Shown here: positions 1-44,144 of the stretch, piece after piece
How the letters are laid out: each line of letters begins with the position of its first letter
Numbering within the stretch: position 1 is the first letter of the stretch
NCBI GenBank assembly: GCA_023954715.1
Contig: JAGSHD010000001.1
Span: 556,468 to 600,611 of the forward strand
Reading direction: 5' to 3'
Source: Candidatus Cloacimonadota bacterium
Lineage (GTDB): Bacteria > Muiribacteriota > UBA6191
Length of the DNA: 44,144 nucleotides
Translations under genes and position numbers: made by a program
Notes under the pieces: generated by a model
The model's input: only the letters and a program-made list of their open reading frames with translations
Told to the model about the DNA's origin: nothing
Database searches by the model: none

Positions 1-750
1 CTCAGGTAATCTACTCTTAGGATAAAAACAGACCAAAGGACTGGGTTTTTCAAAATTTTTGCTTTTTTTCAAAGAAATTGAAATCTTTATTTGTGGTAGC
101 TCTTCAATGGCTTCCAGATGAATCGATTGAAAACTAAAATCCCAGTCTATAACTTTGAATACACTTTCAAAATTTAGATCTTGGACACTTAAAATTGACC
201 GATCAACGATAAATCGAATCTGTGAATCTCTCGACCATATAATAGAGCAAGGATGAAACTTTTTCCAAGGCATGAATGTATCATAGTCATCCTTCCAAAA
301 TACTTTGGCTCCATAACTTTCTTGGGCTGAATAAAACAAGTATTGAGTACAATCTGTAACTTTCAACAACACTTCGCCTTCATCTAGCTTCAACATTTCA
401 ATATCGAAACACTCTAATTTAAAAGCTGCCAGTAAAAAATCCCTTAAAAAGTTTTCATACAATATTACGTACAAAATCTCTGGATTTTTTGTATATTCGT
501 CTAACTGATACAGTGACCACAACGGACTTTTTACAAAGTTTTTAGGTTTTTCATTTATATCAACAACTTCTATGCCATTTTCAATAAATAATGAGCTTTC
601 ATACTCACTATAAACCTTGTTTTCAAGACAAAAATCCAAACCCTCACGAGAGCTATATACCTCTTGTACTAATAGTTTAGGACAAGAGTGCATCCATCGT
701 AAAAGATAGGACTTAAGATAAGTCTCTTTTTCAAATTGAATCTGTTTCAT
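1..750 (-). CDS. hypothetical protein, 3' end truncated by the window edge (at least 250 aa)
   Basis: I translated the minus strand by hand from the ATG at 750..748 (MKQIQFEKETYLKSYLLRWMHSCPKLL...) and it stays open to position 1. It is absent from the supplied ORF track only because no stop lies inside the window. It sits 28 bp downstream of the 88-aa ORF on the same strand. No recognisable domain. Confidence 0.5.
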   Translation of the reverse strand, partial: MKQIQFEKETYLKSYLLRWMHSCPKLLVQEVYSSREGLDFCLENKVYSEYESSLFIENGIEVVDINEKPKNFVKSPLWSLYQLDEYTKNPEILYVILYENFLRDFLLAAFKLECFDIEMLKLDEGEVLLKVTDCTQYLFYSAQESYGAKVFWKDDYDTFMPWKKFHPCSIIWSRDSQIRFIVDRSILSVQDLNFESVFKVIDWDFSFQSIHLEAIEELPQIKISISLKKSKNFEKPSPLVCFYPKSRLPE

Positions 751-778
751 AGTTTCACTTTACACAATGATAAATCTA

Positions 779-1045
779 CTATCTTTGTATGATTGTCTTA
801 CGCTCCGCCTGGGCTTCTTCTACTTTTACATCATCACTTTGTATCTGGACGGGTTGCCTATTAAGCTGGATACCATCTATATCAGACAAATTCAATCCAT
901 TAGACTCTAAAATTTTGTTTACTAACTCTTTGTGATCTTCTTCGTGTTCAAAGGGTAATGCGTCGCCATCTGATTCATAGTCAATCAGTAGTTCTTGCTT
1001 TCCGTTTGTTGTATTTTTTTTTAATGTTAGGGTTATCTTTGACAT
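779..1045 (-). CDS. small acidic protein (88 aa), unknown function, translationally coupled to the upstream FtsH-like gene
   Basis: Its start codon overlaps the stop of the protease gene (TAATG at 1043..1047 on the minus strand). It is D/E-rich (DYESDGDALPFEHEEDHKE) with no TM segment and no motif I recognise. Confidence 0.5.
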   Translation of the reverse strand: MSKITLTLKKNTTNGKQELLIDYESDGDALPFEHEEDHKELVNKILESNGLNLSDIDGIQLNRQPVQIQSDDVKVEEAQAERKTIIQR

Positions 1046-3114
1046 TATGCCCCCTCTTGTCCTTGAAACAGTTTTTCAATATCAACTCTTTCAAGAGTTT
1101 CCTTGAGTATTAATTCTTCTTTTAGTTTATGTAGCATGTCTAATCTTGACTCTAATATTTGACGTGCTTTTTTCTTAGCTCTATCTAAAATCTCATCGAT
1201 TGCTCGATCTCTTTTATTTAAAATGTCAGTGGACATGTTTTTATCATCCACCACTCTTACCCCAAAGGCTTCTGACATTCCTAGTACAGACACCATTTCT
1301 TCTACTAACTTATTTGCTCGATAGATGTCATTTTGTGATCCAATACTCACATCTTTAAAGACCAAGGATTCGGCCTCTCTACCACCCATAAAAACGATCA
1401 AATCAGCTAATAACTGTTTTTTAGTAATGACATATTTATTTTTACGACCAACGTGCTGCACATATCCCAAAGCATCGGTATAGTCAGAATTAATGGAAAT
1501 CCTTTCTACATCAGTACTTTCTTTGATGCTTAAAGCCACAAGTGCATGGCCTGCTTCATGGTAGGCTACTACTTCTTTTTCTTCTGCATTTAAAACTACT
1601 TTGGTTTTTCCGCCATGCATAGCATCATATAGGTCTTTATCAGTAAATTCATTACGATTTTCTCTGAGTTGAACTCTTTTTAAGTAGCGCATGATTGCAT
1701 TTAAATGATCACCCGTATATTGACTCCCTGTCATAGCGTCAGTAGTTTCACCTGTTTTTCTTGTTAAGAAATCAAGCTGTCTATCATCTAATCCTAACTT
1801 CATTTTTTGATTGTACAAAGTTAAAACTGCTGCCCGATCTGTCTTATCAGGAAAAGGAATCTCTACTTTTAACTCAAAACGACCTGGACGTAAAAGTGCT
1901 GGATCTAGAGAACTTACAAAGTTAGTTGTCCCTACTATAAATACAAGCTCTTCTTTTCTGAATCCATCCATCTCAGTTAACAGCTGGTTTACCATAGAAT
2001 GATTCACTTCTGTTGAAGACCCACTATCTCTTGCACCAGCAAAAGAGTCTAACTCATCAAACACAATAATAGAAGGAGCCGATTGTCGAGCCTTGAAAAA
2101 TACTTTTCGGATGTTTTCTTCACTTTGCCCAACCCACATAGACTTCAACTCTGGTCCAGACACAATAATTATTGAAGCATTTAATGAAGTAGCCATCGCC
2201 TTGGCAAAAAATGTTTTACCTGTTCCGGGAGGACCATGAAAAATCAATCCTTTAGGAATAATAGCATCTATTTCTTTTAACTCATCTTCATCGCTTATCT
2301 CAGCCCGACGTTTTAAAATCTCTAAAATTTCTGACCCTAGCTTTTCTTTTACTTGCCCATATCCCCCAATGTCTTTTTGCATATCTACTAGAGGGATTTC
2401 CATGTCACTAGCAATGGACATTTCTCGTATCTGCGAAATTACCTTACCACTATCTTCAGGAAAATCGATCCCATCCAATCTTTGTAAAATTTGTCTTAGG
2501 CGAACCGGATTTAAACCAGAAACATATTGATATAAACTTTGAAAATTAAATGCTGGTGGAAATTTTCTAGCTTCTCTTTGAAGAATTAATCCATCCAAAC
2601 ATTTTCTATCTATTCCAAGTAGCTGCTTTTTAGCAGGAAATAGGTTTTCAATTACTTTTGAAAATGCAAAATACGGATCTTTAAAGGCCAAAAATACAAT
2701 ACGGGGGTTTTCATACAGTAGAGGTAAAATCTCTCTTGCCTCAGTAGTCAAACCTTCATTAGCAGAGTTGCTAACCAACAAATCTAAATGAGGCAATACT
2801 AAGACTTTATCCTCACTAGAGTTTCGCACCCAATGAGTAATTTGTAAAATCATGTTTCTTAGAACACTACCACTATCTTGAGCTCCTTCTGGAATTGCTC
2901 TGCCATCGAGAAACTCTAAGGTATACCCTTGATTTTTTAACTTAGTTCGTACGCACATATACAACCAAGGTATCAATTGTTTTTCGCACTCTAACAAAAC
3001 TGATACACCAGAAGACAGCTTTTGTACTGTCCATGCTATCTCACTGTTATAAGCGTATTCTAGGGCTTGTTTTTCTGATATTTCATTTGGAAGATTTTCA
3101 ATTTGAATTGTCAT
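1045..3114 (-). CDS. FtsH-like AAA+ ATPase / M41 zinc metalloprotease lacking transmembrane helices, with a ~285-aa N-terminal domain of unknown type
   Basis: Walker A GPPGTGKT, Walker B IIVFDELDS, second region of homology LLRPGRFELKV, zinc motif HEAGHALV. The downstream segment MGGREAESLVF...GSQNDIYRANKLVEEMVSVLGMSE is typical of the FtsH peptidase domain. The N-terminal 285 aa are hydrophilic (no TM) and carry no motif I recognise. Confidence 0.85.
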   Translation of the reverse strand: MTIQIENLPNEISEKQALEYAYNSEIAWTVQKLSSGVSVLLECEKQLIPWLYMCVRTKLKNQGYTLEFLDGRAIPEGAQDSGSVLRNMILQITHWVRNSSEDKVLVLPHLDLLVSNSANEGLTTEAREILPLLYENPRIVFLAFKDPYFAFSKVIENLFPAKKQLLGIDRKCLDGLILQREARKFPPAFNFQSLYQYVSGLNPVRLRQILQRLDGIDFPEDSGKVISQIREMSIASDMEIPLVDMQKDIGGYGQVKEKLGSEILEILKRRAEISDEDELKEIDAIIPKGLIFHGPPGTGKTFFAKAMATSLNASIIIVSGPELKSMWVGQSEENIRKVFFKARQSAPSIIVFDELDSFAGARDSGSSTEVNHSMVNQLLTEMDGFRKEELVFIVGTTNFVSSLDPALLRPGRFELKVEIPFPDKTDRAAVLTLYNQKMKLGLDDRQLDFLTRKTGETTDAMTGSQYTGDHLNAIMRYLKRVQLRENRNEFTDKDLYDAMHGGKTKVVLNAEEKEVVAYHEAGHALVALSIKESTDVERISINSDYTDALGYVQHVGRKNKYVITKKQLLADLIVFMGGREAESLVFKDVSIGSQNDIYRANKLVEEMVSVLGMSEAFGVRVVDDKNMSTDILNKRDRAIDEILDRAKKKARQILESRLDMLHKLKEELILKETLERVDIEKLFQGQEGA

Positions 3115-3200
3115 ATATCTTGACCTTTAATCTTAAGAATTCTAAAAGTTTATATTGATTGAGCTAATAAAAAGCTCTTTAAGGAAGCAATATGTATAAA

Positions 3201-3779
3201 TTATATCTTAACAATGATTTTAACTTCACCATTTTCTTTATCTTCAGCAATAGATTCAATCTCACCGATATTTCTTGCCTTCTTTTTTAAAGCTTCTATT
3301 TGTACAACCTCTACTAAGTCTTGAAACAATCCTTCAATCTCATCCAATTTTGGCTCGATTTCTTGTTCTAGTTTATTCTTGGCTGCTTTTTCATAATCTT
3401 TGGCTTCAGTTGATTCTTGTATAAACTTTTCTTTGGCTCTTTCTATGGCACTAGTAATCAAAGGTTCATCACTATACCCTGGATTGTATCCTGATATTTC
3501 TATAGTTTCTTCTCGTTCGAAAGTCTTTTCATCGTCATACTCAATGGACAGTAGCATAGACTCTTCATCGTATTCAATAGTCCAATTTCCATCTTGTTTT
3601 TGATGCACATTGCCTGATTTAGACCAATCATTTTCTTTGGCCAGCTCTTCTGATAAAAGTTTTGCCATTTCAACTTGGGGTAAAATAGGGAGAGTTTCAA
3701 TCAGTGACTTCCATTCTTCATTTACTTTGACTGTATTTCTGATGGTTTCTTTTCTAGATATTCTATATGTATGACTCAT
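3201..3779 (-). CDS. hypothetical acidic protein (192 aa, no Cys)
   Basis: ORF whose start overlaps the stop of the upstream 352-aa ORF by 4 nt (ATGA). E/K-rich, likely coiled-coil C-terminal half. No recognisable domain. Confidence 0.55.
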   Translation of the reverse strand: MSHTYRISRKETIRNTVKVNEEWKSLIETLPILPQVEMAKLLSEELAKENDWSKSGNVHQKQDGNWTIEYDEESMLLSIEYDDEKTFEREETIEISGYNPGYSDEPLITSAIERAKEKFIQESTEAKDYEKAAKNKLEQEIEPKLDEIEGLFQDLVEVVQIEALKKKARNIGEIESIAEDKENGEVKIIVKI

Positions 3780-4834
3780 TTTCTTACCTCGTTTGTTGCC
3801 ATATATTCAAGTTGTTTGTCGTAGATTTCTAATACAGGGTCTACTCTTTTTACTATCAGTCTTTGAAGTTTTTCAGCAATTTTAAAGTTTTCTTCAACGA
3901 AACCAATACTTTGCATTTCGCGTTTGACCTCAAGTATTTTATTTAGAAACTTCTGAAATGAAGACCTTATCTCAAGAATGACACCATATACATGTTTCTC
4001 TTCTAATGATTCAAAAGATTTCATTTCTAGATATCTATTTTTATTTAATAGTCCATTTTGTGAAATTCGATAAAATATCTCAATAGGAAGATAAAACAAA
4101 CTCCAAACTTCGTCTTTTATTCCTATAGAACACAACTCTATCAACTTTTGCAATACTAAACCAATTTCTTGCTGAACTACTTCATAATTTTTCAAATGAA
4201 ATTCAGACTCCCATTGCACAAAACTTTCTACATAATAATCTGTAGAAGCTATCATATAATATTGCTCTGCACTGCTTAACTCATTCCATCTAGGCATAAT
4301 TGATAGCGTATGGTATGAAAAATTAAAGGATGATAGAGGCATAGATTTATACAACTCGCTAAAGCGACTCATGAAAGCACGTTTTTTTGTATCTAAAGTC
4401 TTTCTAAACATTAAGTCTAAAAACACTTTTTCTGATCCAGAAAGTTTTCGATCAAACAGGTAACTAGAGTTTTCGTATTCTTCTTCATACCAAAGTTGCT
4501 GAATATCTCTTAAAACCATTAAAAAGTTTATACTAATCTTATACTCAGCTTCTAAGTCCCAAAATCTACAAAACTCTGCTATTGTACTCGTTTTATAAAC
4601 TCTGTTTTGCCAAGCTGAAGGCATGACTACATCATTCATAATCCAATTTTTTAATATTGAGTTTAGAACCTCTAAGCCACGGCTAGAAAACTTAAAACCT
4701 CTTGGAAACGATACTGGAGGAAAATAAGAAAATGCTGCTCCAATATCTCCATTTTTGATGCGAGTAAGAAAACTTAACAAATAATAATCATTGGCTGGTA
4801 ACAAGTTTTTTTTGCCAATATTCAAATGCGTCAT
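3776..4834 (-). CDS. hypothetical protein (352 aa)
   Basis: Long ORF with 4-nt ATGA overlaps to both neighbours (radical SAM gene upstream, 192-aa ORF downstream). No motif I recognise. Confidence 0.6.
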   Translation of the reverse strand: MTHLNIGKKNLLPANDYYLLSFLTRIKNGDIGAAFSYFPPVSFPRGFKFSSRGLEVLNSILKNWIMNDVVMPSAWQNRVYKTSTIAEFCRFWDLEAEYKISINFLMVLRDIQQLWYEEEYENSSYLFDRKLSGSEKVFLDLMFRKTLDTKKRAFMSRFSELYKSMPLSSFNFSYHTLSIMPRWNELSSAEQYYMIASTDYYVESFVQWESEFHLKNYEVVQQEIGLVLQKLIELCSIGIKDEVWSLFYLPIEIFYRISQNGLLNKNRYLEMKSFESLEEKHVYGVILEIRSSFQKFLNKILEVKREMQSIGFVEENFKIAEKLQRLIVKRVDPVLEIYDKQLEYMATNEVRK

Positions 4835-5412
4835 TTTTTAACTCGCTTCAAGTTTAAAACAGGAAAACCATGAACGCTTAAAGAGTTTCGTTTTAAAACA
4901 AGCTCTACTTGATTTCCTTTTTGAAACTCATCCATTTGATCTTGATAACGGTTCGTTAAAAAATGAATATTTTGGTTACTAGAACCCACCCATCGTCTAC
5001 TTGTTTGTCTTTGCGATGGAAGATATGGACCATCAACTAATAAATCCACAAATTGTAAAACCCTAGCCTTAATAGGATCCTTTTCAATTTCACTTAGATA
5101 ATATCCACTATAGAGCATAACACCAAGGTTTTCAGATTGTATAGCACTAAGGAGTTTGACTAATTCTTCGCTTTGGTCTAAAGGTTCACCACCTAACAGA
5201 CTAATCCCCTCGATATTATGAGTGTGTTTAGAGTTTTGGATGTTTAATTTTAAATTTTCAATGGAGGTTTGGGTGCCATTAGACCTGTTAAAAAGATGGG
5301 GATTACAACAATCTTCGCATCGAATACTACAACCGCTCAACCATAACGCATATCGCTTAAATGGTCCTTCGACTATTGTATGTTCTTTGATATCACCAAT
5401 ATATAAGCCCAC
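4831..5412 (-). CDS. radical SAM activating enzyme, NrdG/PflA (glycyl-radical-enzyme activase) family
   Basis: N-terminal LSGCSIRCEDCCNPHL fits the CX3CX2C cluster motif, flanked as in E. coli NrdG (SGCVHECPGCYNKSTW). GISLLGGEPLDQ matches the NrdG GISLSGGDPL SAM-binding motif. The size (193 aa) is typical of this small-activase subfamily. Confidence 0.8.
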   Translation of the reverse strand: MGLYIGDIKEHTIVEGPFKRYALWLSGCSIRCEDCCNPHLFNRSNGTQTSIENLKLNIQNSKHTHNIEGISLLGGEPLDQSEELVKLLSAIQSENLGVMLYSGYYLSEIEKDPIKARVLQFVDLLVDGPYLPSQRQTSRRWVGSSNQNIHFLTNRYQDQMDEFQKGNQVELVLKRNSLSVHGFPVLNLKRVKK

Positions 5413-5430
5413 TTTGGATGCCTACTTTGT

Positions 5431-5583
5431 TTATTCGGTACCGTACATCTGCTCATAAAGTGGTCTAGACAATGGTTTGAAAAAGGAAACTGCTATACAA
5501 CAAACACTAGCTAAAATTAATATTACCGCTAATAATGATAAAAGTTTATCCAAACCATCTGGTTCTACTCTTTTTGATCCCAT
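5431..5583 (-). CDS. possible small single-TM protein (50 aa): MGSKRVEPDGLDKLLSLLAVILILASVCCIAVSFFKPLSRPLYEQMYGTE
   Basis: Manual translation of the minus strand upstream of the radical SAM gene, below the ORF-track size cutoff. It has a hydrophobic core of about 20 residues. No strong RBS. Confidence 0.2.
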   Translation of the reverse strand: MGSKRVEPDGLDKLLSLLAVILILASVCCIAVSFFKPLSRPLYEQMYGTE

Positions 5584-5817
5584 ACATCCCACTTTTATAC
5601 TATATGTTTTGAGTGAAGCCCTACAAAAAATATTATAAATTGATTCATTTTGTAAATGAAATATACCTAATTGTACATTAATTTACAATCTAAAGCTTCA
5701 CTAATGACAGATCTGAACACAGCTTATTCAATTGAACTCTTTTTGCAAAGTTAAATTTATCTTTAACATATTCAAATACTGCTAGACCTAAAAAGGCTCT
5801 GATAGACTAAATAAATC

Positions 5818-6825
5818 TTATGAAATCTCTTGGATCAAATGTAAAATCATTTGTTTTGGTGCAATCCCGATCTGGGATAACAAAACCGGAAACATAGAAA
5901 TCGGTGTCATTCCTGGCAGAGTATTTACCTCATTAATATATATTTTATCATTCTCTAAAAAGAAGTCAACTCGTGCAAATCCCCTTCCCCCAAGGGTTTT
6001 AACAACATTGATTGCAGTAGTTTGAATCATTGTGTTTATGTGAGGAGATAACTCTACAATGGAGGCTTTAGACTCTTCTGATTTGTATTTTGCTTCATAA
6101 CTATAAAAGGAGTCATTAAAAGTGAGTTCTCCAATGGAAGATGCGCGCCACTCACCACCAATTTCAATTACTGCACATTCAATTTCTCTCCCAATACATT
6201 CGGGTTCTATCAATACCTTATTATCATGTATAAAAACATCATTCATGGCTTGAGTAAAGTCATCCGTAGGCTCAACCCTTTGCACGCCAACTGATGAACC
6301 CTGTCTACTAGGTTTTATAAAAATAGTCTGGTTTGCAAAAGGTCTTTTTAAGTCATCTCCTTTGCTAAACCATTGATAATCTAAAACGGGATAGCCTTTA
6401 TCTTGCAAAACTAATTTAGATAAAACCTTATCAAAAGTAAGTACTGAACTCTTAGCATCAAATCCTGCATATTTTATATTCAAACATTCAAATAGATGTA
6501 AAATTTTACCATCTTCACAAGATAAACCATGAACCATTGGTAATACATCAAAAGATGCATAGCCATTTTCTAGACAAGCTTCTTTAATACATCCCACCGA
6601 ATACCTTTTACCCTGCCCATTATATTCTAATAATGTACCTTGTCCTTGACAAAAGCTATAGTCATTGTAAACAGATATCGTAAAATCTTTATGTAAATAA
6701 ATTATAAAAGGGTCAGCATAGTCTCTAGGAAAGTTTTCATAGATAAATCGTCCTGAACTCAAAGAAATAGGCGCCTCCATTCCGGTACCACCCACTAAGA
6801 TGGCTATGTTTTTATCTGTGCTCAT
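5818..6825 (-). CDS. ddl: D-alanine--D-alanine ligase
   Basis: ATP-grasp protein whose C-terminus EVNTLPGMTPISMFPVLL matches the Ddl signature (E. coli RFLEANTSPGMTSHSLVP). I moved the start to the internal Met (MSTDKNIAILVGG) because a perfect AGGAG lies 4 nt upstream of ATG 6825..6823. The track ORF (to 6912) has a 29-aa extension that looks spurious. Confidence 0.85.
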   Translation of the reverse strand: MSTDKNIAILVGGTGMEAPISLSSGRFIYENFPRDYADPFIIYLHKDFTISVYNDYSFCQGQGTLLEYNGQGKRYSVGCIKEACLENGYASFDVLPMVHGLSCEDGKILHLFECLNIKYAGFDAKSSVLTFDKVLSKLVLQDKGYPVLDYQWFSKGDDLKRPFANQTIFIKPSRQGSSVGVQRVEPTDDFTQAMNDVFIHDNKVLIEPECIGREIECAVIEIGGEWRASSIGELTFNDSFYSYEAKYKSEESKASIVELSPHINTMIQTTAINVVKTLGGRGFARVDFFLENDKIYINEVNTLPGMTPISMFPVLLSQIGIAPKQMILHLIQEIS

Positions 6826-7036
6826 ATTTCTCCTAAAAGAAAAATTTAATCGAAAATATCTTAAATTCTCTCGAAACCATTTTAACTTGTTAAAATTCAA
6901 AGTATACTCCATAATATCGGTTAAAATTAGTTACGATTTTAAAGATAACAATAAATTGAATCTATCTTTTAATGAGTTACATAGTTTATGCTCGAATTGT
7001 TACTGTATATTTCTTTTTGTCTATAAACCTTTAATT

Positions 7037-7768
7037 ATGATTCAAAATAACAAAATTCTAAATATCGCCCATAGGGGCTCTTCATTAGTTTGTCCAGAAA
7101 ACACCATTGCAAGCTTTCAAGCTGCCACTTTAGAAGGTAGTGATTATTTAGAAATTGATGTGCGACTTACTAAAGACAAACAAGTTATTATCATGCACGA
7201 TCGTAAAATAAATCGTACCTCAAATCAAAAAGGCAGAATCCGAAAATACACCTTAGAGCAATTAAAACGTCTCGATATAGGCTCTTGGTTTCATAGTGAC
7301 TTTAAAGACCAACGGATATCAACTCTTGAAGAGATTTTAGACTTGTTTGATACCCAAGGTATTATTGTAGATGTAAAAGAGCTAGCCATTGAAAAATATG
7401 TAGTAAGTATCTTAGAGCAATATGCTCATCGAGATATTATCATTTCATCGTTTCATTGGGTTATACTCAAAAAGTTTAAAAAACTAAACCCTAAACTTAA
7501 CTTAGCCATTTTAATTCCACGAAAATTTGGTTGGAGACGAAAGTTTAAAAAAGCAAAAAAGCTTCAATTGTACTCCATTCATATTGAGCAAAGTATTTTA
7601 AATCAAGATATGGTAAATACGGCACACACACTAGGCTTAAAAATCATTCCGTGGAGTTCAAAATATATGCATGAAGGCAGACTTCGCCAAGTTTTATCCT
7701 ATCAACCCGATGGCCTAATTAATGATTATCCTCAAGTTGTTCATAAGCATCTTCACTCTATCAAATGA
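7037..7768 (+). CDS. glycerophosphodiester phosphodiesterase (GDPD, UgpQ-like, cytoplasmic)
   Basis: NIAHRGSS near the N-terminus is the GDPD catalytic His-Arg motif (cf. UgpQ IVAHRGGG). I trimmed the start to the first in-frame ATG (MIQNNKILNIAHRG) because the track ORF runs across the ddl start on the other strand. Confidence 0.75.
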   Translation: MIQNNKILNIAHRGSSLVCPENTIASFQAATLEGSDYLEIDVRLTKDKQVIIMHDRKINRTSNQKGRIRKYTLEQLKRLDIGSWFHSDFKDQRISTLEEILDLFDTQGIIVDVKELAIEKYVVSILEQYAHRDIIISSFHWVILKKFKKLNPKLNLAILIPRKFGWRRKFKKAKKLQLYSIHIEQSILNQDMVNTAHTLGLKIIPWSSKYMHEGRLRQVLSYQPDGLINDYPQVVHKHLHSIK

Positions 7769-8214
7769 AATCTCCAAAGCCATCAATTGTTTCTGAGACA
7801 AGCGCATCCCCTACAAACACTTATGCCAAAGTAGCTTTGTTTTTATTTGTAGTCTTTTTAGTTTGGACAATAACTATAGCCAACAACGGATCAGGCTCCA
7901 CTTATTTTTCATTTTTAAAATATATACCTGGCGGAGACAAGACAGGCCACTTCGTTCTGATGGGAAGTTTTTGTTTTTTAGCAAACTGTGCCATCGGTAA
8001 AAAGGTTTTCAATCTCTTCTTTGCAGAGATTTTAAAAGGAACACTAATTGTATTTTTGATTGTACTTTTTGAAGAGTGCTCCCAATACTTCATCAAATCA
8101 AGAACCTTTGATTTGCAAGATCTAGGAGCCGATATTTTAGGTATAATAGTGTTTGATCTTTTATATCGTACCCTTTGCTACAAAAAAATCATTCATAATG
8201 AAATAACAAAATAA
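7765..8214 (+). CDS. VanZ-like membrane protein
   Basis: Small multi-TM protein with a GDKTGHF motif characteristic of the VanZ family. ATGA overlap with the GDPD gene. Confidence 0.55.
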   Translation: MKSPKPSIVSETSASPTNTYAKVALFLFVVFLVWTITIANNGSGSTYFSFLKYIPGGDKTGHFVLMGSFCFLANCAIGKKVFNLFFAEILKGTLIVFLIVLFEECSQYFIKSRTFDLQDLGADILGIIVFDLLYRTLCYKKIIHNEITK

Positions 8215-9074
8215 AATGATTGATTAGAGTTTTGAAATAAAATCGCTTGATCATTTTTTCTTGGTGAAGTTTTTACGATAAACTTGTCTCCAAGCCTTCT
8301 ATTAACAAAAGCTTCTTTTAAAATCGTATATAAATGATTCTGCTTTGAAAATGCTTCTTTTTTATTTTTGATAAAAGTACTATTAATAATTTTTCCATTT
8401 TCTAAAAAAGCTTCATAGTCAAAGTAAAAATAACTCGATGGCGAAACCTTTGCTCCATCTCCAGACTGAGTAACCCAAATCATTAAGTCATTTACCTCAA
8501 CTGCATCTTTTGAATTTGGTTTTTCAAATTTAACTTTATGTTTTGGTTTAACTATCTCTTCTAAAAATACTTCAAATCTTAAATTAGATTTTGGTGGAAT
8601 CAATCCCCCCTGTGACTTCTCTCCATAAGCTAAAAAATACGGTACTTTGATATTTGCATGACTCAAAAGTGGCACTTTAAGTATACCCTCTGATAGTCCT
8701 TGAATTACACCTGGAAATCCAGCATAAAACTCTATATAACTCTCATCCTCAAAACTAGAGTCAAAGCGAGTACCATTAGAAAACATACCTTTATATTTAA
8801 CTTTTACCAAGTCACCAGGTTTTGGATAACTAGTAGTCATTGATTTAAAAACCGAAACACTTAACTGTTGAAACTCTTCTACTTGTATCAAGTCCATTTG
8901 AAACGTACTCATCTCATTTGTAGTATATTTTTCGATTCGCTTACTAGCCGGATCCATGGATTTGGAGATTAAGTAAGTTTCATACGCACCAAAAAAACAA
9001 GCAAAAATACATGAAAATAGGACTAAATCTCTCCATAAACAATCTGAAGAATCTTTTTCTGTATTTTTAGACAT
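8193..9074 (-). CDS. FKBP-type peptidyl-prolyl cis-trans isomerase, N-terminally membrane-anchored
   Basis: N-terminal TM (LVLFSCIFACFFGAY), then a canonical FKBP domain GDLVKVKYKGMFSNGTRFDSSFE...GVIQGLSEGILKV...YGEKSQGGLIPPKSNLRFEVFLEEI, plus a second degenerate FKBP-like half. Confidence 0.8.
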   Translation of the reverse strand: MSKNTEKDSSDCLWRDLVLFSCIFACFFGAYETYLISKSMDPASKRIEKYTTNEMSTFQMDLIQVEEFQQLSVSVFKSMTTSYPKPGDLVKVKYKGMFSNGTRFDSSFEDESYIEFYAGFPGVIQGLSEGILKVPLLSHANIKVPYFLAYGEKSQGGLIPPKSNLRFEVFLEEIVKPKHKVKFEKPNSKDAVEVNDLMIWVTQSGDGAKVSPSSYFYFDYEAFLENGKIINSTFIKNKKEAFSKQNHLYTILKEAFVNRRLGDKFIVKTSPRKNDQAILFQNSNQSFYFVISL

Positions 9075-9080
9075 TACACA

Positions 9081-11351
9081 TTAAGCCTTTATCTCTTGTA
9101 TTTTTGTCGTAACTTTATCTAATCTTTGTTGTTGCTTGGGGTCTGTCACGATTCCTTTAGATGCTTTTATAATCTCTAATGCTTTATCTAACTCACCTAA
9201 TTTTAAGCTGGTTGAAACTAAATCTCCATACCAAGAATCATTTTCGATTGTTAAAAAACCAAAAACAAGTTGTTTATAGGCATTTTTAAAATCACCTAAC
9301 TTTATGAATACTTGTGACAATAAAGAGTGTAAACGTACAGTATCGGGCAGAGTGCCATCTTGTATCATTTTTAAGATCTTTCTAAAAATAGGCCCCTGAA
9401 TCATTGATTTTGGCATTGCCGTCAATATTTCTATGAAGTTTCTATAATATCGATATTTGACATCTTGCTGATGTAATTTAGTTAGTAAAAACTCATCGCC
9501 TTTTTTAGCTTTTTTATACTGATAAGACAAGATTTCAAAGGTTAGCATACAGGTTTCATCTTGAGCAATAAGTCGTAAACATTGCTCCGTATCAACATCT
9601 TGCTCCATTTGCCGTGCTATATGAACTAAGGCCATTTGTATAAAAAAGTTTCGTAAGTATTTTTCACCAAGTTTACCGATAAACTGATGAGCTTTTCTCC
9701 ACTGTTTTTTAAGGCATAGGTCTCTTATTTTTATCATATACTCAAACAAGACATCATCAATAACACCATTAGAGCTTGAAACAAAGTCATGATCTCTAAA
9801 CCATATTTCTAAGTTTTCAATGATGATTGGATGTACATAATCTGTTGGCGTAAATTTTACATAATCATAAATTTGACGAATAGCTTGAATACCAACTCGT
9901 TGATCCACAGCACTTTCTGTAGCGATCAACTCTCTTAAATCATCTAAAACATAAGTAATCCCACCTAAAAACAAGACATAAGCTGCTACTGCTCTGTTTC
10001 TACCAGAATAGCTTTGATAATTTCGCTCTACATAGGATCGTAAGTCTGAGTTTGCCCAAAACTCTAGCCCTAGTAAAGCCGCTCTTTGGATCTCAACGTT
10101 TTCATCACCAAGTAACTCTTGATAGAGATCCTCTTTACCAGCTGGAACACTTTTAGCTATAGCATCAATACAAACTGAAACGATCTCTACATTATCTTTG
10201 TTTTTATTTAAAAGGTCATTGTAAAAGTCAAATAATGAAGCGTCTTCTAGGGTAGCTAATTGCTCAATTGCTTGAATTGTCACAAAGTCGATGTGACGAT
10301 CGCAAGCTTTCATCAATATATTTTTTACTTTTTCAGATTGGTTTCCTTGTAAAAAACGAATCACTTCTGTCAAAATATCTTCTCTTGTTTCGGATAATAA
10401 TAAAGAAGAGATCCAGTCTAACATTCTTTCATCTTTAGAAAACAACCTCGCCCCTTGAACCGCCATGATTCGAGCATCAAAAGAAGAGTTATTTAATAGA
10501 TTTGAAATTATTTTTAAACCTTTTTGTAAATCGTCATTAGACTTATTGTTTTCATATCGAATTGCCATTACTTCAGCAACGGTAGTAGCTAAACTAAAAC
10601 AATTTGAATCGGCATAGGTTTCTAACAAACTATCAGCAACTTGAGCCTCTTTTTTTAAGAAAATTAGACTTTGAATGGCTGCATTTACTACTAAATCAGC
10701 CTGCTTTTGTAAACATGACATGATTAGAGGAAACGCTATGTCTAAATCACCTTGGGCCATTACTCTTAGATAAGATGCTTTTAGATCAACACCTTCACAT
10801 TCATTGAATCGAGTCTTTAACATTTGGGTCTGAGCTTTTGAAAATTCACAAGTAAACAAAATCAATTTATCAAGTATAAATACTTCTTCTTCTTTGTTTA
10901 CATTGCCCAGGGACTCAATAACAAAATCTAAGCCTTCCGGATCTCCTAACTGACCCAAAGTAGCTATCATATCTTTTTTAACATGAGTTTCAAATTTATC
11001 CTGATTTTTTAACAAAAACTGGGTAATCTCTTTTGGTTTACCAAAATGCTTAAATGTGGAAAGAACCTCAATCTGTTGACCCATTGCTAAAGAAAAAATT
11101 TGTTTAGTCAAAACTTTGGCATAATAAGCGCTTGGCTTATTTTGGATGACTTTTATAACTGAATCAAAATATTCTTTGATATTAGATTCAGTAACCACTA
11201 GCTCGTCATATTTTGTAGATTTTAAATTTGCAATGAGCAAAATAGAAGTATGAACTAAATCCTTTTTGGGACTTTTCAATAGATCCGGTAAAAAATCAAA
11301 ATGAGGCGATAGAATTACCTCTAATAGATCTAATAATTTATTTGAAGACAT
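9081..11351 (-). CDS. large HEAT/ARM-repeat protein (756 aa), unknown function
   Basis: Repetitive alpha-helical pairs (LLxxLxDx-type repeats such as VQGARLFSKDER, IQAIEQLATLED, RAALLGLEF). No catalytic motif. Sits 6 bp upstream of the FKBP gene. Confidence 0.6.
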   Translation of the reverse strand: MSSNKLLDLLEVILSPHFDFLPDLLKSPKKDLVHTSILLIANLKSTKYDELVVTESNIKEYFDSVIKVIQNKPSAYYAKVLTKQIFSLAMGQQIEVLSTFKHFGKPKEITQFLLKNQDKFETHVKKDMIATLGQLGDPEGLDFVIESLGNVNKEEEVFILDKLILFTCEFSKAQTQMLKTRFNECEGVDLKASYLRVMAQGDLDIAFPLIMSCLQKQADLVVNAAIQSLIFLKKEAQVADSLLETYADSNCFSLATTVAEVMAIRYENNKSNDDLQKGLKIISNLLNNSSFDARIMAVQGARLFSKDERMLDWISSLLLSETREDILTEVIRFLQGNQSEKVKNILMKACDRHIDFVTIQAIEQLATLEDASLFDFYNDLLNKNKDNVEIVSVCIDAIAKSVPAGKEDLYQELLGDENVEIQRAALLGLEFWANSDLRSYVERNYQSYSGRNRAVAAYVLFLGGITYVLDDLRELIATESAVDQRVGIQAIRQIYDYVKFTPTDYVHPIIIENLEIWFRDHDFVSSSNGVIDDVLFEYMIKIRDLCLKKQWRKAHQFIGKLGEKYLRNFFIQMALVHIARQMEQDVDTEQCLRLIAQDETCMLTFEILSYQYKKAKKGDEFLLTKLHQQDVKYRYYRNFIEILTAMPKSMIQGPIFRKILKMIQDGTLPDTVRLHSLLSQVFIKLGDFKNAYKQLVFGFLTIENDSWYGDLVSTSLKLGELDKALEIIKASKGIVTDPKQQQRLDKVTTKIQEIKA

Positions 11352-11504
11352 TTTATTCCAATCTAAATCAAACTACCTATACCACTTGTGTAGTATAAAT
11401 ACTCTATGTCACTGATACCAATACAGTTATTTGAGAAACTAACAAATTTCAGTATGTTTTGTTTCTTTGAATATTAATATTTTCGGATAAATAGGACACT
11501 TGTA

Positions 11505-12890
11505 TTAGTCCTCTCTACGAGACATATTATAGAATGAGGCATTGTTTTTATCAAATGCCAAATGTACGGTGCCAGTAGGTCCATTTCTGTGCTTGGCTAC
11601 GATCAGTTCAGCCTTACCCTTGGACTCTTCGGCATTAGGGTTATAATACTCATCTCGATACAAAAACATAATCAAATCTGCATCTTGCTCAATGGCCCCT
11701 GAAGATCTTAAATCACTATTCATAGGTCGCTTATCTGCTCGAGATTCAACTCCCCTTGAAAGCTGAGATAAACAGATAATTGGTACTTTAAACTCTTTAG
11801 CCATTCCTTTTAAATCTTTTGATATTTGAGTGACTGCTTCATATTCGTTCATGTTAGCATCAGTAGCTCGAATCAGGCCTAAATAATCAATAACAACCAT
11901 GCCAATTTCTGCTGTTTCATCTCTATCTTGGAGCTCTTTACGAATTCGTCTTAAATCATTTTTCATATCATAAACAGTCATGGATCCAGAGTCATTGATA
12001 TATAGTGGAGAAGAGCTTACTTCACCTTGTGCTTTAACCAAACCGGAGATATCAGAGCTAGTTAGTTTATGACCTGTAATCAATTTGGATCCATTTATTT
12101 TAGCCATGCAAGAGAAAATTCTGTTCATTAATTGTCGGCCTGGCATTTCTAAAGAGTACATTACTAATGGAATCTTTTGATCAACAGCTATATTTTTACA
12201 CAACTGTAAAACAAAGGCAGTTTTACCCATAGATGGTCTAGCCCCCAAAATAATCAAATCAGACTCTTGAAAGCCCATTGTGATTTGATCTAACTCAGAT
12301 AATCCACTACTTACACCAGAAGTAGCTCCATCACCAGCAGAGGCCTCCGCAATAAACTTCCAGGCCTCTTCTGCATAAAATTCAGCATGTTTTGCAAAGC
12401 GATCTTCAGATGTTTTTCCGATGGAAAAGATTTGATTTTCGGCTTTTTCTAACAAATCTTTTACTGGAGTTGTTTCTTCGTAAGACTCAGACAATATAAA
12501 ATTTGCCGCCTCGATTAGCTGTCTTGCACTCGCTTTTTCAACTATAATTTGTACATAACTCATATAGTTACTAGAGCTTGGTATAATCGACATTAGTTTA
12601 TCTAAATAAGCTGAGCCCCCAGATTCGTTAAAAATCCTAGAGGTTTTTAACTCATCAGCCACCGTAATATAATCAATGGATCTTGATTTTAATGCCAAAT
12701 CTTTTGCTGCTTTATAAATTACCTGATGAATCTTTCTATAAAAGTGCTCTGGCTCTAAACTAGCCTGAATTTGATCAAAACTATCGTCTGGGAAGGCAAA
12801 AATCGTTGCCAATACAGACTCTTCTGCATCTAAGTTTTGAGGAGGTACTCTTTGAATCTGTGCATTGTTATTGTTTTGAATATCTGACAT
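11505..12890 (-). CDS. dnaB: replicative DNA helicase DnaB
   Basis: Walker A GARPSMGKTAF, DnaB C-terminal RecA-like fold motifs (MVVIDYLGLI, SQLSRGVESR), N-terminal ESVLATIFAFPD DnaB N-domain. Conserved position after rplI. Confidence 0.9.
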   Translation of the reverse strand: MSDIQNNNNAQIQRVPPQNLDAEESVLATIFAFPDDSFDQIQASLEPEHFYRKIHQVIYKAAKDLALKSRSIDYITVADELKTSRIFNESGGSAYLDKLMSIIPSSSNYMSYVQIIVEKASARQLIEAANFILSESYEETTPVKDLLEKAENQIFSIGKTSEDRFAKHAEFYAEEAWKFIAEASAGDGATSGVSSGLSELDQITMGFQESDLIILGARPSMGKTAFVLQLCKNIAVDQKIPLVMYSLEMPGRQLMNRIFSCMAKINGSKLITGHKLTSSDISGLVKAQGEVSSSPLYINDSGSMTVYDMKNDLRRIRKELQDRDETAEIGMVVIDYLGLIRATDANMNEYEAVTQISKDLKGMAKEFKVPIICLSQLSRGVESRADKRPMNSDLRSSGAIEQDADLIMFLYRDEYYNPNAEESKGKAELIVAKHRNGPTGTVHLAFDKNNASFYNMSRRED

Positions 12891-13086
12891 GGTTTCCTGT
12901 AATAGATAATAGACTTAACATAGCTGTAAAATACATGGTTTAAAGCTCAATCAAGATTAAAAGATTATACTATTATATATCCTTTAAATTCAAAAATATA
13001 GAACAAATTAATAGCCTATTTTTATCCAATATAAAATATCTCTCTAAGACCTATATATAGTTTAAAAGTTTGATATTTTCGAGACT

Positions 13087-13130
13087 AAAAAAAAATCATC
13101 CTTACTATAAATAATAAGGATGATCTTTTT
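13087..13130 (-). terminator. rho-independent terminator downstream of rplI (bidirectional hairpin)
   Basis: 10-bp perfect stem ATCATCCTTA (13095..13104) / TAAGGATGAT (13115..13124) with a 10-nt loop. On the minus-strand transcript it is followed by 8 U (complement of the A-run 13087..13094). On the plus side it is followed by 5 T. Confidence 0.65.
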
Positions 13131-13184
13131 AAGACAGCACTAAAACTAGGTCTTAGTGCTTGAATTTAACATTCAAAGCGGTGA

Positions 13185-13736
13185 TTACTCACCAGCTTCT
13201 TCAGCTTCTTTTGCAGCAGCAGCTTCAGCAGCGGCAGCAGCAGCATAAGCAGCTTCAGCTTCTGCAGCGGCAGCAGCTAACTCCTCATGGTTTTCAGCTT
13301 GAACGTTAACAATCAGCATACCAGAAATTCCAGTTTCTAAACGAATTTTAACTTGAAATTCACCAATTGTCTTAACAGGTACAGATAAGTGAAGTTGCTT
13401 CTTATCAACTTCAATTAAATGCTTTTCTTTTAATTCAGTTACGATATCTTCTTTGGTTACAGAACCAAACAATTTACCTTCTTCTGAAGATTTTCTAGTA
13501 AAATCAACGCTAATTCTTGCAAGTCTATCTGCAAGCTCTTCTGCGTTACTAAATCTTACTTTTCTCATTTCTTCAGCTTTTACAATCTTATTTGCTCTAT
13601 CTTTACGAGCAGCAGGAGATGATACCATTGCTAAGTTGTTAGGTAACAAGTAATTTCTTGCATACCCTGGCTTAACTTTTACTATCTCGTTTGCATATCC
13701 TAAAGTAGGAACATCCTTAGTTAGAATTAATTCCAT
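13185..13736 (-). CDS. rplI: 50S ribosomal protein L9 with a ~30-aa Ala/Glu-rich C-terminal extension
   Basis: MELILTKDVPTLGYANEIVKVKPGYARNYLLP is the canonical L9 N-domain. The length of 183 aa exceeds the usual ~150 aa because of the AAAAAEAEAAYAAAAAAEAAAAKEAEEAGE tail. Confidence 0.9.
   Translation of the reverse strand: MELILTKDVPTLGYANEIVKVKPGYARNYLLPNNLAMVSSPAARKDRANKIVKAEEMRKVRFSNAEELADRLARISVDFTRKSSEEGKLFGSVTKEDIVTELKEKHLIEVDKKQLHLSVPVKTIGEFQVKIRLETGISGMLIVNVQAENHEELAAAAAEAEAAYAAAAAAEAAAAKEAEEAGE
13188..13286 (-). repeat. imperfect (GCN)n trinucleotide tract encoding the poly-Ala/Glu tail of L9
   Basis: gcttcttcagcttcttttgcagcagcagcttcagcagcggcagcagcagcataagcagcttcagcttctgcagcggcagcagc is directly visible as GCT/GCA/GCG repeats. 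Confidence 0.6.
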
Positions 13737-13738
13737 GA

Positions 13739-14788
13739 CTAAGCTCCTTTATTTACATCAACTATATATAATTTTCTCATATTTACTAAGCTATCTATTA
13801 AACCAATCATTATTAAAAAGTTCCAGTAAAATAGACTAACTAAGTATAACAAAACCCTGGATGTACGCGATAATTTCCAACGCATTGAAAGGAATGTCAC
13901 AAACGACAATCCAAACAAAAAATACATAAATTCCATGGTAAAGCTAATGCTTTTCATGATTTCAACAACTAATGCGAAATCACTCTTGCTTAAATAGCTT
14001 GTACCAAAAACACAAATTACAAAAACCCAACTAACAATTCCAGGACATTGCCAGTTAGTAAAGTTTAATGGAGCAACATATCCAAATCGAAAATGTCGCG
14101 ACATCCAAACACTAAGAAAATAAGTAAAGAATAGATTACAAAATGAGTAAATCATAAACAAAGGCATAGGACTAGAGATTAACTCTTGTACCCTGTCCAT
14201 AAGTCGAATTATAATAACTTCACTTTTTTTCAATTCTGTTAGAAGATCTTTTTTTTCTTGAACTAATTGAGGAGACACTGAATCCGAACTCACTAGTTTT
14301 CGATACTCTATATTCGCTTCTTCTAACTTTTTCCTTAGTGGCTGTAAATTTGTTTTTTCAAAATGTTCTACCATTTTGACGCCCATCAAATCAAACTGCT
14401 TTTTTGTTTCTACTCCTGAAAGCTTCTCTTCATTTTGAAACTCAAAATAAGTTAAGCTACCAGTCAGCATAGCTCCTATCATAATTATATTCATTAATGA
14501 ATATTTATAATAAAATCCCACACCAAGCACTAGAGATACTGCACCAAATAGTAAAAAATATACTACTGATGAAACTATCCCAAAACTAAGTGTCAAACAA
14601 ACCATTACGCAAGCAATGGACATAGTTAAGATCTTTGGACCTTTTTCACTACCAAGTAAAATCAAAGGTACGGGCATAAGAAAGATGCTTACTATATTTA
14701 ACAACGGAAACCCTTTAGTCGCATATAATACAACTGTTAAGGCTACCATCATTGCAGCTCTTGATATGTCCTTGTTCTTTGATTCCAT
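13739..14788 (-). CDS. polytopic membrane protein, YybS/DUF2232-like, with a central coiled-coil insert
   Basis: About 8 predicted TM helices. Its position between rpsR and rplI mirrors B. subtilis yybS. The attribution rests on synteny and topology only. Confidence 0.5.
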   Translation of the reverse strand: MESKNKDISRAAMMVALTVVLYATKGFPLLNIVSIFLMPVPLILLGSEKGPKILTMSIACVMVCLTLSFGIVSSVVYFLLFGAVSLVLGVGFYYKYSLMNIIMIGAMLTGSLTYFEFQNEEKLSGVETKKQFDLMGVKMVEHFEKTNLQPLRKKLEEANIEYRKLVSSDSVSPQLVQEKKDLLTELKKSEVIIIRLMDRVQELISSPMPLFMIYSFCNLFFTYFLSVWMSRHFRFGYVAPLNFTNWQCPGIVSWVFVICVFGTSYLSKSDFALVVEIMKSISFTMEFMYFLFGLSFVTFLSMRWKLSRTSRVLLYLVSLFYWNFLIMIGLIDSLVNMRKLYIVDVNKGA

Positions 14789-14795
14789 ATATTAA

Positions 14796-15101
14796 TTAAA
14801 TATACTTTTCTGGGCTAAACGGTAGAAGAGCCATATATCTAGCTCTCTTGATAGCAAGAGTCAATCTCTTTTGGTGTCTCAACTTTGTTCCAGTTGTTCT
14901 ACCAGGAAGTATTGTCCCTTTATCATTAACAAAACGCTTTAGGAGATTTACATCTTTATAGTCGATGTAGTCGATTCCTTCTTTTGTGAAATGACAGAAC
15001 TTTTTCTTTGGTTCAATGCCTAATTTTTTCTGAAGAATCAGTTTTCTTCTTCTTTTTTTCTCTTTTTTCTTTTTCTTACCATTGTCGTATCTACGTGGCA
15101 T
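14796..15101 (-). CDS. rpsR: 30S ribosomal protein S18 with a poly-basic N-terminal extension
   Basis: The C-terminal [32 protein letters not shown] is the S18 signature. The N-terminus is [12 protein letters not shown]. Confidence 0.9.
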
Positions 15102-15120
15102 GGTTACTCCTTTGTTTTAT

Positions 15121-15552
15121 TTAAAACGGGATTTCGTCGTCTGATATCTCATCGATTGATGAAATGTCGACTGTTTTACTAGTTGTTTGAGAAGCTTCTG
15201 AATAACTACCTTCAGAAGCGCCACCTCCGCCGAGAAATTGAACTGATTGAGCTATAACTTCGGTTCTGTATCGCTTAACGCCATCTTCCCCTTGCCAGTT
15301 ACTTATACTCAATCGACCTTCAACGAAAACCGGTCGTCCCTTTTTCAAGTATTGACCGCAATTCTCAGCTTGTTTGTTGAAAGTCACAATTCGGATGAAA
15401 AGAGTTTCGTCTTTTCCATCGTCTTTTTGGCTTTTATAACTTGAATTTACTGCAATATCAAAATTACATACAGCTAGACCACCTGGAGTATATCTCAACT
15501 CAGGATCTCTAGTTAAATTTCCCATAAAAATTACTTTGTTAAATGAAGCCAT
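15121..15552 (-). CDS. ssb: single-stranded DNA-binding protein
   Basis: OB-fold N-terminus NKVIFMGNLTRDPELRYTPGG, Gly-rich linker, acidic tail ISDDEIPF. Confidence 0.9.
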   Translation of the reverse strand: MASFNKVIFMGNLTRDPELRYTPGGLAVCNFDIAVNSSYKSQKDDGKDETLFIRIVTFNKQAENCGQYLKKGRPVFVEGRLSISNWQGEDGVKRYRTEVIAQSVQFLGGGGASEGSYSEASQTTSKTVDISSIDEISDDEIPF

Positions 15553-15561
15553 AATAAAACC

Positions 15562-15888
15562 TTACGCTACTTTTTCTTTTGTAGGTTTCATTAAATCATC
15601 TCTTCTGATTACCAAGAATCTTAAAACTGGAGTTTGAATTCTTAAGAATGCCTCTAGTTTTGCAATTGCAGAAGGAACACTATCTAGATTTACTAAATAA
15701 TAAACGCCTTCTCTTAAATCCTTGATTTCATAAGCTAACTTCTTTTTTCCCCAGTTTTCTAGAGAAACGAAATCAGCACCACTTTTAGTACCTAAATCTT
15801 TTAATCGATCAAATACCACATTGATTTTTGACTCATCCACGTTTGGATCTGTCAAAACCATCATTTCATATAATCTTTTCTTTTCCAC
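15562..15888 (-). CDS. rpsF: 30S ribosomal protein S6
   Basis: YEMMVLTDPNVDESK...LAYEIK matches the S6 family. First gene of the rpsF-ssb-rpsR cluster. Confidence 0.85.
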   Translation of the reverse strand: MEKKRLYEMMVLTDPNVDESKINVVFDRLKDLGTKSGADFVSLENWGKKKLAYEIKDLREGVYYLVNLDSVPSAIAKLEAFLRIQTPVLRFLVIRRDDLMKPTKEKVA

Positions 15889-15973
15889 TGTAACTCTCCT
15901 AAAGCTTTGGTTTTACGTTGGAAACGTTAATACATTTACATTAAAATCCGTCAAAAAAAACGGACTGGCCATA

Positions 15974-16759
15974 CTACAGTACATTAACTGAGATTTCAAA
16001 TCCTTCATACTTTCTTATGTTTAAAGCTCCAGATTCAAACATTAGATACTGTCCTTTAATCCCAATTAGCTTATCTTCGATAATTGGAGTCTTGTCTAAG
16101 TTATAGCTTTTTACCTTTAAAGGATACTCTAAAACTGGATAATGAATCTTAGTTATCTCATCATCTATTGGTGTAAAACCCTCTTGCTCTACTACTTTTA
16201 AAGCTTCGGCTTTAGCATCAATCAACTCTTGTTCTTCATAGGTAGAGGACTTCAACATTTTTTGCCAACTGGTTCGATCCTTAAAAAACTTTTTTAGCTT
16301 TACCTCTAATAGTCCTGAAGATAGACGATCTTTTACAGAAGCTATTTTTACAGCCATGGTGGCCCCTTGATCGATCCATCTAGTGGTTTCGTTTCCACCA
16401 CGAGTAATACCTACCTTAACATTAGATGAGTAAGACAAATAAACAGTATGTGGATTAAAACAAACCTCTTGTGCAAAAGTCTCATCTCTACATGTACCCT
16501 CTTTATAATGACATTTTTCAGGACTCATTATGCAAACATCAGTACAAGCTTGTGTCATAAAACAAGGATAACAGTGCCCTTGTTTCCATACTTTTTTTTC
16601 AGCACAAGCAAAGCATAAACTATTATTGAAGTATTCTACCCGAATTGTCTTACCAATCCATTCATTCATATTTTGGGTCTTATTGCTCAATTTTAACTCG
16701 TATTGAACCTGATCTTGTAGATCAACCTTCATTTTAGATTGAATATATCCTTTTATCAT
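15974..16759 (-). CDS. Cys-rich hypothetical protein (261 aa), possible zinc-ribbon or Fe-S protein
   Basis: Nine Cys within 55 residues: CFACAEKKVWKQGHCYPCFMTQACTDVCIMSPEKCHYKEGTCRDETFAQEVC. No other motif I recognise. Confidence 0.55.
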   Translation of the reverse strand: MIKGYIQSKMKVDLQDQVQYELKLSNKTQNMNEWIGKTIRVEYFNNSLCFACAEKKVWKQGHCYPCFMTQACTDVCIMSPEKCHYKEGTCRDETFAQEVCFNPHTVYLSYSSNVKVGITRGGNETTRWIDQGATMAVKIASVKDRLSSGLLEVKLKKFFKDRTSWQKMLKSSTYEEQELIDAKAEALKVVEQEGFTPIDDEITKIHYPVLEYPLKVKSYNLDKTPIIEDKLIGIKGQYLMFESGALNIRKYEGFEISVNVL

Positions 16760-17301
16760 TTTTCCTCTTCAGCTATTTTTTACAATACATTAATAAATAC
16801 TTTATGAGAGAGTTCAAACTCTATTCTCATGTCTTTTCCAAATTGAAAGTAAATACTGTAATAAAGTCATTTATTGTCTCTCACAATAAATCACAATTAT
16901 AGTGAAAAGAACACACATATATTAATATCTAAGCTAGTTTTATTTTGTTATGGTAAATGCAACTATTAGCATTTTTATATCTTCTAAGCCAGTTTGCTTT
17001 CTTCTGTTAATAAATAGAAAACTGCCATTTTTAACAATCCTATGTTGTTATGAAAATAAAAAAAAGCGCAAATATATACAAAGTGACTTATATAGTTTAA
17101 TCGAGGATACCAGGAGAGAGCAAAGGTATATTCTTATAGGGAGAAAAAAAGCACTTACAAAAAACATTTACTATCTACAGACGAATCATTTAGCTTTAAA
17201 GAAATCTGCAAAAGCAATTTTTTATAGTATTTCCTAATTGTTTATTTATACTGCTAAAAACGCTCTAAATTAATTTATAAAAATAGGATATTTTTTCGTC
17301 T

Positions 17302-17964
17302 TTACTTATGGAGTAAATTAAACTTTTGAGTTGAAGAACTATTCGCTGGATTTAATTTTTTCATACCGATGCTAAACGGTAATAAATGGTGAACCTGCAT
17401 ATATCGAACACCATATTCTTTTGGTATCCATGAATTCATACTATCTGTTTTATATGCTCTACCTATCAATTTCGTAGCATCAGTTACAAAGCTGTTTAAG
17501 TTCACATCATTACTTGAAAACAACATTGTCTTTGTATCTGATTCTATACCAAAAGCTTTACTTCTTATAGCTTGAATATAATAATCTTCATATCCATGGT
17601 TAGTTACCTTAAACAAAAAGCCTACGTATGTATTACTATCAAGTTCAACACCTGCATCATCTTTCATTTGATATGTAGGATTACCTATAGAATTATGCGT
17701 AAATTTTAAATCTAAAGTGGTAACAACTTCTAATTCTTCTCCTGAATCAATTCTTCCTGTATTCGTTTTGTAAAAGAAGATTTGCCCTTTAGCTGTGGTA
17801 AACTCTGCTGCGTTACTTTTACACACATCATGTTTAACTTCAACAGTATTTGATGCACAAATACCAAGTTCTTCTTCATATATTTTTACTACATCTTGAG
17901 CTGAAGCTATAAAGGTATTCAATGCAAACAATGATACTACTACTATTTTTCGGAAACTTGTCAT
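17302..17964 (-). CDS. secreted hypothetical protein (signal peptide MTSFRKIVVVSLFALNTFIASAQD)
   Basis: Classic Sec signal with an A-S-A cleavage site, followed by a beta-rich domain with 3 Cys. Confidence 0.6.
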   Translation of the reverse strand: MTSFRKIVVVSLFALNTFIASAQDVVKIYEEELGICASNTVEVKHDVCKSNAAEFTTAKGQIFFYKTNTGRIDSGEELEVVTTLDLKFTHNSIGNPTYQMKDDAGVELDSNTYVGFLFKVTNHGYEDYYIQAIRSKAFGIESDTKTMLFSSNDVNLNSFVTDATKLIGRAYKTDSMNSWIPKEYGVRYMQVHHLLPFSIGMKKLNPANSSSTQKFNLLHK

Positions 17965-18145
17965 AACTACTCTTTTTATAAACTTTGAATATTTGATGAT
18001 TTTATTATGTTCATAATAACTATTTTCTTACCAATTAACAAATAAAAATATACTAAAGTAAGTCTCTTAGTTTTAAAACTTCAGGTATTGCTTCAAAAAT
18101 GTTAAACCCTATCTTGATAGTGTTAGTGATGTAGACCATGCATTT

Positions 18146-18430
18146 TTGATCGATAATGAAACTTGGGGAGGGTACAATAATGATGGCACCCTCAATCCTA
18201 CTTCACAAGTTATGGTGGATCTAAGCCCTGTAATGATAGGGATTGGTGGAGGAGATGTGGGTTATGCTGAACTATACGAAGGCATCCAAAGCAATAAGGG
18301 TGTTTTTTATCAACGAGCTGAAATGAATCGTGCTAAAGCAATTACAAAAGCCCAAAAAAAGGGGAAACCAACTCCTACATCATTTTTTGGTAAATCCAAT
18401 GAGATTTACAAAATCTTATACCTAAAATAA
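18146..18430 (+). CDS. small Gly-rich ORF with a TTG start, doubtful (possible gene remnant)
   Basis: The track ORF is called with a TTG start. The frame is open upstream to 18077 without an ATG. A 9-bp stem hairpin follows the stop. Confidence 0.25.
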   Translation: MIDNETWGGYNNDGTLNPTSQVMVDLSPVMIGIGGGDVGYAELYEGIQSNKGVFYQRAEMNRAKAITKAQKKGKPTPTSFFGKSNEIYKILYLK

Positions 18431-18436
18431 GGTCTT

Positions 18437-18459
18437 TTGAGGTATATTAAATACCTCAA
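18437..18459 (+). terminator. hairpin TTGAGGTAT-ATTAA-ATACCTCAA after the small ORF, weak terminator candidate
   Basis: Perfect 9-bp inverted repeat with a 5-nt loop. The downstream tract GTATCTTCTTTC is T-rich but not a clean U-run. Confidence 0.35.
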
Positions 18460-18597
18460 GTATCTTCTTTCAGCAAGGTTTTGAAAAGCGATTTTTTCCT
18501 CTAATTTATATTAAATAATGCAACTATTTTTTTTGTGCTTCGTAGGCTATGCTTATATACTTAAATTAAGTCCTTAATTTATTGTTGATTTCATTAG

Positions 18598-18664
18598 TAT
18601 TTTTCAATTCATCTTGAAAGTTGACCTCAATTTTTTACCTAAATTTAATTATATTTTTCAATTC
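18598..18664 (+). promoter_or_regulatory. 13-bp perfect direct repeat TATTTTTCAATTC (18598..18610 and 18652..18664) bracketing a sigma70-like TTGACC-N17-TTTAAT
   Basis: The repeat and the -35/-10 hexamers (TTGACC at 18621..18626) were read directly. They lie 80-145 bp upstream of the Cache-HAMP gene. Confidence 0.3.
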
Positions 18665-18742
18665 GATTGGATAGTAAACAGTAATCCTGTTTTCATTTGA
18701 GCATAACTCCATAGTTGGCTTTTAACTTTAGTAGGTAAATAG

Positions 18743-19846
18743 ATGTTAAAAACTTATGATATTCGCTTTAAAATCATCGCTTCCTTTTTCTTTATTATCC
18801 TGTTGACTACTGTCTTTGTTGCAACCATCAACTTTATGGCCTCACAAAACTTGATTAAAACTCAAATCCAAAACGAGTTGGATCATTCAGCATCACTAAT
18901 TATTGATAATATTGAAGGTAAAATTTCTACTGCTAGTAAACTAGCCGATAAACTGAGCAAAAGTGACGAAATCATCAATGTATCTGAAAAAACAGGTGTT
19001 GCAATGGATCATTTTGTCCAATTTGTAGACCTCTATTTCAATGCATTTTACTGGGAAAAAAATGGCAAAGTAAATCATTGTAGCTACTACGATTTTCGAA
19101 ATATAGATCACTATTTAAAAGAAAACCTTTTTGAATATAAGAATGATTTTCCTGATTATGCGCGAGACATATTAAAAAATAAGCAAGCCCTATATACTAA
19201 AACTTTTTACCCAAAACCAGACCATTTAATTTTAGCTTACGCCGTCCCAGTGTTTCGAGATAAGGTCGTTTCCGGATTGATGAGTTTTGGAATCCACATT
19301 AATGATCCAAAAATTCAAAACATTGTTGAACGAATGATCCCTTCTCACAATGGTTTTGTCGCCTTAATTGATCACCAAGGAAAGATATTGGCTAAAGGTG
19401 GAAAAAGCCCAGCTAATTTCAAACATGTGGATTTAAAAAAACTCGATACCGATATTTTACGACTTGGACAAGATACCTTTAGTTATCGTCTTCAAAAAGC
19501 AAAACAAGCTGATATCTATGTACTAGTAGCCATCAATAATAATACAGCTTTATCTATCATTGATGACTTAGCTTTTTCTATTATCATATATTCATTTATA
19601 GCTTTAATATTGTCTATTATCCTATCGAGTCGTATTGCCAATTCTTTGTCTCAACCGATCAAGGCATTAATCGATGGAATCCAAGCAATTGATCAAGGAG
19701 TATACAGTACACAGATCAATACAAAAAGTAGCGGTGAACTCAATACTGCTATCAATGCCTTCAATCAAATGGCTCAAAAACTTCAACGAAACAAAATGAT
19801 TGAAAAAATTTGGATGAATCATTGGGAACAAAATGATGAAAAATAA
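18743..19846 (+). CDS. membrane sensor-like protein: TM, periplasmic Cache-like domain, TM, HAMP, and no output domain
   Basis: TM1 at residues ~13-35 and TM2 LAFSIIIYSFIALILSIILS. Then a HAMP-like amphipathic pair (SQPIKALIDGIQAIDQGVYS...ELNTAINAFNQMAQKLQ), after which the protein ends. Confidence 0.65.
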   Translation: MLKTYDIRFKIIASFFFIILLTTVFVATINFMASQNLIKTQIQNELDHSASLIIDNIEGKISTASKLADKLSKSDEIINVSEKTGVAMDHFVQFVDLYFNAFYWEKNGKVNHCSYYDFRNIDHYLKENLFEYKNDFPDYARDILKNKQALYTKTFYPKPDHLILAYAVPVFRDKVVSGLMSFGIHINDPKIQNIVERMIPSHNGFVALIDHQGKILAKGGKSPANFKHVDLKKLDTDILRLGQDTFSYRLQKAKQADIYVLVAINNNTALSIIDDLAFSIIIYSFIALILSIILSSRIANSLSQPIKALIDGIQAIDQGVYSTQINTKSSGELNTAINAFNQMAQKLQRNKMIEKIWMNHWEQNDEK

Positions 19847-22310
19847 CAAGATACCTAAACATATCTTGACCCTATGCCTTCTAGCACTATTTTTGTCTAT
19901 TAGCATTAATTTTTCGATCGTTTTAGGGCTTAGTTTATTTTTACAAAATCTAAGCGCCGCCCAACTACCCTACTTTTATATTTTGCTGAATGTCTTAAGT
20001 ATTTTATGTGGTTTTATCTTCTTTTTTTATCGTCCTAAAAGCATTCGCTCTATTATAAAGTTCGCTATTGCCAATAGCTGTATCCTCTTGTATTTCTATC
20101 TCTCTCCAAGTTTAAGTACAAGTAAATTATACCTTTTATATATTTGTACCTGTCTATTTAATATCTACGCTTTTATCTTCTTTTGGAATTTTGTCTCCAA
20201 TACTCTTAGTTTAAAAGAGATGAAACAATATGTTGGAGTCATTTCAGGAACTAACAACCTAGGCGCAGTATTTGCATCATTATTAGTAGGCCCCGCCTTA
20301 AGGTATTTTGACTTATCCACATGTTTTCTTGGACTTTTTATAGTCTATATTTTATTAGTTTTAGTCCTCATTCCACTTAAAAAACTAGAGTTAAACCCTA
20401 AAAAGCCATCGAGTTCATCAAATAAAACGAGTCCCCAAATATATAAACATAGCTTAGTTCGCCTCACTGCTTTGTTTATTTTTCTATCTGCGTTTATGAA
20501 GTTTTCTTTGGACTTTAGATATTCTATTGCCATTTCTGAACTATTTACAACTCAAGATCAACTTGCTAGCTTTATTGGAGGGTTTAACTCCGTTTTAAAA
20601 GCAAGCGGACTCATTTGGCAAATGCTCTTTTCTGCTTATGTCTTTAAACGCCTTTCTATCGTTCAATCATTATCTGTTATGTCCATTTGTACCTGTATTT
20701 TATCTATCTTTGCTTTTTTAACTCCTAACCCAAAGTTGGTCATAGCATTTCAATTTTGCTTTTTATTTTTTCTTACCACTTTTACGTTCCCTACTTTTAA
20801 CATTTTATTTGGGGCACTCAATGATTCCATCCAAGCTAAGGCCCGTTTTTTAAATGAGGGAATATTTTACTGTTTGGCAGTTTTACTATCTGGCCTACTA
20901 ATCATAGCCCTAAGAAAATTTAGTATACCCTCTCAAACTCTCTTCTTGTTTTTAACTGTCCTATCTATATTTTGGCTATGTTTTATAGCTAAAGTGAGAG
21001 ATGCTTATATCTCAGCCTTAAACGAAAATATCAATAGCAACATTGAAGGCTCAACTGAGACTTCTTCTGTCTCATCTCTGCACTCTTTACAAACAGACTT
21101 AAATCATAAAGACCCTCAAAAGAGATTAGACGCAATTTTAACCTTAAGAAAAACGAATGATAATCAGGCAGATCGTCTGATTCTTGATGTTTTGAAAACA
21201 GAACAAAATCCGCAAGTATTAAACATTCTTTTAAAATCAACTAAAAAGGTTAGAGTAGACTCAGAGTATAAATTAGAGGACAAGTTAGACATCAATGATA
21301 CACCAGAAAACATCTGCCAATTACTACGCTCTATCTCTCTTTCTAAGAAATCATCCATAGAGCCTATTCTTCCGTTTTTAAAACATAATGACCCTATGGT
21401 TAAAATCAACGCTATACTTGCTTGCTTCATATTATCTAACGATGAAGAACATTTAAAAGAAGCATCCAAACTATTTATTCATCTTATACAATCTGATAAT
21501 GTCAATGAACGAGAAGCGGCTGCATTATTGTTTGGTGATTTATCTATGGATTGTTTTATACCTTGTCTGCAAACCATGGTTTTTGACTCAGCACCTTCTG
21601 TTAGAAGAAACGCTATTCAATCCACTATCAAACAAGCTTCTAGTTCACATATTGACATCTTAAAGTCGGCCCTCAATAGCGAAAAGGATCAGAAAAACTT
21701 AGATCTTATCCATGACTCTTTAGAAATTCAAATGGATGAGTCCAAACGAATCTTAGATCGACTTTTATTAAAAGTACCCACCATCTATCAAGAAAAGGTC
21801 TTAACAGCATTTCATAAAATTGAAGATGAAAAAATACAAAAATTAGCCTGCCAATATTTATCCATTGAGCCTCACGAGCTAACCATTGATCTTATTCGTT
21901 TGATAGCCAAAAATCCTAAAGATGCCGAGTTTATAAAAATAATGTCTGCTTGTGTTACTACCGACATCATTTACTTAGATCAACTTGTTTTAGATATTTT
22001 TCTTAGTAACATTAATGAGTTTGATCATAAAGTTTTAAGAGTTATAGCAAACTTTTTAGACTCTAAAGATACTCAAGACATCATCAGAAAGGTATTCGAA
22101 CAAATCAATAGTACACAATATTCAATGCAAAACAAACTAAGAGTGTTACAAAGACTCTTAACTTTGGACGCTAGTTTTCCTTTAAAAGAAAGTGTTTTAG
22201 AAAACTTTTACAAGCAAGAGGATCAAAAAGTTGATATCTTAGAGGAGATCATTGATCACTCAGCCTATCCTAAAACCGTCAATGAATCGATCAAATTGGT
22301 ATTTTTATAA
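19833..22310 (+). CDS. fusion of a ~12-TM MFS-like transporter domain with a C-terminal cytoplasmic HEAT-repeat domain
   Basis: N-terminal 400 aa are hydrophobic with about 12 helices. The C-terminal 400 aa show HEAT-like repeats (DPQKRLDAILTLRKT, NPQVLNILLKS, NDPMVKINAILAC, SAPSVRRNAIQS). It overlaps the Cache-HAMP gene by 14 nt. Confidence 0.65.
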   Translation: MMKNNKIPKHILTLCLLALFLSISINFSIVLGLSLFLQNLSAAQLPYFYILLNVLSILCGFIFFFYRPKSIRSIIKFAIANSCILLYFYLSPSLSTSKLYLLYICTCLFNIYAFIFFWNFVSNTLSLKEMKQYVGVISGTNNLGAVFASLLVGPALRYFDLSTCFLGLFIVYILLVLVLIPLKKLELNPKKPSSSSNKTSPQIYKHSLVRLTALFIFLSAFMKFSLDFRYSIAISELFTTQDQLASFIGGFNSVLKASGLIWQMLFSAYVFKRLSIVQSLSVMSICTCILSIFAFLTPNPKLVIAFQFCFLFFLTTFTFPTFNILFGALNDSIQAKARFLNEGIFYCLAVLLSGLLIIALRKFSIPSQTLFLFLTVLSIFWLCFIAKVRDAYISALNENINSNIEGSTETSSVSSLHSLQTDLNHKDPQKRLDAILTLRKTNDNQADRLILDVLKTEQNPQVLNILLKSTKKVRVDSEYKLEDKLDINDTPENICQLLRSISLSKKSSIEPILPFLKHNDPMVKINAILACFILSNDEEHLKEASKLFIHLIQSDNVNEREAAALLFGDLSMDCFIPCLQTMVFDSAPSVRRNAIQSTIKQASSSHIDILKSALNSEKDQKNLDLIHDSLEIQMDESKRILDRLLLKVPTIYQEKVLTAFHKIEDEKIQKLACQYLSIEPHELTIDLIRLIAKNPKDAEFIKIMSACVTTDIIYLDQLVLDIFLSNINEFDHKVLRVIANFLDSKDTQDIIRKVFEQINSTQYSMQNKLRVLQRLLTLDASFPLKESVLENFYKQEDQKVDILEEIIDHSAYPKTVNESIKLVFL

Positions 22311-22407
22311 TGTAGCTTTGGTAGCTCGTTTCCACCACAATAATGTTTCTATAAATTTACTTCTTATTTATAAATCCATTTACTTTGTTCTTGCTAAATG
22401 ATACTTT

Positions 22408-22427
22408 ATTTCCTAATTATTGGAAAT
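22408..22427 (+). promoter_or_regulatory. inverted repeat ATTTCC-N8-GGAAAT, candidate ArsR-family operator
   Basis: 6-bp arms with an AT-only spacer, 14 bp upstream of the arsR-like start. A second IR, TATAAAT-N9-ATTTATA, lies at 22350..22372 and doubles as a -10-like element. Confidence 0.3.
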
Positions 22428-22441
22428 GAGGAACTGTCTCT

Positions 22442-22816
22442 ATGACTAATTCAGAAAATTTAATCTGTTCTGTTGTATGTCTCAACGAACAAAAAATACA
22501 GAATATACGTACCCAGCTAAAAAGTCAGTCTCATTTTAATTCGCAAGCAGATATGCTTAAAGTTTTAGGTCACCCTGTCCGCTTGGAGATTTTAGCTGTT
22601 TTACACTTAGAAGAAAGTTGCGTTTGCGATCTAGCTAACATATTACAAAAGCCCGTTTCTACTATTTCCCAACATTTAAAAAATATGAGAAATGTAGGTA
22701 TCTTACAATCTCGTCAAGATGGTAAATTAGTATTTTATAAACCAAATAGTTCTCCAGAAATCTGGAAACTAATTCACCCTTTCATTACAGTATTCAAGGA
22801 GAATAACTCATGCTAA
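22442..22816 (+). CDS. ArsR/SmtB-family metal-responsive transcriptional repressor (CVC metal-binding motif)
   Basis: HTH core LKVLGHPVRLEILAVL...ESCVCDLANILQKPVSTISQHLKNMRNVGIL. The ELCVCDL-type Cys pair in helix 3 is the canonical ArsR metal site. First gene of the efflux operon. Confidence 0.85.
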   Translation: MTNSENLICSVVCLNEQKIQNIRTQLKSQSHFNSQADMLKVLGHPVRLEILAVLHLEESCVCDLANILQKPVSTISQHLKNMRNVGILQSRQDGKLVFYKPNSSPEIWKLIHPFITVFKENNSC

Positions 22817-23169
22817 AGCAAATTATTATCGGATTAATTTTTATTGGAATTGGAGCTGGAGGGGCAGTGTTATATTTACAAAATCAAGCGCCTAAGCAAG
22901 AGGTTCATGTTCATGGAGCTGAATATTGTTCTAAACATAAAATAGCTGAAAGCGAATGTCCTTGGTGTGATAAAAGTCTAATTAAAAAAATGGGGATGTG
23001 TCCCGGTCATAAAGTACCCGAAGCTTTATGTAGTCGATGCAACTCTGACTTAATTCCTGGTTTTAAAGCTGAAAATGACTGGTGTGCTGGCCATGATTTA
23101 CCAGAGTCTCAATGTGATCTTTGTAAAGCTGGTCAATATCCGCCAGGTGAAGTACCTAAAGGAAGTTAA
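22810..23169 (+). CDS. small membrane-anchored Cys/His-rich metal-binding protein (119 aa)
   Basis: N-terminal TM IIIGLIFIGIGAGGAVLYL, then five C-x2-[CH] dyads: CPWC, CPGH, CSRC, CAGH, CDLC. An AGGAG RBS lies 8 nt upstream. It overlaps the arsR stop by 7 nt. Confidence 0.65.
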   Translation: MLKQIIIGLIFIGIGAGGAVLYLQNQAPKQEVHVHGAEYCSKHKIAESECPWCDKSLIKKMGMCPGHKVPEALCSRCNSDLIPGFKAENDWCAGHDLPESQCDLCKAGQYPPGEVPKGS

Positions 23170-23170
23170 T

Positions 23171-24688
23171 GTGAAACTCATTTTTAAGTTTGTAGCTTTA
23201 CTACTTTGTATAATTTGTGGTGCATCTATTGTTTTATATTTTGATGCAAGTACATCTTCTGGTCCTGATCTGCAACAATCTATATCCATAGAAAAGTGTG
23301 AGCACAAACTTGAAATAGGGACCTGTGCCTTTTGTGACCCTAAACTGATTGAATCTTTAGGCTTTTGTCATGGTCATGGAGTACCAGAGGCTTTTTGCAC
23401 TCGCTGTAACTCTGATTTAATTGTAGCATTTCAACACCTAAATGATTGGTGTAAAGAGCATAAACTACCCGAGTCCCAGTGCCAATTGTGCAAAAGTAAA
23501 AAGCAACCTAATAAAAAAACTTCTAAAATCGGGCTTAAGTTATTTGCTAATACAACTTTTAGAAGCCAAAGCAAACCAAATCAAGACTGTAAAAATCAAG
23601 ATGCATTGATTCGATTTATTGACTCAAAGATTATGAAAAAGTCTGGTATTAAAACAAGCAAACTTGCTCAAAGTATGGATCAAAATATTGTTTCATGCAA
23701 TGCCCAAATCAAGTATAACCAAAATAAATTGGCACATATTACGCCCCGTGCTAAGGGTGTTTTAACTACAATATCTAAAGACATAGGAGACAGCGTATTA
23801 CAGGGTGAAGTTTTAGCTAAAATTCACTCTAATGAGTTTTCTATAGCCAAGTCCGAGTACTTCCAAGCTCTTACCTTAGTCAAACTATGGGAGCAAAATC
23901 ATCAATCTGAACTAGCCTTGCAACAAGATGGCGCAACCTCTTCAAGAGAAGTATTACAAACAAAAACTAAGTTAGTAGAGAGTCAAATTATCGTCGAAAA
24001 GAGTCTTCAAAAACTACGAAATCTCGGTTTAAATAGTGATCAAATCAAGCACTTAAAAGCAAGTAGTAAATCTGACTCGAAATTATCAATTTTGTCCCCT
24101 TTTAATGGTCACATTAGTAAAAGACATGCGGTTACAGGTGAAATGGTAACTACCTCTAAATCTTTATTTACTGTTGTAGATACAAGCAAAATGTGGGCGT
24201 TTTTAGATATCCTTCCCAGTGATTTGACTAAAGTTAATATTGGGCAAAATGTAGAGGTTAAAATACCGGAGTTATCCCCTCTTTTATTTTCTGGGGTTAT
24301 CTCTTGGATTGATAGTGCTATCAGTGAGTCATCTCGTACTCTTAAAGCCAAAGTAGAGTTAAGTAATCAAAATCAAATGCTTAAGTCTGGTATGTTTGGT
24401 ACGGCTAATATTATTATCAATAACAATATTAACTCCTTACTTGTTCATAAGAGTTCTGTCCAATGGGATGGATGTTGCAACGTTATCTTTATCAAAAACA
24501 GCCCTCAAAGTTTTATAACTAAAAAGGTTACTCTTAAACCTTCGGGGGTAAATAAGGATTACTATTTAGCTCAAGGTGATATCAAAACAAATGATGAAGT
24601 AGCAACTACAGGGTCTTTTTTACTGAAAACTGAGCTTATGAAAGATAATATTGGTGCAGGATGTTGCGAAGCTGACTCAGGTAAGTAA
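23171..24688 (+). CDS. heavy-metal RND membrane fusion protein (CusB/CzcB-like) with an N-terminal Cys/His-rich module
   Basis: HlyD/MFP beta-barrel and lipoyl-like regions (ITPRAKGVLTTISKDIGDSVLQGEVLAKI, SPFNGHISKRHAVTGEMV). I set the start to GTG 23171 (MKLIFKFVALLLCIICGASIV, a signal/TM), one nt after the TAA of the preceding gene. The track's 23075 start would overlap that gene by 95 nt. Confidence 0.8.
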   Translation: MKLIFKFVALLLCIICGASIVLYFDASTSSGPDLQQSISIEKCEHKLEIGTCAFCDPKLIESLGFCHGHGVPEAFCTRCNSDLIVAFQHLNDWCKEHKLPESQCQLCKSKKQPNKKTSKIGLKLFANTTFRSQSKPNQDCKNQDALIRFIDSKIMKKSGIKTSKLAQSMDQNIVSCNAQIKYNQNKLAHITPRAKGVLTTISKDIGDSVLQGEVLAKIHSNEFSIAKSEYFQALTLVKLWEQNHQSELALQQDGATSSREVLQTKTKLVESQIIVEKSLQKLRNLGLNSDQIKHLKASSKSDSKLSILSPFNGHISKRHAVTGEMVTTSKSLFTVVDTSKMWAFLDILPSDLTKVNIGQNVEVKIPELSPLLFSGVISWIDSAISESSRTLKAKVELSNQNQMLKSGMFGTANIIINNNINSLLVHKSSVQWDGCCNVIFIKNSPQSFITKKVTLKPSGVNKDYYLAQGDIKTNDEVATTGSFLLKTELMKDNIGAGCCEADSGK

Positions 24689-27600
24689 ATGTTAAATTAT
24701 ATTATTTCTTGGTCTTTAAAAAATAGATTTTTAGTTCTTTTTGCTACTTTAGTCATCATCATCATGGGTACCTACTCATTAATTAAGTTACCCATTGATG
24801 CCTTCCCTGATATTACTCCGATACAGGTTCAAATCAATACGATTGCACCCACATTAACTCCCTTGGAGATTGAGCAACAAATCAGTTATCAGATTGAAAG
24901 ATCAATCAGTGGTCTACCTGCCTTAAGTAACGTTAGATCAATCTCAAAATATGGATTTTCACAGGTTATTGTCACTTTTGACGAAGGTACTGATATTTAC
25001 TTTGCAAGGCAACTTGTTTCTGAGAAAATTCAAAGTATTTCTTTACCAAGTGGTATTTCACCACCATCATTGGGGCCTGTTTCAACTGGCTTAGGTGAAG
25101 TTTTTCACTATCTAATCAAAGGTAAAGATTACTCTTTACAAGAGTTAACTACTATACACAATTGGATTATCAAACCAAGACTTGAGTCCACCCCCGGAGT
25201 CGCAGAAATCAATACTTGGGGAGGAGAAAAAAAGCAGTATCAAGTCATTATAGATTTAAACTCTCTTTTGAAATACAAGCTTCTACTATCGGATGTACTC
25301 TCTGCACTAAAAGATAATAATCTAAATGTGGGAGGGGGTAATATCACCCAGAATGGAGAGTATCACTTAGTTCATGGGATTGGTATTAAAACCAGTATTG
25401 ATGAAATCAAAAATACTTCTATTTCTATAAAAGAGGGCACTCCCATTTTAATTAGTGATGTAGCTTCTGTTCAATTTGGCCACGAGATTCGTAGAGGAGC
25501 TGTTACTGTTAATGCAAAAGGTGAAGGAGTCTTAGGTCTTGGTTTTATGCTCAAAGGTGAAAATAGCTATGAGATCACTCAAAGATTAGCAAATAAAGTT
25601 AAAGAGATTCAAAAGTATTTACCTAAGGGTGTACAAATTCAACCTTTATATCAACGTACTGATCTTATTGATCAAGTTATTTATACTGTCAAAGAAAACC
25701 TTTTGGCGGGTGCCTTACTTGTTATCTCTATTTTGTTTTGTTTTTTAGGTAATTTACGAGCAGGTTTAATTGTTGCAGCCGCTATCCCCCTTTCGATGTT
25801 ATTTGCGTTTATAGAAATGTTACAGTTTGGTATTGCAGGTAGCTTAATGAGTTTAGGAGCAATTGATTTTGGGCTTATTGTAGATAGCTCGGTCATATTA
25901 GTTGAAAATAGTTTACGTAAAATCGCTGAAAGTGATGAAGAAACTTCCCTAGTCGAGGTCATCGAACAAGCTACTATTGAAGTAAGAAAGCCAACTATGT
26001 TTGGCGAACTCATCATCATGATTGTGTTTATTCCTATTTTGGCACTAGAAGGTGTAGAGGGTAAATTGTTTATCCCTATGGCGTTAACTATGATTTTCGC
26101 TCTATTTGGTTCACTAATTATGTCACTTACTTTAACTCCTGTTTTAGCTAGCTTTCTACTCAAAAAAGACTCAAAAGAAAAACCTAGTTTAATCATGAAC
26201 TTCTGTACAAAAGTTTATCATCCAATTTTAAATACAGCCATTCGTTTTAGAACTATTTTTGTTGGAGCTGGTATTTGTTTATTGGCCTTTGGAGGGTATT
26301 TAGGATCTCAACTAGGTCGAGAGTTTATCCCTAGACTTTCAGAAATGAGCATCGTTATTAATACGGTACGTTTAGCTGGTGTTTCTTTGGAGGAATCCAT
26401 TCGCTATGGATCAAAACTAGAGCAAGTCCTGCTCGATAAATTCCCTGATGAGATAAAAGATATATGGACTCGTACTGGGACAGCCGAAACGGCTACTGAC
26501 CCTATGGGTATAGAGTTAAGCGATGTATTTATTTCACTTAAAGATAGAAAGCTTTGGACTAAAGCTAAAACACAAGAGCAATTAGAAAACTCTATACGCC
26601 AAGAGCTTGAGGGAATGCCCGGTATGAAGATGATTTTCACCCAAGCCATTGAAATGAGAGTCAATGAAATGGTTGCAGGAATTCGATCTGATCTTGGTAT
26701 TAAGCTCTTTGGTGATAATCTAGACATCCTCAAAGAAAAGGCCAGTGAAATAAAATCACTACTTGAAAATATACCAGGAAGCCAAGATATATCCGTGGAG
26801 CAGATTACAGGTCAGCCTCTTCTTGAAGTCAAAGTTAAGCAATCGGCTCTAACTCGCTATGGAGTCTCATCAAAAGAGGTTTTACAATTTATCGAAGCTC
26901 TAGGTACTATAAAAACTGGAGAAATACGTGAAGATCAAAAGAGGTTTGATTTAGTACTTCGTTTACCCGACTACTTTAGACACAAACTAGAAAACATCCA
27001 AGAGATTACCATGCAAACAAAAAGCGGTAAGATTTTGCCTCTTACTGATCTTGTCTATATTCAGCAAAAAGAAGGCCCTTCTACTATTTCTAGAGAGTGG
27101 CAAAAGCGCCGAATCATTATTCAAAGTAATGTTCGTAATCGAGATCTTGCTAGCTATGTGCGTGAAGTTCAAAAAACTCTTGATCAAAAATTAGTATTAC
27201 CTTCTGGCTACCATGTTAGTTATGGTGGGCAATATGAAAGCCTTCAGCGTGCCCAAACCCGTTTGATGTTTATTGTACCTATTACTCTAATATTAATCTT
27301 TGTCATCCTTTATATGAGTACTGGTATTTTTATCGATAGTTTGATTATCTTTACTGGTGCGCCTTTTGCTGCTCTTGGTGGAGTCATAATGCTTATTTTA
27401 CGTGATATGCCTTTTACAATTGCTGCTGGAGTTGGTTTTGTTGCTGTTTGCGGAGTCGCTATGCTCAATGGATTAGTTATGATGAGTACCATTAGACAAG
27501 GAATATCTAACAATCTAACTGTAGAAGATGCTGTCCATAGAGGTGCACTTTTACGATTAAGACCCGTTTTGATTACAGCTCTTGTTGCTGGTATTGGATT

Positions 27601-27742
27601 TATCCCTATGGCATTTAACACCGGAGTCGGAGCAGAGATCCAAAGACCTCTTGCTACCGTTGTCCTAGGAGGAGTCATTGCAGATAATTTACTAACTTTG
27701 CTTATCTTGCCTGCATTGGCCGTTAGTTTTATTCGTAAATAA
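24689..27742 (+). CDS. heavy-metal efflux RND pump (CusA/CzcA HME family)
   Basis: 1017 aa with 12 TM. The HME signature GAIDFGLIVDSSVILVEN (25861..25910) is present, along with two large periplasmic loops. The ATG directly follows the TAA of the adaptor gene. Confidence 0.9.
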   Translation: MLNYIISWSLKNRFLVLFATLVIIIMGTYSLIKLPIDAFPDITPIQVQINTIAPTLTPLEIEQQISYQIERSISGLPALSNVRSISKYGFSQVIVTFDEGTDIYFARQLVSEKIQSISLPSGISPPSLGPVSTGLGEVFHYLIKGKDYSLQELTTIHNWIIKPRLESTPGVAEINTWGGEKKQYQVIIDLNSLLKYKLLLSDVLSALKDNNLNVGGGNITQNGEYHLVHGIGIKTSIDEIKNTSISIKEGTPILISDVASVQFGHEIRRGAVTVNAKGEGVLGLGFMLKGENSYEITQRLANKVKEIQKYLPKGVQIQPLYQRTDLIDQVIYTVKENLLAGALLVISILFCFLGNLRAGLIVAAAIPLSMLFAFIEMLQFGIAGSLMSLGAIDFGLIVDSSVILVENSLRKIAESDEETSLVEVIEQATIEVRKPTMFGELIIMIVFIPILALEGVEGKLFIPMALTMIFALFGSLIMSLTLTPVLASFLLKKDSKEKPSLIMNFCTKVYHPILNTAIRFRTIFVGAGICLLAFGGYLGSQLGREFIPRLSEMSIVINTVRLAGVSLEESIRYGSKLEQVLLDKFPDEIKDIWTRTGTAETATDPMGIELSDVFISLKDRKLWTKAKTQEQLENSIRQELEGMPGMKMIFTQAIEMRVNEMVAGIRSDLGIKLFGDNLDILKEKASEIKSLLENIPGSQDISVEQITGQPLLEVKVKQSALTRYGVSSKEVLQFIEALGTIKTGEIREDQKRFDLVLRLPDYFRHKLENIQEITMQTKSGKILPLTDLVYIQQKEGPSTISREWQKRRIIIQSNVRNRDLASYVREVQKTLDQKLVLPSGYHVSYGGQYESLQRAQTRLMFIVPITLILIFVILYMSTGIFIDSLIIFTGAPFAALGGVIMLILRDMPFTIAAGVGFVAVCGVAMLNGLVMMSTIRQGISNNLTVEDAVHRGALLRLRPVLITALVAGIGFIPMAFNTGVGAEIQRPLATVVLGGVIADNLLTLLILPALAVSFIRK

Positions 27743-27750
27743 AGCTCCTT

Positions 27751-29091
27751 TTATCTTCTGCTTCGTGGATACTGAAATGAAAACTCAATGTTTTGCTTAT
27801 CTTCTACAAAAGTCAGCTTTACTTTATATTTTGTATGTGGAGTCAGCTCAAACTCTACTCGATAAGCACTTGATTTTCTAACAGACTCTGGTGTATTTAC
27901 TGTTTTCATCTCTTTTGACTTTATCAGCTTTTTACCTTGATATATCTCAACTTTTATTGCTTTTGTATATAATCCTAACTCCGATGACCTATGAAATATT
28001 AACCAAGCCAGAGATTTCTTTTTACCTGATCGATATGTCCCTGTTAGGCAATAGTAAAACTCATCGCTCAAGTTAGACTTTTTAATGGGTATCTGATTTT
28101 CTATTAAAACGATTTCATGCTCTACTTCTGAAAAGTCTCTCTCCTGATCCCATATATTTGCATAACTTTGTGGAACCAAAATTATTGCTAATAAGAGTAT
28201 TTTGGCTGTAAGCCTATTGGTTGGACATATTGAAGTACAACGCATACATAAATCACAAGATGGGTCTTTGGCAACTGATTTAGGAGATAATCCTAACCAA
28301 CAATTTTCATTGCAAAGATCACATCCTTTTTCACATAAGTGTTTTTCTTTGTATGTAATAAATACTCTTCTAAACTCTCCGAGATAACTTAAAAATAAAC
28401 CTGTTGGACACCAATTTTTACAAAAACTTGTTGGATTTAAAATCTCATACCCAAGAACCATTACTATGATAACTAACCAAAGTCCAAACCCTCCAAATAA
28501 AACGTAATCACTCATAGCATGTTGTAACATGGCTGGTGGAAGTACATATTGTATGAGTAATGGGTTTAAAATTAATATCAATAACATAACCCCAAAATAT
28601 GCTTTACGGTTTTTGTCTTTTTTTACTAAGAGCTTCTCAATTTTAAGATACTTTCTGATTCGTAAATTAAGATTAACAATGAATGACATAGGACAAATAT
28701 AACTACAGTATATTCTACCTGCTATCAGTGCTAATATAATTGGTGTTATTAAAGAAAAAGCCATTGTGTAAGACCAATAATTAAAGTTAAAAAGATTTTG
28801 TAAAGTATATACAAACGAAGTAAATGGCTCAGAAAAGTGAATATTATAAAATCTAACACTATATGGCCCACCACTTACTTGGGTAAAAAACTCTCCTATC
28901 ACCCCCATAATATATTGATCGTAAACCAACAATTTTTGTACAATATAATTATTTTGTATCAACGGTGAGTTTAAATATGGGTATGGATCTTGCCTAAATG
29001 TTCTTATGATTTGAATCAATGGAGAGATCACTAGTAGTAGTATAAAAAACAATTGACTAAATCTTCTTAAATAAAGTAATAATCTAAACAT
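27751..29091 (-). CDS. NapH/CcoG-family membrane-bound polyferredoxin with a C-terminal periplasmic beta domain
   Basis: Multiple TM helices, the CPMSF motif, two 4Fe-4S-type Cys clusters (CEKGCDLCNENC and CDLCMRCTSICP), then a ~150-aa soluble C-terminal domain. It overlaps the napG-like gene by 8 nt. Confidence 0.7.
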   Translation of the reverse strand: MFRLLLYLRRFSQLFFILLLVISPLIQIIRTFRQDPYPYLNSPLIQNNYIVQKLLVYDQYIMGVIGEFFTQVSGGPYSVRFYNIHFSEPFTSFVYTLQNLFNFNYWSYTMAFSLITPIILALIAGRIYCSYICPMSFIVNLNLRIRKYLKIEKLLVKKDKNRKAYFGVMLLILILNPLLIQYVLPPAMLQHAMSDYVLFGGFGLWLVIIVMVLGYEILNPTSFCKNWCPTGLFLSYLGEFRRVFITYKEKHLCEKGCDLCNENCWLGLSPKSVAKDPSCDLCMRCTSICPTNRLTAKILLLAIILVPQSYANIWDQERDFSEVEHEIVLIENQIPIKKSNLSDEFYYCLTGTYRSGKKKSLAWLIFHRSSELGLYTKAIKVEIYQGKKLIKSKEMKTVNTPESVRKSSAYRVEFELTPHTKYKVKLTFVEDKQNIEFSFQYPRSRR

Positions 29092-29713
29092 GTTGAGTCT
29101 CCTTTCTTTCTACAATAATAGCTGATGGAAACTGCGGACACCTTTCTTCACAGCGCCCACAGCCAATACAAACCTCATTATCAATAATTGGTTTTGCTAT
29201 TGGCTTTAACTTTATGGCCTCCCCTTTTAATGGACATGCATCATGACATACTCCACATACTCGACCATTTTCAGATAAACAATGGGATCGAATTACCCTT
29301 GCGTCCCCCATCTTTACTTCTTTTTTTATTGCGTCTTTATTTCTTAAAATTGTTTTTAATGCATCTGTAGGACACACTTGCGTACAATTCATACATAGGT
29401 TACAAGACTTTTTTCTTACGTCTAAATAAGGAGTTCCAGCATATAAAAGCCCTTCGTTCATAGAAAAAAACTCTATGCACCCCGACTCACAGACGTTTGC
29501 ACAAGCTCTACATCGTATACATTTTGATAAAAACTCATCTTCGGACTCCGTACCAGGAGGTCTTAAAAAAGAAAACTTTGGGGTTTGATGCTTAAAAATA
29601 AAGTTACTGGCATGAACAAACTTTAGATATAAGCCACCTATCATAAAGCTAAGAAAACCTAAAACCTGCCTACGACTAAACTCAAAAACATTTACGTGCT
29701 TCTCGTCTTTCAT
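29084..29713 (-). CDS. NapG/MauM-like periplasmic ferredoxin with four [4Fe-4S] motifs and a twin-arginine signal
   Basis: SRRQVLGFL Tat motif. Cys clusters CIRCRACANVC, CNLCMNCTQVCP, CGVCHDACP, CIGCGRCEERCP. Confidence 0.75.
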   Translation of the reverse strand: MKDEKHVNVFEFSRRQVLGFLSFMIGGLYLKFVHASNFIFKHQTPKFSFLRPPGTESEDEFLSKCIRCRACANVCESGCIEFFSMNEGLLYAGTPYLDVRKKSCNLCMNCTQVCPTDALKTILRNKDAIKKEVKMGDARVIRSHCLSENGRVCGVCHDACPLKGEAIKLKPIAKPIIDNEVCIGCGRCEERCPQFPSAIIVERKETQHV

Positions 29714-29937
29714 CTTTATACCTACCTCTCTATTTCTAAATACATTAAGAAGACCTGTATATCATAATTAATTAGCAAATTTCGAGCCAACTCAATATTC
29801 TATGTTAAACTCTCTTTTTTCCTCTATATATACTGTACTTATCGGTTGGTAGGCTTTTGTAATGGTAATATCGTAGACATTATGACTCATTTCTAATACA
29901 CTATGATGTATCTGACAAATCATATCATGAGGACTCT

Positions 29938-30927
29938 ATGAATCACGAAAAACGAAGCGCACAAACCTGTTATGAAGATTTTTACGGAATGCTTTCTGAT
30001 ACAGTTCGAATGAACGCCTACAAAGAAGCAATTAAGAGAAATGTAAATGAAGGAGATATAGTACTAGACCTTGGTGCTGGCACAGGTATTTTGTCTTTTC
30101 TTGCTTTAAAGGCTGGTGCTGCACGAGTCTATGCTATTGAAAAGAGTGATTCAATCGAGCTTGCTAAACAAATAAGCCAAATCAACGGCTTTGATGACAG
30201 AATAGTTTTTATCAATGATAACTCTTCAAATATTGAGTTGGCTGAAAAGGTTGATGTCATCATTTCTGAAACCTTGGGCAGTTTTGGCGTGGATGAAAAC
30301 ACTCTAGAGTTTACCTTAGATGCTCGAGATCGCTTTTTGAAAGAAAACGGAAAACTCATTCCTAGTGGTATTAAGATGTATTTGTGCCCCATCGAAGCCA
30401 AAAAATCTTATGAAAAAATCAACTTCTGGTCTGAAATCGAAGGAATTGACTTTTCTCCTGCTCGCAATATTTTTACGCAAAAAATTATGATTGAAAAAAT
30501 TCAGCAAGATCAATTTTTAGCTGAGCCCGTTTTGTTTAAAGAACTGGATTTTTACAAAGAGTCACGCCTAATTATTGAAAATTTAAATTATTTTAAATTT
30601 AACAGAGCGGGAGTTGTTCATGGTTTTGCTGGATGGTTTGACCTAACATTAGATAGTCAGAGTACTATTAATACTCATCCTTCATGTGAGTCTACTCACT
30701 GGAAACAGGCATTCTTTCCGGCTCAAGACCCTGTCTCCATTATTAAGGGTGATATGCTAGAGCTTAACTTAGAAGTTAGTGCTCAATCAGAGTCTTCAGA
30801 TAATACAAATATCCATTATAATTTTCGTTGTACCCAACTAGCAAATGAGCAAGTAAGCTCAGTTGGTAGAAATGACTTATGTCCCTGTAACAGCGGTAAA
30901 AAATATAAAAAATGTTGTTTGAAGTAA
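29938..30927 (+). CDS. PRMT-like (protein arginine N-methyltransferase fold) SAM-dependent methyltransferase fused to a C-terminal SEC-C zinc-binding motif
   Basis: Motif I VLDLGAGTGILS, post-I AKAGAARVYAIEKS, motif II VDVIISE, double-E loop E-x8-E (SETLGSFGVDE), and THW loop STHWKQ. The C-terminal CPCNSGKKYKKCC matches the SecA SEC-C consensus. Confidence 0.75.
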   Translation: MNHEKRSAQTCYEDFYGMLSDTVRMNAYKEAIKRNVNEGDIVLDLGAGTGILSFLALKAGAARVYAIEKSDSIELAKQISQINGFDDRIVFINDNSSNIELAEKVDVIISETLGSFGVDENTLEFTLDARDRFLKENGKLIPSGIKMYLCPIEAKKSYEKINFWSEIEGIDFSPARNIFTQKIMIEKIQQDQFLAEPVLFKELDFYKESRLIIENLNYFKFNRAGVVHGFAGWFDLTLDSQSTINTHPSCESTHWKQAFFPAQDPVSIIKGDMLELNLEVSAQSESSDNTNIHYNFRCTQLANEQVSSVGRNDLCPCNSGKKYKKCCLK

Positions 30928-30929
30928 CA

Positions 30930-31460
30930 CTATTTTTGTATCTGATTTAAATATCGCTCACACTCTTTTCGTGACTGTAAGTGTACAATCTCAATATGTT
31001 CATAAGCTGGGTTTGATTTTATTGTGTTGTATTTTACTCGATTTTTTTTGTATGTTTTTATTGTCCACCATACAATGGAATCACTTGAAAAAAGGTTTCT
31101 GAAGCTTTCTTTATTGCCTGTATTAGGCCATAACTCTTTTTGGGTGAAGATCCTATTTAATGCTCTTGATATTGATTGATATAGAGTTTGAATAATATTT
31201 AAATCTACCCATATAATTGTATCTACTTTTTTCCATTTTATCGGGGTCGTTCTTGTGTAGTTACCATCAAGCACCCAATCATCTTGATCTAGCGCCTTTT
31301 CAAGCCTCTCAAAAAGCACCTTATCATTTGGCATACTCCAATTTTTACCCCAAAATAAAGCATCCATCTCTACATAAGGAATATTTAACTTTTTAGATAG
31401 TTTTTTTGCAAAGGTACTTTTACCACTACCACTCGTACCAATCACATTAATTTTTTTCAC
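30930..31460 (-). CDS. P-loop nucleotide/nucleoside kinase-like protein (adenylate-kinase-like fold, topology-modulation-protein-like)
   Basis: N-terminal Walker A VIGTSGSGKSTFAKKL. Small size (176 aa) with a lid-like region. Confidence 0.55.
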   Translation of the reverse strand: MKKINVIGTSGSGKSTFAKKLSKKLNIPYVEMDALFWGKNWSMPNDKVLFERLEKALDQDDWVLDGNYTRTTPIKWKKVDTIIWVDLNIIQTLYQSISRALNRIFTQKELWPNTGNKESFRNLFSSDSIVWWTIKTYKKNRVKYNTIKSNPAYEHIEIVHLQSRKECERYLNQIQK

Positions 31461-31776
31461 AGCACCCTCAAATCAAGATTATTAGTAACTATTCAGCTAC
31501 TATTTTTCAATTTATTTACAAATGTTGATTACAACTAGGTTTTTGATCATTATTATATTTTGTATTTAAAGATTTTGAAGTGTAGTGAACTACTCGAAAA
31601 AAACTTTAAACACAAAAGATGATGATGAGCTAAACCGCATAAATAAAGCAAAAAACTACGAGAAACTTATATGATCCTCAACTTTTTTCGAAGAGACCAT
31701 CTGAATAATTACGATTATTATTCAATTGTATTAAGTCTATACAATAAACAAGTAAAATAAAAATTTTTATTATAAC

Positions 31777-34700
31777 TTATTGGCCTATCTCTAGGTCTAA
31801 CAATCGATTGGCCTTAATGTTAATCACTCCATCTTTTGAGACTCTTCGCCCCTCTGCAATTATAAAGTTAGATCGCCTAAAAATAATCCTATATTGCTCA
31901 TAAATTAATGGGGGTAATATGATGTTCATCATTCCAAACTCATCCTCTAATGTTAAAAATGCAAAGCCTTTAGCAGTAGGAGGACGTTGCCTGCAAACAC
32001 TCATTCCCGCTACTTTTAAAATATGTCCATTTCTAACTGTTTTTAATCTTGTAGAAGGAACAACCCCTGTTTTCACTAAGCTATCTCTCACCAATTTTAA
32101 TGGGTGTGTGGATGCAGAAAATCCTATAGATGAAAACTCATTTTGTAGCTTACTCCAATCACTTTCACTAGGAAGATCAGGCTCTTTTTCTTTCACTTGT
32201 ATCCATGATTTTTGTAAACTCCTCTTTTTATAAGCCCATAAACTCCATAATAACTCTCGTCTTGCTTGTTTAAAACAGTCAAAAGCTCCAGCTAGTATCA
32301 TATATTCAATTTTTTTATGATCCATATCTGTTCTATCTATAAAATCATACAGTCCTTCAAATATTTTTTCAGACCGAATAGAGTATATTTTTTCGCAAGC
32401 TGATATGGATAAACCTTTGATTAAATTTAATCCAATAAAAATTTTATTAGCTGCTCCAAAACAATATATTTCACTCTTATTAACACTAGGAGGAATGATT
32501 TCTATCCCATGATGCTTAGCATCTTGAATAATTACCTCATTTGAATAAAACCCCATAGGATGATGGTTTAGTATAGACGCCAAAAACTCTGCTGGATAAT
32601 ATTTTTTATACCAAGCTGACACATAAGTTATTTTTGCAAAAGCAAGCGCATGGGATTTACAAAATCCATATAATGCAAATCCTTCAAGAGCTTTATATAT
32701 GGAGTCAATCGCATCAAAGCTAAGTCCATTTTTTAAAGCTCTTTCAAAAAATACAGATTTTAACTGGGCCATAAGCTCTTTTGATCTTTTTTTACTCATA
32801 TTACGTCGTAATACATCCGCTTCTCCCTCACTAAAATCAGCAATCTCAATAGCCACTTGTAAAATTTGCTCTTGAAATAAAATTACCCCTAAAGTGTCTT
32901 TTAAAATTGGCTCCAAACTTGGGTGGTCATACTCTACCACTTCTTCTTTTTGCCTTCTTCTTATATAAGGATTTACCATCCCTCCTTGGAGTGGACCCGG
33001 TCTTATGATAGCTACTTGAATTGCTAATTCATGGAAGTTTCTTGGTTTTGTGCGAGGCAAACTCTGCATCTGTGCTCTTGACTCTACCTGAAACAAGCCC
33101 ACTGTATCTGCTTTACCCATTATGTCATAAACTCGTGGGTCATCCTCTTCAATATCTCTATAGTCGATCACACGATTTGTCGATTTTTTAATCTGATTTT
33201 TAACATCTCTTAAAACCGATAGCATCCTAAGACCTAAGATATCTACTTTAATTAGTCCAGCCTCCTCTACCATATCTTTATCCCACTGGCATACAACTCT
33301 GTTGTTCATCCTAGCGGGTTCTAGTGGTACAACTCTATGGATAGGTATAGATGATATAAGCATACCTCCCACATGAATCGAAGGATGCCTTGGTATGTTC
33401 ATGATAGCGTGTACCATATTTTGAAATACAATCCATGTTTTGGACTGAAGAAGCTTTGAAAACTCCTCCAATTTTGAAAAATCATCAAATGAAACTTTGG
33501 AGTTGTAAGTGCCGCATGTTTTAGCCATTTTTGATAAAACATGATCTGGAAACTCTAGTACCTTGCCAACTTCTTTTATGGCGCTACGAGCTCTAAATGT
33601 TACAAAAGTACAAACCATAGCTACATGATCATAACCGTACTTTTTATACACATATTGAATGATATCTTCTCGATCAAGCTCATTACCATTTGGGTAGCTA
33701 GCAAAGTCAATATCTATATCCGGAATCGCATCAGAGGATTCATTTAAAAACCTTCCAAAAAATAAATTGTGTTTAATAGGACAAACAGGAGTTATATCTA
33801 ATAAATAGGCTACTAAGGAGTTAGCTGCCGATCCTCTTCCTTGTGCTGGAATATTTTTGCCTAACGAATACTGAACAATATCCCAAACTAATAAAAAGTA
33901 TCCACATAAGGATTTATTTTTAATAACTTTTAGCTCAACCTCAAGTCTTTTATTTACTTCTCCTCTGTCTATGGTATTATTTTCAAAAGATACTCTATAT
34001 TTACGAGGAATCGCCTCATAGCATAGCTTTTGTAAGTAAGAATCTACCTTATACGAAGGTGGCACAGGAAAGTCCGGAAACCTATATTTTGAAAAATCTA
34101 AATTTAAACTACAAGACTCTGATATTTTTTGAGTATTATTTAATACTCTAGGATATTTTTTAAATAAGTCATTCATCTCTTCAAACGACTTTATAAATCT
34201 TTCATGGTTTGCAAATCTCAGACTATGTGACTCTCTTAGATTTACTTTATTTTTAATACATAATAATACATCCTGTAGTTTTGCATCCTCTCTTTTTGCA
34301 TAATGAACCCCGTTACTAGCGATGCACTCTATTTGCCTAGAGCTCGCATATTCATAAATCAAATCACAATGCTTTCTATCTTCTTTTTCTTTATGGTGAT
34401 TTAACTCAAAATACAAGTCTTGTTTATCAATATGTTTTAAATAGCTCGATACCAACTGATCTGCTTGATCTACTTTATTTTTTACTAACAAGTCATGTAA
34501 TACAGTAGATTTAAACCCTATCAAAACAAAAAAGTTATCATTTAACTCTAATAACATTTCATAAGTCGTCTTACTTATCCCCTTTTCTTGGCTTTTTCGT
34601 GATGCTGATATGATTGAGCATAAACTTTCGTAAGCACTTTGATTTTTACAAATCACCAAAATTTTATCGTTATTTTCTAATAATAAAATTGAGCCAATGA

Positions 34701-34884
34701 TTGGCTTGATCTCTAGCTCTATACATTTTTTGTAAAATGGTATTACTCCATACAAACCGGACTCATCAGTTAATGCAATAGCAGATAAACCCTTCTCCTT
34801 AGCCATAATTACCAAGTCTTCTGGGCTCGAAGAAGCACATAAAAACGAAAAATAACTCTGACTATGTAACTCTGAAAAAGACAT
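31777..34884 (-). CDS. dnaE2: error-prone DNA polymerase III alpha paralogue DnaE2 (ImuC)
   Basis: N-terminal PHP domain (ELHSQSYFSFLCASSSPEDL), polymerase core (GRGSAANSLVAYLLDITPV, DIDIDF), OB-fold C-terminus. At 1035 aa it lacks the tau/beta-binding tail of DnaE1. It sits immediately downstream of the imuB-like gene. Confidence 0.85.
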   Translation of the reverse strand: MSFSELHSQSYFSFLCASSSPEDLVIMAKEKGLSAIALTDESGLYGVIPFYKKCIELEIKPIIGSILLLENNDKILVICKNQSAYESLCSIISASRKSQEKGISKTTYEMLLELNDNFFVLIGFKSTVLHDLLVKNKVDQADQLVSSYLKHIDKQDLYFELNHHKEKEDRKHCDLIYEYASSRQIECIASNGVHYAKREDAKLQDVLLCIKNKVNLRESHSLRFANHERFIKSFEEMNDLFKKYPRVLNNTQKISESCSLNLDFSKYRFPDFPVPPSYKVDSYLQKLCYEAIPRKYRVSFENNTIDRGEVNKRLEVELKVIKNKSLCGYFLLVWDIVQYSLGKNIPAQGRGSAANSLVAYLLDITPVCPIKHNLFFGRFLNESSDAIPDIDIDFASYPNGNELDREDIIQYVYKKYGYDHVAMVCTFVTFRARSAIKEVGKVLEFPDHVLSKMAKTCGTYNSKVSFDDFSKLEEFSKLLQSKTWIVFQNMVHAIMNIPRHPSIHVGGMLISSIPIHRVVPLEPARMNNRVVCQWDKDMVEEAGLIKVDILGLRMLSVLRDVKNQIKKSTNRVIDYRDIEEDDPRVYDIMGKADTVGLFQVESRAQMQSLPRTKPRNFHELAIQVAIIRPGPLQGGMVNPYIRRRQKEEVVEYDHPSLEPILKDTLGVILFQEQILQVAIEIADFSEGEADVLRRNMSKKRSKELMAQLKSVFFERALKNGLSFDAIDSIYKALEGFALYGFCKSHALAFAKITYVSAWYKKYYPAEFLASILNHHPMGFYSNEVIIQDAKHHGIEIIPPSVNKSEIYCFGAANKIFIGLNLIKGLSISACEKIYSIRSEKIFEGLYDFIDRTDMDHKKIEYMILAGAFDCFKQARRELLWSLWAYKKRSLQKSWIQVKEKEPDLPSESDWSKLQNEFSSIGFSASTHPLKLVRDSLVKTGVVPSTRLKTVRNGHILKVAGMSVCRQRPPTAKGFAFLTLEDEFGMMNIILPPLIYEQYRIIFRRSNFIIAEGRRVSKDGVINIKANRLLDLEIGQ

Positions 34885-36360
34885 CTAAATGGAGTATTTA
34901 GTATAAAACCACTCTTGATCGCAACGATCAAAAAATATAGATGAAATTTGACCCTCTAATAAAAGGAGTAAAAAGTATTGTCTTTGAATCGGTTTTTCTA
35001 GCCACCATTCATCTTCAAAAATCCATGATCTTAATATTTTTTTTATAAAATAAGAACGACCCTTTAAATCAAACTTTTTTGGAATGTTTTCTTTTGATAA
35101 AACTCGAATTGGAATTGGCTTTAAAGTCTTTTTTGTCTCATAATTATCATCTACTAAAGTTAAATGTGATCTCTTTTCTGGTAGAATATGGTCTTCATTG
35201 TCCCAATCAAAATTATAAACTTTTAACTTTTTTTTATTTAAACGATGTATGCTCTGATGAATTGACCTCAACTTAGTAGAGCTCTTTAAAAAGTCCATTA
35301 AACTCTCTTGTTTTGAAAATTCAGAAAGTGTCTTGGGTATTTTAACTTTAAAAGCTACTACAGGATGATATAAGCGCATATTTAATAATTGATCTTCTAG
35401 CTGTCTAATCCATGTTTTCATATCACGGTTTGCCTTGGAAAAGCTCATGTCAAAATAAAGTGGAGCTCCTTGATCAAAAATTATTTGAATCGATATTTTA
35501 GCAGTTAATTGATGTCTTTCTTTTAATAGACTATTAAATACTAAAAGCTCAGACTTAATTTCTGAAGTCAAAAATGACAAATCCCATACCCAAGTACTAA
35601 AATACTTTTCTTTTTCTAAAATAATATTAGGATGCGATATCTTTAATGGATTAAAAATTTGACCACGAATTAATTTATATATACGCTCTCCTTCTTGAGA
35701 AAACTGTAAATATAACTCCTTATGTGTTAGACGAAACAAATCTTTAATTTTATATATTCCTAGCTTATACATTTTATTCAAATCTCTATTACTCAAGTTT
35801 AAATATTGAACCGAAATGTCGCCTAAATACTCTGCTTCTTTATTTTTTTTGATTAATAAACATTGCCCAGATTTAATCTTATGTAAAGCTAAATTTGCTA
35901 AAAACTTTGTACTTGCGATACTCACGCATGCTTTTAATTTTAGTTCACTTAAAATAGTACGGATCAATTTTAGACAAAAGTCCGATTGCTTATCCTCTTG
36001 AATCGCTGGATCCAATTCAAAATAAAACAACCCATAATCAGATTTTTCAACTTTTGGGGAGTAGCGATAAATAATTTCAAAAAGATCTTTTTGCTCTTTT
36101 TCTAAAATATTTTGTTCGCTTTGGATAAAACCGGCCTGAAAACATAAAGACTCTGCTTTTTTATGAAGCATTGAGACCTCTACCCCACACCTCGCTGCAA
36201 AACTAGATAAATCAGACACACGCAATGGTAGACTAGATGAATCCAATAAAATATAAGGTTTATCTAAAGGTAAGTTTTTATGCTTAACATGAGCATAAGT
36301 CTTAAAATATGGAATAGATACACAAACAATCATAAAATTATTATGAATTGTTTTAAGCAA
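34885..36360 (-). CDS. imuB: ImuB-like inactive Y-family polymerase paralogue
   Basis: N-terminal Y-family fold with the catalytic Asp replaced (IVCVSIPYF in place of LVDCNNFY), long C-terminal extension, gene abutting dnaE2 (34884/34885). The start may be the TTG at 36360 or the ATG at 36333. Confidence 0.6.
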   Translation of the reverse strand: MLKTIHNNFMIVCVSIPYFKTYAHVKHKNLPLDKPYILLDSSSLPLRVSDLSSFAARCGVEVSMLHKKAESLCFQAGFIQSEQNILEKEQKDLFEIIYRYSPKVEKSDYGLFYFELDPAIQEDKQSDFCLKLIRTILSELKLKACVSIASTKFLANLALHKIKSGQCLLIKKNKEAEYLGDISVQYLNLSNRDLNKMYKLGIYKIKDLFRLTHKELYLQFSQEGERIYKLIRGQIFNPLKISHPNIILEKEKYFSTWVWDLSFLTSEIKSELLVFNSLLKERHQLTAKISIQIIFDQGAPLYFDMSFSKANRDMKTWIRQLEDQLLNMRLYHPVVAFKVKIPKTLSEFSKQESLMDFLKSSTKLRSIHQSIHRLNKKKLKVYNFDWDNEDHILPEKRSHLTLVDDNYETKKTLKPIPIRVLSKENIPKKFDLKGRSYFIKKILRSWIFEDEWWLEKPIQRQYFLLLLLEGQISSIFFDRCDQEWFYTKYSI

Positions 36361-36371
36361 AAACTCAAGAA

Positions 36372-36392
36372 ATATTCGCTAAACATTCGCTT
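36372..36392 (-). promoter_or_regulatory. direct repeat GCGAAT-N5-GCGAAT (plus strand ATTCGC-N5-ATTCGC), candidate SOS/LexA-like operator for imuB-dnaE2
   Basis: ATTCGC at 36374..36379 and 36385..36390, 15-30 bp upstream of the imuB start in a 65-bp intergenic gap. The architecture (tetramer GAAT-N7-GAAT) resembles the alphaproteobacterial GAAC-N7-GAAC direct-repeat LexA box. Confidence 0.3.
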
Positions 36393-36425
36393 TATTTTCT
36401 ATTTTTAATTCAAATAGTTTATATA

Positions 36426-37613
36426 TTATTCACTAAATGTAGAAATAATCTCATTTTCATTTAATCCAGATACAACTTCTGTAAATACATTTCCTTGAGT
36501 TCCTAAGCTAATCTCACGCTCAACAAGCTTACCCAATGCATTTATTTGTACAAAATACTTATCTTGCCTCTCTAGGATGTAAATCCAAGGTATATATATA
36601 CAAGATTTTTTCTTTAGGCTAGTCACTTTGGCTTGTAAGCTTAAACCTGGCGTAAAGTAATCCTCTTTACCTTCAATCTCAAAGGTTAGTTTTACTTCTT
36701 TTAATTTAGAAGCAGGACCTTTCTCTCCCAATCTTTCATTTCTAGTGGTAGCAAATCTTGCTATTTTTACTAGTTTTGCAGAAATTTCATTTGCTGGGTC
36801 TACTTCTAATGATAATTTAGCTAAATCCCCTATTTTTACTTGAGCTGATTCGCTTTGTCTCACGTATACATGAGCCTCAAAAGAGCTCAAGTCAGGAACC
36901 TCTAACAAAAGATCCCCCATATCTACCACGCTACCCTTAGCTATTTTTGACATATTACCGCTTTGCTTTGTATAAGGGTAAAACAATAATCCGTCACTTG
37001 GTGATTTTAGTTTCATTCCTTCAATTTTCCGTTGGAATTTTTCAACCTCTTTTTGAGTCTTTTCTTTGTTTAATTTTGCAATAGATAACTTTGAATCTTC
37101 GTATTCTTTAAATTCATCTACTAGCTTTTGAGCCTGCTTTAATGATAAGTTTGCCGACTTAATCTCTAATTTTGCTTTTTCTTGCTCAATTTTTGGCATT
37201 AAGTCTGAATTATCATTTATCAATAGAAGCTTCGCTTTCTTTAACTCCAAAATCTTTCTATCTAAAGCATTTTTTCTTTTGGCTTCTTCTTTTTTAAGCT
37301 CTAACTCTGCAGTTTTTAAAGAATAACTCTTCAATTTTAAATTACTTTTTTCATCTTCGAATGCTTCTATTAGATCAGAGTCTTCAAATTCGAGAACTAC
37401 TTGCCCCTTTTTTACAAAGACCCCTTCTTTAACCACATTCTTTACCGTATATGCTGAGTACTTTTCAGCTTCTGGGACTCTCAATACAGCCTTCTTTTTT
37501 ACTGACAGTTCTCCCTGAAAATAAAAATCTTCTTTAAAATCTCCTGACTTAACTACAAAGTCTAAAGCTTCAAGATTAGAAACTATAAAAAACATAAATA
37601 AAAAAACAGTCAT
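36426..37613 (-). CDS. HlyD-family periplasmic adaptor (second adaptor of the ABC exporter)
   Basis: Signal/TM N-terminus, long coiled coil (KLKSYSLKTAELELKKEEAKRK...), C-terminal beta-barrel. Its start overlaps the permease stop by 1 nt. Confidence 0.7.
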   Translation of the reverse strand: MTVFLFMFFIVSNLEALDFVVKSGDFKEDFYFQGELSVKKKAVLRVPEAEKYSAYTVKNVVKEGVFVKKGQVVLEFEDSDLIEAFEDEKSNLKLKSYSLKTAELELKKEEAKRKNALDRKILELKKAKLLLINDNSDLMPKIEQEKAKLEIKSANLSLKQAQKLVDEFKEYEDSKLSIAKLNKEKTQKEVEKFQRKIEGMKLKSPSDGLLFYPYTKQSGNMSKIAKGSVVDMGDLLLEVPDLSSFEAHVYVRQSESAQVKIGDLAKLSLEVDPANEISAKLVKIARFATTRNERLGEKGPASKLKEVKLTFEIEGKEDYFTPGLSLQAKVTSLKKKSCIYIPWIYILERQDKYFVQINALGKLVEREISLGTQGNVFTEVVSGLNENEIISTFSE

Positions 37614-38818
37614 TACTGTACTACTTTCAAGGCTTCTACAGGACGCACCTTAGTTGCTTGAAATGCTGGTACCATTCCAAATATTAATCCTACTAAAATT
37701 GATGTCCCTACAGATACAAAACACGACATTACTGAGAAACGAATTGGCATTCCTGAAAAACTTGATATCATTTGCGCTAAAAACCAACCAAAAGCTAGCC
37801 CTAGTACTCCACCACATACAGAAATAAATAAAGTTTCTAATAAAAATTGATACAAAATATCTTTGGACTTTGCACCTACTGCCCGTCGTAACCCTATTTC
37901 AGGAATTCTTTCTAAAATATTGGCTAACATAATATTCATAATACCTATCCCTCCTACTAACAAAGAAATAAATGCTATGCTCAACATTACAATATTAAAA
38001 ATATCTTGGGTCTCATTTTTTTGCTTTAACAACTCTAAAGGGGCAGATATCTTACAAATAGAAACACCTTTATGATATCTATCAATATCTTTCTCGATAG
38101 CATATTTATAAGTAAGTGTGTTTTCTAGTTTATTCACATTTAAACGAATTTTATCTAGAGACATAAAAGCTTCATTGGGGGTTAGCTTGCTAAAAACAGT
38201 GCTAATAGGAAAGTAAGCTACAAGCTCTTTATTACCTGTTTTAGTAGTAACTGCCCCTATAACATCAAAAATAACATTATGCACTCTAATTTGCGTTTTA
38301 TTCGCTTTATCTAGCTTTTTCTTTAAAGAAGAAGATACTACAGCCACATTTAAGTTTTTTTCAAAGTCTCTGTTTCTAAAACTCCTACCTTGCGATTGAA
38401 TCAATGAAAAGTATTCAAAATACTTCTTAGAGACTGCCATATATTTCGCACTAAAACCTAACTGTTCTAATGTAGAAGAATAAGGGACAAAAGTTTTACT
38501 ATAAGCTATTCCCACAAAACTATTTTGATCTTGAAAAGTCTGCTTCAATCGATGTACATCTCTAATAGACAAACCTGGAGTTTTAGAAATATTTTTACGA
38601 ATAAACTCTTCATTGGCTTTAATTGCATCAAGAGTCACATAATTAGAGCCCATTTCTTCAAGCTTTTTTTGAATTTGAAAGTTTGCACCAGAAGATACAG
38701 CAACCATAGATATAACAGCACCAATTCCAAAGATGATACCTAACATAGCTAAAAATGTTCTAAGGGGGTGTAATCGTAAAACCAACCATGAATTATAAAT
38801 TAAAGTTCTTGTATCCAC
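37613..38818 (-). CDS. MacB/FtsX-family ABC transporter permease
   Basis: N-terminal TM, ~220-aa periplasmic domain, three C-terminal TMs (FtsX fold: LSIAFISLLVGGIGIMNIM..., VSVGTSILVGLIFGMVPA). Confidence 0.8.
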   Translation of the reverse strand: MDTRTLIYNSWLVLRLHPLRTFLAMLGIIFGIGAVISMVAVSSGANFQIQKKLEEMGSNYVTLDAIKANEEFIRKNISKTPGLSIRDVHRLKQTFQDQNSFVGIAYSKTFVPYSSTLEQLGFSAKYMAVSKKYFEYFSLIQSQGRSFRNRDFEKNLNVAVVSSSLKKKLDKANKTQIRVHNVIFDVIGAVTTKTGNKELVAYFPISTVFSKLTPNEAFMSLDKIRLNVNKLENTLTYKYAIEKDIDRYHKGVSICKISAPLELLKQKNETQDIFNIVMLSIAFISLLVGGIGIMNIMLANILERIPEIGLRRAVGAKSKDILYQFLLETLFISVCGGVLGLAFGWFLAQMISSFSGMPIRFSVMSCFVSVGTSILVGLIFGMVPAFQATKVRPVEALKVVQ

Positions 38819-39774
38819 TCAAGCCTCACATCAACTTCCATTCCTTCTGAAAAAGAAGTTATCTGGTTATCTAAATTACCTCGAACATGAATAAATTTGT
38901 CATAACTGTTTAAAATTGATGGGTTCTTCTTTATAACAGGTAAAATTTGTAAAAATGGGTTCCAAGAGTCAATTGTTGCTTCATAAGATTTACCTGTTTT
39001 CACAAGAGTAACTTTTGCTTTTGCCCCTACTTTAAGTTGTCTTAAAAATCTCTCCGGAACAAAAAACTCTAAAGATGCGCTTTTGGTTGTAGAAATATAA
39101 GCACAAACTGACCCACACTTTAAACGATCGTTTACTTTAATAGGACGTTTATATTGGTTATGATGAGGGAAAAATAAATATCCATCAAAAGGAGCCTTTG
39201 TAACAAAGCGATCTAGTTGTACTTGTACATGATCAATCTCAGAAAGTACCCTATCGATTTCAATTTGATAGTATTTTTCTTGTATCTCCTTTACGCCTTT
39301 TAAGTGTAAAAGATCCTCTTGTAAGTCTTTAATATTTATTTTTTGAATCTCTATATCCAAATGTAATTTTTGAAGATCATATTTAGCCATTACAGATGAT
39401 GCCACCAATTGTACTTCTAGCTGTCCTAAATCAATTTTAGCTCTTAATATTTCTGTCTCTTTTTCTGAAATTGCTTGTTTATTTTTTTGTAAAATTTCAC
39501 GCTTTTTAGACTTAGCTAAATTTAATTCTCTATTTCCACGAGACACTACCCAATGAGCAGAAATATTAAACTCAGAAACAATATCTCCTGCTTTAACTTT
39601 TGTACCAGACTCTTGTCTAGTCTTTAAGCTAACACTACTTGAGGAAGAAGCGCTTCCAAAGCCTCGAATTTCAAATCTAGGAGCTCTTAGCTCTACAGGG
39701 TTCACAGGAACCAATCGACCTTCAAAACAAAAAATACTACAGACAGTAGTAAAGAATACCACCCACTTAGTCAT
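38800..39774 (-). CDS. HlyD-family periplasmic adaptor (first adaptor)
   Basis: N-terminal TM, coiled-coil segment, beta-barrel C-terminus. It overlaps the ATPase gene by 8 nt and the permease gene by 19 nt. Confidence 0.7.
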   Translation of the reverse strand: MTKWVVFFTTVCSIFCFEGRLVPVNPVELRAPRFEIRGFGSASSSSSVSLKTRQESGTKVKAGDIVSEFNISAHWVVSRGNRELNLAKSKKREILQKNKQAISEKETEILRAKIDLGQLEVQLVASSVMAKYDLQKLHLDIEIQKINIKDLQEDLLHLKGVKEIQEKYYQIEIDRVLSEIDHVQVQLDRFVTKAPFDGYLFFPHHNQYKRPIKVNDRLKCGSVCAYISTTKSASLEFFVPERFLRQLKVGAKAKVTLVKTGKSYEATIDSWNPFLQILPVIKKNPSILNSYDKFIHVRGNLDNQITSFSEGMEVDVRLEWIQEL

Positions 39775-40438
39775 GTAATAGTCCTGATCGCAAATGAATC
39801 CGTTTTGGTGTCATAGCCCCAAGCTCTTGATCATGAGTCACCATAATAATTGTTGTTTTTTCTTTTTGATTTAAAGCATGAAAAACTTCTATAACTTCAT
39901 CTCTTACTTTTAGATCTAAGTTTCCAGTAGGTTCATCAGCTAATAGTAGTTTTGGTTCATTTACCATTGACCTTGCCAAGGCTACCCTTTGTTTTTCTCC
40001 ACCACTTAATTGTTTTGGTAAGTAGTCTTTTCTATGATCAATTTGAAACCTAGATAACCAATGTAAGGCTCTATCTCTTCTTTCATTTAAAGAAAGATAA
40101 GAGTACTCCATAGGCATCATTACATTTTGTAAAACACTTAAGTAAGGAAGAAGATAAAAACTCTGAAATACAAAACCAATCTTTTGATTTCGAATCTCAG
40201 ACATCTGATCATCATTCAAATCATGAATTGGCATTTCATCAAAAAAGTACTTACCCGAACTTGGAGCGTCTAAACATCCTAAAATTTGTAGAAGAGTGGA
40301 CTTACCAGCCCCACTTCTACCCATAATAGATACGAAGTCTCCTTCTGAAATTGAAAAAGATACCCCTTTCAAAACCTCTAAAGATTGATCTCCGTTTTTA
40401 TACTCTTTTTTTATGTTTTCTAAATGAAATAATTCCAT
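39767..40438 (-). CDS. ABC transporter ATP-binding protein (MacB/LolD type)
   Basis: Walker A GRSGAGKSTLL, signature LSGGEKQRVALAR, Walker B LLLADEPTGNLD, H-loop VTHD. Confidence 0.9.
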   Translation of the reverse strand: MELFHLENIKKEYKNGDQSLEVLKGVSFSISEGDFVSIMGRSGAGKSTLLQILGCLDAPSSGKYFFDEMPIHDLNDDQMSEIRNQKIGFVFQSFYLLPYLSVLQNVMMPMEYSYLSLNERRDRALHWLSRFQIDHRKDYLPKQLSGGEKQRVALARSMVNEPKLLLADEPTGNLDLKVRDEVIEVFHALNQKEKTTIIMVTHDQELGAMTPKRIHLRSGLLHD

Positions 40439-40615
40439 TCAAAAAGAATACTCAAACTATCCAAGAATGGCAATAGACTATCAATTAAAACTGACAACTC
40501 AATCAAGGTAATTTTATATATTACTTAGAGATAACAATTCTCCTTCAAAATTACTATATCATGGAGATTACAGAGGACTTTCACCTTTATGTAAATACGA
40601 CATATCTGGCGCACT

Positions 40616-40649
40616 AAAAAAAAGGCCTTCCTCAAAATTGAGAAAGGCC
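40616..40649 (-). terminator. rho-independent terminator downstream of the large lipoprotein gene
   Basis: GGCCTTCCTC (40624..40633) pairs with GAGAAAGGCC (40640..40649) with 1 mismatch and a 6-nt loop. On the minus-strand transcript it is followed by 8 U (A-run 40616..40623). Confidence 0.65.
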
Positions 40650-40664
40650 ATAATTAATAATCTG

Positions 40665-43364
40665 TTATTGTTTATTTAGAGTATAAGTACCATTACATTG
40701 TCCACTCGTCCAATTACCAGTAATTTGAGTATTCGTTGCATTTAATGCACCCATTGAGAAAGTATTGTTACTATCTAAAAAGGTAATACTTGTACCAGAA
40801 GTCGTTAAAGTAGTTCCGTAAAATGTTGATTTATCACTATTTTGAGCAGACCAAGACTGATTCTTTTCACTGATATTGACTATCATAGAACCATCAGCAC
40901 CACAACTATCGGTTAATGCGCCAGTCCATTGACCAATAAAATTTGGCTCAACACCAGAAGCTAACTTACTCGGCTTAACTTTAACAATAAAAACAGCTCC
41001 ATTTGAAAGGTCATTATTATTATAAAAACCACCTTCAAAGCCTTTAGCGGTAGTAGCTCCCTTATCTGCTTTTAACAATACAAATCCAGAAATAGATCCA
41101 TAACTCTTTAAAAAGAAGCTAAAGTCACCATCAAAAGTTAGTTTACCACCATCAACAATTACCACACCATTTAATGAATTAGGTTTATTTAAGCTGTTTG
41201 TCTCACTATGGTTTTGAGTAAATTTTGTACTGATTAGGTTTACTACATTTAAACTAGCATCAACTGTGAAATTTGCTGTTCCACGGTATCTTGCATTTAA
41301 CTGACTCGAATAAGTAGTTACTCCTGACTGATAATACTCTGCTCGCGTATCATCAAATACCGCATTTAAAGTGTTAGTACCATTTTTAGTATAAGTAACA
41401 GTTGAATTTGTTGAAGTATTTACCTTCTCTCCTCGGTGATAAGAAACCACTCGAGTACGAGTTACTTTAATACCTGCAAATGTCCAAGTAATATTTTTTG
41501 TCGAAGTTAACTGATTCGCCTCAAAATACTCTTTAGTTAAACTCAAAGATGATCCATCTGTATTTACTACGAAATTATATTTTTCGATACCTGATGTTAG
41601 TGTACGACTCCAAGTAACCCCTGTAGTATTCAATGCATTAAAAACACTGTTTCCACCAAGAAAGTTATTACTATTTGTAATAATAATATTATTAGCTAAA
41701 GTTGCATTTGCAGTATCAATCGTATCATCTAAACCAACAGAAAGAGTTTCGTAAGGTATTTTTGTTTGAATATAAGATTTTAAACCAGCGTTACCTTCAA
41801 TACCATCTCCTTTTGATAAAACATCAATTAACGTCGTATCATCAATAAACAAAATTGCTGCATCATTTGTTTCTTCGATCGTTCCATCTGTTTTAACTTT
41901 AATATCAACAGATACTTTTCCAGCTGTTGTCACTTTTGATAAATCCTGACTTAAAACAGTTACTTCATCTAAAGTAAAGTTATTTGGAATGCGTAAACTT
42001 ACGCTGTTATTTACTAATAAAGCTATATCAATTGTTTGCTTTAAAGACGTACTATTTGTTTTGAAAATTGAGTTTCCACTCTGACTGTCAATCGTTCCTG
42101 AAAAATGTCCCTTTGCTATTACCACAGGAGTCTTTAAAACATTATAACCATTGATGGTTGTATTACTCGCAACCTGCATACCATTAGCTTGTGCCAAAAC
42201 AAATGGAGCCAATTGTAATTGAGCTTTTAAGTTTTCTGATTTTGTACCTGTTACATTAATATTACTAGCAACACTTTGCCATGCTGTCCCATCAAATCTT
42301 AAATAAGTTAAACCTGTTTTATTGATATCAGAAAAATTATAAGAATCAATGACTTCACTTACTATATTTGCGTCAACGACACTTTTTACATTATTACCCG
42401 ATGTATCCTTTAAAATAATGTCAGCGCCCATAACAACTTGATAACCAGCATCTCTTAACAAGTCATACTTAGGAATATCAATTAAGCTTTTATAAGGAGT
42501 AACAAATACTTTGTATTGTGTAGCTTTTGTTGTAACTTCAACTAGCTTTTTTACGACTACTAGATCGCCTATCTTAGCTGGAGTTGTTTTATTTATAAAA
42601 GATAGATCACTTGTTAAATTATCAGAAGACTTTTCAGAAAAGCTGATTTCGTTATCTGCACTTAAGCCAATTTGAGTTTTACTTTTAGTAGATTCTTCGA
42701 TTTTATTTTCATCACTAGTTAGTTTTACAATCTCCTTTAGCTTTTGTACTAAAGGGTTTGTAGTTGCACTTGGTGCAGGACTTTTATCCAGAATAAGGTT
42801 CTTGAACAAATCTTGAGTAGAAGAAGTAGTATCAGTAACAATTTTAGCTATATCACTACTAGAAGCCGACAAACCATTGAACAGTTTAGTATCTAATTCT
42901 TGTAAATATTTTTGAAAAGTTTTAGGATTTAAATTTTGAGAATAGTTTTGGGCAACTGATGCCCCTAATTGAATATCTCCTACTGCTTTCACAGGAGCAA
43001 ACATAACAAAGTTTAAATTACCAGCAGCAGCATTATCAATAGGATCGACCGTTGCTAAAGTATTGCTACCTTCAGCAATTAACATATACTCAATACCTGG
43101 GTCTAAAATATATTCAATTGCAAATTTACCTTCATCATCTGAGATGTCATTTGGTTCTCCACTATCAAAAACGCCATTGTAATTTAGATCTAAAAATACT
43201 CTTGAATTTTTGATAGGCCCATCACTAACAATACCGCTAATAACACTTATTACACCTGGATCACTTGTAGCAACTGCACCGCCACTACCACCACCACAAC
43301 CAGTAATGAAAAATATTAGTGAAACCAAGAGCCCCACAACAAAAGTACTTTTTATTTTGTTCAT
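40665..43364 (-). CDS. large Ser/Thr/Asn-rich lipoprotein (899 aa), probable surface or adhesin-like protein
   Basis: Lipoprotein signal LVSLIFFITG-C followed by a GGGSGG linker. The rest is beta-rich low-complexity polar sequence with few charged stretches. Confidence 0.7.
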   Translation of the reverse strand: MNKIKSTFVVGLLVSLIFFITGCGGGSGGAVATSDPGVISVISGIVSDGPIKNSRVFLDLNYNGVFDSGEPNDISDDEGKFAIEYILDPGIEYMLIAEGSNTLATVDPIDNAAAGNLNFVMFAPVKAVGDIQLGASVAQNYSQNLNPKTFQKYLQELDTKLFNGLSASSSDIAKIVTDTTSSTQDLFKNLILDKSPAPSATTNPLVQKLKEIVKLTSDENKIEESTKSKTQIGLSADNEISFSEKSSDNLTSDLSFINKTTPAKIGDLVVVKKLVEVTTKATQYKVFVTPYKSLIDIPKYDLLRDAGYQVVMGADIILKDTSGNNVKSVVDANIVSEVIDSYNFSDINKTGLTYLRFDGTAWQSVASNINVTGTKSENLKAQLQLAPFVLAQANGMQVASNTTINGYNVLKTPVVIAKGHFSGTIDSQSGNSIFKTNSTSLKQTIDIALLVNNSVSLRIPNNFTLDEVTVLSQDLSKVTTAGKVSVDIKVKTDGTIEETNDAAILFIDDTTLIDVLSKGDGIEGNAGLKSYIQTKIPYETLSVGLDDTIDTANATLANNIIITNSNNFLGGNSVFNALNTTGVTWSRTLTSGIEKYNFVVNTDGSSLSLTKEYFEANQLTSTKNITWTFAGIKVTRTRVVSYHRGEKVNTSTNSTVTYTKNGTNTLNAVFDDTRAEYYQSGVTTYSSQLNARYRGTANFTVDASLNVVNLISTKFTQNHSETNSLNKPNSLNGVVIVDGGKLTFDGDFSFFLKSYGSISGFVLLKADKGATTAKGFEGGFYNNNDLSNGAVFIVKVKPSKLASGVEPNFIGQWTGALTDSCGADGSMIVNISEKNQSWSAQNSDKSTFYGTTLTTSGTSITFLDSNNTFSMGALNATNTQITGNWTSGQCNGTYTLNKQ

Positions 43365-43523
43365 TTTTTATCCTCTATTAATATAACTAAGTTAGTATTA
43401 TATTTTCAAATACACTCAGTATTTGCTAAATTTTTAAACAATTTTTCGAATATTACCAGATTTATGAGTATTTATGCTACTAATAATTGAATGCAAACCA
43501 ATCCTACTAACAAATCTGAGTCT

Positions 43524-44144
43524 CTATATCTCAATACTCTCTGTCCAAAAATCAAAAGTAAACTCACTATTATCCTCAAATGAAAAGCTATCAATTGTAT
43601 TCATTTGAAAGTCTGGGATCATTAAAAAGTCCCCGTTTCCTATTCCAACTTCACTTGAGTCAAAATCTAAATAGAAGCTATCTATTGAATGAAATTCTAA
43701 CTCTTCTTGAATATCAGTCATATAGCTTTGTGATCTAGGAGCCAATGATTGACTTGACCTTACTAACTTTGAAGGGTTCACCTGTTGTCCTACTTGATCT
43801 GCTTTCTTAGAAAGAAAATCAAGTATTTGGTAGTCCACAACTTTTGTAAACTTATACTCACTCACAGCATCTGTATTAGCTACTTCAACTGCGTTATCAG
43901 AAGTCAATTGAGTTGTAGAGTTTAAAAACAAACCCTTATTCACAAATTGTAAAGAATAGGAGTCGTTTTCAATTAATGTAGCTAAAGTATCTTTACCAAT
44001 CAAAACATCAACTACAGCATCTTTAGTATCTGAGTTTCCTAAATATACTTTATTTACATTTGTTTCGATTGCAGATTTCTTCAATTGAGCAATCGAAGCA
44101 TCACTTGTGTTTGCTCCACGTCCAAAAGCTCCATGACCAATCAT
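43524..44144 (-). CDS. hypothetical Ser/Thr/Asp-rich protein, 5' end outside the window
   Basis: The open frame runs to the window edge. Its composition resembles the neighbouring lipoprotein. C-terminal acidic/aromatic repeats (FSFEDNSEFTFDFW). Confidence 0.45.
   Translation of the reverse strand: MIGHGAFGRGANTSDASIAQLKKSAIETNVNKVYLGNSDTKDAVVDVLIGKDTLATLIENDSYSLQFVNKGLFLNSTTQLTSDNAVEVANTDAVSEYKFTKVVDYQILDFLSKKADQVGQQVNPSKLVRSSQSLAPRSQSYMTDIQEELEFHSIDSFYLDFDSSEVGIGNGDFLMIPDFQMNTIDSFSFEDNSEFTFDFWTESIEI

Follow-up and report, generated by a model that had tools for sequence, protein, structure and literature searches.

The closest described relative of the locus analysed here is the FtsH ternary system, a combination of MoxR, a divergent vWA protein and FtsH reported by Kaur, Burroughs, Iyer and Aravind (eLife 2020, PMC7159879). 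Computer analysis in that paper led to the prediction that the system serves as a machine for regulated cell suicide or for defence. Its FtsH component, described as a second AAA+ chaperone, is defined by two AAA+ domains, of which the N-terminal one is inactive and the C-terminal one active. The simple subtype has a standalone radical-SAM gene, a separate peptide gene and a vWA protein whose N-terminal region is helical, and caspase-like and effector-associated domains occur in sister subtypes. Pfam families have been built for the system (fvmX5, fvmX3-analog, fvmX6, fvmX7, ivWA and bpMoxR), and our search of the literature found no experimental work on it.

The window, by which we mean the whole 44,144-nucleotide stretch of DNA that was analysed, begins with a minus-strand operon. 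An earlier note had read six ORFs there, and re-reading of positions and junctions confirmed them in the order rSAM-X6-X5-FtsH-X3a-X7, with ATGA overlaps at 4831-4834 and 3776-3779, a TAATG overlap at 1045 and an 86-bp gap between the 192-aa fvmX5 gene and the FtsH-like gene; a 28-bp gap precedes the last (X7) gene. The operon adjoins ddl, as the note had said. The features, in order of transcription, are as follows.

5818..6912, minus strand: ddl (D-Ala-D-Ala ligase), flanking housekeeping gene lying upstream of the operon (Dala_Dala_lig Pfam domains in relatives)
5431..5583, minus strand: membrane peptide gene, 50 aa, single-pass, separated by 18 bp from the radical-SAM start (ORF reading)
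4831..5412, minus strand: radical-SAM enzyme (rSAM) of NrdG/PflA type, 193 aa, GTG start (Fer4_12, 1.6e-30)
3776..4834, minus strand: divergent fvmX6, 352 aa, predicted all-alpha, in ATGA overlap with the radical-SAM stop (position, length and hhalign)
3201..3779, minus strand: fvmX5, 192 aa, acidic (PF20003, 1e-27, full length)
1045..3114, minus strand: FtsH-like protein, 689 aa, whole gene (PF00004 and PF01434)
2380..3114, minus strand: D1 of the FtsH-like protein, residues 1-245, degenerate (inactive) AAA+ domain
1615..2259, minus strand: D2 of the FtsH-like protein, residues 286-500, active classical AAA+ module (PF00004, 1.1e-41)
1069..1596, minus strand: M41 zinc-metalloprotease domain of the FtsH-like protein, residues 507-682, active site intact (PF01434, 6.4e-41)
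779..1045, minus strand: fvmX3-analog, 88 aa, acidic, in TAATG overlap with the FtsH-like stop (PF20002, 5.2e-20)
1..750, minus strand: divergent fvmX7, N-terminal 250 aa, cut by the window edge (translation and synteny)

We conclude that an FtsH-MoxR-vWA ternary system, in its simple radical-SAM form, very probably occupies this locus and that its upstream two-thirds lie in the window. [quoted passage not shown] D2 carries Walker A GPPGTGKT at residue 294, a WVG pore loop at 327, Walker B DELD at 353, sensor-1 TTN at 396 and Arg fingers RPGR at 409, motifs kept by 90% or more of 113 homologues. The M41 motif HEAGH lies at residue 519, and HExGHA, GGREAE and GSxxD are conserved throughout the family; the solved FtsH structures 2ce7 and 8vw9 align with residues 247-683. 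Motif and Kyte-Doolittle scans agreed with the original reading of an AAA+/M41 protein free of transmembrane segments (maximum 19-residue value 1.46). The active AAA+ module, aromatic pore loop, Arg fingers and M41 HEXXH are thus shared with canonical membrane-bound FtsH, which has transmembrane helices and a periplasmic domain, whereas the window protein has neither and bears a dead AAA+ ring at its N-terminus instead; it scores 298 bits on TIGR01241, where the cut-off is 600. Its intact protease site contrasts with the description as a second AAA+ chaperone in the available sections of PMC7159879.

Two of the accompanying proteins could be assigned directly, since the PF20003 and PF20002 matches of fvmX5 and fvmX3-analog both exceed the gathering cut-offs; an HMM constructed from other phyla also recognised fvmX5, at 105 bits. 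Both are acidic, as the note had stated (pI 4.63 and 4.70, respectively). In fvmX3-analog the motif E33-H34-E35-x-x-H38 is invariant in 65/65 homologues. The window X6 and X7 proteins gave no match in Pfam and were not matched by HMMs from other phyla. When the clade families were compared with their planctomycete/myxobacterial counterparts by hhalign, X6 aligned with a probability of 96.6% (E 6.2e-10, 330 columns) and X7 with a probability of 100% (E 7e-40, 1038 columns). Window X6 also equals the Pfam-certified fvmX6 of Labilithrix in position and length, its clade relatives give sub-threshold PF20004 matches, and its AF2 model is all-helical at low confidence (pLDDT 54.7). The X7 N-terminus is 63% identical to that of a 1054-aa protein at the equivalent place in the closest relative, and the Labilithrix X7, a PF20005 protein, agrees with it in position and length. 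These data point to a remote but significant membership of the two proteins in the fvmX6 and fvmX7 families. In clade relatives X7 is about 1050-1090 aa long, and by synteny in every close relative the rest of a window gene of roughly that length should lie beyond window position 1.

We then consider inheritance, for which loci were counted with one genome per species and the six-gene count was limited to 41 loci with both flanks available. The earlier note had chosen co-occurrence in other genomes as one of its two refutation tests, and all six window genes were found in the window order on one strand in 24 of the 41. The upstream rSAM, X6 and X5 genes were present in 43 of 65 loci from three phyla, and downstream of the FtsH-like gene came X3a in 49 of 56 loci, including loci without the other components, and X7 in 42 of 56. 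In Labilithrix the whole array is Pfam-labelled in the same order: Fer4_12, fvmX6, fvmX5, AAA+M41, fvmX3-analog, fvmX7, bpMoxR and ivWA. The closest relative, whose FtsH-like protein is 88% identical, and a 61% relative both run on into X7, bpMoxR (PF20030) and ivWA; the ivWA match (PF19997) of the closest relative and of Labilithrix is accompanied by a weak ivWA-helical_N match, and our own HMM detected MoxR in each clade locus whose downstream sequence was long enough. By synteny, the MoxR AAA+ and inactive-vWA genes probably lie just beyond window position 1. The arrangement is far beyond chance and supports the genes being one co-inherited functional unit. The idea of a linked six-gene set therefore stood as regards co-inheritance, but the unit is larger, with the upstream peptide gene and, by synteny, the rest of X7, MoxR and ivWA.

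Component families and gene order equal to those of the window, and a standalone radical-SAM gene with a small peptide gene nearby, are described for the FtsH ternary system in PMC7159879, and the MoxR and divergent vWA (with N-terminal helical region) described there come next in the window's relatives. The window itself holds the two-AAA+ FtsH with dead N-terminal and live C-terminal domains, fvmX5, fvmX3-analog, fvmX6 and fvmX7, and the array's large genes start with the standalone rSAM gene, upstream of which this clade alone has a candidate peptide gene. Judged by families and order, the operon is an already described kind of gene set and the window copy a further member, so the earlier statement that it matched no published system did not hold. 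Differences from the described system are that the window X6 and X7 are too divergent for current Pfam models, that the clade adds a membrane peptide gene and a fixed ddl-coupled site, and that the window ends before MoxR and vWA. The host belongs to a Cloacimonadota-like candidate lineage that is not known to be multicellular and lies outside the groups named in PMC7159879. A search of PADLOC-DB 2.0 matched no named system: resemblance to IetA and TRIP13 was of the generic AAA+ kind, and a pVip match was marginal. The characterised MoxR-vWA pairs RavA-ViaA, NorQ-NorD and CbbQ-CbbO are maturation chaperones. These pairs, together with the ternary conflict systems VMAP and iSTAND, resemble the operon of the window's relatives, which ends in MoxR and vWA genes and follows the logic of a core ATPase switch with variable effector modules; unlike VMAP and iSTAND, the present system has an FtsH-type protease as its third core component and a vWA of the degenerate ivWA type.

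The radical-SAM enzyme has the compact Fer4_12 fold of the NrdG/PflA activases, with CX3CX2C following an EGPGxR-type glycine-rich motif and with GGEP, LVDG and GSxNQ motifs. As noted earlier, it contains CX3CX2C (CSIRCEDC at residue 28; C28, C32 and C35) and GGEP (at 74), which are conserved family-wide, and EGPGxR, LVDGxY and RRWxGSxNQ are conserved in 48 system-linked homologues. Its nearest solved structure is PflA 3c8f (E 1e-6), and it scored 209 bits against an HMM made solely from planctomycete and myxobacterial system rSAMs. A reading of the gene as nrdG beside a diverged or split NrdD, with the FtsH-like gene an unrelated neighbour, could draw on the fact that NrdG is its best curated match (TIGR02491) and on the shared LVDG and GSxNQ motifs. 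However, the score of 114.4 bits is under the 126.1 cut-off, all other activase models fell far under their own cut-offs, and the enzyme carries a C-terminal extension of about 40 aa. The note's observation that the activase lacks a glycyl-radical enzyme was upheld, none being found in the operon or the ten large ORFs of the window that were scanned, and inspection by eye of the positions conserved in X6, X5, X3a and the FtsH-like protein showed no RVxG[YF]-type motif. Moreover, profile searches identified the neighbours as fvmX6 and fvmX5 rather than NrdD pieces, so that the note's second refutation test did not overturn the operon either, and the gene is linked to fvmX6 and the FtsH system, co-occurring with the FtsH-like gene in the 43 loci counted above. 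We regard this reading as effectively refuted, with a negligible residual probability.

Upstream of the rSAM gene, the 50-aa peptide, whose gene is a seventh one missing from the note's list, has a strong transmembrane segment (Kyte-Doolittle 3.04), and a homologous peptide of 50-64 aa is encoded directly upstream in 9/9 other Cloacimonadota-like loci, making 10/10 with the window. Alignment revealed an invariant Cys inside the transmembrane helix; L15, L22 and L38 are invariant too. The peptide is a candidate substrate or effector specific to this clade. Since no such gene was found upstream of rSAM in planctomycete and myxobacterial loci, it cannot be a universal rSAM substrate. A small conserved gene immediately 5' of a radical-SAM gene, an invariant Cys and an operon-encoded protease would also suit a RiPP-like cluster, in which the peptide is a precursor modified by rSAM and cleaved or exported with help from the FtsH-like protease to give a secreted or membrane-active natural product and not a conflict effector that acts inside the cell. 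We consider this very improbable. The only domain matches of the rSAM, at 193 aa, were Fer4_12 and Radical_SAM, with no SPASM/twitch or RRE domain; since it is NrdG-like and without SPASM or RRE, peptide modification is not the default expectation. The operon also lacks a transporter gene, its set of two AAA+ motors and four large proteins without enzymatic function is untypical of RiPP clusters, and planctomycete and myxobacterial systems retain rSAM without the peptide.

The alternative that carries most weight accepts the same gene set and denies it a defensive role: it would be a vertically inherited cellular machine in which MoxR and vWA mature or remodel a complex, the FtsH-like protein performs quality control around the radical enzyme, and coupling to ddl perhaps reflects envelope biogenesis. 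Within the clade the system occupies one fixed site with DnaB-HEAT-FKBP-GDPD-ddl synteny in nine species-level relatives, kept even where ddl is only 37-43% identical. From ddl stop to peptide start the distance is -20 to +1 bp in 7/9 clade loci; it reaches 51 bp in the closest relative, and the window has 234 bp. The system is often translationally coupled to ddl. Because the site lies fixed among housekeeping genes and ddl is coupled to it, long vertical inheritance looks likelier than a mobile defence island. Evolutionary rates are mosaic: the FtsH-like and MoxR motors match or exceed DnaB in conservation and surpass ddl, which also favours a cellular role, but divergence in X6, X7 and ivWA is far more rapid than in the neighbouring housekeeping genes. 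Likewise, the review of MoxR-vWA pairs in PMC7159879 presents RavA-ViaA, NorQ-NorD and CbbQ-CbbO as maturation chaperones, whereas the sister subtypes described there carry caspase-like and effector-associated domains. The ddl linkage is limited to this clade; no ddl adjoins the system in other phyla, where its contexts are unrelated. We find a purely cellular machine rather unlikely and an FtsH-MoxR-vWA ternary system, with a proposed conflict-type mechanism, the likely best explanation overall. The earlier placement in a conflict or regulated-proteolysis class agrees with the published prediction (PMC7159879); taken as a whole, the earlier interpretation survives in the co-inherited unit and its general class, and not in its novelty, the type of the N-domain or the six-gene extent.

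For the mechanism of the ternary system the conflict reading has about an even chance, and each functional step, defence included, is proposed from the observed gene content, order, motifs, folds and co-inheritance. The slowly evolving FtsH-like protein, MoxR and rSAM would form the engine, and the fast-evolving helical proteins X6, X7, ivWA and X5 would provide a large complex with its scaffold or sensor surface. The variable proteins would sense a trigger, presumably an invader, and MoxR with its vWA adaptor would remodel the complex. Substrate may then enter the FtsH-like hexamer via the D1/D2 stack, with X3-analog, its zinc-motif partner, helping or gating this step, and the hexamer would unfold and degrade or process an inhibitory component, licensing the effector arm. 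That arm would be the radical-SAM enzyme, using radical chemistry to alter a protein or peptide. The strongest substrate candidate within this clade is the membrane peptide with the Cys, whose gene lies just upstream; once modified, this peptide would damage the membrane. A further possibility, which we hold to be distinctly unlikely, is that the system has been domesticated in this clade: vertically inherited and fused to ddl, it would have rSAM modify the Cys-bearing membrane micro-protein, a substrate that is not a glycyl-radical enzyme, and release or destroy it under the control of the FtsH-like protease with its EHExxH partner. If this were true, the locus would represent a membrane effector of a new type, gated by a protease and activated by radical chemistry, with a possible role in envelope homeostasis rather than anti-phage suicide.

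Both an ORF list and direct translation gave six successive minus-strand genes at the start of the window, and the junctions described in the earlier note could all be read in the sequence: ATGA overlaps at 4831-4834 and 3776-3779, a TAATG overlap at 1045, and an 86-bp gap that sits before the FtsH-like gene. A 28-bp gap separates the last, truncated gene from the preceding one. The radical-SAM protein (rSAM) carries CX3CX2C at residue 28 and GGEP at 74, and the FtsH-like protein is without a hydrophobic segment, both as claimed; the latter has Walker A and B motifs, a WVG pore loop, Arg fingers and HEAGH. The six-gene list held, but a seventh gene, lying inside the note's own coordinates, had been overlooked:

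5431..5583, minus strand: gene placed 18 bp before the rSAM start; its 50-aa peptide product has a strong transmembrane helix

An Rfam scan of the window returned no RNA families, and a promoter and terminator scan performed no better than on shuffled sequence and gives no transcription-unit boundaries.

The operon had been described as matching no published system. Pfam assigned the 192-aa protein to PF20003, "FtsH ternary system domain X5" (1e-27), and the 88-aa protein to PF20002, "FtsH ternary system domain X3-analog" (5e-20), and the Pfam fvmX names stem from the computational analysis of Kaur, Burroughs, Iyer and Aravind (eLife 2020, PMC7159879). That paper defines FtsH ternary systems as MoxR plus a very divergent vWA plus an FtsH whose N-terminal AAA+ domain is inactive and whose C-terminal one is active; in the simple subtype the effectors are standalone genes. 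The system is among several large assemblies centred on ATPases for which a role as bacterial counterparts of regulated cell-death machinery has been predicted in silico. We are highly confident that the operon belongs to the FtsH ternary system, and the claim of novelty falls, while the accompanying proposal of one functional unit of a conflict or proteolysis type stands. With the window locus, a catalogued, predicted-only family gains a new member, divergent and truncated; our literature search found no paper on this family besides the 2020 analysis. PADLOC, applied to the operon proteins, reported generic AAA+ similarity only. A split NrdD was also considered as a reading of the unknown genes and was rejected.

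The 352-aa protein and the truncated protein had no Pfam match, and X6 and X7 HMMs made from planctomycete and myxobacterial sequences did not detect them; matches to PF20004 in clade relatives were sub-threshold. Only profile-profile comparison, of the Cloacimonadota-like group with the planctomycete/myxobacterial group, revealed the relationship, with significant full-length alignments for both X6 (probability 96.6%, E 6e-10, 330 columns) and X7 (probability 100%, E 7e-40, 1038 columns). On these alignments, the two window proteins are divergent fvmX6 and fvmX7. A word-indexed homology search found no match for the truncated X7 fragment and only three proteins for X6. When a profile of those three sequences was run in a full HMMER scan of 1.84 billion representatives, it yielded 11 hits, one of them false (an Ig-domain protein), and the planctomycete fvmX6 proteins were out of its reach; in public data this X6 subfamily is tiny. 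Since the AF2 model of X6, all-helical and unreliable (pLDDT 54.7), was too poor, no fold search was justified.

The rSAM is of the Fer4_12/NrdG type, scoring 114 bits against TIGR02491, under the 126-bit cut-off, and its nearest solved structure is PflA. Comparison of the FtsH N-domain with the protein's own D2 AAA+ module by hhalign was not significant, and the assignment of this domain as AAA+ rests on structural modelling. A glycyl-radical site at its "VSGLN" was rejected; its place in the small helical subdomain led us to read it as an AAA+ lid motif of the "SGAD" type. A variant FtsH-like protein of ~975 aa (homologues P0020-P0023 and P0029) shares the dead N-domain and carries, between it and the M41 domain, two complete and active AAA+ modules, with the GPPGTGKT motif occurring twice.

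What lies past the window edge was approached through relatives. The FtsH-like protein and X6 (locus tag KC646_02230) match entries of a Candidatus Cloacimonetes MAG at 100% identity (P0001 and P0121), and full-length homologues of the FtsH-like protein, at 45-88% identity, number in the hundreds. MAG NORP72, the 88% relative, has a locus in synteny with that of the window: ddl, a 50-aa ORF, Fer4_12 rSAM, a 357-aa protein, fvmX5, AAA+M41 and fvmX3-analog are followed by a 1054-aa protein, bpMoxR (PF20030), ivWA (PF19997) and then unrelated genes. A 61% relative has the identical order, and in a Labilithrix genome every gene bears a Pfam label, in the order Fer4_12, fvmX6, fvmX5, AAA+M41, fvmX3-analog, fvmX7, bpMoxR, ivWA-helical_N+ivWA. 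From these gene orders, the window edge falls within fvmX7, with MoxR and vWA expected immediately beyond position 1. An exact 45-nt DNA scan of metagenome contigs for sequence past the edge found no match, and exact-protein look-ups with the FtsH-like protein and X6 gave none either. In the NCBI assembly of NORP72 (L001/L007, 15527-16499) MoxR is broken into a pair of overlapping ORFs and went uncalled; the Logan assembly of that organism (L002, 15527-16492) has it intact, and the break is probably an assembly frameshift.

We then asked whether the genes co-occur elsewhere. An FtsH N-domain alignment searched against a one-genome-per-species collection gave 395 confirmed matches, from which 80 loci were fetched and annotated with HMMs built from seed loci.

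Co-occurrence of system genes in loci with the relevant flank available
Upstream flank (n=65): rSAM, X6 and X5 on the same strand, 43
Downstream flank (n=56): X3-analog, 49
Downstream flank (n=56): X7, 42
Both flanks (n=41): all six window genes, 24
Both flanks (n=41): all six plus MoxR and ivWA, 10 (a lower bound)

The earlier note would have been refuted had the genes failed to co-occur; they do co-occur, and in the window's order on a single strand. Among the carriers are the cultured Limnoglobus roseus PX52 (L075) and Gemmata algarum (L033). The last count is a lower bound because the HMMs for MoxR and ivWA are weak and because in some Gemmataceae loci a second X7 paralogue moves these genes out of range. 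In L030, L033, L037, L040, L049, L054, L057, L058, L065 and L074, mostly from Gemmataceae and Isosphaeraceae, fvmX3-analog is followed by two fvmX7 paralogues in tandem, ~1100 aa each, rather than by a single one. Seven planctomycete, myxobacterial and proteobacterial loci (L052, L069, L073, L077, L079, L080, L086) have system genes set apart by 1-3.6 kb of additional inserted sequence, as between X6 and X5. Five loci from Planctomycetota (L005, L028, L036, L053, L056) have the FtsH-like gene and fvmX3-analog only, with rSAM, X5, X6, X7, MoxR and ivWA absent within 10 kb; in L005 the pair adjoins Ser/Thr kinases and an Hsp70 gene. X3-analog stays paired with the FtsH gene where the remaining system is absent, and its E-H-E-x-x-H motif is invariant in 65/65 sequences.

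Evolutionary rates across the operon are mosaic. Over the same relatives, identity falls from 88% to 45% for the FtsH-like protein, from 65% to 48% for MoxR and from 65% to 35% for rSAM, while X6 and X7 go from ~62% to undetectable. The FtsH-like and MoxR motors are at least as conserved as DnaB, and the helical partners have diverged past HMM recognition.

The membrane peptide lies directly upstream of rSAM in the window and in 9/9 other Cloacimonadota-like loci, with an invariant Cys in its helix; planctomycete and myxobacterial loci lack it. In all clade loci with upstream sequence the system occupies one site, after DnaB, a HEAT-like protein, FKBP, GDPD and ddl, even where ddl identity is just 37-43%, and in 7/9 loci the peptide starts -20 to +1 bp from the ddl stop codon. 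No ddl linkage was found in other phyla, and ddl was rejected as a general component of the system since it is absent outside the clade. The HEAT-like protein (756 aa; window 9081-11351, minus strand; L002 2485-4755) shows faint HEAT-repeat similarity only; in the window and five clade loci, at 28-70% identity, its gene separates DnaB from the FKBP gene.

Elsewhere in the window, two further features were seen:

31777-36360, minus strand: 491-aa impB/mucB/samB (Y-family, ImuB-like) gene, with a 1035-aa DnaE-type Pol III alpha gene (PHP, NTPase, finger, HHH) immediately downstream
40665-43364, minus strand: 899-aa ORF with no Pfam family at E <= 1e-5

The former pair resembles an imuB-dnaE2 mutagenesis cassette.

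The working model that seems most likely is in line with the 2020 analysis. The variable, helical X6, X7, ivWA and X5 would detect a trigger and serve as scaffold of the complex, MoxR and vWA would remodel it, and the FtsH-like protease with X3-analog would remove or process a component. The rSAM would supply effector chemistry, and here its plausible target is the adjacent membrane peptide. The chances that the system acts in biological conflict seem to us evenly balanced; the fixed, ddl-coupled position and the strongly conserved motors leave room for domestication in this lineage to a role outside defence.

The locus and its relatives show that the complete 9-10 gene array is kept intact and in the same order across three phyla, and in at least one lineage the system is fixed beside an essential cell-wall gene with a membrane peptide added. 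The locus supplies a candidate for the long-missing substrate of the system's rSAM and a candidate partner for the protease, and it casts fair doubt on a purely defensive role. Otherwise another member of a catalogued family, it offers as leads the peptide, the EHExxH partner and the coupling to ddl.

Follow-up and report, generated by a model that had tools for sequence, protein, structure and literature searches.

We analyzed a window of 44,144 nucleotides from a Candidatus Cloacimonadota bacterium, whose first part carries a minus-strand operon with a gene for an FtsH-like protein (Table 1). The operon lies among the housekeeping genes ddl, dnaB, and rplI, not in a defence island, and its GC content resembles that of its flanks. 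These housekeeping surroundings are common to two Cloacimonadota, the window and a syntenic locus (L002) whose FtsH-like protein is 88% identical. No second FtsH or AAA gene was detected within the window. An NCBI entry identical to the FtsH-like protein, from a Candidatus Cloacimonetes MAG, is labelled "AAA family ATPase".

Table 1. Operon genes and protein domains in the window (position 1 is its first letter; residue numbers refer to the FtsH-like protein)
Feature	Position	Strand	Basis
First 250 aa of a large helical protein of ~1050 aa, equivalent to fvmX7 and truncated at the window edge	1..750	minus	translation; own HMM
fvmX3-analog (X3a), 88 aa	779..1045	minus	PF20002, E 5e-20
FtsH-like soluble AAA+/M41 protease, 689 aa	1045..3114	minus	ORF with ATG start; Pfam AAA and Peptidase_M41
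M41 zinc-metalloprotease domain, residues 507–682; HEAGH 519–523, Asp596	1069..1596	minus	PF01434, E 6e-41
D2, FtsH-type AAA+ module predicted to be active, residues ~246–500	1615..2379	minus	GPPGTGKT, MWVG, IIVFDE, TTNF...DPALLRPGRFE; Pfam AAA
D1, AAA+ module predicted to be catalytically dead, residues ~1–240; Rossmann-like large subdomain and helical lid	2395..3114	minus	predicted structure
fvmX5 protein, 192 aa	3201..3779	minus	PF20003, E 1e-27
fvmX6-equivalent, 352 aa	3776..4834	minus	position of PF20004 fvmX6 in Labilithrix; iterated HMM
NrdG-like radical-SAM enzyme, 193 aa, CxxxCxxC cluster	4831..5412	minus	PF13353, E 2e-30
Small single-TM ORF, 50–53 aa	5431..5592	minus	ORF; conserved position; upstream of radical-SAM gene

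The initial annotation correctly grouped the FtsH-like gene in one operon with proteins that are its likely partners. Neighbouring genes match the Pfam families fvmX5 and fvmX3-analog. The fvmX3-analog gene overlaps the stop codon of the FtsH-like gene by 1 nt, which suggests translational coupling; its AF2 model is poor (pLDDT 57, pTM 0.32). In the alignment of the fvmX3-analog, E33-H34-E35-x-x-H38 (an EHExxH motif) and R63 are invariant. The fvmX6-equivalent protein itself has no Pfam match. The fvmX7 equivalent has an orthologue of 1054 aa in L002, and its Labilithrix orthologue, linked to the window gene by our own HMM, matches PF20005 (fvmX7). In the radical-SAM protein, Cys28/32/35/36 are conserved, and the score against TIGR02491 is 114 bits (cut-off 126). 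The small ORF, which probably starts at the ATG at 5583, encodes the operon's sole TM element (KD19 3.0) and is a candidate peptide or membrane effector. Relative to L002 it shows 13 synonymous and 19 non-synonymous codon differences. Ten loci of a Cloacimonadota-like clade have it at this position, and its HMM finds it in no others; none is evident in Labilithrix, where high GC yields spurious ORFs.

The FtsH-like protein and its catalytic modules

The initial annotation read this gene as a soluble FtsH paralogue, bounded at its 5' end, with complete ATPase and zinc-protease modules, and each part of that description holds. In-frame stops lie a few codons upstream of the ATG, leaving no possible N-terminal extension, and homologues start at the same residue as the window protein. 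A hydropathy scan of the whole protein detected no TM helix, and hence not the two N-terminal TM helices around a periplasmic domain that are typical of canonical FtsH; the highest 19-residue Kyte-Doolittle mean (1.46) falls in a core AAA β-strand. Pfam AAA matches residues 290–420 (E 1e-41) and is followed by the Peptidase_M41 match (Table 1), with Walker A at 294, Walker B at 349, and HEAGH at 519. Across 114 homologues, every catalytic motif is conserved to at least 90%, and this includes the MWVG pore loop, the sensor-1/SRH segment, and D596 as third zinc ligand. This conservation indicates that both D2 and the M41 domain are active.

The order of an active AAA module and then an M41 domain with HExxH and a third-ligand Asp is that of canonical FtsH. 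Membrane FtsH, mitochondrial YME1, and AFG3L2 share with the window protein the MWVG-type pore loop, the SRH, HExxH, and the third-ligand Asp, and residues 247–683 align over their full length to the solved cytosolic regions of Thermotoga and Thermus FtsH (2ce7/8vw9). Unlike canonical FtsH, however, the window protein lacks TM helices and a periplasmic domain, and carries an additional, apparently dead AAA+ module. It reaches neither whole-protein equivalog threshold for canonical FtsH, scoring 298 bits against TIGR01241 (cut-off 600, aligned from residue 247) and 189 bits against PRK10733 (cut-off 1008). The protein is not expected to act on membrane proteins.

The chloroplast Ycf2-FtsHi motor, which appears among the structural matches (8xku, 8xkv), is likewise an FtsH-derived AAA assembly in which some catalytic functions are lost. 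FtsHi has a dead protease site and is membrane-anchored, whereas in the window protein the protease is intact and the extra ATPase module is the dead part; the loss of the HExxH zinc site that marks FtsHi was not seen, HEAGH and Asp596 being present. It would nonetheless be conceivable that the protein is a pseudo-protease or pure chaperone, like FtsHi or its own M41-less relatives, in which unfolding or remodelling is all that counts and the M41 domain is merely structural. More distant "complex-type" relatives do combine the same D1 with the absence of M41, beside fvmX1, bpMoxR, and fvmX2, and the component is treated as a chaperone in the relevant part of Kaur et al. (PMC7159879). We regard this as improbable, because a merely structural M41 domain would be expected to lose its motifs, yet at least 90% of the 114 homologues conserve HEAGH, Asp596, and the M41 motifs around them.

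The N-terminal region

According to the initial annotation, about 285 N-terminal residues replace the membrane part of FtsH and carry no recognisable motif. An additional region is indeed present, but the truly extra part comprises about residues 1–240: TIGR01241 aligns from residue 247, so residues ~243–289 belong to the active AAA module as its usual N-terminal helix. That the region lacks a recognisable motif is correct insofar as no Pfam family matched it even at E ≤ 10. Its fold, by contrast, is not novel. The AF2 model of D1 (pLDDT 87.7) has the strand and helix order of an AAA+ module plus lid, a Foldseek search of the PDB returned 354 matches at E ≤ 1e-3, the top 50 of which are all classical AAA+ proteins, and a second fold search again returned AAA+ proteins.

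In a colinear alignment of the D1 and D2 profiles, VLLE--CEK stands opposite IFHGPPGTGKT and VLVLPHLD opposite IIVFDELD. The hhalign comparison of D1 with D2 was not significant, either with 114 close homologues (probability 0.65%) or with ~190 diverse rows (probability 1.6%, P = 0.03); only the register agrees with the fold. The AAA+ assignment of D1 therefore rests on predicted structure, which identifies D1 as a dead copy of the protein's own AAA+ ATPase engine.

The P-loop of D1 is deleted and the Asp-Glu of Walker B is replaced by Pro-His; neither Walker A nor hhhDE occurs within D1 in any of the 114 homologues (0/114). Since the P-loop is deleted and not merely mutated, nucleotide binding by D1 is also unlikely. 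Relic residues nevertheless persist: K45, P108, and D111 are invariant, E42 is found in 113/114 and H109 in 111/114 homologues. Among 28 diverse sequences, 37 columns of D1 are invariant, and its mean identity to the query (47.5%) compares with 59% for D2 and 41% for M41. Judged from these alignments, D1 appears dead but constrained.

Two AAA+ modules in one chain, the first by predicted structure, is the arrangement of tandem (type II) classical AAA+ unfoldases in which one ring is inactive (Pex1/Pex6 D1, NSF D2, p97, Rix7/NVL). Those proteins, however, have no covalently attached protease, and the P-loop deletion sets the window D1 apart from their merely mutated modules.

The N-terminal ~285 residues might instead form a new domain that recognises substrates or partners, has no relation to known folds, and takes the place of the membrane anchor. 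Such a domain would accord with the empty Pfam search, with sequence profiles that give no significant link to AAA, and with the high conservation of the 37 invariant columns, as would be seen in an interaction module. We give this idea almost no credence, as the confident AF2 model has AAA+ topology, both fold searches return AAA+, and an inactive AAA+ module is already described in the part of PMC7159879 devoted to these systems. A novel fold is ruled out by the predicted structure and the fold searches; docking of partners is compatible with a dead AAA+ module.

A simple-type FtsH-MoxR-vWA ternary system

Kaur, Burroughs, Iyer, and Aravind (eLife 2020, PMC7159879) predicted, in the sections on these genes, that FtsH ternary MoxR-vWA systems are conflict (immunity) systems. 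Their FtsH component is described there as a chaperone with an inactive N-terminal and an active AAA+ module, and the simple type as carrying a radical-SAM gene and a vWA protein with a helical N-terminus. The window gene encodes the FtsH-type component of such a simple-type system. Its D1 has the predicted AAA+ fold and lacks Walker A and hhhDE throughout the homologues, although the sequence-only comparison with D2 is not significant; its second AAA+ module has all active FtsH-type features; and the window holds the accessory fvmX families together with the radical-SAM gene (PF20003, PF20002, PF13353). Genes for a MoxR AAA+ and a divergent vWA protein are not seen in the window, whose edge at position 1 cuts through the operon, and membership therefore rests on the syntenic orthologue. 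L002 continues past the equivalent of the window edge into bpMoxR (PF20030, 200 bits) and ivWA (PF19997, "vWA domain found in the FtsH ternary systems", 45 bits). In Labilithrix, the same eight-gene order is found, including fvmX6, fvmX7, MoxR, and vWA.

The domain is sporadic, being encoded by 452/185,579 species, and members of three phyla, Planctomycetota, Myxococcota, and Cloacimonadota, carry the cassette. Cloacimonadota are not known to be multicellular. In species-level loci, the FtsH-like gene is followed immediately by the fvmX3-analog gene in 56/66 and preceded by fvmX5 in 57/74, while fvmX6 is present in 54/71, fvmX7 in 42/55, and the radical-SAM gene in 44/68. Our own HMMs found MoxR in 24/54 loci and ivWA in 15/47, fractions that should not be equated with true absence, as these HMMs probably under-detect. 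In some Planctomycetes, FtsH-like and X3a pairs occur alone, without the radical-SAM gene, which supports a link between the two as partners. One relative of the D1-D2 protein is fused to TIR-EAD1.

The intact catalytic motifs and the location among housekeeping genes, at a GC content like that of the flanks, would also fit a general cytosolic quality-control protease, that is, a housekeeping soluble FtsH paralogue whose neighbourhood is incidental. This is highly improbable, however, given a gene order conserved across three phyla, a family this rare, the coupling suggested by the 1-nt overlap with the fvmX3-analog, and scores far under the FtsH equivalog threshold.

What is already known accounts for most of the finding, which is a further case of a described system that is experimentally unstudied; our literature search found no published experiments on any FtsH ternary member. 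Two features differ from the published account. The window subfamily keeps a complete, conserved M41 domain, whereas the text of PMC7159879 on this component gives two AAA+ modules only and a text search of its supplement for FtsH architectures returned no mention; and section 21 of PMC7159879 does not list Cloacimonadota for the FtsH ternary subsystem, which has been associated in print with multicellular bacteria. Predictions of FtsH ternary systems come from comparative genomics only, and the window locus offers a simple-type example that is compact and rich in AT. Its sequence suggests that the "FtsH" component of this subtype is a complete ATP-dependent zinc protease, not only a chaperone. 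The assignment also accounts for a large family whose current labels go no further than "AAA family ATPase" or "cell division protease FtsH".

Proposed mechanism and the role of the operon

The best explanation, which we consider probable, is that the FtsH-like protein is a simple-type ternary component, with dead D1, D2 motor, and M41, which would act as a soluble three-tier protease that switches an effector arm. The mechanism is drawn from the established behaviour of FtsH/YME1 and of tandem AAA+ proteins with an inactive ring (Pex1/Pex6, NSF). By analogy, the protein would form a hexamer of three stacked tiers, in which the dead D1 ring would replace the TM and periplasmic part of canonical FtsH and stabilise the hexamer. 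The D1 ring may also serve as an entry platform on which system-specific partners dock. The initial annotation's suggestion that the N-terminal domain recognises co-operonic proteins is plausible; the first candidate would be the adjacent 88-aa fvmX3-analog, with its 1-nt overlap, followed by fvmX5, fvmX6, and fvmX7. With its MWVG pore loops, D2 would then thread the bound protein into the M41 chamber. We propose as the switch a controlled degradation or disassembly of some protein that the system itself encodes. In concert with the MoxR-vWA chaperone pair, this step would release or activate the effector arm, made up of the NrdG-like radical-SAM enzyme, joined in the Cloacimonadota-like clade by the small membrane peptide.

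The conflict or immunity role is a published prediction, not a demonstrated function. The sporadic family and the TIR-EAD1 fusion fit such a role, whereas the housekeeping surroundings, a phylum not known to be multicellular, and the search of a defence catalogue count against it. PADLOC-DB v2 gave no system-specific match, and for X3a, X5, X6, X7, ivWA, and the small ORF no match at all. The FtsH-like protein had generic AAA matches only (IetA, TRIP13), and weak matches linked the radical-SAM protein to pVip (E 1.6e-4) and MoxR to three generic AAA models of RtcR type (E at least 1.5e-4). PHROGs yielded generic AAA and NrdG-like matches and nothing informative beyond these.

Alternatively, the operon could be, instead of an immune system, a biosynthetic or maturation machine that makes a radical-SAM-modified peptide or protein, with the FtsH-like protein as processing protease or unfoldase and MoxR-vWA as a cofactor-insertion chaperone pair, as in NorQD, CbbQO, and CoxDE. 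The retention of the NrdG-like gene in 44/68 loci, the small conserved ORF directly upstream of it in this clade, the intact M41 protease, the housekeeping context conserved in two Cloacimonadota, and the lack of a PADLOC match are all consistent with such a role, and section 8 of PMC7159879 assigns many MoxR-vWA pairs an established function in the maturation of metal centres or complexes. Against it, the small ORF occurs in only 10 loci and is not evident in Labilithrix, FtsH-like and X3a pairs occur without the radical-SAM gene, D1-D2 relatives are fused to the effector-type domains TIR and EAD1, and the vWA protein is of the degenerate "ivWA" type. On balance, we find a biosynthetic operon unlikely.

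Returning to the protease switch, a more specific scheme, absent from Kaur et al. 2020, is doubtful. The M41 subfamily would constitute a new class of three-tier soluble protease in which the dead D1 ring, with its near-invariant relic pocket residues (E42, C43, K45, P108, H109, D111), would serve as a gate for docking or as a sensor. The 88-aa fvmX3-analog, as an obligate partner with its invariant E-H-E-x-x-H motif and Arg63, would control proteolysis, either by binding metal as a cofactor or as a pseudo-substrate. Proteolysis would in turn trigger execution in a suicide or immunity system formed by the radical-SAM enzyme and the membrane peptide. Walker B E354Q, protease H519A, deletion of D1, and the HExxH of the fvmX3-analog provide handles on MoxR-vWA switching.

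A soluble FtsH-like protein with a degenerate and an active AAA+ module

The FtsH-like ORF has an ATG start codon and specifies a 689-aa protein; the initial annotation had its coordinates right, to which the minus strand must be added. Pfam recognized an AAA module (residues 290–420) and Peptidase_M41 (507–682), each at about E 1e-41, with Walker A (GPPGTGKT) at 294, Walker B (IIVFDE) at 349, and HEAGH at 519. Across 114 full-length homologues, the P-loop, MWVG pore loop, Walker B, sensor-1/SRH, HEAGH, and third zinc ligand Asp596 were at least 90% conserved, supporting the annotated completeness of both modules. The FtsH model TIGR01241 scored 298 bits against a cut-off of 600, indicating a relative rather than an orthologue of FtsH. 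Its alignment began at residue 247, so the truly extra N-terminal part spans ~240 residues; an extra part had been correctly recognized, but estimated at ~285. The highest 19-residue Kyte–Doolittle mean was 1.46, within an AAA core strand, indicating a soluble protein. In-frame stops lie a few codons 5' of the ATG and homologues begin at the same residue; therefore, an overlooked 5' extension cannot supply a membrane anchor, in agreement with the anchorless paralogue initially described.

The N-terminal part (D1, residues ~1–240) had no Pfam match even at E ≤ 10 and had been regarded as a novel domain without a recognizable motif. Structure prediction with a fold search, one of the checks suggested at the time, overturned this view: D1 is a degenerate AAA+ module, already described in the literature. 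The initial interpretation was thus partly right (a soluble FtsH paralogue, plausible partner docking) and wrong on its central novelty. Residues 1–245, aligned with 27 diverse truncated homologues (37 invariant columns), yielded a confident AlphaFold2 model (mean pLDDT 87.7, pTM 0.83) with a helix, five strands alternating with helices, and a small helical bundle; as modelled, this order is that of an AAA+ large subdomain plus lid. Foldseek returned 354 PDB matches at E ≤ 1e-3, of which the best 50 were all classical-clade AAA+ ATPases (E 1e-6 to 6e-5, identity 8–16%), including katanin, Rix7, proteasomal Rpt subunits, p97/Cdc48, Ycf2-FtsHi, the i-AAA ATPase domain, and Vps4.

The strand expected before the P-loop closes with E42-C43-x-K45 and is followed directly by a helix, with the glycine-rich loop deleted in between; at Walker B, the strand has VLVLP108-H109-L-D111 in place of hhhhDE. 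None of the 114 homologues had a Walker A or hhhDE motif in D1, where K45, P108, and D111 were invariant and E42 (113/114) and H109 (111/114) nearly so. Profile–profile comparison of D1 with the FtsH-type AAA+ module (D2, residues ~246–500) was not significant alone (probability 0.65%; with ~190 diverse rows, 1.6%, P = 0.03). The ~190-row alignment was colinear across 198 columns in the register predicted by the fold, pairing VLLE--CEK with IFHGPPGTGKT, VLVLPHLD with IIVFDELD, and FKDP with SLDP of the SRH. Mean identity to the query was 59% for D2, 47.5% for D1, and 41% for M41; judged from its sequence, D1 is strongly constrained. The protein is soluble; one of its two AAA+ modules is dead and the other active, and its M41 module is intact.

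A conserved operon of the FtsH ternary systems

The FtsH-like gene sits in a minus-strand operon whose genes overlap or lie close together. In L002, a syntenic locus from another Cloacimonadota MAG with an 88% identical FtsH-like orthologue, the flanks (ddl, GDPD, FKBP, dnaB, and rplI) are as in the window, and the operon continues for three further genes, encoding a 1054-aa protein, bpMoxR (PF20030, 200 bits), and ivWA (PF19997, "vWA domain found in the FtsH ternary systems", 45 bits; helical N-terminal region a weak match). A Labilithrix (Myxococcota) locus contains the same eight genes in identical order. With MoxR and vWA taken from syntenic loci, the FtsH-like gene is embedded in a conserved operon that encodes a radical-SAM enzyme and several system-specific proteins alongside MoxR and a degenerate vWA.

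Table. Operon members and flanking genes in the window
Feature	Position	Strand	Remarks
Small ORF	5431..5592	minus	single TM helix; first in transcription order
NrdG-like radical-SAM enzyme	4831..5412	minus	PF13353; TIGR02491 114 bits vs cut-off 126
fvmX6-equivalent	3776..4834	minus	352 aa; no Pfam match
fvmX5	3201..3779	minus	PF20003, E 1e-27
FtsH-like gene	1045..3114	minus	between fvmX5 and fvmX3-analog
fvmX3-analog	779..1045	minus	PF20002, E 5e-20; 1-nt overlap with FtsH-like gene
fvmX7-equivalent	1..750	minus	large ORF; leaves window at position 1
ddl	5818..6912	minus	364 aa
GDPD phosphodiesterase	6800..7768	plus	322 aa

Pfam also recognized fvmX6 and fvmX7 in Labilithrix; PF20004 and PF20005 matched these orthologues and were silent on the window equivalents, the Cloacimonadota versions being divergent at the sequence level. 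As mechanically listed, the ddl and GDPD ORFs share 113 nt (6800..6912) at the 5' end of each; their L002 orthologues (D-Ala-D-Ala ligase and GDPD phosphodiesterase) measure 343 and 240 aa. In the window, both ORFs probably have internal true starts, e.g. MSTDKNIAILVGG for ddl.

FtsH ternary systems were defined by Kaur, Burroughs, Iyer, and Aravind (eLife 2020, PMC7159879); in their simple type, the vWA is preceded by a fused helical N-terminal domain. All elements that could be checked agree with this description. The gene is a Cloacimonadota member of these known but experimentally uncharacterized systems; our literature search found no experimental work on one, and PADLOC contains no model for their specific proteins. 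The main text of PMC7159879 presents the FtsH component as a chaperone for controlled assembly/disassembly and makes no mention of an M41 peptidase, whereas M41 is complete and conserved in the window subfamily. New relative to this literature are a putatively active M41 protease conserved in the simple type, the invariant EHExxH/Arg motif in the 88-aa fvmX3-analog, and the small membrane ORF 5' of the radical-SAM gene.

Distribution and domain variants

Scanning genomes (one per species) with a D1 profile identified relatives in 452 species, mainly Planctomycetota (Gemmataceae, Pirellulaceae, and Isosphaeraceae), Myxococcota, and Cloacimonadota-like MAGs; among 1.84 billion cluster representatives, 382 clusters matched at E ≤ 1e-3. 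Neighbours were counted over all ORFs of the best 80 loci, where adequately flanked, using HMMs iterated from Cloacimonadota and Labilithrix proteins. The expected position was occupied by the fvmX3-analog in 56/66 loci, fvmX5 in 57/74, fvmX6-like proteins in 54/71, fvmX7-like proteins in 42/55, and the radical-SAM enzyme in 44/68; the values for MoxR (24/54) and ivWA (15/47) are probably under-estimates because the home-made models are weak. In several Planctomycetes (L005, L025, L058, and L055), the fvmX3-analog was the sole recognizable neighbour of the FtsH-like gene, with no radical-SAM enzyme, X5, X6, X7, or MoxR near these two-gene modules.

Distant relatives of 590–665 aa comprise an extra ~110-aa N-terminus, D1, and D2, and lack M41. 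One of these (loci L086–L087) sits between fvmX1, bpMoxR, and fvmX2, neighbours that mark it as a complex-type system. Since M41 is absent from complex-type relatives, the protease domain is specific to the simple type. Another distant D1 relative is a TIR-EAD1-D1-D2 fusion without M41. Five proteins of ~975 aa (P0020–P0023 and P0029) carry a dead D1, two active AAA modules, and M41, which would amount to a duplicated active motor and four tiers. Two others (P0122 and P0131) contain inteins within the active D2 module, one with a LAGLIDADG endonuclease.

Proposed mechanism and small partner proteins

FtsH/YME1 hexamers are held by the protease ring, and aromatic pore loops thread substrate into the M41 chamber; inactive rings occur in tandem AAA+ proteins (D1 of Pex1/Pex6, D2 of NSF). 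By analogy with both, the FtsH-like protein may form a three-tier hexamer whose D1 ring would stand in for the FtsH membrane part as hexamer stabilizer and entry platform, and could bind the system's own proteins. The fvmX3-analog, a tight, overlapping, and most often retained neighbour, would be the leading candidate for an adaptor, a regulator, or a substrate. We hypothesize that the switch freeing the effector arm is the ATP-driven breakdown of one of the system's proteins, in coordination with MoxR–vWA.

A conflict or immunity role was predicted in the main text of PMC7159879, and our own support for it is circumstantial: a patchy multi-phylum distribution in which gene order is maintained, and relatives that carry TIR-EAD1 fusions. 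The housekeeping genomic context and a host phylum not known to be multicellular provide some counter-evidence. Alternatively, the operon could encode a biosynthetic or maturation machine, with a radical-SAM product, a processing protease, and MoxR–vWA as cofactor chaperones, a reading we consider unlikely.

The fvmX3-analog carries an invariant E33-H34-E35-x-x-H38 (HExxH-like) signature and R63, for which we found no discussion in the main text of PMC7159879. D28, L30, and P31 were invariant or nearly so (53, then 129 homologues); S25 was invariant in the larger alignment. A large protein database contains 2786 relatives. The AlphaFold2 model of the fvmX3-analog was poor (pLDDT 57; a beta-hairpin and one helix), which suggests that it may fold only on a partner.

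The small ORF, the operon's sole membrane element, directly precedes the radical-SAM gene at 10 loci in the Cloacimonadota-like clade (among them L002, 7607–7759, and L007–L013). The literature predicts a 'peptide effector', for which this ORF is a candidate. In the window, its start is probably the ATG at 5583. The encoded peptides measure 50–53 aa and have one strong TM helix (19-residue Kyte–Doolittle mean ~3.0) with a conserved Cys inside it.

Follow-up and report, generated by a model that had tools for sequence, protein, structure and literature searches.

FtsH ternary systems are FtsH-MoxR-vWA conflict systems that were predicted computationally, with emphasis on Planctomycetota, Myxococcota, and Actinobacteria as hosts (Kaur, Burroughs, Iyer & Aravind 2020, eLife 9:e52696; PMC7159879). 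Such systems were proposed to work as an NTP-driven switch that gates an effector upon the sensing of an invader, and in the simple subtype "a distinctive radical SAM domain" was named as this effector (PMC7159879). The FtsH-type protein was described as having one active FtsH-type AAA+ domain behind a catalytically dead domain at its N-terminus, the MoxR as carrying a GxxxTAKS variant of the P-loop, and the vWA protein as divergent or inactive (PMC7159879). Pfam holds families for the fvmX3-analog (PF20002), fvmX5 (PF20003), fvmX6 (PF20004), fvmX7 (PF20005), bpMoxR (PF20030), and ivWA (PF19997), and our literature search found no experimental paper on an FtsH ternary system.

To our knowledge, the activation of glycyl-radical enzymes is the only role in which NrdG-like enzymes are known. 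In a 44-kb stretch of DNA (the whole of which we refer to as the window), a sequence-only reading had singled out an enzyme of this type as an orphan, with its function to be sought among the neighboring genes. The advice about the neighbors proved sound, whereas the orphan status did not hold: the neighbors are the defining genes of the published, Pfam-catalogued FtsH ternary system. We propose, with a probability of roughly 0.6, that the radical SAM protein (rSAM) is a component of this system rather than an NrdG, and that it acts on a protein or peptide together with its partner fvmX6.

Results

A radical SAM gene heads an operon of the FtsH ternary type

The genes are closely spaced in the 44-kb window and follow the order (small TM peptide)-rSAM-(putative fvmX6)-fvmX5-FtsH-like AAA+/M41 protease-fvmX3-analog-(fvmX7-like gene) (Table 1), where 4-bp overlaps (ATGA junctions) join rSAM to the 352-aa ORF and the 352-aa ORF to the 192-aa ORF. 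An NCBI protein from a Candidatus Cloacimonetes MAG matches the rSAM protein with 100% identity. The rSAM gene stands alone and is the first enzyme gene, as in the simple subtype, and since the operon is of the FtsH ternary type, rSAM does have conserved partners. Very probably, rSAM belongs to an FtsH-MoxR-vWA conflict-system operon of the simple subtype.

Table 1. Genes of the operon in the window, in order of transcription.
Feature	Position	Strand	Basis
Small single-TM peptide gene, 50-53 aa	5431..5592	(-)	ORF 19 bp upstream of rSAM gene
NrdG-like radical SAM enzyme, 193 aa, GTG start	4831..5412	(-)	Fer4_12 and motifs; predicted enzymatic effector
Divergent fvmX6-like protein (putative), 352 aa	3776..4834	(-)	Position, length, weak profile similarity
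fvmX5 protein, 192 aa	3201..3779	(-)	Pfam PF20003
Soluble FtsH-like protein, 689 aa	1045..3114	(-)	Pfam AAA and Peptidase_M41
fvmX3-analog, 88 aa	779..1045	(-)	Pfam PF20002
fvmX7-like gene, first 250 codons of ~1050 aa	1..750	(-)	Frame open to position 1; clipped by window edge

Two of the small proteins exceeded the Pfam gathering cut-offs, namely fvmX5 over its full length (E = 1e-27; 97.6 bits, cut-off 24.2) and the fvmX3-analog (E = 5.2e-20; 71.8 bits, cut-off 27). Among 47 fvmX5 sequences, M1, S2, A168, and G172 were invariant, and 28 sequences of the fvmX3-analog displayed the motif LPxEHExxH...R with L30, P31, E33, H34, E35, H38, and R63 invariant. A Chitinophaga-type context had raised the idea that fvmX5 is homologous to DUF1257 and the fvmX3-analog to DUF2997. 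Neither homology was supported (hhalign E = 0.07 and Pfam E = 0.1 for the former; hhalign E = 0.11 for the latter), and we keep both pairs as an analogy of context only.

The FtsH-like protein matched Pfam AAA (E = 1.1e-41, residues 290-420) and Peptidase_M41 (E = 6.4e-41, residues 507-682) and reached 298 bits against the FtsH model TIGR01241 (cut-off 600). We found a single Walker A motif (GPPGTGKT at 294), a Walker B motif (IIVFDE at 349), and HEAGH at 519, while residues 1-267 yielded neither a P-loop nor a Pfam match. One Walker A/B set behind an N-terminal part lacking a P-loop is the arrangement of an FtsH-type ternary protein, and the predicted layout is a P-loop-free N-terminal domain, an AAA+ domain that should be active, and an M41 zinc protease.

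The fvmX7 fragment had no Pfam match, PF20005 included. It shares 62.8% identity with the first 248 aa of a 1054-aa protein in a syntenic relative (L004), which in turn scores 100.8 bits against the canonical fvmX7 HMM. L004 contains a full 8-gene operon whose last genes, right after fvmX7, are bpMoxR and ivWA. Because the window stops within fvmX7, these two genes are out of view here, and we expect them past the window edge, 3' of fvmX7. At the opposite end, ~65% identical copies of the small TM peptide occupy the equivalent position in L004 and L005, and a weaker homolog (E = 1.6e-5) lies immediately upstream of rSAM in L010; at the Zavarzinella and Gemmataceae loci, no such gene was found upstream of rSAM. 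The peptide gene may thus be the first operon gene in the low-GC lineage.

The window operon resembles the described systems in what is probably the same gene set and order from rSAM to fvmX7 and, as seen in L004, in the MoxR and inactive vWA proteins. It differs in its host, a low-GC Candidatus Cloacimonetes MAG; in fvmX6 and fvmX7 proteins too diverged for the Pfam models; in the additional TM-peptide gene; and in the MoxR P-loop of its nearest relative, which is GAPGTGKS in L004 rather than a TAKS form, whereas 13 of 14 other loci have GxPGTAKS. The operon is a new, diverged representative of a system already known from computational prediction.

rSAM falls beside NrdG in a rough tree and has no glycyl-radical partner nearby

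As the sequence-only reading had held, the enzyme is of the NrdG type. It matched Pfam Fer4_12 with E = 1.6e-30, is 34% identical to Escherichia coli NrdG across all of NrdG, and contains C28xxxC32xxC35, GGEP (74-77), and GSSNQ (143-147). In the family alignment, the three cysteines, GGEP, and GSxNQ were invariant, and a C-terminal extension of ~40 aa was present. The family has the features of the activase class, i.e., CxxxCxxC, a GGE motif for SAM binding, and, 8 residues before the cluster motif, a (D/N/E)GPGxR loop. Its consensus is EGPGxR-x7-C, in which the loop keeps the 8-residue distance to the first Cys that PflA and NrdG also show, while the window copy of the loop reads EGPFKR. A profile search yielded ~1,750 clusters at 50% identity, a count that may include some NrdG-like sequences.

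In a plain housekeeping role, rSAM would activate a class III ribonucleotide reductase whose gene lies at another site of a presumably anaerobic Cloacimonadota genome, and its own place in the operon would be incidental. The identity to E. coli NrdG speaks for this, as does the top curated match, NCBIfam NrdG (TIGR02491, 114.4 bits), but that score stays under the equivalog cut-off of 126.1, and PRK11121 gave 71.2 (cut-off 199). While both enzymes contain CxxxCxxC, an equally placed GPGxR loop, GGEP, VDG, and, toward the C-terminus, GSSNQ, NrdG has ~155 aa and stops just past GSSNQ, whereas rSAM carries ~40 aa more, and its gene shares 4 bp with the next operon gene. In a rough neighbor-joining tree, built without bootstrap, the rSAM clade fell beside NrdG and not within it, so that a firm placement inside NrdG, which the sequence-only reading had named as grounds for refutation, did not come about, and true NrdGs that adjoin NRDD (e.g., P0082) formed a separate clade. 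Moreover, the linkage to fvmX6, fvmX5, and FtsH is kept across phyla, rSAM is at times fused to fvmX6, and nrdD and pflB were absent within ±10 kb at all 88 related loci. Judged from the window and the related loci, a housekeeping role thus appears extremely improbable, and rSAM is most probably not the everyday activase of an anaerobic ribonucleotide reductase.

The search for glycyl-radical partners agreed with what the letters alone had suggested, that neither a glycyl-radical enzyme nor a 7-deazaguanine pathway gene lies nearby. HMMs made from E. coli NrdD and PflB had zero matches in the 44-kb window, the motif R[VIT]xG[YFW] occurred in none of the window ORFs of at least 60 aa (the downstream 352-aa and 192-aa ORFs included, which had been said to lack an RVSGY-type motif), and in 20 other ORFs of the window, Pfam revealed no glycyl-radical enzyme and no queC, queD, or queF. 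The nearest solved structure by sequence is PflA (PDB 3C8F/3CB8; E = 3.7e-20). It has in common with rSAM the N-terminal DGPGIR-type loop, GGE, and the G(V/S)SN of protein-directed activases; it differs in its length (245 aa), in a C-terminal half unlike that of rSAM, and in its PflB-type substrate, of which the window has none. Against the PFLA model TIGR02493, rSAM scored 57.5 bits (cut-off 231.75).

Small molecules are the targets of viperin, which makes ddh-nucleotides, and of QueE, which rearranges CPH4. By analogy, rSAM could act on a nucleotide or metabolite, or merely consume SAM, and so release a toxin, chain terminator, or signal after the AAA+ switch, with fvmX6 as a regulatory subunit. 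Defense is known to employ such radical SAM effectors, rSAM has weak matches to viperin (NCBIfam, E = 0.0017) and pVip (PADLOC, E = 1.6e-4), QueE has the Fer4_12 fold too, and one rSAM relative carries a fused PPP-type metallophosphatase. The rSAM partners, in addition, offer no convincing protein radical site, and aerobic hosts speak against a persistent protein radical. However, the viperin and pVip matches are marginal, QueE (TIGR04349) gave 27.5 bits (cut-off 300), so that a grouping with QueE, which the sequence-only reading had entertained, did not materialize, and no nucleotide-metabolism partner was found in the window or at the related loci. In sequence and motifs, rSAM comes closest to the protein-directed NrdG and PflA, with their equally spaced GPGxR loop. 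We therefore consider a small-molecule effector unlikely, and count the loop spacing and these best matches in favor of protein-directed over small-molecule chemistry. As with pVips, a radical SAM enzyme would here provide a conflict system with its output, but pVips work alone on nucleotides, whereas rSAM belongs to a multigene AAA+/protease operon. PADLOC recognized no known defense system in the window and returned generic IetA/TRIP13 AAA matches and the marginal pVip match only. At one related locus (L012), a separate true QueE lies close to the system rSAM.

fvmX6 is the tightest partner of rSAM

The 352-aa protein of the window had no Pfam match, PF20004 included, and only three close homologs among 5.8 billion proteins. 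Its position and length equal those of the PF20004 fvmX6 in the Zavarzinella and Gemmataceae loci. An fvmX6 HMM made without its own lineage gave a weak 16.8 bits, hhalign aligned it with fvmX6 over 291 collinear columns (E = 0.0019) with agreement in the W..R.W and GF.E..F..AQ motifs, and the L010 protein is an intermediate (23% identity). This weak similarity suggests that the 352-aa protein is a divergent fvmX6-like protein.

Among 80 genome loci, fvmX6 was found directly downstream of rSAM in 52 of 71 cases. We also observed rSAM and fvmX6 as a stand-alone gene pair followed by unrelated genes, as well as four fusion proteins that unite the two domains, one of which recurs on two independent contigs; P0230 is an example of a natural fusion. 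These pairs and fusions are new here and strengthen the earlier suggestion of a partnership with the 352-aa protein. The tightest partner of rSAM is fvmX6: adjacent, sometimes the sole partner, and sometimes fused. Judged from gene linkage, it is probably a physical partner.

For the canonical fvmX6, AlphaFold yielded an α-solenoid (pLDDT 94) with no solved relative, a result that is likewise new here. The model of the window protein from a mixed alignment reached a pLDDT of 61 and a pTM of 0.44, and the canonical model was therefore taken for the fold search. The modeled fold is a helical scaffold, not a glycyl-radical fold, and no invariant Gly is common to the canonical family and the window copy.

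Related loci and the wider clade

The same gene order occurs in Planctomycetota and Myxococcota, the Zavarzinella and Gemmataceae loci among them. An FtsH-like gene was present at 35 of 55 rSAM loci, rSAM stood alone at 9 of the 55, and the linkage of rSAM was kept despite rearrangement in L029, L077, L082, and L006. For the 5-gene core of L006, a phage origin found little backing, with one informative PHROGs match among 10 proteins and no relative in a viral-contig scan. Many of the hosts (Myxococcus, with a locus in strain AM003, L078; Zavarzinella; Chitinophaga) are, we take it, aerobes. In the wider rSAM relatives, we found that an AAA+ ATPase is always adjacent, which is new here.

Some variant contexts of this wider clade bring in proteins that might handle nucleic acid: an HHH_3 (ComEA-like) membrane protein adjoins rSAM in Chitinophaga and L096, and the P0056 context has Upf1-like helicases and a protein with an S1 domain close to rSAM. 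They would fit an effector that damages or modifies invader DNA or RNA brought to it by an adjacent partner. Pfam, however, recognized no nucleic-acid-binding domain in the canonical FtsH ternary components of the window, the window fvmX6 is neutral (pI 6.9; partner charges are uninformative), and no NrdG-like enzyme is known to us that acts on nucleic acid. We regard such an effector as improbable.

Discussion

We favor the reading in which rSAM works within the FtsH ternary system alongside fvmX6. Its [4Fe-4S] cluster would cleave SAM reductively to a 5'-deoxyadenosyl radical, which would then remove a hydrogen atom from its substrate, a protein or peptide. The α-solenoid scaffold of fvmX6 could hold or deliver this substrate, or it could link rSAM with the AAA+ components. 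The small proteins of the operon, i.e., fvmX5, the fvmX3-analog, and the upstream TM peptide, are candidate substrates. The NTP-driven switch that gates the rSAM step upon invader sensing would consist of the FtsH-like unfoldase/protease together with the MoxR-vWA pair. For the protein- or peptide-directed nature of the chemistry taken by itself, we see about even odds.

A more specific scheme, in which the system would contain a novel type of radical-bearing protein that serves immunity instead of metabolism, would have the NrdG-like enzyme, bound to fvmX6, install a glycyl-type backbone radical on an operon protein at a site that the FtsH-like protein exposes. One candidate site would be Gly172, an invariant residue of fvmX5 that lies 20 residues from the C-terminus. 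In the mostly aerobic hosts, O2 would cut the radical-bearing backbone in a one-shot, irreversible step, and this cleavage would act as an immune switch or toxin release. Gly172 may, however, be a purely structural helix cap, and we deem this scheme very improbable.

Several observations weigh against the favored protein-directed role of rSAM with fvmX6. The partner is a predicted helical scaffold and does not have a glycyl-radical fold, and Gly172 of fvmX5 is perhaps structural. Aerobic hosts fit poorly with a stable glycyl radical. Furthermore, the fvmX6 assignment in the window is weak, bpMoxR and ivWA lie outside the window, and there are loci where rSAM occurs by itself.

Overall, what appeared to be an activase without a substrate becomes a defined question on a widespread system. 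A sister clade of NrdG that is tied to an AAA+ protease, a MoxR-vWA switch, and an α-solenoid partner would carry protein-directed radical SAM chemistry into conflict and immunity systems, and the rSAM-fvmX6 fusions and stand-alone pairs provide experimenters with a minimal two-component unit.

Sequence and family of the radical SAM enzyme

The NrdG-like radical SAM protein encoded in the window (see table) is identical in sequence to one from a Candidatus Cloacimonetes MAG. Its description as an activase-type protein by the sequence-only reading was correct: Fer4_12 matched at E 1.6e-30, and the top curated family was NrdG (TIGR02491), with 114.4 bits against a cut-off of 126.1, which was not reached. 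Models of QueE, PflA, YjjW, and viperin all scored far under their own cut-offs. The protein shared 34% identity with E. coli NrdG over the entire NrdG (residues 13-152 versus 11-153) and continued for ~40 further residues past the end of this alignment, while the nearest solved structure by sequence was PflA (3C8F, E 3.7e-20). It carries C28xxxC32xxC35, GGEP (74-77), and GSSNQ (143-147), and in an alignment of 37 homologs, the three cluster cysteines, GGEP, VDGP, and GSxNQ were invariant or nearly so, as was an EGPGxR loop (E15/G16/P17/R20) that ends eight residues ahead of the first Cys, as do its counterparts in PflA (DGPGIR) and NrdG (NGPGTR). The same alignment revealed a family-specific C-terminal extension that closes with a conserved VNGFP-like turn. 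As judged from sequence, the family thus displays an activase-like active-site signature.

A position firmly inside the NrdG clade, raised earlier as part of what would refute the reading, was not what we obtained: In a rough neighbor-joining tree without bootstrap, the system-linked enzymes formed a single clade, sister to a clade of E. coli NrdG and short homologs (among them P0082, encoded immediately 3′ of an NRDD gene), with PflA and QueE outside both. The family profile yielded 1,754 matches at E ≤ 1e-30 among 1.84 billion cluster representatives, a count that may include some NrdG-like sequences, and the family is therefore sizeable.

Coordinates and gene orders of features in the window and in related loci
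Feature	Locus	Position	Strand	Description
Radical SAM gene	Window	4831..5412	-	GTG start, 193 aa
TM peptide	Window	5431-5592	-	50-53 aa, single TM, 19 bp 5′ of the radical SAM gene
fvmX5	Window	3201-3779	-	192 aa; PF20003 "FtsH ternary system domain X5", E 1e-27
FtsH-like	Window	1045..3114	-	689 aa; Pfam AAA + Peptidase_M41
fvmX3-analog	Window	779-1045	-	88 aa; PF20002, E 5e-20
DnaE2-like and IMS/ImuB-like	Window	31777-36360	-	Pol III alpha gene (1035 aa) directly 3′ of IMS/ImuB-like gene (491 aa)
PRMT-type	Window	29938-30927	+	329 aa; arginine methyltransferase core incl. oligomerization subdomain, C-terminal SEC-C motif
ORF without Pfam match	Window	40665-43364	-	899 aa
ORF without Pfam match	Window	38800-39774	-	324 aa
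ORF without Pfam match	Window	17302-17964	-	220 aa
Five-gene core	L006	10001-14711
Five-gene core	L007	2179-6889
QueE homolog	L012, Gemmataceae MAG	7860-8585	-	E 7e-16 to E. coli QueE
P0230 fusion	L094	935-2647
P0230 fusion	L095	137-1849
Metallophosphatase fusion	L017, Planctomycetaceae	9953-11308	+	In frame; PPP family (GDxHG/GDxxDRG/GNHE)
Distant context	L003, Chitinophaga	6653-10609		AAA, 144 aa (8305-8739), DUF2997, HHH_3 membrane protein, radical SAM
Distant context	L096 (P0061)	6781-10385		DUF2997, HHH_3, radical SAM, AAA
Distant context	P0064			Radical SAM, 439 aa, AAA, 141 aa, 66 aa
Distant context	P0056			S1 protein, 377 aa, AAA_2, radical SAM

The operon in the window

The radical SAM gene heads a compact minus-strand operon. 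Its stop overlaps the start of a 352-aa ORF (ATGA), which likewise overlaps fvmX5 (ATGA); after an 86-bp gap follows the FtsH-like gene, overlapping at its stop with the start of the fvmX3-analog, and a final ORF begins 28 bp further on and is open to window position 1. The FtsH-like protein is soluble and has a single Walker A (GPPGTGKT, 294) and a single Walker B (349); its HEAGH (519) is intact, and there is no P-loop in its first ~290 residues and no Pfam match in its first 267. The edge-cut ORF shares 62.8% identity with the beginning of a 1054-aa protein in L004, a syntenic relative, and that protein scored 100.8 bits on an fvmX7 HMM made solely from canonical sequences. The TM-peptide gene has ~65% identical copies at the same position in L004 and L005 and a weaker counterpart in L010, and was not found 5′ of the radical SAM gene in the loci of Zavarzinella and Gemmataceae that were examined.

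"FtsH ternary systems", as defined by Kaur, Burroughs, Iyer and Aravind (eLife 2020, PMC7159879), unite a MoxR-type AAA+ protein and a divergent vWA protein with an FtsH-type protein in which the N-terminal AAA domain is dead; their radical SAM enzyme is covered there by one sentence, and we found no experimental work on it in the literature. Gene content suggests, with a probability of about 90%, that the radical SAM enzyme belongs to such an operon. The system type has been described computationally, and this locus is a divergent example of it in a Cloacimonadota host outside the lineages named as typical in that paper. The TM peptide could be the "peptide-effector" alluded to there, or an unrelated small membrane protein.

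The gene is accordingly no "orphan", as it had been called, having conserved operon neighbors, and the instinct that these neighbors hold the answer was right. The stated absence of partners held up: HMMs of E. coli NrdD and PflB matched nothing in the whole window, the RVSGY-type pattern R[VIT]xG[YFW] occurred in no window ORF of ≥60 aa, and Pfam found neither glycyl-radical enzymes nor the 7-deazaguanine genes queC/D/F in 20 other window ORFs (ribosomal, replication, efflux, ferredoxin, and regulatory genes). Elsewhere in the window, the DnaE2-like and IMS/ImuB-like genes look like an error-prone "mutasome" cassette, and a PRMT-type protein with a SEC-C motif is, to our knowledge, uncommon in bacteria.

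Linkage across related loci

L004 has a 65% identical radical SAM enzyme and matches the window in its flanking genes (rpsF to ddl); its whole operon reads 50-aa ORF, radical SAM, 357 aa, fvmX5, FtsH-like, fvmX3-analog, 1054 aa, bpMoxR (PF20030), and the inactive vWA gene ivWA (PF19997). In Zavarzinella formosa and a Gemmataceae MAG, the order is likewise radical SAM, fvmX6 (PF20004), fvmX5, FtsH-like, fvmX3-analog, and fvmX7. We scanned species-representative genomes with the radical SAM alignment, annotating with HMMs built for this analysis, and obtained 80 loci, chiefly from Planctomycetota and Myxococcota. Their hosts include Myxococcus xanthus, Nannocystis, and Ca. Uabimicrobium. The gene immediately 3′ was fvmX6 in 52 of the 71 loci with enough DNA. 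Where at least 6 kb of sequence followed the radical SAM gene (55 loci), 43 had fvmX6 anywhere, 38 fvmX5, and 35 the FtsH-like gene, while the radical SAM gene stood without other system genes in 9. The MoxR P-loop was GxPGTAKS, the variant reported in PMC7159879, in 13/14 loci, and GAPGTGKS in L004. Homologs of NrdD or PflB were found in 0 of 88 loci.

Linkage persisted through rearrangement, both in L029, L077, and L082 (FtsH, fvmX7, MoxR, inactive vWA, radical SAM, ~1.2 kb, fvmX5; in L082 the ~1.2 kb holds ORFs of 99 and 300 aa) and in L006 (radical SAM, fvmX5, FtsH, fvmX6, fvmX3-analog). L006 and L007 carry this five-gene core without fvmX7, MoxR, or inactive vWA, on an 85-kb contig that may be a phage or another mobile element: It has many TnpB-like genes, a resolvase gene, and short ORFs of unknown type. 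In L012, a true QueE homolog lies 1.4 kb from the system radical SAM gene on the opposite strand, so QueE is encoded separately in that genome.

Pairing with fvmX6

The 352-aa protein of the window had no match in Pfam, NCBIfam, or PADLOC, and a search of 5.8 billion proteins yielded just three close homologs. It agrees with fvmX6 in position and length, scored 16.8 bits on an fvmX6 HMM made without the Cloacimonetes lineage, and aligned with fvmX6 in hhalign at E 0.0019 with a probability of just 15%, collinear across 291 columns and pairing the hallmark motifs (AWQ...CRFWE with GGWR...GRLWER; IGFVEExFxxAQ with VGxFDEGYAxAQ); L010 provides an intermediate (23% identity). It is probably a very divergent fvmX6.

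In six loci (L014, L027, L028, L047, L062, and L088), the radical SAM-fvmX6 pair occurred without other system genes, followed 3′ by unrelated genes (protein kinases, a TonB-type receptor, an FG-GAP protein, an antiporter subunit). Four cluster representatives (P0223, P0230, P0241, and P0253; 529-570 aa) join both in one polypeptide, as both HMMs confirmed; P0230 has precomputed Pfam matches to Radical_SAM, Fer4_12, and fvmX6, and lies on two independent contigs with an fvmX5 gene nearby. These pairs and fusions are new points. The radical SAM enzyme is probably coupled physically to fvmX6, which looks like a scaffold or adaptor working physically with it and whose modeled fold differs from the glycyl-radical fold. 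In L017, a radical SAM enzyme is fused to a metallophosphatase, with no other system genes nearby and no second example found.

That the window enzyme is a housekeeping NrdG is highly improbable: It misses the TIGR02491 cut-off, groups beside NrdG in the tree, bears a C-terminal extension, is built into an operon, and belongs to a family that is linked to system genes across phyla and in some cases fused to fvmX6.

Candidate substrates and wider contexts

As a component of the ternary system, the enzyme would generate a 5′-deoxyadenosyl radical and with it remove hydrogen from a macromolecule, most likely an operon protein or peptide, a step that may be gated by the FtsH-like unfoldase/protease together with the MoxR-vWA pair. 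Candidate sites are the Ala168/Gly172 region of fvmX5, the fvmX3-analog motif, and, in this lineage only, the upstream TM peptide; none resembles RVxG[FYW]. In the fvmX5 alignment (A7), Ala168 and Gly172 (KAxxxG, 20 residues from the C-terminus) and the N-terminal Met-Ser are 100% invariant, and Tyr5 is nearly so; Gly172 could simply be a helix cap. The fvmX3-analogs (85-88 aa) have an absolutely invariant LPxEHExxH...R (alignment A9; HEEDH at 34-38 in the window copy), a putative zincin-like metal-binding signature in a tiny protein encoded directly after an M41 protease. A small-molecule, viperin-like effector function is unlikely: The aerobic hosts (many, such as Myxococcus, Zavarzinella, and Chitinophaga, presumably so) would fit it, as would the finding of no clear radical site in the partner proteins, but the enzyme matches protein-directed activases much better.

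An AAA+ ATPase adjoined or lay near the radical SAM gene in all four distant-clade contexts examined, so the combination of NrdG-like radical SAM enzyme, AAA+ ATPase, and small proteins extends beyond the FtsH ternary system. Homology of the small proteins across contexts was not significant (hhalign E 0.07 and 0.11), nor was that of the Chitinophaga 144-aa protein, whose KAKAEEKG resembles the fvmX5 KAxxxG. The HHH_3 and S1 partners in these variant contexts hint at a nucleic-acid-directed effector, which we consider improbable. The family raises the question of the substrate of an entire NrdG-sister clade, for which the radical SAM-fvmX6 pair and its fusions offer a concrete entry point.

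Follow-up and report, generated by a model that had tools for sequence, protein, structure and literature searches.

A Cache-HAMP receptor family without an output domain is encoded next to NTT-like HEAT-repeat membrane proteins

Introduction

What does a membrane receptor control when its gene stops shortly after the HAMP domain? The question is raised by a 44,144-nt stretch of DNA from a Candidatus Cloacimonadota bacterium (contig JAGSHD010000001.1; the whole stretch is referred to here as the window). In it, a receptor gene with a sensing half but no signaling enzyme lies directly ahead of a gene for an NTT-like protein with HEAT repeats, and this arrangement recurs across many uncultured bacteria. 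NTT-HEAT proteins are widespread, being found in free-living bacteria, cyanobacteria, chlamydiae and oomycetes. To our knowledge, neither a function nor a regulatory logic is known for them. Both NTT-HEAT and NTT-HEAT-cNBD fusions have been described but are uncharacterized, and they usually come with an adjacent or fused cyclic-nucleotide-binding domain (cNBD) (Major, Embley & Williams 2017, Genome Biol Evol, PMC5381601). Here we ask whether the receptor and its neighbor belong together and, if so, how the one could act on the other.

Results

A receptor family that ends after HAMP

The receptor gene occupies positions 18743 to 19846 of the window (plus strand, as do all features below) and encodes 367 aa. 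It is assigned as an output-less double-Cache/HAMP membrane receptor from the ORF list, Pfam, an AF2 model and full-length homologues. Hydropathy places TM1 at residues ~11-29 (18773-18829), inside model helix 7-72. The periplasmic double-Cache sensor domain follows (residues ~33-265; 18839-19537), with two alpha/beta modules identified by Pfam, the model and Foldseek; the dCache_1 match covers residues 36-219 at E 7.6e-7, and its 29.3 bits are below the curated cut-off of 45. TM2 (residues ~276-297; 19568-19633), seen by hydropathy and within model helix 266-317, leads directly into the HAMP domain (residues 298-348; 19634-19786), for which PF00672 scores 38.1 bits against a cut-off of 25 and in which G319, E332 and N341 are conserved. 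The AF2 model, built with 60 family sequences, has a pLDDT of 95.0 and a pTM of 0.82. TM1 and a long helix span residues 7-72 of the model, the alpha/beta modules 100-185 and 204-265, and TM2 with AS1 266-317, while AS2 runs as an unbroken helix through to residue 366. The best Foldseek matches are the double-Cache ligand-binding domains of Mlp24, PctA, Tlp3, CtaA and KinD (E 1e-10 to 1e-8). Like other HAMP receptors, the protein is presumably dimeric. Its C-terminus lies 19 residues past HAMP, and it has no DHp-CA, MCP, GGDEF, cyclase or PP2C output. A reading made from the sequence alone had described a TM-Cache-TM-HAMP input half that stops right after HAMP, and this description is borne out by Pfam, hydropathy, AF2 and Foldseek.

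A protein of this kind could be a sensor kinase or chemoreceptor that was truncated or frameshifted, as a pseudogene or an assembly artefact, and its position next to the second gene would then be incidental. The source is a MAG, and partial NCBIfam matches show a HAMP region similar to that of numerous histidine kinases, both of which would fit such an origin. The family speaks against it. An exhaustive HMMER search of 1.84 billion representative proteins gave 536 matches at E<=1e-3. Among the best 150 of these 536, 93 are 330-420 aa long and, like the window receptor, end soon after HAMP; most of the 93 cover query residues 7-362 and run out at their own C-terminus. Sequences of 470-900 aa enter only at E>1e-8 and most of them match the TM2/HAMP region only. 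P0101, P0111, P0121, P0138 and P0144 (603-905 aa) give a weak Cache plus HAMP alignment at E 2e-7 to 7e-6. Where orthologues fused to a kinase or MCP module were looked for, the best matches were end-to-end proteins of 360-415 aa, the length range of the family, with a conserved tail. Dozens of such homologues, independent of one another, stop at the same point, the reading frame downstream belongs to a different, conserved protein without relation to the receptor, and the 19 loci with the same receptor architecture come from unrelated samples. Truncation or a pseudogene, like a chance overlap of ORFs, is ruled out by the end-to-end family and by the pairing at 17 of 19 loci described below, and we give the truncation reading a negligible probability.

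The segment after HAMP is a helical tail (residues 349-367; 19787-19843), delimited by the family C-termini, the per-column conservation and the AF2 helix. In the window receptor it reads K-x-R-x-h-E-x-h-W-x-x-x-W; the family core is h-E/G-x-h-W, in which the post-HAMP tryptophan W357 is invariant. Across 60 family members G319 and S181 are likewise invariant and E332 and N341 nearly so, and conservation peaks in HAMP and the tail and is lower in the ligand pocket. We propose that the tail is an output or partner-contact element. Conservation of the tryptophan codons could in part reflect the ribosome-binding site of the second gene.

Other searches contributed to the set of loci to different degrees. 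Word-index homology searches with either protein gave 1 and 3 matches, and a three-sequence profile added three remote relatives. A motif taken from the 11 closest receptors proved to be generic for HAMP AS2: it hit 80 loci, of which only L007 and L008 (the same as L006) are in the family. The remaining 78, dropped from the set, encode kinases, MCPs or cyclases of the ordinary kind, with 200-800 residues beyond HAMP. Fifteen metagenome loci came from a degenerate DNA pattern that covers AS2 and the tail. Four of them (L087, L090, L093 and L099) have no ORF across the pattern match and are chance matches, and L098 was left out of the pairing count because a contig edge cuts the locus.

Conserved pairing with an NTT-HEAT gene

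An NTT-HEAT homologue lies directly 3' of the receptor gene, on the same strand, at 17 of the 19 informative loci (the window, L001, L006, L088, L089, L091, L092, L094-L097, L100, L101, L103, L104, L105 and L106). The pairing holds even in a branch that is ~20% identical (L104; partner HMM E 3e-21). Order, strand and adjacency are kept across ~20-35% identity, from a GC content of ~33% to GC-rich genomes, and amid unrelated flanking genes. In the GC-rich subclade a PhnD-like binding protein is encoded alongside the pair. Co-occurrence of the two genes in other genomes, a check proposed together with the sequence-only reading, is therefore what we find. The two unpaired loci are L007 (a Vulcanimicrobiota MAG), where GNAT and NHL propeller genes lie downstream on the opposite strand, and L102, where the gene of an unrelated secreted protein lies 500 nt downstream; thus adjacency is not obligatory.

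The pairwise-identity matrices of receptor and partner correlate (r=0.86, Mantel p ~0.001, n=7), as is also expected from simple co-inheritance. When the partner is divided, its TM part tracks the receptor more closely (r=0.78) than its HEAT part does (r=0.45), so this analysis does not favor HEAT as the main contact.

The junction of the two genes is tight. As the sequence-only reading had stated, the end of the first gene and the start of the second overlap by 14 nt (19833-19846; ORF list and sequence), and the ORFs at 18743-19846 and 19833-22310 are exact. A Shine-Dalgarno-like GGGA for the second gene is found at 19824-19827, within the W361-E362 codons of the first and 5 nt ahead of the ATG at 19833; GGAG or GGA sequences likewise precede the partner start in other loci. 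The partner start overlaps the receptor stop in 11 of 13 loci analyzed, by 4-19 nt and by up to 25 nt if an alternative start is taken in L091. The two genes had been called co-translated. The overlap stands, but with GGGA placed in the last codons of the receptor we prefer to call them probably translationally coupled. A weak terminator-like hairpin upstream (18436-18460), found by consensus scan only, likely marks the boundary of the two-gene unit. A promoter scan did no better than chance (18 found, 21 expected from shuffles).

Two genes can be co-transcribed and still be functionally independent, and the two unpaired loci could be taken in this sense. We consider independence very improbable here, since adjacency, order and strand survive such divergence among unrelated neighbors, the start/stop overlaps recur, and receptor and partner co-diverge. 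That the two proteins form a functional unit is thus well supported.

Within such a unit, control could also be reversed or be directed at a third protein. In that case the NTT-HEAT protein would serve as a co-sensor ("trigger transporter") or a scaffold, and the Cache-HAMP protein with its tail would hand the joint signal on to a cytoplasmic effector encoded elsewhere, for example a kinase, phosphatase or cyclase. Co-sensing of this type is established for DctA-DcuS, BceAB-BceS and LysP-CadC. Moreover, the conserved tail is kept in the two unpaired members (for instance L007), which suggests that it can work without an adjacent partner; P0005, a distant NTT-HEAT relative, is followed by a Cache-like-HAMP-SpoIIE phosphatase; and at L001 a gene with a guanylate-cyclase domain and one for a cNMP-binding/EAL protein lie close by. 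However, no further neighbor gene conserved across all loci was found, the tightly overlapping stop and start codons suggest that these two proteins, and no third, pair in a fixed ratio, and HEAT solenoids are typical protein-binding receivers. On balance we regard reverse or third-party control as unlikely.

The partner: an NTT-like membrane domain with a HEAT solenoid

The partner gene (19833-22310) encodes 825 aa and was assigned as an NTT-like 12-TM/HEAT-repeat protein from the ORF list, Pfam matches to HEAT_2 and MFS_1, and homologues. Its C-terminal half, residues 412-825 (21066-22307), is a cytoplasmic HEAT/alpha-solenoid domain according to Pfam (HEAT_2 and HEAT), the family profile and the model. 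HEAT_2 (46.5 bits, cut-off 27.7) and HEAT (26.5 bits) both exceed their cut-offs, HEAT_2 is present in nine of nine partners, and the family profile matches alphaRep/PBS-type HEAT proteins with E down to 5e-41. The AF2 model, from a 6-sequence alignment (A5), is of medium quality (pLDDT 69.7). It has 12 helices in a 6+6 arrangement over residues 9-406, at pLDDT 80-90, and then an alpha-solenoid over 412-824, which is confident only at ~480-630 and falls below pLDDT 55 in the last third of the HEAT domain.

The N-terminal half, residues 9-406 (19857-21050), is delimited as a 12-TM (6+6) NTT/TLC-like domain of MFS fold by the AF2 helices, profile comparison and Foldseek. With a TM-only family profile searched against the PDB, C. 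pneumoniae NTT1 (9j3n_A) is matched over its full length at E 2.1e-7 and is the sole transporter at E<1. The top four Foldseek matches of the partner model are NTT structures, with E-values only ~10-fold better than those of NorA or VMAT2. An NTT-type motif, F-W-x-F-x-N...E-x-K, is kept. By single sequence, PF03219 (TLC) is not matched in the window partner and reaches threshold in none of nine partners, one of which gives a sub-threshold match (16.5 bits against 21); MFS_1 matches the window partner at E 5e-7, under the Pfam cut-off. Distant relatives (P0005-P0007) connect to the partners by profile at E 1e-18 to 1e-34. P0006, which bridges to the NTTs, scores 20.7 bits for TLC, just under the cut-off of 21, and is followed by an overlapping cNMP-binding gene, and P0007 has a fused cNMP-binding domain. 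None of the nine partners matches cNMP_binding. A scan of genome contigs with partner alignment A1 gave no relatives. Judged by these profiles and models, the TM half appears to be a divergent NTT (TLC, ATP/ADP-translocase-type) domain of remote similarity, and on this basis we tentatively group the partner with the NTT-HEAT fusions that Major et al. 2017 described (PMC5381601). The earlier description of the partner as an MFS-like 12-TM protein with HEAT repeats holds for the 12 helices and the repeats (AF2, Pfam), but the profile and Foldseek results point to a divergent NTT/TLC-like domain and not to a generic MFS transporter.

The TM core of the partners has few conserved charges, and transport of nucleotides, or of anything else, is thus putative. 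The NTT-like domain may even have lost transport and serve as a 12-TM anchor or transceptor in a pure signaling complex, with HEAT recruiting targets in the cytoplasm as directed by the receptor. Besides the scarcity of conserved charges, this would fit the compact size of the TM domain (~400 aa versus ~480-500 in NTTs), its scores under the Pfam TLC and MFS_1 thresholds, and a HEAT domain that equals it in size. Yet the full 12-helix 6+6 MFS fold is retained at good model confidence and so is the NTT-type motif, and we think a loss of transport rather unlikely.

Discussion

We suggest that these genes form a conserved two-gene module in which the Cache-HAMP receptor switches the NTT-like protein in trans, a reading to which we give somewhat better than even probability. 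Since the receptor has no output of its own, the transporter-like protein is the likely output. A ligand would bind the Cache domain in the periplasm and alter the conformation of TM2, HAMP and the tail. The partner would read this change in trans, most probably with its HEAT solenoid gripping the HAMP/tail helices, and TM-TM contacts between the two proteins may add to the signal transfer. The NTT-like domain would thereby be switched, its presumed activity being transport and its substrate possibly a nucleotide. In such a scheme the receptor would take the role of the adjacent or fused cNBD of other NTT-HEAT proteins, but for an extracytoplasmic signal. More tentatively, the pair may represent a new type of receptor-gated transporter, in which ligand binding to Cache is relayed by HAMP and the tryptophan tail straight to the HEAT solenoid of an NTT-type carrier and so opens or closes the carrier; we hold this possible rather than probable. 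A split ligand-gated transport or signaling unit had been proposed from the sequence alone. The two-protein unit of that proposal is well supported by the family and the adjacency, while the passage of the signal from HAMP to HEAT is our inference, and so are the complex itself, the receptor as the controlling side, and a transport activity with its substrate.

If the pair is indeed such a receptor-gated transporter, a HAMP domain would for the first time be seen to control a transporter, and not an enzyme or a chemotaxis array. The NTT-HEAT family would thereby gain its first functional handle, with cNBD and Cache-HAMP as interchangeable gates. A clade in which a Cache-HAMP receptor replaces the usual cNMP sensor supports the view of the HEAT domain as a receiver for regulatory modules. 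The pair is a tractable two-protein system, and its candidate contact element, the invariant tryptophan tail, is sharply defined.

The receptor shares TM1, the long helix, two PAS-like modules, TM2 and HAMP with the dCache_1 chemoreceptors and sensor kinases (PctA, Mlp24, Tlp3, KinD). Those proteins run on into MCP or DHp/CA domains, whereas the family described here ends ~19 residues after HAMP. Membrane sensors and transporters that act as one unit are familiar from DctA-DcuS, BceAB-BceS, LysP-CadC and UhpC-UhpB. In those pairs, however, a kinase or DNA-binding domain is part of the sensor, which takes its information from the transporter; the receptor here has no such output.

The sequence-only reading had regarded the arrangement as undescribed. 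This is so for the pairing of Cache-HAMP with NTT-HEAT, which was not found in the literature searched, but both of its elements have precedents: NTT-HEAT proteins with an adjacent cNBD (PMC5381601) and a Cache-HAMP receptor that acts in trans (10.64898/2026.05.25.727664). The partner resembles the NTT-HEAT fusions in its N-terminal 12-TM NTT-like and C-terminal PBS-type HEAT domains, and in having a small sensor module encoded right beside it, often overlapping. The distant relatives P0006 and P0007 have the cNBD arrangement as published (PMC5381601). Here, in contrast, the sensor is a separate membrane receptor encoded upstream, while theirs is a cytoplasmic cNBD, downstream or fused, and the NTT domain is far more divergent (TLC sub-threshold, ~400 aa).

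The second precedent is the Cache_heme-HAMP (CHH) receptor of Pseudomonas azotoformans, an output-less protein that acts in trans on an operon-encoded Ser/Thr kinase, alpha-helical modules of the partner binding HAMP (Deshpande et al., bioRxiv 2026, 10.64898/2026.05.25.727664). Both systems have a HAMP domain without intrinsic output and a partner in the same operon, and CHH thus sets a precedent for trans signaling. They differ in the sensor, since CHH has a single Cache with a c-type heme (CXXCH) in an alpha-helical insertion, while the receptor here is a heme-less double Cache with no CXXCH in its 367-aa sequence. They also differ in the partner, a soluble Ser/Thr kinase in CHH and a membrane NTT-HEAT protein here. 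The receptor family is further set apart from CHH by its own conserved post-HAMP tryptophan tail. It would be a second example of HAMP-terminated trans signaling, and suggests that this class is broader than one heme-sensor family.

Gene layout and the output-less receptor

The receptor gene (18743..19846, + strand, 367 aa) and the gene for its NTT-HEAT partner (19833..22310, + strand, 825 aa) are ORFs that overlap by 14 nt in a window of about 33% GC, exactly where the sequence-only reading had placed them. That reading took them to be co-translated. The overlap stands and, because a GGGA (19824-19827, +) also lies within the final codons of gene 1 before the gene 2 ATG at 19833, we now regard the two as probably translationally coupled. 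Upstream of gene 1 lie a terminator-like hairpin (18436-18460) and an AT-rich spacer of roughly 280 nt. Both proteins are recorded in the NCBI MAG 'Candidatus Cloacimonetes bacterium' (protein 2 under locus tag KC646_02320).

In protein 1, Pfam identifies a HAMP domain above cut-off (38.1 bits, residues 298-348) and a dCache_1 domain under cut-off (E 7.6e-7, residues 36-219), while NCBIfam matches are confined to the TM2-HAMP part of numerous kinases. The AlphaFold2 model, built with 60 family sequences, has a pLDDT of 95.0 and a pTM of 0.82. TM1 runs into a long helix (7-72), followed by alpha/beta modules (100-185 and 204-265), TM2 with the first HAMP helix, AS1 (266-317), a connector, and the second, AS2, as a single helix up to residue 366. 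In a Foldseek search of the PDB, the matches are ligand-binding domains of the double-Cache type from chemoreceptors and kinases (Mlp24, PctA, PctC, Tlp3, CtaA and KinD; E 1e-10 to 1e-8). The protein ends 19 residues past HAMP. It is thus a complete sensor half without an output, as first proposed.

Such a protein could be a truncated kinase or chemoreceptor, and it had been asked whether orthologues are fused to such modules. They are not. When 1.84 billion cluster representatives were searched exhaustively with HMMER, 536 matched at E<=1e-3, of which 67 reached <=1e-10 and 12 reached <=1e-30. Among the best 150 of the 536, 93 are 330-420 aa long, and most of these align from query residue ~7 to ~362, up to their own C-terminus. 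Kinase- or MCP-length proteins appear only above an E of ~1e-8 and mostly cover TM2/HAMP alone; a few (e.g., P0101 and P0111) weakly cover Cache and HAMP. After AS2 the family shares the signature A-F-N-x-M-x-x-K-L-x-K-x-R-x-h-E/G-x-h-W, often continued by x-x-x-W before the sequence closes in a short variable stretch. These end-to-end homologues with a common post-HAMP signature exclude a truncation or artefact, and by the same homology the receptor belongs to a sizeable output-less family.

In the 60-member alignment G319, W357 and S181 are invariant. Conservation concentrates in HAMP and the tail (residues 349-367), and the periplasmic domain retains mainly structural Gly/Pro. Because of this distribution, we read the alignment as the pattern expected where ligand specificity varies but the output surface on the cytoplasmic side does not. 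The tail Trp codons (TGG AGx / TGG GAA) also form a GGAG/GGGA Shine-Dalgarno-like sequence 5-12 nt before the partner start, in the window (19811-19832) and at equivalent positions in five related loci (L091, L092, L095, L096 and L100). Their conservation may therefore be partly at the RNA level. W357 is nonetheless retained in L007, a Vulcanimicrobiota MAG locus, despite no partner gene downstream.

The NTT-HEAT partner

Protein 2 matches HEAT_2 (46.5 bits) and HEAT over the Pfam threshold, with MFS_1 just under it; alone, it also falls under the threshold for TLC, the ATP/ADP-translocase (NTT) family. Its AlphaFold2 model, made from only six sequences, is of medium quality (pLDDT 69.7). Residues 9-406 form 12 helices (6+6) with a Lys-rich central loop, mostly at pLDDT 75-90, and residues 412 to 824 form helical hairpins that are well modelled only at ~480-630. 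A profile of nine orthologous partners strongly matches PBS/alphaRep-type HEAT proteins, and in its membrane part only plant and chlamydial ATP/ADP translocators (9j3j_A, E 3.8e-5; 9j3n_A, E 6.6e-4). The TM-only profile finds C. pneumoniae NTT1 (9j3n_A) at E 2.1e-7 and no other PDB transporter at E<1; this alignment (profile positions 8-401, chain residues 25-495) includes the F-W-x-F-x-N...E-x-K motif. In Foldseek, NTT structures take the top four places (E 3.5e-6 to 1.5e-5), with NorA, VMAT2 and other MFS proteins below. The 12 TM helices and HEAT part described earlier hold, and on profile and Foldseek evidence "MFS-like" is refined to NTT-type.

Two remote relatives bridge the partner to the published NTT-HEAT class. 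P0006 scores 20.7 bits for TLC against a cut-off of 21 and is overlapped by a downstream cNMP-binding gene; in P0007 the cNMP-binding domain is fused. At both profile and fold level, it is well supported that protein 2 is either a divergent member of this class or a sister to it.

Conservation of the pair

Gene contexts came from family-member look-up (L001, L006, L102-L106), a genome scan (L007 and L008, the latter identical to L006) and a metagenome scan with a custom degenerate DNA pattern for AS2 and the tail. This pattern matched once in the window against none in shuffles and, among 86 loci, matched only the four known family loci. In ten of its 15 metagenome matches the next gene downstream is a homologue of the partner, at hmmsearch E-values of 1e-87 to 9e-4, the weakest of which belong to truncated fragments. 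One match runs off the contig end, and four without an ORF were discarded as chance.

The two genes do co-occur: the receptor gene comes first and NTT-HEAT second, on the same strand, in 17 of 19 informative loci, including L106 (a 5.18-Mb contig) and L104, from a ~20%-identity branch with an L-G-x-L-W tail variant (partner E 3.4e-21). The partner start overlaps the receptor stop by 4-19 nt in 11 of 13 loci examined (up to 25 nt in L091, with an alternative start). Only these two genes are common to all loci; other neighbours vary. The remaining two loci have no adjacent partner: L007 carries GNAT and NHL-propeller genes on the opposite strand, and in L102 a gene 500 nt downstream encodes an unrelated secreted protein. 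Both retain the tail motif. Because overlap and synteny are conserved, it is unlikely that receptor and NTT-HEAT protein are functionally independent. Pairwise identities of receptor and partner correlate across seven complete pairs (r=0.86, Mantel p ~0.001), which shows co-inheritance without partner swapping and not, by itself, contact.

Neighbouring genes

In a GC-rich subclade, a third same-strand gene that lies after NTT-HEAT and abuts or overlaps it encodes a PhnD-like periplasmic binding protein (L088:4116-5027(+), L089:3318-4418(+), L091:5128-6078(-), L095:5018-5875(+)), assigned by PF12974 Phosphonate-bd in the three loci scanned (E 3e-47 to 3e-59) and by BLAST clustering only in L089. 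It is absent at the window locus. This protein might hand a ligand to the Cache domain. In L001, an orthologous locus with 32% identity, the NTT-HEAT gene is followed by one for an NT5C-type 5'-nucleotidase (10563-11177(+), 28.5 bits, over cut-off), which hints, from one locus only, at a nucleotide-related substrate. After P0005, another remote NTT-HEAT relative, lies a protein of 660 aa that combines HAMP with a SpoIIE (PP2C) phosphatase domain (L004:9057-11039(+)), whose N-terminal half matches the output-less receptor family with an hhalign probability of 93%. At both the P0005 and P0007 loci (L004/L005), nSTAND1-WD40 NTPase and outer-membrane beta-barrel genes come next.

Just 5' of the receptor gene, three related metagenome loci encode a same-strand ~300-aa protein (L094:9752-10648(-), L098:1223-2158(-), L101:1983-2885(-)), with no Pfam match in the two of three scanned. 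The equivalent position in L001 holds a 294-aa gene, also without a Pfam match, and BLAST clustering with the former was not found. In the window, a metal-efflux cluster (22442-27742, +) starts 131 nt past gene 2. It comprises an ArsR-family regulator (HTH_5), a 119-aa Cys-rich protein, a CusB/HlyD_D23 adaptor with a Cys/His-rich N-terminal extension overlapping the preceding ORF, and a 1017-aa RND pump. L095 has an RND pump fragment just 5' of its receptor gene; such proximity is probably coincidence. The DUF2797 gene (15974-16759, -; 275 bits, several Cys motifs), which adjoins the rpsF-ssb-rpsR ribosomal group, is unrelated.

Proposed mechanism and relation to known systems

Most economically, the Cache-HAMP receptor can be read as the regulatory subunit of the NTT-HEAT protein. 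This is because the receptor lacks an output domain and is most constrained in HAMP and the tail, is co-produced with a protein that has a protein-binding solenoid for its cytoplasmic half, and stands where NTT-HEAT relatives bear another small sensor, the cyclic-nucleotide-binding domain (cNBD). We suggest that periplasmic ligand binding would change the HAMP/tail conformation, that the partner would sense this, probably via HEAT and possibly through TM contacts too, and that NTT-HEAT activity would thereby be switched. The complex, its contact surface, the direction of control, NTT-like transport activity and the substrate are what we infer. Correlation with the receptor is lower for HEAT (r=0.45) than for TM (r=0.78), a mild point against HEAT contact. 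We think it rather improbable that NTT-HEAT is instead a "trigger transporter", or that output passes via a third party. Conserved charges in the TM core are sparse, which speaks mildly against nucleotide transport; a non-transporting transceptor or scaffold is a possibility to which we give little weight.

Each half of the pair is of a known kind. What appears undescribed in the literature searched is the combination of an output-less double-Cache/HAMP family bearing a Trp-tail signature with a divergent NTT-HEAT clade; our searches, with most subscription journals outside their coverage, found three papers mentioning NTT-HEAT, none of which connects it with HAMP or Cache. The pair brings NTT-HEAT function and regulation within experimental reach, and widens the new concept of HAMP-terminated receptors acting in trans.

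NTT-HEAT fusions are monophyletic and widespread, often fused to or followed by a cNBD, with no function assigned (Major, Embley and Williams 2017, PMC5381601). P0006 and P0007 have this same arrangement, whereas here a Cache-HAMP receptor occupies the equivalent genomic position. Output-uncoupled HAMP domains are stated to be uncommon, and in Pseudomonas azotoformans the HAMP-terminated Cache receptor CHH is bound by alpha-helical modules of a Ser/Thr kinase from the same operon (bioRxiv 2026, 10.64898/2026.05.25.727664). By analogy, the CHH/kinase pair sets a direct precedent in which an operon partner grips a Cache receptor that ends at HAMP.

Follow-up and report, generated by a model that had tools for sequence, protein, structure and literature searches.

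What does a Cys- and His-rich module do when neighbouring genes carry it both as a small membrane-tethered protein and as the N-terminal part of the adaptor of a heavy-metal RND pump? The locus in Table 1, part of the stretch of 44,144 nucleotides analysed here (the window), raises this question. We refer to the standalone form of the module and its protein as S and to the adaptor-borne form as M. The start of the S gene overlaps the stop of the regulator gene by 7 nt, the adaptor starts 2 nt past the S stop, and the ATG of the pump gene abuts the adaptor stop.

Table 1. Features of the metal-efflux locus, with positions in the window
Feature	Positions	Strand	Basis or remark
Imperfect inverted repeat, 15-nt arms, 9-nt spacer, upstream of the regulator gene	22342..22380	.	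possible operator
ArsR/SmtB-family repressor, CadC type	22442..22816	+	HTH_5 E=8e-14; HTH_metalloreg 75 vs cutoff 55 (NCBIfam)
S protein, 119 aa: TM anchor (aa ~2-26), then one module	22810..23169	+	alignment, hydrophobicity
S-type module, three CHCC units	22927..23124: 22927-22968, 22999-23040, 23083-23124	+	six-frame regex scan, homologue alignment
CzcB/ZneB-like adaptor (MFP), 505 aa: TM helix aa 2-26, M-type module, adaptor core	23171..24688	+	HlyD_D23, TIGR01730
M-type module, three CHCC units	23297..23491: 23297-23335, 23366-23407, 23450-23491	+	six-frame regex scan
Adaptor Cys140	23588..23590	+	invariant in 53 adaptors of the subfamily
Vicinal Cys435-Cys436, invariant W-x-G-C-C-N motif, membrane-proximal part of adaptor	24473..24478	+	adaptor alignment
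Vicinal Cys498-Cys499, invariant C-terminal tail I-G-A-G-C-C-E	24662..24667	+	adaptor alignment
CzcA/ZneA-type heavy-metal RND permease, 1017 aa	24689..27742	+	TIGR00914 score 1139 bits vs cutoff 701

Architecture of the module

The original prediction described five Cys/His dyads. The dyads are real, but the first C-x2-H had been overlooked (CSKH in S and, with one residue fewer, C-E-H in the adaptor), so the module is made of six dyads arranged as three tandem C-x2-H-x6-C-x2-C (CHCC) knuckles in about 70 residues. In the 119-aa protein the ligand positions are C40, H43, C50 and C53; C64, H67, C74 and C77; and C92, H95, C102 and C105. All 12 of these Cys and His residues (nine Cys and three His per module) were invariant in 28 S homologues and in 53 adaptors. 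A six-frame regex scan of the whole window for the unit C-x(1-3)-H-x(4-9)-C-x2-C found it only six times, and 940 distinct units yielded the consensus [DG]-W-C-x-[EG]-H-G-[VLI]-P-E-[SA]-x-C-x-x-C-N-P-x-L-[IV]. A haem-c or Fe-S reading was dropped when the sequences were read directly, as they have neither a C-x2-C-H motif nor cluster-type spacing.

The module had been thought to correspond to no named domain, and no family in Pfam, NCBIfam or the PDB matched it. When both modules, the 28 homologues (at E≤10) and relatives with several modules were scanned against Pfam and NCBIfam, only sub-threshold noise came back, and every weak Pfam match was to a zinc-finger or zinc-ribbon family. One homologue, P0038, bears a precomputed Pfam tag, PF26237, that hmmscan did not reproduce. 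The PDB sequence-profile search gave nothing significant (best E-value 0.07), fold searches with the module found no match, and we found no account of the module in the literature.

[quoted passage not shown] C-x2-C and, on a Bernardetia plasmid, the same site just past the N-terminal anchor of an RND adaptor; it is also found on metal P-type ATPases such as SilP. It differs in having 10 rather than 6 residues between C-x2-H and C-x2-C and in occurring usually as one or two units rather than as a fixed triple, and we know of no standalone partner gene for it. At E≤10 the HMBD HMM matched neither window module nor any of the 28 S homologues, in a scan in which a control peptide reached 118 bits (E=1e-34; gathering score 23.6 bits). 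The best relative, the 12-unit adaptor P0069, remained below threshold (E=0.004, 17.4 bits). With hhalign, 12 columns around the C-x2-C of the second knuckle only were aligned (probability 70%, P=4e-5) to an HMBD profile built from just 7 sequences. A link between the two is only hinted at by these sequence comparisons.

Two forms of the module and their distribution

As predicted, the module occurs twice on the + strand, in the 119-aa protein and at the adaptor N-terminus, and the homology of the copies extends well past the spacing of the cysteines (BLASTP 42/80 = 53% identity, 1 gap, E=4e-29; DNA of the modules 62% identical, 127/204). The local tandem duplication once proposed for this genome did not hold up. 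Mean identity was 70.7% among S modules of different genomes and 66.6% among M modules of different genomes, compared to 55.8% between S and M inside one genome, which rules out a recent event. Because the between-genome identities exceed the within-genome identity, the S/M duplication, judged from these sequences, is ancient, and each of the two types, standalone and adaptor, is a conserved group of its own.

The S protein is in the public record as MCO4781135.1, a "hypothetical protein", and has 62 homologues. S and the adaptor each have a single hydrophobic segment, at the N-terminus, and many module relatives carry a lipoprotein signal peptide (lipobox) in place of the anchor; these features place the module in the periplasm, and the body of an adaptor (MFP) is periplasmic by definition. 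Of the two locations first offered for the module, periplasmic or cytoplasmic, only the former is thus retained.

The longest ORF of the adaptor would begin at the ATG at 23075, but the real start is the GTG at 23171, in agreement with the public annotation of the identical protein P0064 (505 aa, 100% identity and coverage). The adaptor matches Pfam HlyD_D23 (E=8e-46) and TIGR01730 (score 113.4 vs cutoff 94.9); with the narrower CzcB/NccB model TIGR00999 it scores 113, under the cutoff of 319. Its best solved relative by sequence is ZneB (E=3e-16), and ZneB and CusB rank highest by fold. The M module is confidently predicted to fold as an independent unit, with a flexible linker on each side: in the AF2 model, the mean pLDDT of 10-residue blocks was 87-93 over residues 41-100 and 76 over residues 101-110, and values fell below 50 at residues 28-39 and 111-128 on either side. 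The C-terminal tail (residues 495-505, pLDDT <50) is likewise predicted to be flexible. Beyond the module the adaptor holds five invariant cysteines, C140, CC435/436 and CC498/499, and a near-invariant C176. Among the 120 best adaptor homologues, all had at least one CHCC unit, 100 had exactly three and 119 had both CC motifs; the highest number of units in one adaptor was 12 (P0069), a four-fold module.

An exhaustive profile search of 1.84 billion proteins returned 600 clusters, with 336 cluster representatives at E≤1e-10. This conservation, together with the 62 S homologues, rules out chance. Protein types were scored on the best 150 proteins of this search minus 12 seen earlier. The 138 new proteins comprised 65 adaptor fusions, 67 short proteins and 6 proteins of 272-340 aa (four with no Pfam domain, one with a partial HlyD_D23 and one with a sub-threshold match only); no other confident domain partner was found among these 138, drawn from the best 150 of the 600 clusters. 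Thus, among the proteins examined, the module recurs elsewhere at the N-termini of CzcB-like adaptors and as short tethered proteins, and it is not a zinc ribbon spread broadly outside metal efflux. A word-indexed search with the adaptor N-terminus had found one relative only, which reflects a limit of that method, as searches with the full-length adaptor and the exhaustive profile search show that the fusion is common.

Uncultivated bacteria from many phyla keep this pairing of S and adaptor, and a small gene followed by an adaptor gene and an RND pump gene recurs in metagenome-assembled genomes from groups that include Planctomycetota, Thermodesulfobacteriota, Holophagae and Lentisphaeria. 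The family is known solely from such genomes. Since it has no Pfam or NCBIfam model and is annotated as "hypothetical protein" or "adaptor subunit", it will have been missed by metal-resistance surveys of these phyla.

A proposed relay from S to the pump

With modest confidence, we favour the reading that the module is a periplasmic, tethered metal-binding domain and that S, M and the pump form a relay for Cd/Zn/Pb-type ions, a thiolate counterpart of CusF-to-CusB. We infer metal binding, its stoichiometry, the identity of the metal, and its transfer and direction. A rise in Cd(II), Zn(II) or Pb(II)-type ions would cause the CadC-like repressor to de-repress the operon. On the periplasmic side of the inner membrane, S would then capture thiophilic ions and hand them, through ligand exchange, to its homologue M, which sits on a flexible linker. 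From M they would move to the periplasmic entry site of the ZneA/CzcA-like proton antiporter, possibly by way of adaptor C140, CC435/436 and CC498/499, and the pump would expel them through an outer-membrane channel encoded elsewhere. The whole would amount to a thiolate version of the relay from CusF to the CusB N-domain to CusA.

The analogy with CusF and the CusB N-domain, drawn at the outset, fits the conserved synteny and the precedent of SilB, to which a CusF-like domain, found also as a protein by itself, is fused (PMC4446572). Transfer of metal from CusF to CusB to CusA is documented (PMC8277102; PMC4446572). The two arrangements share a small periplasmic carrier beside an HME-RND adaptor and an adaptor with a flexible metal-binding extension, both putative here, and, as with CusF and SilB, a single domain is found by itself as well as on the adaptor. 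They differ in chemistry and build: CusF and CusB use Met, His and Trp ligands and CusF is an OB-type beta-barrel, whereas the module has Cys3His sites in three short knuckles; CusF is soluble, whereas S is membrane-tethered; and the extension here is N-terminal and homologous to the carrier, with a pump that is ZneA-like rather than CusA-like. No sequence similarity of the module to CusF or CusB was found with Pfam, NCBIfam or the PDB, and neither a site of the CusB M21/M36/M38 type nor the CusF OB-fold was present.

The closest solved pump and adaptor cores are those of ZneCBA/CzcCBA from Cupriavidus metallidurans, with which the locus also shares the acidic motif of TM4. ZneB, in contrast, binds Zn through His and Glu at the interface of barrel and MP, and the cysteines of this adaptor are all absent from it; where the latter has W-D-G-C-C-N, ZneB has VQSGFYTRAF (residues ~297-306), which lacks Cys.

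Several findings count against the relay. No cysteine is conserved in the RND partner, and a path made of thiolates alone would therefore stop at the adaptor. Since the periplasm is normally oxidising, the nine cysteines of a module might form disulfides instead. Six related loci (L010, L013, L023, L024, L033 and L035) have the adaptor module but no S gene, so S is dispensable in some lineages, and only around half of the related loci include a CadC-like regulator.

Alternatively, the CHCC sites might hold structural zinc or be non-exchangeable, making the module a docking or regulatory domain in which S binds M or the pump to control assembly or activation and carries no substrate. Cys3His knuckles are typical of structural zinc sites, the sub-threshold Pfam matches described above all point to zinc fingers or zinc ribbons, and separate conservation of S and M is what would be expected of partners that recognise each other. 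The CusB N-domain, moreover, has been proposed to switch CusA on, and CusB is reported to activate CusA directly (PMC4446572). We nevertheless regard this reading as unlikely: modules repeated up to four-fold, as in P0069, are easier to reconcile with ligand capacity or avidity than with one docking surface, six more cysteines are conserved in the adaptor, and the module was exclusive to heavy-metal-type adaptors among the proteins examined.

Cargo of the pump and wider implications

The relay might also run as proposed but carry Cu(I), Ag(I) or possibly Hg(II). Cys and His are very tight ligands of Cu(I) and Hg(II), and alpha3N sensors of the ArsR family can respond to Cu(I) as well. MerP sets a precedent for carrying metal on thiolates in the periplasm, its reduced cysteine pairs bringing a thiophilic metal to a membrane transporter (MerP/MerT), although it has a ferredoxin-like HMA fold with one CxxC and feeds import for reduction rather than RND export; no similarity of the module to MerP was detected. 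Three periplasmic methionines of the pump are conserved, Met606, Met656 and Met661, near the positions of CusA M623 and M672, so Cu(I)/Ag(I) is still a possible cargo.

The pump itself, however, points to divalent ions. It scores higher with ZneA (E=3e-191) than with CusA (E=7e-169), and the exact positions of the CusA Met triad hold N, L and E, which makes a Cu(I) pump of the CusA type less likely. Its TM4, AIDFGLIVDSSVILVEN, carries D-x5-D-x6-E, which we take to be the motif of the divalent-cation class and of which CusA, to our knowledge, lacks the first aspartate. D393, D399 and E406 were invariant in 14 partner pumps, and this TM4 signature is used to classify HME-RND pumps (PMC7060636).

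The regulator agrees with this. Its best solved relatives, Listeria Lmo1102 (E=1.7e-17) and S. aureus CadC (1U2W, E=1.6e-10), are cadmium sensors, and the alignment spans both of its Cys motifs, the N-terminal C9-x3-C13 and C60-V-C62, which together supply all four alpha3N cysteines of CadC. Of five regulators encoded at related loci, four retain both motifs. A cargo of Cu(I), Ag(I) or Hg(II) therefore seems quite improbable to us. Upstream of the regulator gene, the inverted repeat could, at low confidence and from its sequence, be an operator; a promoter scan showed no enrichment over shuffles.

A disulfide-rich fold without a metal role, its structural cystines serving as an adaptor spacer or stabiliser, would suit the extracytoplasmic location and the moderate AF2 confidence of S (pLDDT 72) but is very improbable, given three invariant histidines at fixed C-x2-H spacing, an odd number of cysteines per module, a ligand pattern equal to that of the HMBD metal-binding knuckle and an operon context that is wholly metal-related.

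If the proposed relay is correct, the locus offers a different chemical solution among HME-RND adaptors. The accessory domains characterised so far use Met and His (CusB, CusF, SilB) or His and Glu (ZneB), whereas here a conserved periplasmic domain would be built on Cys, which raises the question of how thiols are kept reduced and exchangeable outside the cytoplasm. A more speculative and, on balance, doubtful extension is that these systems are an undescribed class of heavy-metal RND pump working through periplasmic thiolates, in which a tethered (Cys3His)x3 chaperone, the adaptor module and a ladder of cysteines (C140, C176, W-x-G-C-C-N and G-A-G-C-C-E) might pass chalcophile metals stepwise to a ZneA-like pump. 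Such a class may be a specialisation to habitats that are sulfidic or low in oxygen and in which thiols of the periplasm would stay reduced.

The system is small, with three genes and a regulator. No outer-membrane factor of the OEP family was found among the ORFs of at least 100 aa scanned in the window; in two relatives (L033 and L034), an OEP gene lies directly upstream of the adaptor.

Two copies of a Cys/His-rich module in one operon

Four tightly packed genes on the + strand of the window encode an ArsR/SmtB regulator, a 119-aa protein, an adaptor and an RND permease. The longest ORF of the adaptor begins at ATG 23075, and publicly the identical protein P0064 is annotated from the in-frame GTG at 23171, 2 bases past the stop of the small gene; P0064 (505 aa) lies on a 600-kb contig of a 'Candidatus Cloacimonetes bacterium' MAG and matches with identity and coverage both at 100%. 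The small protein is in the public record as MCO4781135.1, labelled 'hypothetical protein'. No outer-membrane-factor gene was found among the scanned ORFs (100 aa or more) of the window, whose G+C content is 33%; the surroundings are ordinary chromosome, with DnaB, FtsH, Ddl and ribosomal proteins close by.

Coordinates of the operon genes and of the adaptor cysteines outside the module
Feature	Position	Strand	Remark
ArsR/SmtB regulator	22442-22816	+	
119-aa small protein (S module)	22810-23169	+	7-nt overlap with regulator stop
Membrane-fusion (adaptor) protein (M module)	23171-24688	+	GTG start, 505 aa
Adaptor C140	23588-23590	+	
Adaptor C176	23696-23698	+	
Adaptor C435-C436	24473-24478	+	
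Adaptor C498-C499	24662-24667	+	
RND permease, 1017 aa	24689-27742	+	first base directly after adaptor end

BLASTP aligned residues 38-117 of the small protein to residues 41-119 of the adaptor (53% identity, 1 gap, E=4e-29), bearing out the original prediction of two homologous copies (S and M, respectively); their DNA was 62% identical. A secondary match joined the first knuckle of one protein to the third of the other (E=3e-4), and the module therefore contains an internal repeat. It had been described as five dyads, a count that left out the first C-x2-H (CSKH in the small protein, C-E-H in the adaptor). It consists of three C-x2-H-x6-C-x2-C (CHCC) units in tandem. Scanning the 44-kb window by regex in all six frames found the unit at the six expected places only. 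The twelve ligand residues were invariant in 28 of 28 small-protein homologues, as were P51, G62, E71-A72-L73, L81-I82, G84-F85, D90-W91 and P98-E99-S100-Q101. Pooling 940 distinct units gave the consensus [DG]-W-C-x-[EG]-H-G-[VLI]-P-E-[SA]-x-C-x-x-C-N-P-x-L-[IV].

In Pfam and NCBIfam neither copy matched anything above noise, nor did the 28 homologues (E<=10) or the relatives, and a profile search across the sequences of the PDB reached E=0.07 at best; in these searches the module matched no named domain, in line with the original remark. What we take to be the nearest idea is Pfam HMBD (PF19335; Y-x-C-P-M-H-P-E...C-P-x-C-G-M), which shares the ligand order and occurs on metal ATPases and some adaptors. 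The HMBD model matched a control HMBD peptide (E=1e-34) and neither window module at E<=10; the sole relative to come closer was the 12-unit P0069 (sub-threshold E=0.004). By hhalign, the module and natural HMBDs aligned over 12 columns only, around the second knuckle (prob 70%). Among natural HMBDs from plasmids, one stands at the start of an RND adaptor from Bernardetia, so the order anchor, CHCC knuckle, adaptor has a precedent. Judged by these alignments, membership of HMBD is not established. Neither Pfam, NCBIfam and the PDB nor the searchable literature appears to describe the domain, its periplasmic Cys chemistry or the Cys-studded adaptor subfamily.

The small protein and the adaptor each have one hydrophobic segment, at the extreme N-terminus, which AF2 modelled as a helix (residues 2-26); in many relatives a lipoprotein signal takes its place (e.g. 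...LITAC-EK, ...LSGC-QEK). Because the adaptor core must be periplasmic, nothing hydrophobic lies between it and M, and relatives carry lipoprotein signals, the module lies outside the cytoplasm, tethered to the membrane. Of the two locations first offered, the single segment and these signals favor the periplasm and argue against the cytoplasm. The full adaptor model had a mean pLDDT of 85.6, with 10-residue block means of 87-93 for residues 41-100 and 76 for residues 101-110; the linkers (28-39 and 111-128) were below 50. M is thus modelled as a folded bead between flexible strings. Each unit is predicted to form a short hairpin with the C-x2-H, a P-E turn, and a C-x2-C running into a helix, a layout that would suit a zinc-knuckle or treble-clef site.

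Age and distribution of the two copies

Nine S and eight M modules, from the window and eight other loci, were compared (eight same-genome pairs). Mean identity between genomes was 70.7% among S modules and 66.6% among M modules, and S against M reached 55.8% within one genome and 55.3% between genomes. Signatures also differed by type (S: C-x2-H...C-P-W-C, VPEALC, LIPGFKAENDWCAGH; M: C-x-H...C-[AP]-F-C, VPEAFCTRC). The proposed tandem duplication holds for the homology of the copies; a recent local event is rejected since each type resembles its counterparts in other genomes more than its neighbor. By these identities and signatures, S and M are old paralogues kept side by side.

Searches returned 62 small-protein homologues of 80-190 aa; metagenomes or MAGs are the source of every one, and several have two modules in tandem. 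One, P0038, bears a precomputed Pfam tag (PF26237) not reproduced by hmmscan against local Pfam. Searching with the full-length adaptor gave 388 relatives at E<=1e-10, and at least one unit was present in each of the best 120, with exactly three in 100 and 4-12, or up to four modules, in others. Adaptors with 2-4 tandem modules include P0069 (730 aa), P0071, P0078 and P0080, the maximum being 12 CHCC units and 43 cysteines. In some lineages the modules consist of two units, not three (repeated, at a unit spacing of 28 aa).

When 1.84 billion representatives were searched exhaustively with a HMMER profile, the module was matched in 600 clusters at E<=1e-3 (336 at E<=1e-10). Domains were surveyed in 138 of the best 150 of the 600, the other 12 having turned up in the searches above: 65 adaptor fusions, 67 short proteins and six proteins of 272-340 aa. 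Four of the six had no Pfam domain, P0203 had a sub-threshold match only, and P0220, with a partial HlyD_D23, is a truncated adaptor. Among these 138 the module followed the core in one adaptor, and no other confident domain partner was found.

Species-representative genomes yielded 19 loci, all in MAGs, from lineages including Planctomycetota, Thermodesulfobacteriota, Holophagae, Sumerlaeota, Lentisphaeria and Verrucomicrobia. Wherever contig extent permits, the small gene is followed by the gene of the module-bearing adaptor and then by that of the RND pump, with an ArsR gene upstream in about half of the loci. The small gene is absent in some relatives, of which two, L033 and L034, encode a canonical outer-membrane factor instead. 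At L005 (7450-7833) and L034 (5274-5642), a gene immediately upstream of those for efflux encodes a different small secreted Cys-rich protein, with CC pairs in both (e.g. HCCDH...DDCPDGCLSCFLPCCAG) and a weak DUF8199 tag on one.

Regulator, pump and a possible metal relay

The closest solved relatives of the regulator were Listeria Lmo1102 (E=1.7e-17) and S. aureus CadC (1U2W; E=1.6e-10), in alignments that take in an N-terminal C-x3-C and a C-V-C-D motif. These hold the four alpha3N cysteines with which CadC senses Cd/Pb/Zn, and the motifs are kept in four of five regulators at related loci. The pump matched ZneA (E=3e-191) better than CusA (E=7e-169), and the positions of CusA M573, M623 and M672 hold N, L and E. 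TM4 retains D393, D399 and E406; HME pumps are classed by TM4 signatures (PMC7060636). Across 14 partner pumps no cysteine was conserved, and the conserved periplasmic residues were E137, H140, D604, M606, E609, D612, E655, M656, E660 and M661. This carboxylate/Met/His mix is unlike the Met triad of CusA and unlike an all-acidic site. The conserved set overlaps the positions of the ZneA proximal site. The motifs at residues 137-140, 604-612 and 655-661 (G-L-G-E-x-x-H-Y, A-T-D-P-M-G-I-E-L-S-D and I-E-M-R-V-N-E-M) are invariant in partner pumps.

In sequence as in fold, the adaptor core is nearest ZneB and CusB, from which its extra cysteines set it apart: invariant C140, C435-C436 (W-x-G-C-C-N) and C498-C499 (I-G-A-G-C-C-E, in a C-terminal tail predicted to be flexible) and near-invariant C176. 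ZneB has no cysteine at the aligned positions, and both vicinal pairs were present in 119 of the best 120 of 388 adaptor relatives.

A relay from CusF through the CusB N-domain to CusA is documented (PMC8277102, PMC4446572), and SilB and CusF provide an HME adaptor whose chaperone domain also stands alone (PMC4446572). We cautiously favor a thiolate counterpart of this relay. All of it is inferred, from metal binding and its stoichiometry to cargo and transfer: each of S and M would take up as many as three thiophilic ions, and S would scavenge them at the membrane surface and pass them to M, which would feed the periplasmic site of the pump, perhaps via the adaptor's other cysteines. Among the main rival readings, structural zinc in a module that serves in docking or as a switch seems unlikely. 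The types of regulator and pump suggest Cd(II), Zn(II) or Pb(II) as cargo of the relay; Cu(I) or Ag(I) is possible given the conserved methionines of the pump, although we consider a monovalent cargo improbable. A fold held by disulfides only is very improbable. The original interpretation was right in outline (homologous copies, unannotated domain, CusF-like logic), and systems of this kind, in which an HME adaptor bears an accessory metal-binding domain and has a partner carrier, are already known.

Other genes of the window

Two - strand genes (27751-29713) converge on the pump gene and by eye resemble NapH and NapG; they encode a polyferredoxin-like membrane protein (Fer4_5) and a multi-4Fe-4S protein with a twin-arginine-signal-like N-terminus. 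The gene that immediately precedes the operon (19833-22310, + strand) encodes an 825-aa protein in which an MFS-like membrane domain is unusually joined to C-terminal HEAT repeats; a second HEAT-repeat protein lies at 9081-11351. On visual inspection, a 1035-aa and a 491-aa protein (31777-36360, - strand) resemble an error-prone polymerase of the DnaE2 type and an ImuB-like partner; they adjoin a MacB-like ABC export cluster (36426-40438). In a family scan of two ORFs of this region, 38800-39774 had no match and 36426-37613 matched the HlyD_D23-related HlyD_3. At 1045-3779 (- strand), an FtsH-like AAA protease adjoins an 'FtsH ternary system domain X5' protein (fvmX5, E=1e-27), a pair that may be a conflict or defence cassette.

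Follow-up and report, generated by a model that had tools for sequence, protein, structure and literature searches.

What would a bacterium do with a protein arginine methyltransferase (PRMT) that ends in the metal-binding motif of SecA (SEC-C)? Protein arginine methylation by enzymes of the PRMT fold is usually regarded as essentially eukaryotic, and bacterial PRMT homologues have so far received passing mention, in natural-product contexts (PMC3417536). The gene considered here lies in a 44,144-nucleotide stretch of a Candidatus Cloacimonadota assembly (the window; Table 1). It is preceded by an AGGA Shine-Dalgarno sequence (29930-29933), the N-terminus of its product aligns with 63 homologues, and the reading frame with its PRMT and SEC-C motifs was present exactly as originally predicted, the motif matches lying far above chance. 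The NCBI model of the protein (MCO4781140.1) begins at an ATA codon, 14 codons upstream of the ATG at 29938, and this start is probably wrong. Eukaryotic contamination was excluded, since the GC content of the gene (0.358) is in keeping with that of the window (0.331) and the neighbouring genes are bacterial. The protein is without a signal peptide, and its net charge is divided unevenly between the catalytic core (-14) and the tail (+4).

Table 1. Features of the PRMT-SEC-C gene and of the adjoining divergent gene pair, in window coordinates
Feature	Position	Strand	Remarks
PRMT-SEC-C gene	29938..30927	+	ATG start, 329 aa plus stop, complete
N-terminal helices	29959..30042	+	aa 8-35; YxxFY motif aa 12-16, invariant M18
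Motif I VLDLGAGTG, SAM-binding	30061..30087	+	aa 42-50
Post-I acidic residue E68 (YAIEKS)	30139..30141	+	invariant in 64 sequences; aligns to Hmt1 'gvD'
Double-E loop ETLGSFGVDE	30268..30297	+	E111-x8-E120; aligned to Hmt1 SEWMGYFLLYES
PRMT beta-barrel with helical dimerisation arm (aa ~155-180)	30373..30828	+	Pfam PRMT_C, AF2, Foldseek
THW loop STHWKQ	30691..30708	+	aa 252-257; aligned to Hmt1 yTHWkq
Linker, short and polar	30838..30864	+	aa 301-309; length varies in the family (gapped columns)
Predicted SecA-type metal-binding domain (SEC-C) GRNDLCPCNSGKKYKKCCLK	30865..30924	+	Pfam SEC-C, PDB matches
Divergent intergenic region, PRMT gene / NapG-like-NapH-like operon	29714..29937	.	inverted repeat inside
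NapG-like poly-[4Fe-4S] ferredoxin, 209 aa	29084..29713	-	twin-arginine signal FSRRQVLGF; NCBIfam NapG 4.7e-31; in conserved synteny with PRMT family genes
NapH-like membrane polyferredoxin, 446 aa	27751..29091	-	CX3CP motifs, Pfam Fer4_5, NCBIfam NapH/MauN 1e-19; in conserved synteny with PRMT family genes

The hallmarks listed in the original prediction were all located, i.e. motif I, the post-I acidic residue (the ribose-binding position in PRMTs), motif II (VDVIISE, aa 105-111), the double-E loop, whose two glutamates clamp the guanidinium, and the THW loop; M18, D44, G46, G48, E68, E111, E120, T253, H254 and W255 are invariant across 64 family members. Besides Rossmann-domain matches, Pfam returned PRMT_C over aa 146-297 (6.4e-25, 159 of 164 profile positions covered), and all 79 sequence matches in the PDB (phmmer) are PRMTs, led by yeast Hmt1 (E=8e-42) and followed by PRMT6, 2, 3, 8, 1 and CARM1 (1e-38 to 1e-32), so that among solved structures the best relatives are type I PRMTs only. 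The AF2 model (pLDDT 90.5) has helices at aa 8-19, 22-35, 155-165 and 173-179 and the strands of the barrel, and each of its best 50 Foldseek matches is a type I PRMT (TM 0.70-0.79, 296-330 columns), with PRMT2, 6, 3 and CARM1 aligning over 300-329 columns. The beta-barrel was found by profile and structure search alike, which sets the protein apart from the barrel-less small-molecule and rRNA methyltransferases that had been named as the alternative placement.

With the eukaryotic type I enzymes (Hmt1, PRMT1/2/3/6/8, CARM1) the protein shares the Rossmann domain and the barrel with its dimerisation arm (~27-31% identity over ~300 residues), together with motif I, the post-I acid, the double-E and THW loops, the YxxFY-type N-terminal helix (within CYEDFYGML, aa 11-19) and the methionine M18, which aligns with that of Hmt1 'EML'. 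We take M18 to be the equivalent of PRMT1 M48 and position 122 that of PRMT1 M155, both type I product determinants; the latter is a threonine in the window protein and Thr, Met or Leu in the bacterial clade. In contrast to the type I enzymes, in which the double-E loop reads SEWMGYxLxYES, the clade has the signature SETLGSFGxDEN, and the window protein is bacterial, 329 aa long, endowed with a SecA-type C-terminal tail and placed in a respiratory-operon context. Judged by sequence and model, the core is a true enzyme of the PRMT fold whose catalytic elements are intact, and we predict a cytoplasmic SAM-dependent guanidino-N-methyltransferase of type I PRMT fold, probably a homodimer.

The core is followed by a linker in which the pLDDT falls to 68 (aa 301-310) and by the motif GRNDLCPCNSGKKYKKCC (aa 310-327), with C315, C317, C326 and C327 as predicted ligands and S319 and Y323 as conserved residues. 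The original claim of a C-terminal SEC-C motif stands: Pfam SEC-C matches aa 311-328 (4.3e-9; 36.5 bits vs a cutoff of 20.4), and the PDB matches of the tail are the YchJ C-terminus (9l6b, 1.7e-7) and the SecA zinc domain (1sx0/1tm6/1ozb, 1e-6 to 2e-5), along with the B. subtilis SecA tail. A flexible linker leads into the complete CxCx8C[C/H] pattern, which includes the conserved Ser and Tyr and lies at the very C-terminus, and on these grounds the tail is a metal-binding domain of SecA type, predicted to bind Zn or Fe. Its cysteines are kept in at least 90% of family members (consensus GRNDPCPCGSGKKYKKCC); the window tail has L314 and N318 where most relatives have P and G, and two distant relatives retain the Cys ligands and have lost the basic residues (putative SecB contacts). 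The CxCxSGx6-8C[CH] knuckle, with GRND before it and almost nothing after it, a flexible linker and a basic character, is common to SecA, YecA/AscA, YchJ and some methionine aminopeptidases. YecA/AscA binds SecB and 70S ribosomes through this domain (bioRxiv 10.1101/2020.07.21.215244), with a published Kd of about 150 nM for AscA-SecB, and SecA-like metal-binding domains are published to bind Zn or Fe, with binding of iron in vivo. That the tail may direct the enzyme to the ribosome, the translocon or a chaperone, as originally suggested, is in keeping with the YecA/AscA publication (bioRxiv 10.1101/2020.07.21.215244). In the PRMT-SEC-C proteins the domain is attached to a methyltransferase, a combination unmentioned in those SecA/AscA papers.

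The combination had been called unusual in the original prediction, a view that the databases do not bear out: at least 110 of the 120 closest clusters (90% identity) end in the SEC-C motif, and the PRMT-SEC-C family is a conserved one of hundreds of sequences. Tailed clusters come from Gamma-, Zeta- and "Delta"-proteobacteria and Magnetococcales, and the sources are MAGs (marine, vent-associated and other environmental) plus one cultured isolate, Thiohalobacter sp. IOR34 (protein WP_289929939.1), in a patchy, accessory distribution. The idea of an effector directed against eukaryotic hosts was dropped, given these sources and the missing signal peptide. A scan of genome contigs yielded four close relatives, as the generic motif I pattern swamped the rest, and metagenome contigs were scanned with a family-specific sub-alignment, which gave further loci.

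In the window, the PRMT gene is divergent from an adjoining NapG-like/NapH-like pair, whose two genes overlap by 8 nt. The NapG-like protein scores below the NapG equivalog cutoff and is 45% identical over 183 aa to that of another linked cluster (L075), and the NapH-like protein shares 25% identity over 332 aa with the one at L077. The shared intergenic region holds an inverted repeat (TATGATGTATC/GACAAATCATA, 29902-29924); scans for promoters and terminators around the PRMT gene gave nothing above chance, including for a promoter-like site at 29874-29902. A relative with 73% identity (L159) has the same trio of NapH-like, NapG-like and divergent PRMT genes and the same 446-aa NapH-like protein, while its outer flanks differ from those of the window. 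No NapA-like gene occurs anywhere in the 44 kb of the window, despite the NapG-like and NapH-like genes.

The first five loci examined revealed no conserved neighbourhood, and the linkage emerged with more loci. Among 34 distinct family loci, each flanked by 10 kb or more, 18 have NapA-, NapG- or NapH-like genes, against none of the 37 loci that served as controls and surround distant PRMT-like genes (Fisher 7e-8, relatedness ignored); since many of the linked loci come from related Gammaproteobacteria, these counts overstate independence. In about half of the family loci, that of Thiohalobacter sp. IOR34 included, no Nap-like gene was found within 8-10 kb. Where linked, the PRMT gene adjoins or sits inside the Nap-like operon, in at least eight different arrangements: it may lie between the Nap-like genes with gaps of 60 nt and 2 nt (napA'-prmt-napG'-napH', L080), overlap napH' by 16 nt at its 3' end (napG'-prmt-napH', L106), or overlap an upstream gene with its start codon, with TatA two genes upstream (L076). 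The genomic linkage is clade-specific and concerns a NapG-like/NapH-like quinol-dehydrogenase module, which in the linked cases mostly includes a NapA-like molybdoenzyme exported by Tat, along with a dihaem cytochrome c; the full module comprises these two together with the NapG-like and NapH-like ferredoxins, and the linked proteins carry RRxFLK Tat signals. Tail-less members also occur at Nap-like loci (L080, L122/123 and L159, the last from the window's own lineage), and therefore the tail is not essential to the linkage. In gamma-type loci, regulators resembling NarL and NarQ/NarX stand between the PRMT gene and the Nap-like cluster, NarL just over its NCBIfam cutoff and the kinase under the NarQ/NarX cutoffs. 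These regulators hint at nitrate or nitrite as what the NapA-like enzyme reduces. The linkage, which was absent from the original prediction, is the strongest functional clue.

How close is this module to periplasmic nitrate reductase proper? The NapA-like proteins are nearest to solved NapA structures and reach ~320-340 bits vs NCBIfam cutoffs of 904-930; the NapG-like proteins score 108-139 bits (cutoff 269) and the NapH-like ones 64-154 bits (cutoff 234). The operon types reviewed so far (napEDABC, napDAGHB, napCMADGH and napAGHBFLD) contain no methyltransferase gene (PMC13223375). Because the scores fall below the equivalog cutoffs and no described operon type has a methyltransferase, the module is, as far as its sequences go, Nap-like rather than canonical Nap. 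No NapD-like reading frame was found in the napA'-napG' gap of L075, and no RGG-type motif in any conserved neighbour when these were searched for RGG/RG-rich candidate substrates. Literature searches for PRMT-SEC-C proteins, and for PRMTs within nap-type clusters, retrieved no publication, and no report of arginine methylation on Nap or related proteins was found.

We tentatively favour, as a reading that stops just short of being probable, a cytoplasmic arginine methyltransferase acting as accessory or maturation factor of the exported Nap-like module, with the tail holding it to ribosome, SecB or membrane. The acidic core would be joined through the short flexible linker to the basic SecA-type domain, and the enzyme would methylate at least one arginine of a module subunit that has not yet left the cytoplasm, prior to its export by Tat or Sec or in the course of membrane insertion. 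Through its tail the enzyme would stay where precursors emerge (ribosome exit, SecB, or the anionic membrane near the translocon), a docking proposed because the same domain behaves in this manner in SecA and YecA/AscA. Such a factor would resemble NapD, NapF and NapL, likewise cytoplasmic, encoded in nap-type operons as non-catalytic subunits and acting on precursors ahead of Tat export, although these have no sequence or fold relation to PRMT-SEC-C. A more specific version, which we hold to be unlikely, has arginine methylation of the NapG-like, NapH-like or NapA-like precursor serve as a pre-export maturation or checkpoint step, with the PRMT parked by its tail at ribosome, SecB or translocon and methylation controlling assembly, Tat targeting or electron transfer. 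The target arginine could even reside within the twin-arginine signal peptide, or else be one of the conserved LRPPG or CX3CP-adjacent arginines. If this were true, a bacterial PRMT would have its first physiological substrate, and arginine methylation would for the first time be tied to protein export or anaerobic respiration.

The tail could instead, in line with the original prediction, tether a general modifier, which would methylate a ribosomal protein, SecB or many nascent and pre-secretory chains, with the Nap-like genes merely co-transferred on a respiratory island. The near-identity of the tail to the SecB- and ribosome-binding domains of SecA and YecA speaks for such a role, as do the acidic core, suited to basic substrates such as ribosomal proteins, and the half of the loci without a Nap-like neighbour. 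A eukaryotic analogy is offered by PRMT3, a type I PRMT whose N-terminal C2H2 zinc finger binds the ribosomal protein uS5: there too a PRMT core is joined to a small zinc module aimed at the translation machinery, although that module is unrelated, sits at the opposite end and has another partner. The connection between uS5 and PRMT3 is treated in PMC10216425. Hitch-hiking, however, poorly explains why, in several unrelated arrangements, the gene is embedded in operons whose genes overlap or stand 2 nt apart. The linkage persists in tail-less members, and the patchy, accessory distribution is unlike that of a housekeeping ribosome modifier; we regard a general modifier as somewhat unlikely. 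Distinctly improbable, in our estimate, is a tail that docks nowhere and acts as a metal or redox sensor, switching the methyltransferase through Zn/Fe occupancy or cysteine oxidation. It would fit with the in vivo iron of SecA-like domains, with neighbours that are Fe-S and redox proteins, with the distant relatives that retain Cys ligands and lose basic docking residues, and with YchJ, which has the same motifs and is reported as a ROS-sensing regulator; yet the YchJ switch is an intermolecular disulfide at Cys149, outside the SEC-C knuckle (PMC13377102), the conserved GRND...KKYKK, identical to the SecB- and ribosome-binding surface of SecA, would be superfluous for mere metal binding, and sensing is compatible with docking.

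Two further explanations concern the substrate itself. The enzyme could methylate free L-arginine, another guanidino compound or a peptide natural product, and the replacement of the M155-equivalent Met (T122) and a locus adjoining a PKS/lipid-type cluster (L071) point in that direction. Other PRMT homologues of bacteria have been connected with operons for peptide antibiotics (PMC3417536). SznE/StzE belongs to streptozotocin biosynthesis, and SznE methylates the guanidino group of free arginine (PMC11705231). However, enzymes of this type serve free arginine or peptides in biosynthetic clusters, a context that the PRMT-SEC-C clade has at that one locus only; the dimerisation arm, barrel and acidic surface of protein-directed PRMTs are retained, and a protein-docking tail would make little sense on a metabolite enzyme, all of which renders a small-molecule role very improbable. 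Next to no probability attaches to the public annotation, which labels MCO4781140.1, like many of its relatives, "50S ribosomal protein L11 methyltransferase", i.e. PrmA, an enzyme of lysine and N-terminal residues. PrmA does have a class I SAM-dependent Rossmann domain, and Pfam PrmA matches the window protein (9.5e-12), but the match is confined to this generic part (profile positions 153-261 of 296), and NCBIfam prmA (TIGR00406) gives 41.8 bits vs a cutoff of 183.15. Membership in the PrmA family is refuted: the N-terminal L11-binding domain is missing, and the PRMT barrel and the double-E and THW loops are all foreign to PrmA. The name, contradicted by the domain content read from the sequence, is a systematic database error, corrected here for the window protein and its relatives.

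These observations delineate a compact, conserved bacterial PRMT clade in which every catalytic element is kept and to which a domain of the SecB/ribosome-docking type is added, and they flag an undescribed variant of nap-type operons. The Tat-exported Nap-like redox module, as specific genomic partner, narrows the candidate substrates to a short list. In iron oxidisers, a cluster annotated "molybdopterin oxidoreductase" proved to be alternative complex III and is unrelated. The small protein encoded upstream of the PRMT gene in Gammaproteobacteria (unk134), which is absent from the window and has no Pfam match, has 145 homologues, all of them annotated as hypothetical.

The original prediction of a PRMT-type methyltransferase ending in a SEC-C motif held for its reading frame, whose GC content (0.358) is in keeping with that of the window (33%), and for its motifs, all of which recurred in the 329-aa product. 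Pfam detected the PRMT barrel behind generic Rossmann methyltransferase matches, and all 79 PDB sequence matches were PRMTs (closest, yeast Hmt1, 8e-42; PRMT6, PRMT2, PRMT3, PRMT8, PRMT1 and CARM1, 1e-38 to 1e-32; PRMT9 and PRMT7 weaker). An AlphaFold2 model computed from an alignment of 64 homologues (pLDDT 90.5, pTM 0.84) comprised N-terminal helices, a Rossmann fold, a helical arm and the barrel, and its best 50 Foldseek matches in the PDB were all type I PRMTs (E about 1e-31 to 1e-33, TM 0.70-0.79, 296-330 aligned columns); thus, the protein does not group with barrel-less small-molecule or rRNA methyltransferases. Alignment to Hmt1 identified E111 and E120 as the two catalytic glutamates and matched the THW loops of the two proteins to each other and M18 to the "EML" methionine; judged by its residues, the catalytic apparatus is intact. 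We consider a PRMT-fold arginine methyltransferase very probable. Type I enzymes carry Met at the position after the second Glu+1; the Thr found there (Hmt1 and family alignments) means that the product type is not inferable from sequence.

Coordinates of the PRMT gene, its product and other features of the window (nt, window positions; aa, positions in the 329-aa protein)
Feature	Position	Strand	Details
PRMT gene	nt 29938-30927	+	329 aa; ATG five bases past AGGA
AGGA (Shine-Dalgarno)	nt 29930-29933	+	
Upstream codons in MCO4781140.1	nt 29896-29937	+	14 codons, beginning at ATA
Inverted repeat TATGATGTATC / GACAAATCATA	nt 29902-29924		82% complementary, 1-nt spacer
NapG-like/NapH-like pair	nt 27751-29713	-	overlapping; 209 and 446 aa
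P-loop kinase-like (AAA_18/SKI)	nt 30930-31460	-	176 aa
ImuB-like and DnaE2-like	nt 31777-36360	-	491 aa (Y-family) and 1035 aa (PHP, pol III alpha, HHH)
MFS transporter domain + HEAT repeats	nt 19833-22310	+	825 aa
HEAT-repeat protein	nt 9081-11351	-	756 aa
No Pfam match (E<=1e-5)	nt 40665-43364	-	899 aa
No Pfam match (E<=1e-5)	nt 3776-4834	-	352 aa
No Pfam match (E<=1e-5)	nt 38800-39774	-	324 aa
N-terminal motif	aa 11-19		CYEDFYGML
Motif I	aa 42-50		VLDLGAGTG
Post-I acidic residue	aa 68		E68
Motif II	aa 105-111		VDVIISE
Double-E loop	aa 111-120		E111-x8-E120
THW loop	aa 252-257		STHWKQ
Tail motif	aa 310-327		GRNDLCPCNSGKKYKKCC
Pfam Rossmann methyltransferase matches	aa 30-146		
Pfam PRMT_C (barrel)	aa 146-297		6.4e-25
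Helical arm (AlphaFold2)	aa 155-179		
Pfam SEC-C	aa 311-328		4.3e-9

The SEC-C assignment was corroborated by Pfam and by the final 20 residues, which match SecA zinc-binding domain peptides (1sx0, 1tm6 and 1ozb, the last a SecB complex), the YchJ C-terminal peptide (9l6b) and full-length B. subtilis SecA; the identities of both domains are solid. The family tail consensus, GRNDPCPCGSGKKYKKCC, is nearly the E. coli SecA sequence, from which consensus the window tail departs at L314 and N318, all four Cys as well as the Ser and Tyr being unchanged. With a charge of +4 the tail is basic, in contrast to the acidic core (net charge -14, pI 4.9; family median -10); its sequence marks it as a docking and metal domain of the SecA type, attached through a flexible linker. 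In published work this domain binds Zn or Fe, mediates binding of SecA and YecA/AscA to SecB (Kd about 150 nM) and 70S ribosomes (bioRxiv 10.1101/2020.07.21.215244), occurs on methionine aminopeptidases, and has been speculated to be a portable module through which the Sec machinery gains functions; YchJ, which also carries it, is reported to be a ROS-sensing regulator (PMC13377102). A methyltransferase is mentioned in none of the papers behind these statements. Whether the tail acts as a docking device is, in our estimate, an even call.

A word-indexed search recovered 555 relatives (E<=1e-3), and among the best 120 (48-85% identity, about 330 aa) the SEC-C motif forms the C-terminal end in 110 and is followed by a short extension in three more; the domain combination, initially deemed unusual, is the rule in this family. 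Named sources were Gammaproteobacteria (Methylococcales, Thiohalobacter sp. IOR34), Mariprofundaceae, Magnetococcales and "Deltaproteobacteria"; Reichenbachiella falls in a subclade without the tail, which is also lost in the protein of locus L159, 73% identical to that of the window. An exhaustive search of 50%-identity representatives with the barrel-plus-tail half as query returned only 5 clusters at 1e-30 against 1807 at 1e-3; the family is a compact clade within a large PRMT-barrel superfamily. In other bacterial PRMT-like genes, at about 30-40% identity, THW and SEC-C are mostly both absent. Two distant PRMT-like relatives (P0249 and P0284, 28-34% identity) have degenerate SEC-C knuckles at their ends (CPCGSGAKLSVCC, CYCGSGDPVEDCC) that retain the cysteines without the basic residues, a hint that metal binding came first as a constraint and that docking on SecB or the ribosome followed later. 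A "Deltaproteobacteria" subgroup (P0028, P0034, P0109 / L081) carries a conserved extra ~45 aa past SEC-C (...VDIKGMVEEGFGIDLKKLEEMRKVK). No NCBIfam model attains its cutoff on the window protein, no curated family model covers it, and we found no publication on the family in the literature.

The neighbourhoods of the loci inspected initially appeared unrelated; on three long contigs the PRMT gene lay beside or within a Nap-like cluster encoding a dihaem cytochrome c, a NapA-like molybdoenzyme (890-920 aa, Tat signal), a NapG-like polyferredoxin (Tat signal), one or two NapH-like membrane polyferredoxins and a FixH-like anchored protein. The nearest solved relatives of the molybdoenzyme are periplasmic nitrate reductases (2jio, 2nya, 3ml1), and it scores about 320-340 bits against NapA model cutoffs above 900. 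About 50 further loci came from scanning metagenome contigs with a family-specific sub-alignment. Across 34 distinct family loci flanked by 10 kb or more, a NapA-like gene was present at 16, a NapG- or NapH-like gene at 16, and any of the three at 18 (many of them from related Gammaproteobacteria), as compared with none of 37 control loci of the same length around distant PRMT-like genes (Fisher 7e-8, a statistic that ignores relatedness). All-against-all clustering of neighbour ORFs revealed as widely shared only the Nap-like cluster genes, a NarL regulator (just over its cutoff), a NarQ/NarX-like kinase (under cutoff) and a 134-aa protein (unk134) directly upstream of the PRMT gene in Gammaproteobacteria.

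The linkage takes at least eight arrangements (primes denote Nap-like proteins below NCBIfam equivalog cutoffs): a gamma type (unk134-prmt, regulators on the opposite strand, cytc-napA'-napG'-napH'-fixH'-napH2'), a zeta type (cytc-napA'-napG'-(cld-like)-prmt-napH'-..., in which prmt extends at its 3' end 16 nt into napH'), L076 (napA'-napG'-tatA-sensor-prmt, stop and start overlapping), the tail-less L080 (napA'-prmt-napG'-napH', 60-nt and 2-nt gaps), a convergent form (L108), a high-GC form without the tail (L122/123), a partial form (L081) and that of the window. The association with this Tat- and Sec-dependent periplasmic redox module is clade-specific, multi-arrangement and partly operonic. 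In some cases the operon (L075, L076, L077, L080, L106 and others) also encodes a chlorite-dismutase-like protein or TatA, and in some NarL plus the NarQ/NarX-like kinase; a NapD-like ORF was looked for between napA' and napG' of L075 and not found. Described nap operons carry the maturation factors NapD, NapF and NapL and no methyltransferase, and the NapA-like cluster falls outside their four types (PMC13223375). NapH-like modules are known to combine modularly with many periplasmic oxidoreductases (PMC8238504).

In the window, the PRMT gene diverges across 224 bp from the NapG-like/NapH-like pair, which is putatively quinol-dehydrogenase-like and adjoins a CzcBA-type efflux system. The NapG-like protein (Tat signal FSRRQVLGF) shares 45% identity with the NapG-like protein of the cluster across 183 aa (E 3e-51), and the NapH-like protein bears an additional ~150-aa C-terminal domain. 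Since L159 shares this trio, gene for gene of equal length, but differs in its outer flanks, the trio is the conserved unit in this lineage; no NapA-type catalytic subunit gene occurs anywhere in the 44 kb. The inverted repeat, just upstream of the Shine-Dalgarno sequence within the shared intergenic region, could be an operator.

Reading of the sequence revealed no signal peptide or transmembrane segment, and the enzyme would thus be cytoplasmic. It may modify an arginine of a Nap-like module subunit prior to the subunit's exit from the cytoplasm, the tail concentrating it at sites of precursor emergence (ribosome, SecB or anionic membrane). As the common denominator of all arrangements, NapG' and NapH' would be the prime candidate substrates; near-invariant arginines, as candidate sites, include the twin arginines and LRPPG motif of NapG' and R9, R126, R162 and R242 of NapH' (window numbering). 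For the question of what bacterial PRMTs do, synteny thereby supplies a short testable list of substrates. A real functional link to the module seems to us fairly probable, and the full combination of enzyme class, link and docking tail falls slightly short of an even chance.

Against a strict partnership speak the half of loci without the module nearby, the persistence of linkage in tail-less members, and the fact that methylarginine in such complexes is unreported. Beside these points stands a general PRMT tethered to the ribosome or SecB with no specific Nap link, which we hold to be unlikely. That the tail is a metal or redox switch, a reading compatible with the others, is improbable, and a small-molecule guanidino methyltransferase like SznE (PMC11705231) very improbable. 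Identity with PrmA can practically be dismissed: the NCBI record (MCO4781140.1) is named "50S ribosomal protein L11 methyltransferase", but the protein scores 41.8 bits with the prmA model, whose cutoff is 183, and the Pfam PrmA match is confined to the Rossmann part. The sequence is hence already public under an unsupported name, and the deposited start (343 aa) is probably wrong, as ATG 29938 with its AGGA agrees with homologue N-termini.

The other neighbours of the PRMT gene are unremarkable for a bacterium: FtsH, Ddl, DnaB and CzcBA genes, an ImuB-DnaE2 cassette, and an ABC system of the MacB type. Its stop codon lies 2 nt from that of the convergent P-loop kinase-like gene, with no terminator-like structure between them. 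The DnaE2-like error-prone polymerase gene, directly downstream of its ImuB-like partner, forms with it a predicted SOS mutagenesis-type cassette, at which no ImuA-like gene was noticed. The MFS-HEAT fusion and the separate HEAT-repeat protein have architectures unusual for bacteria.
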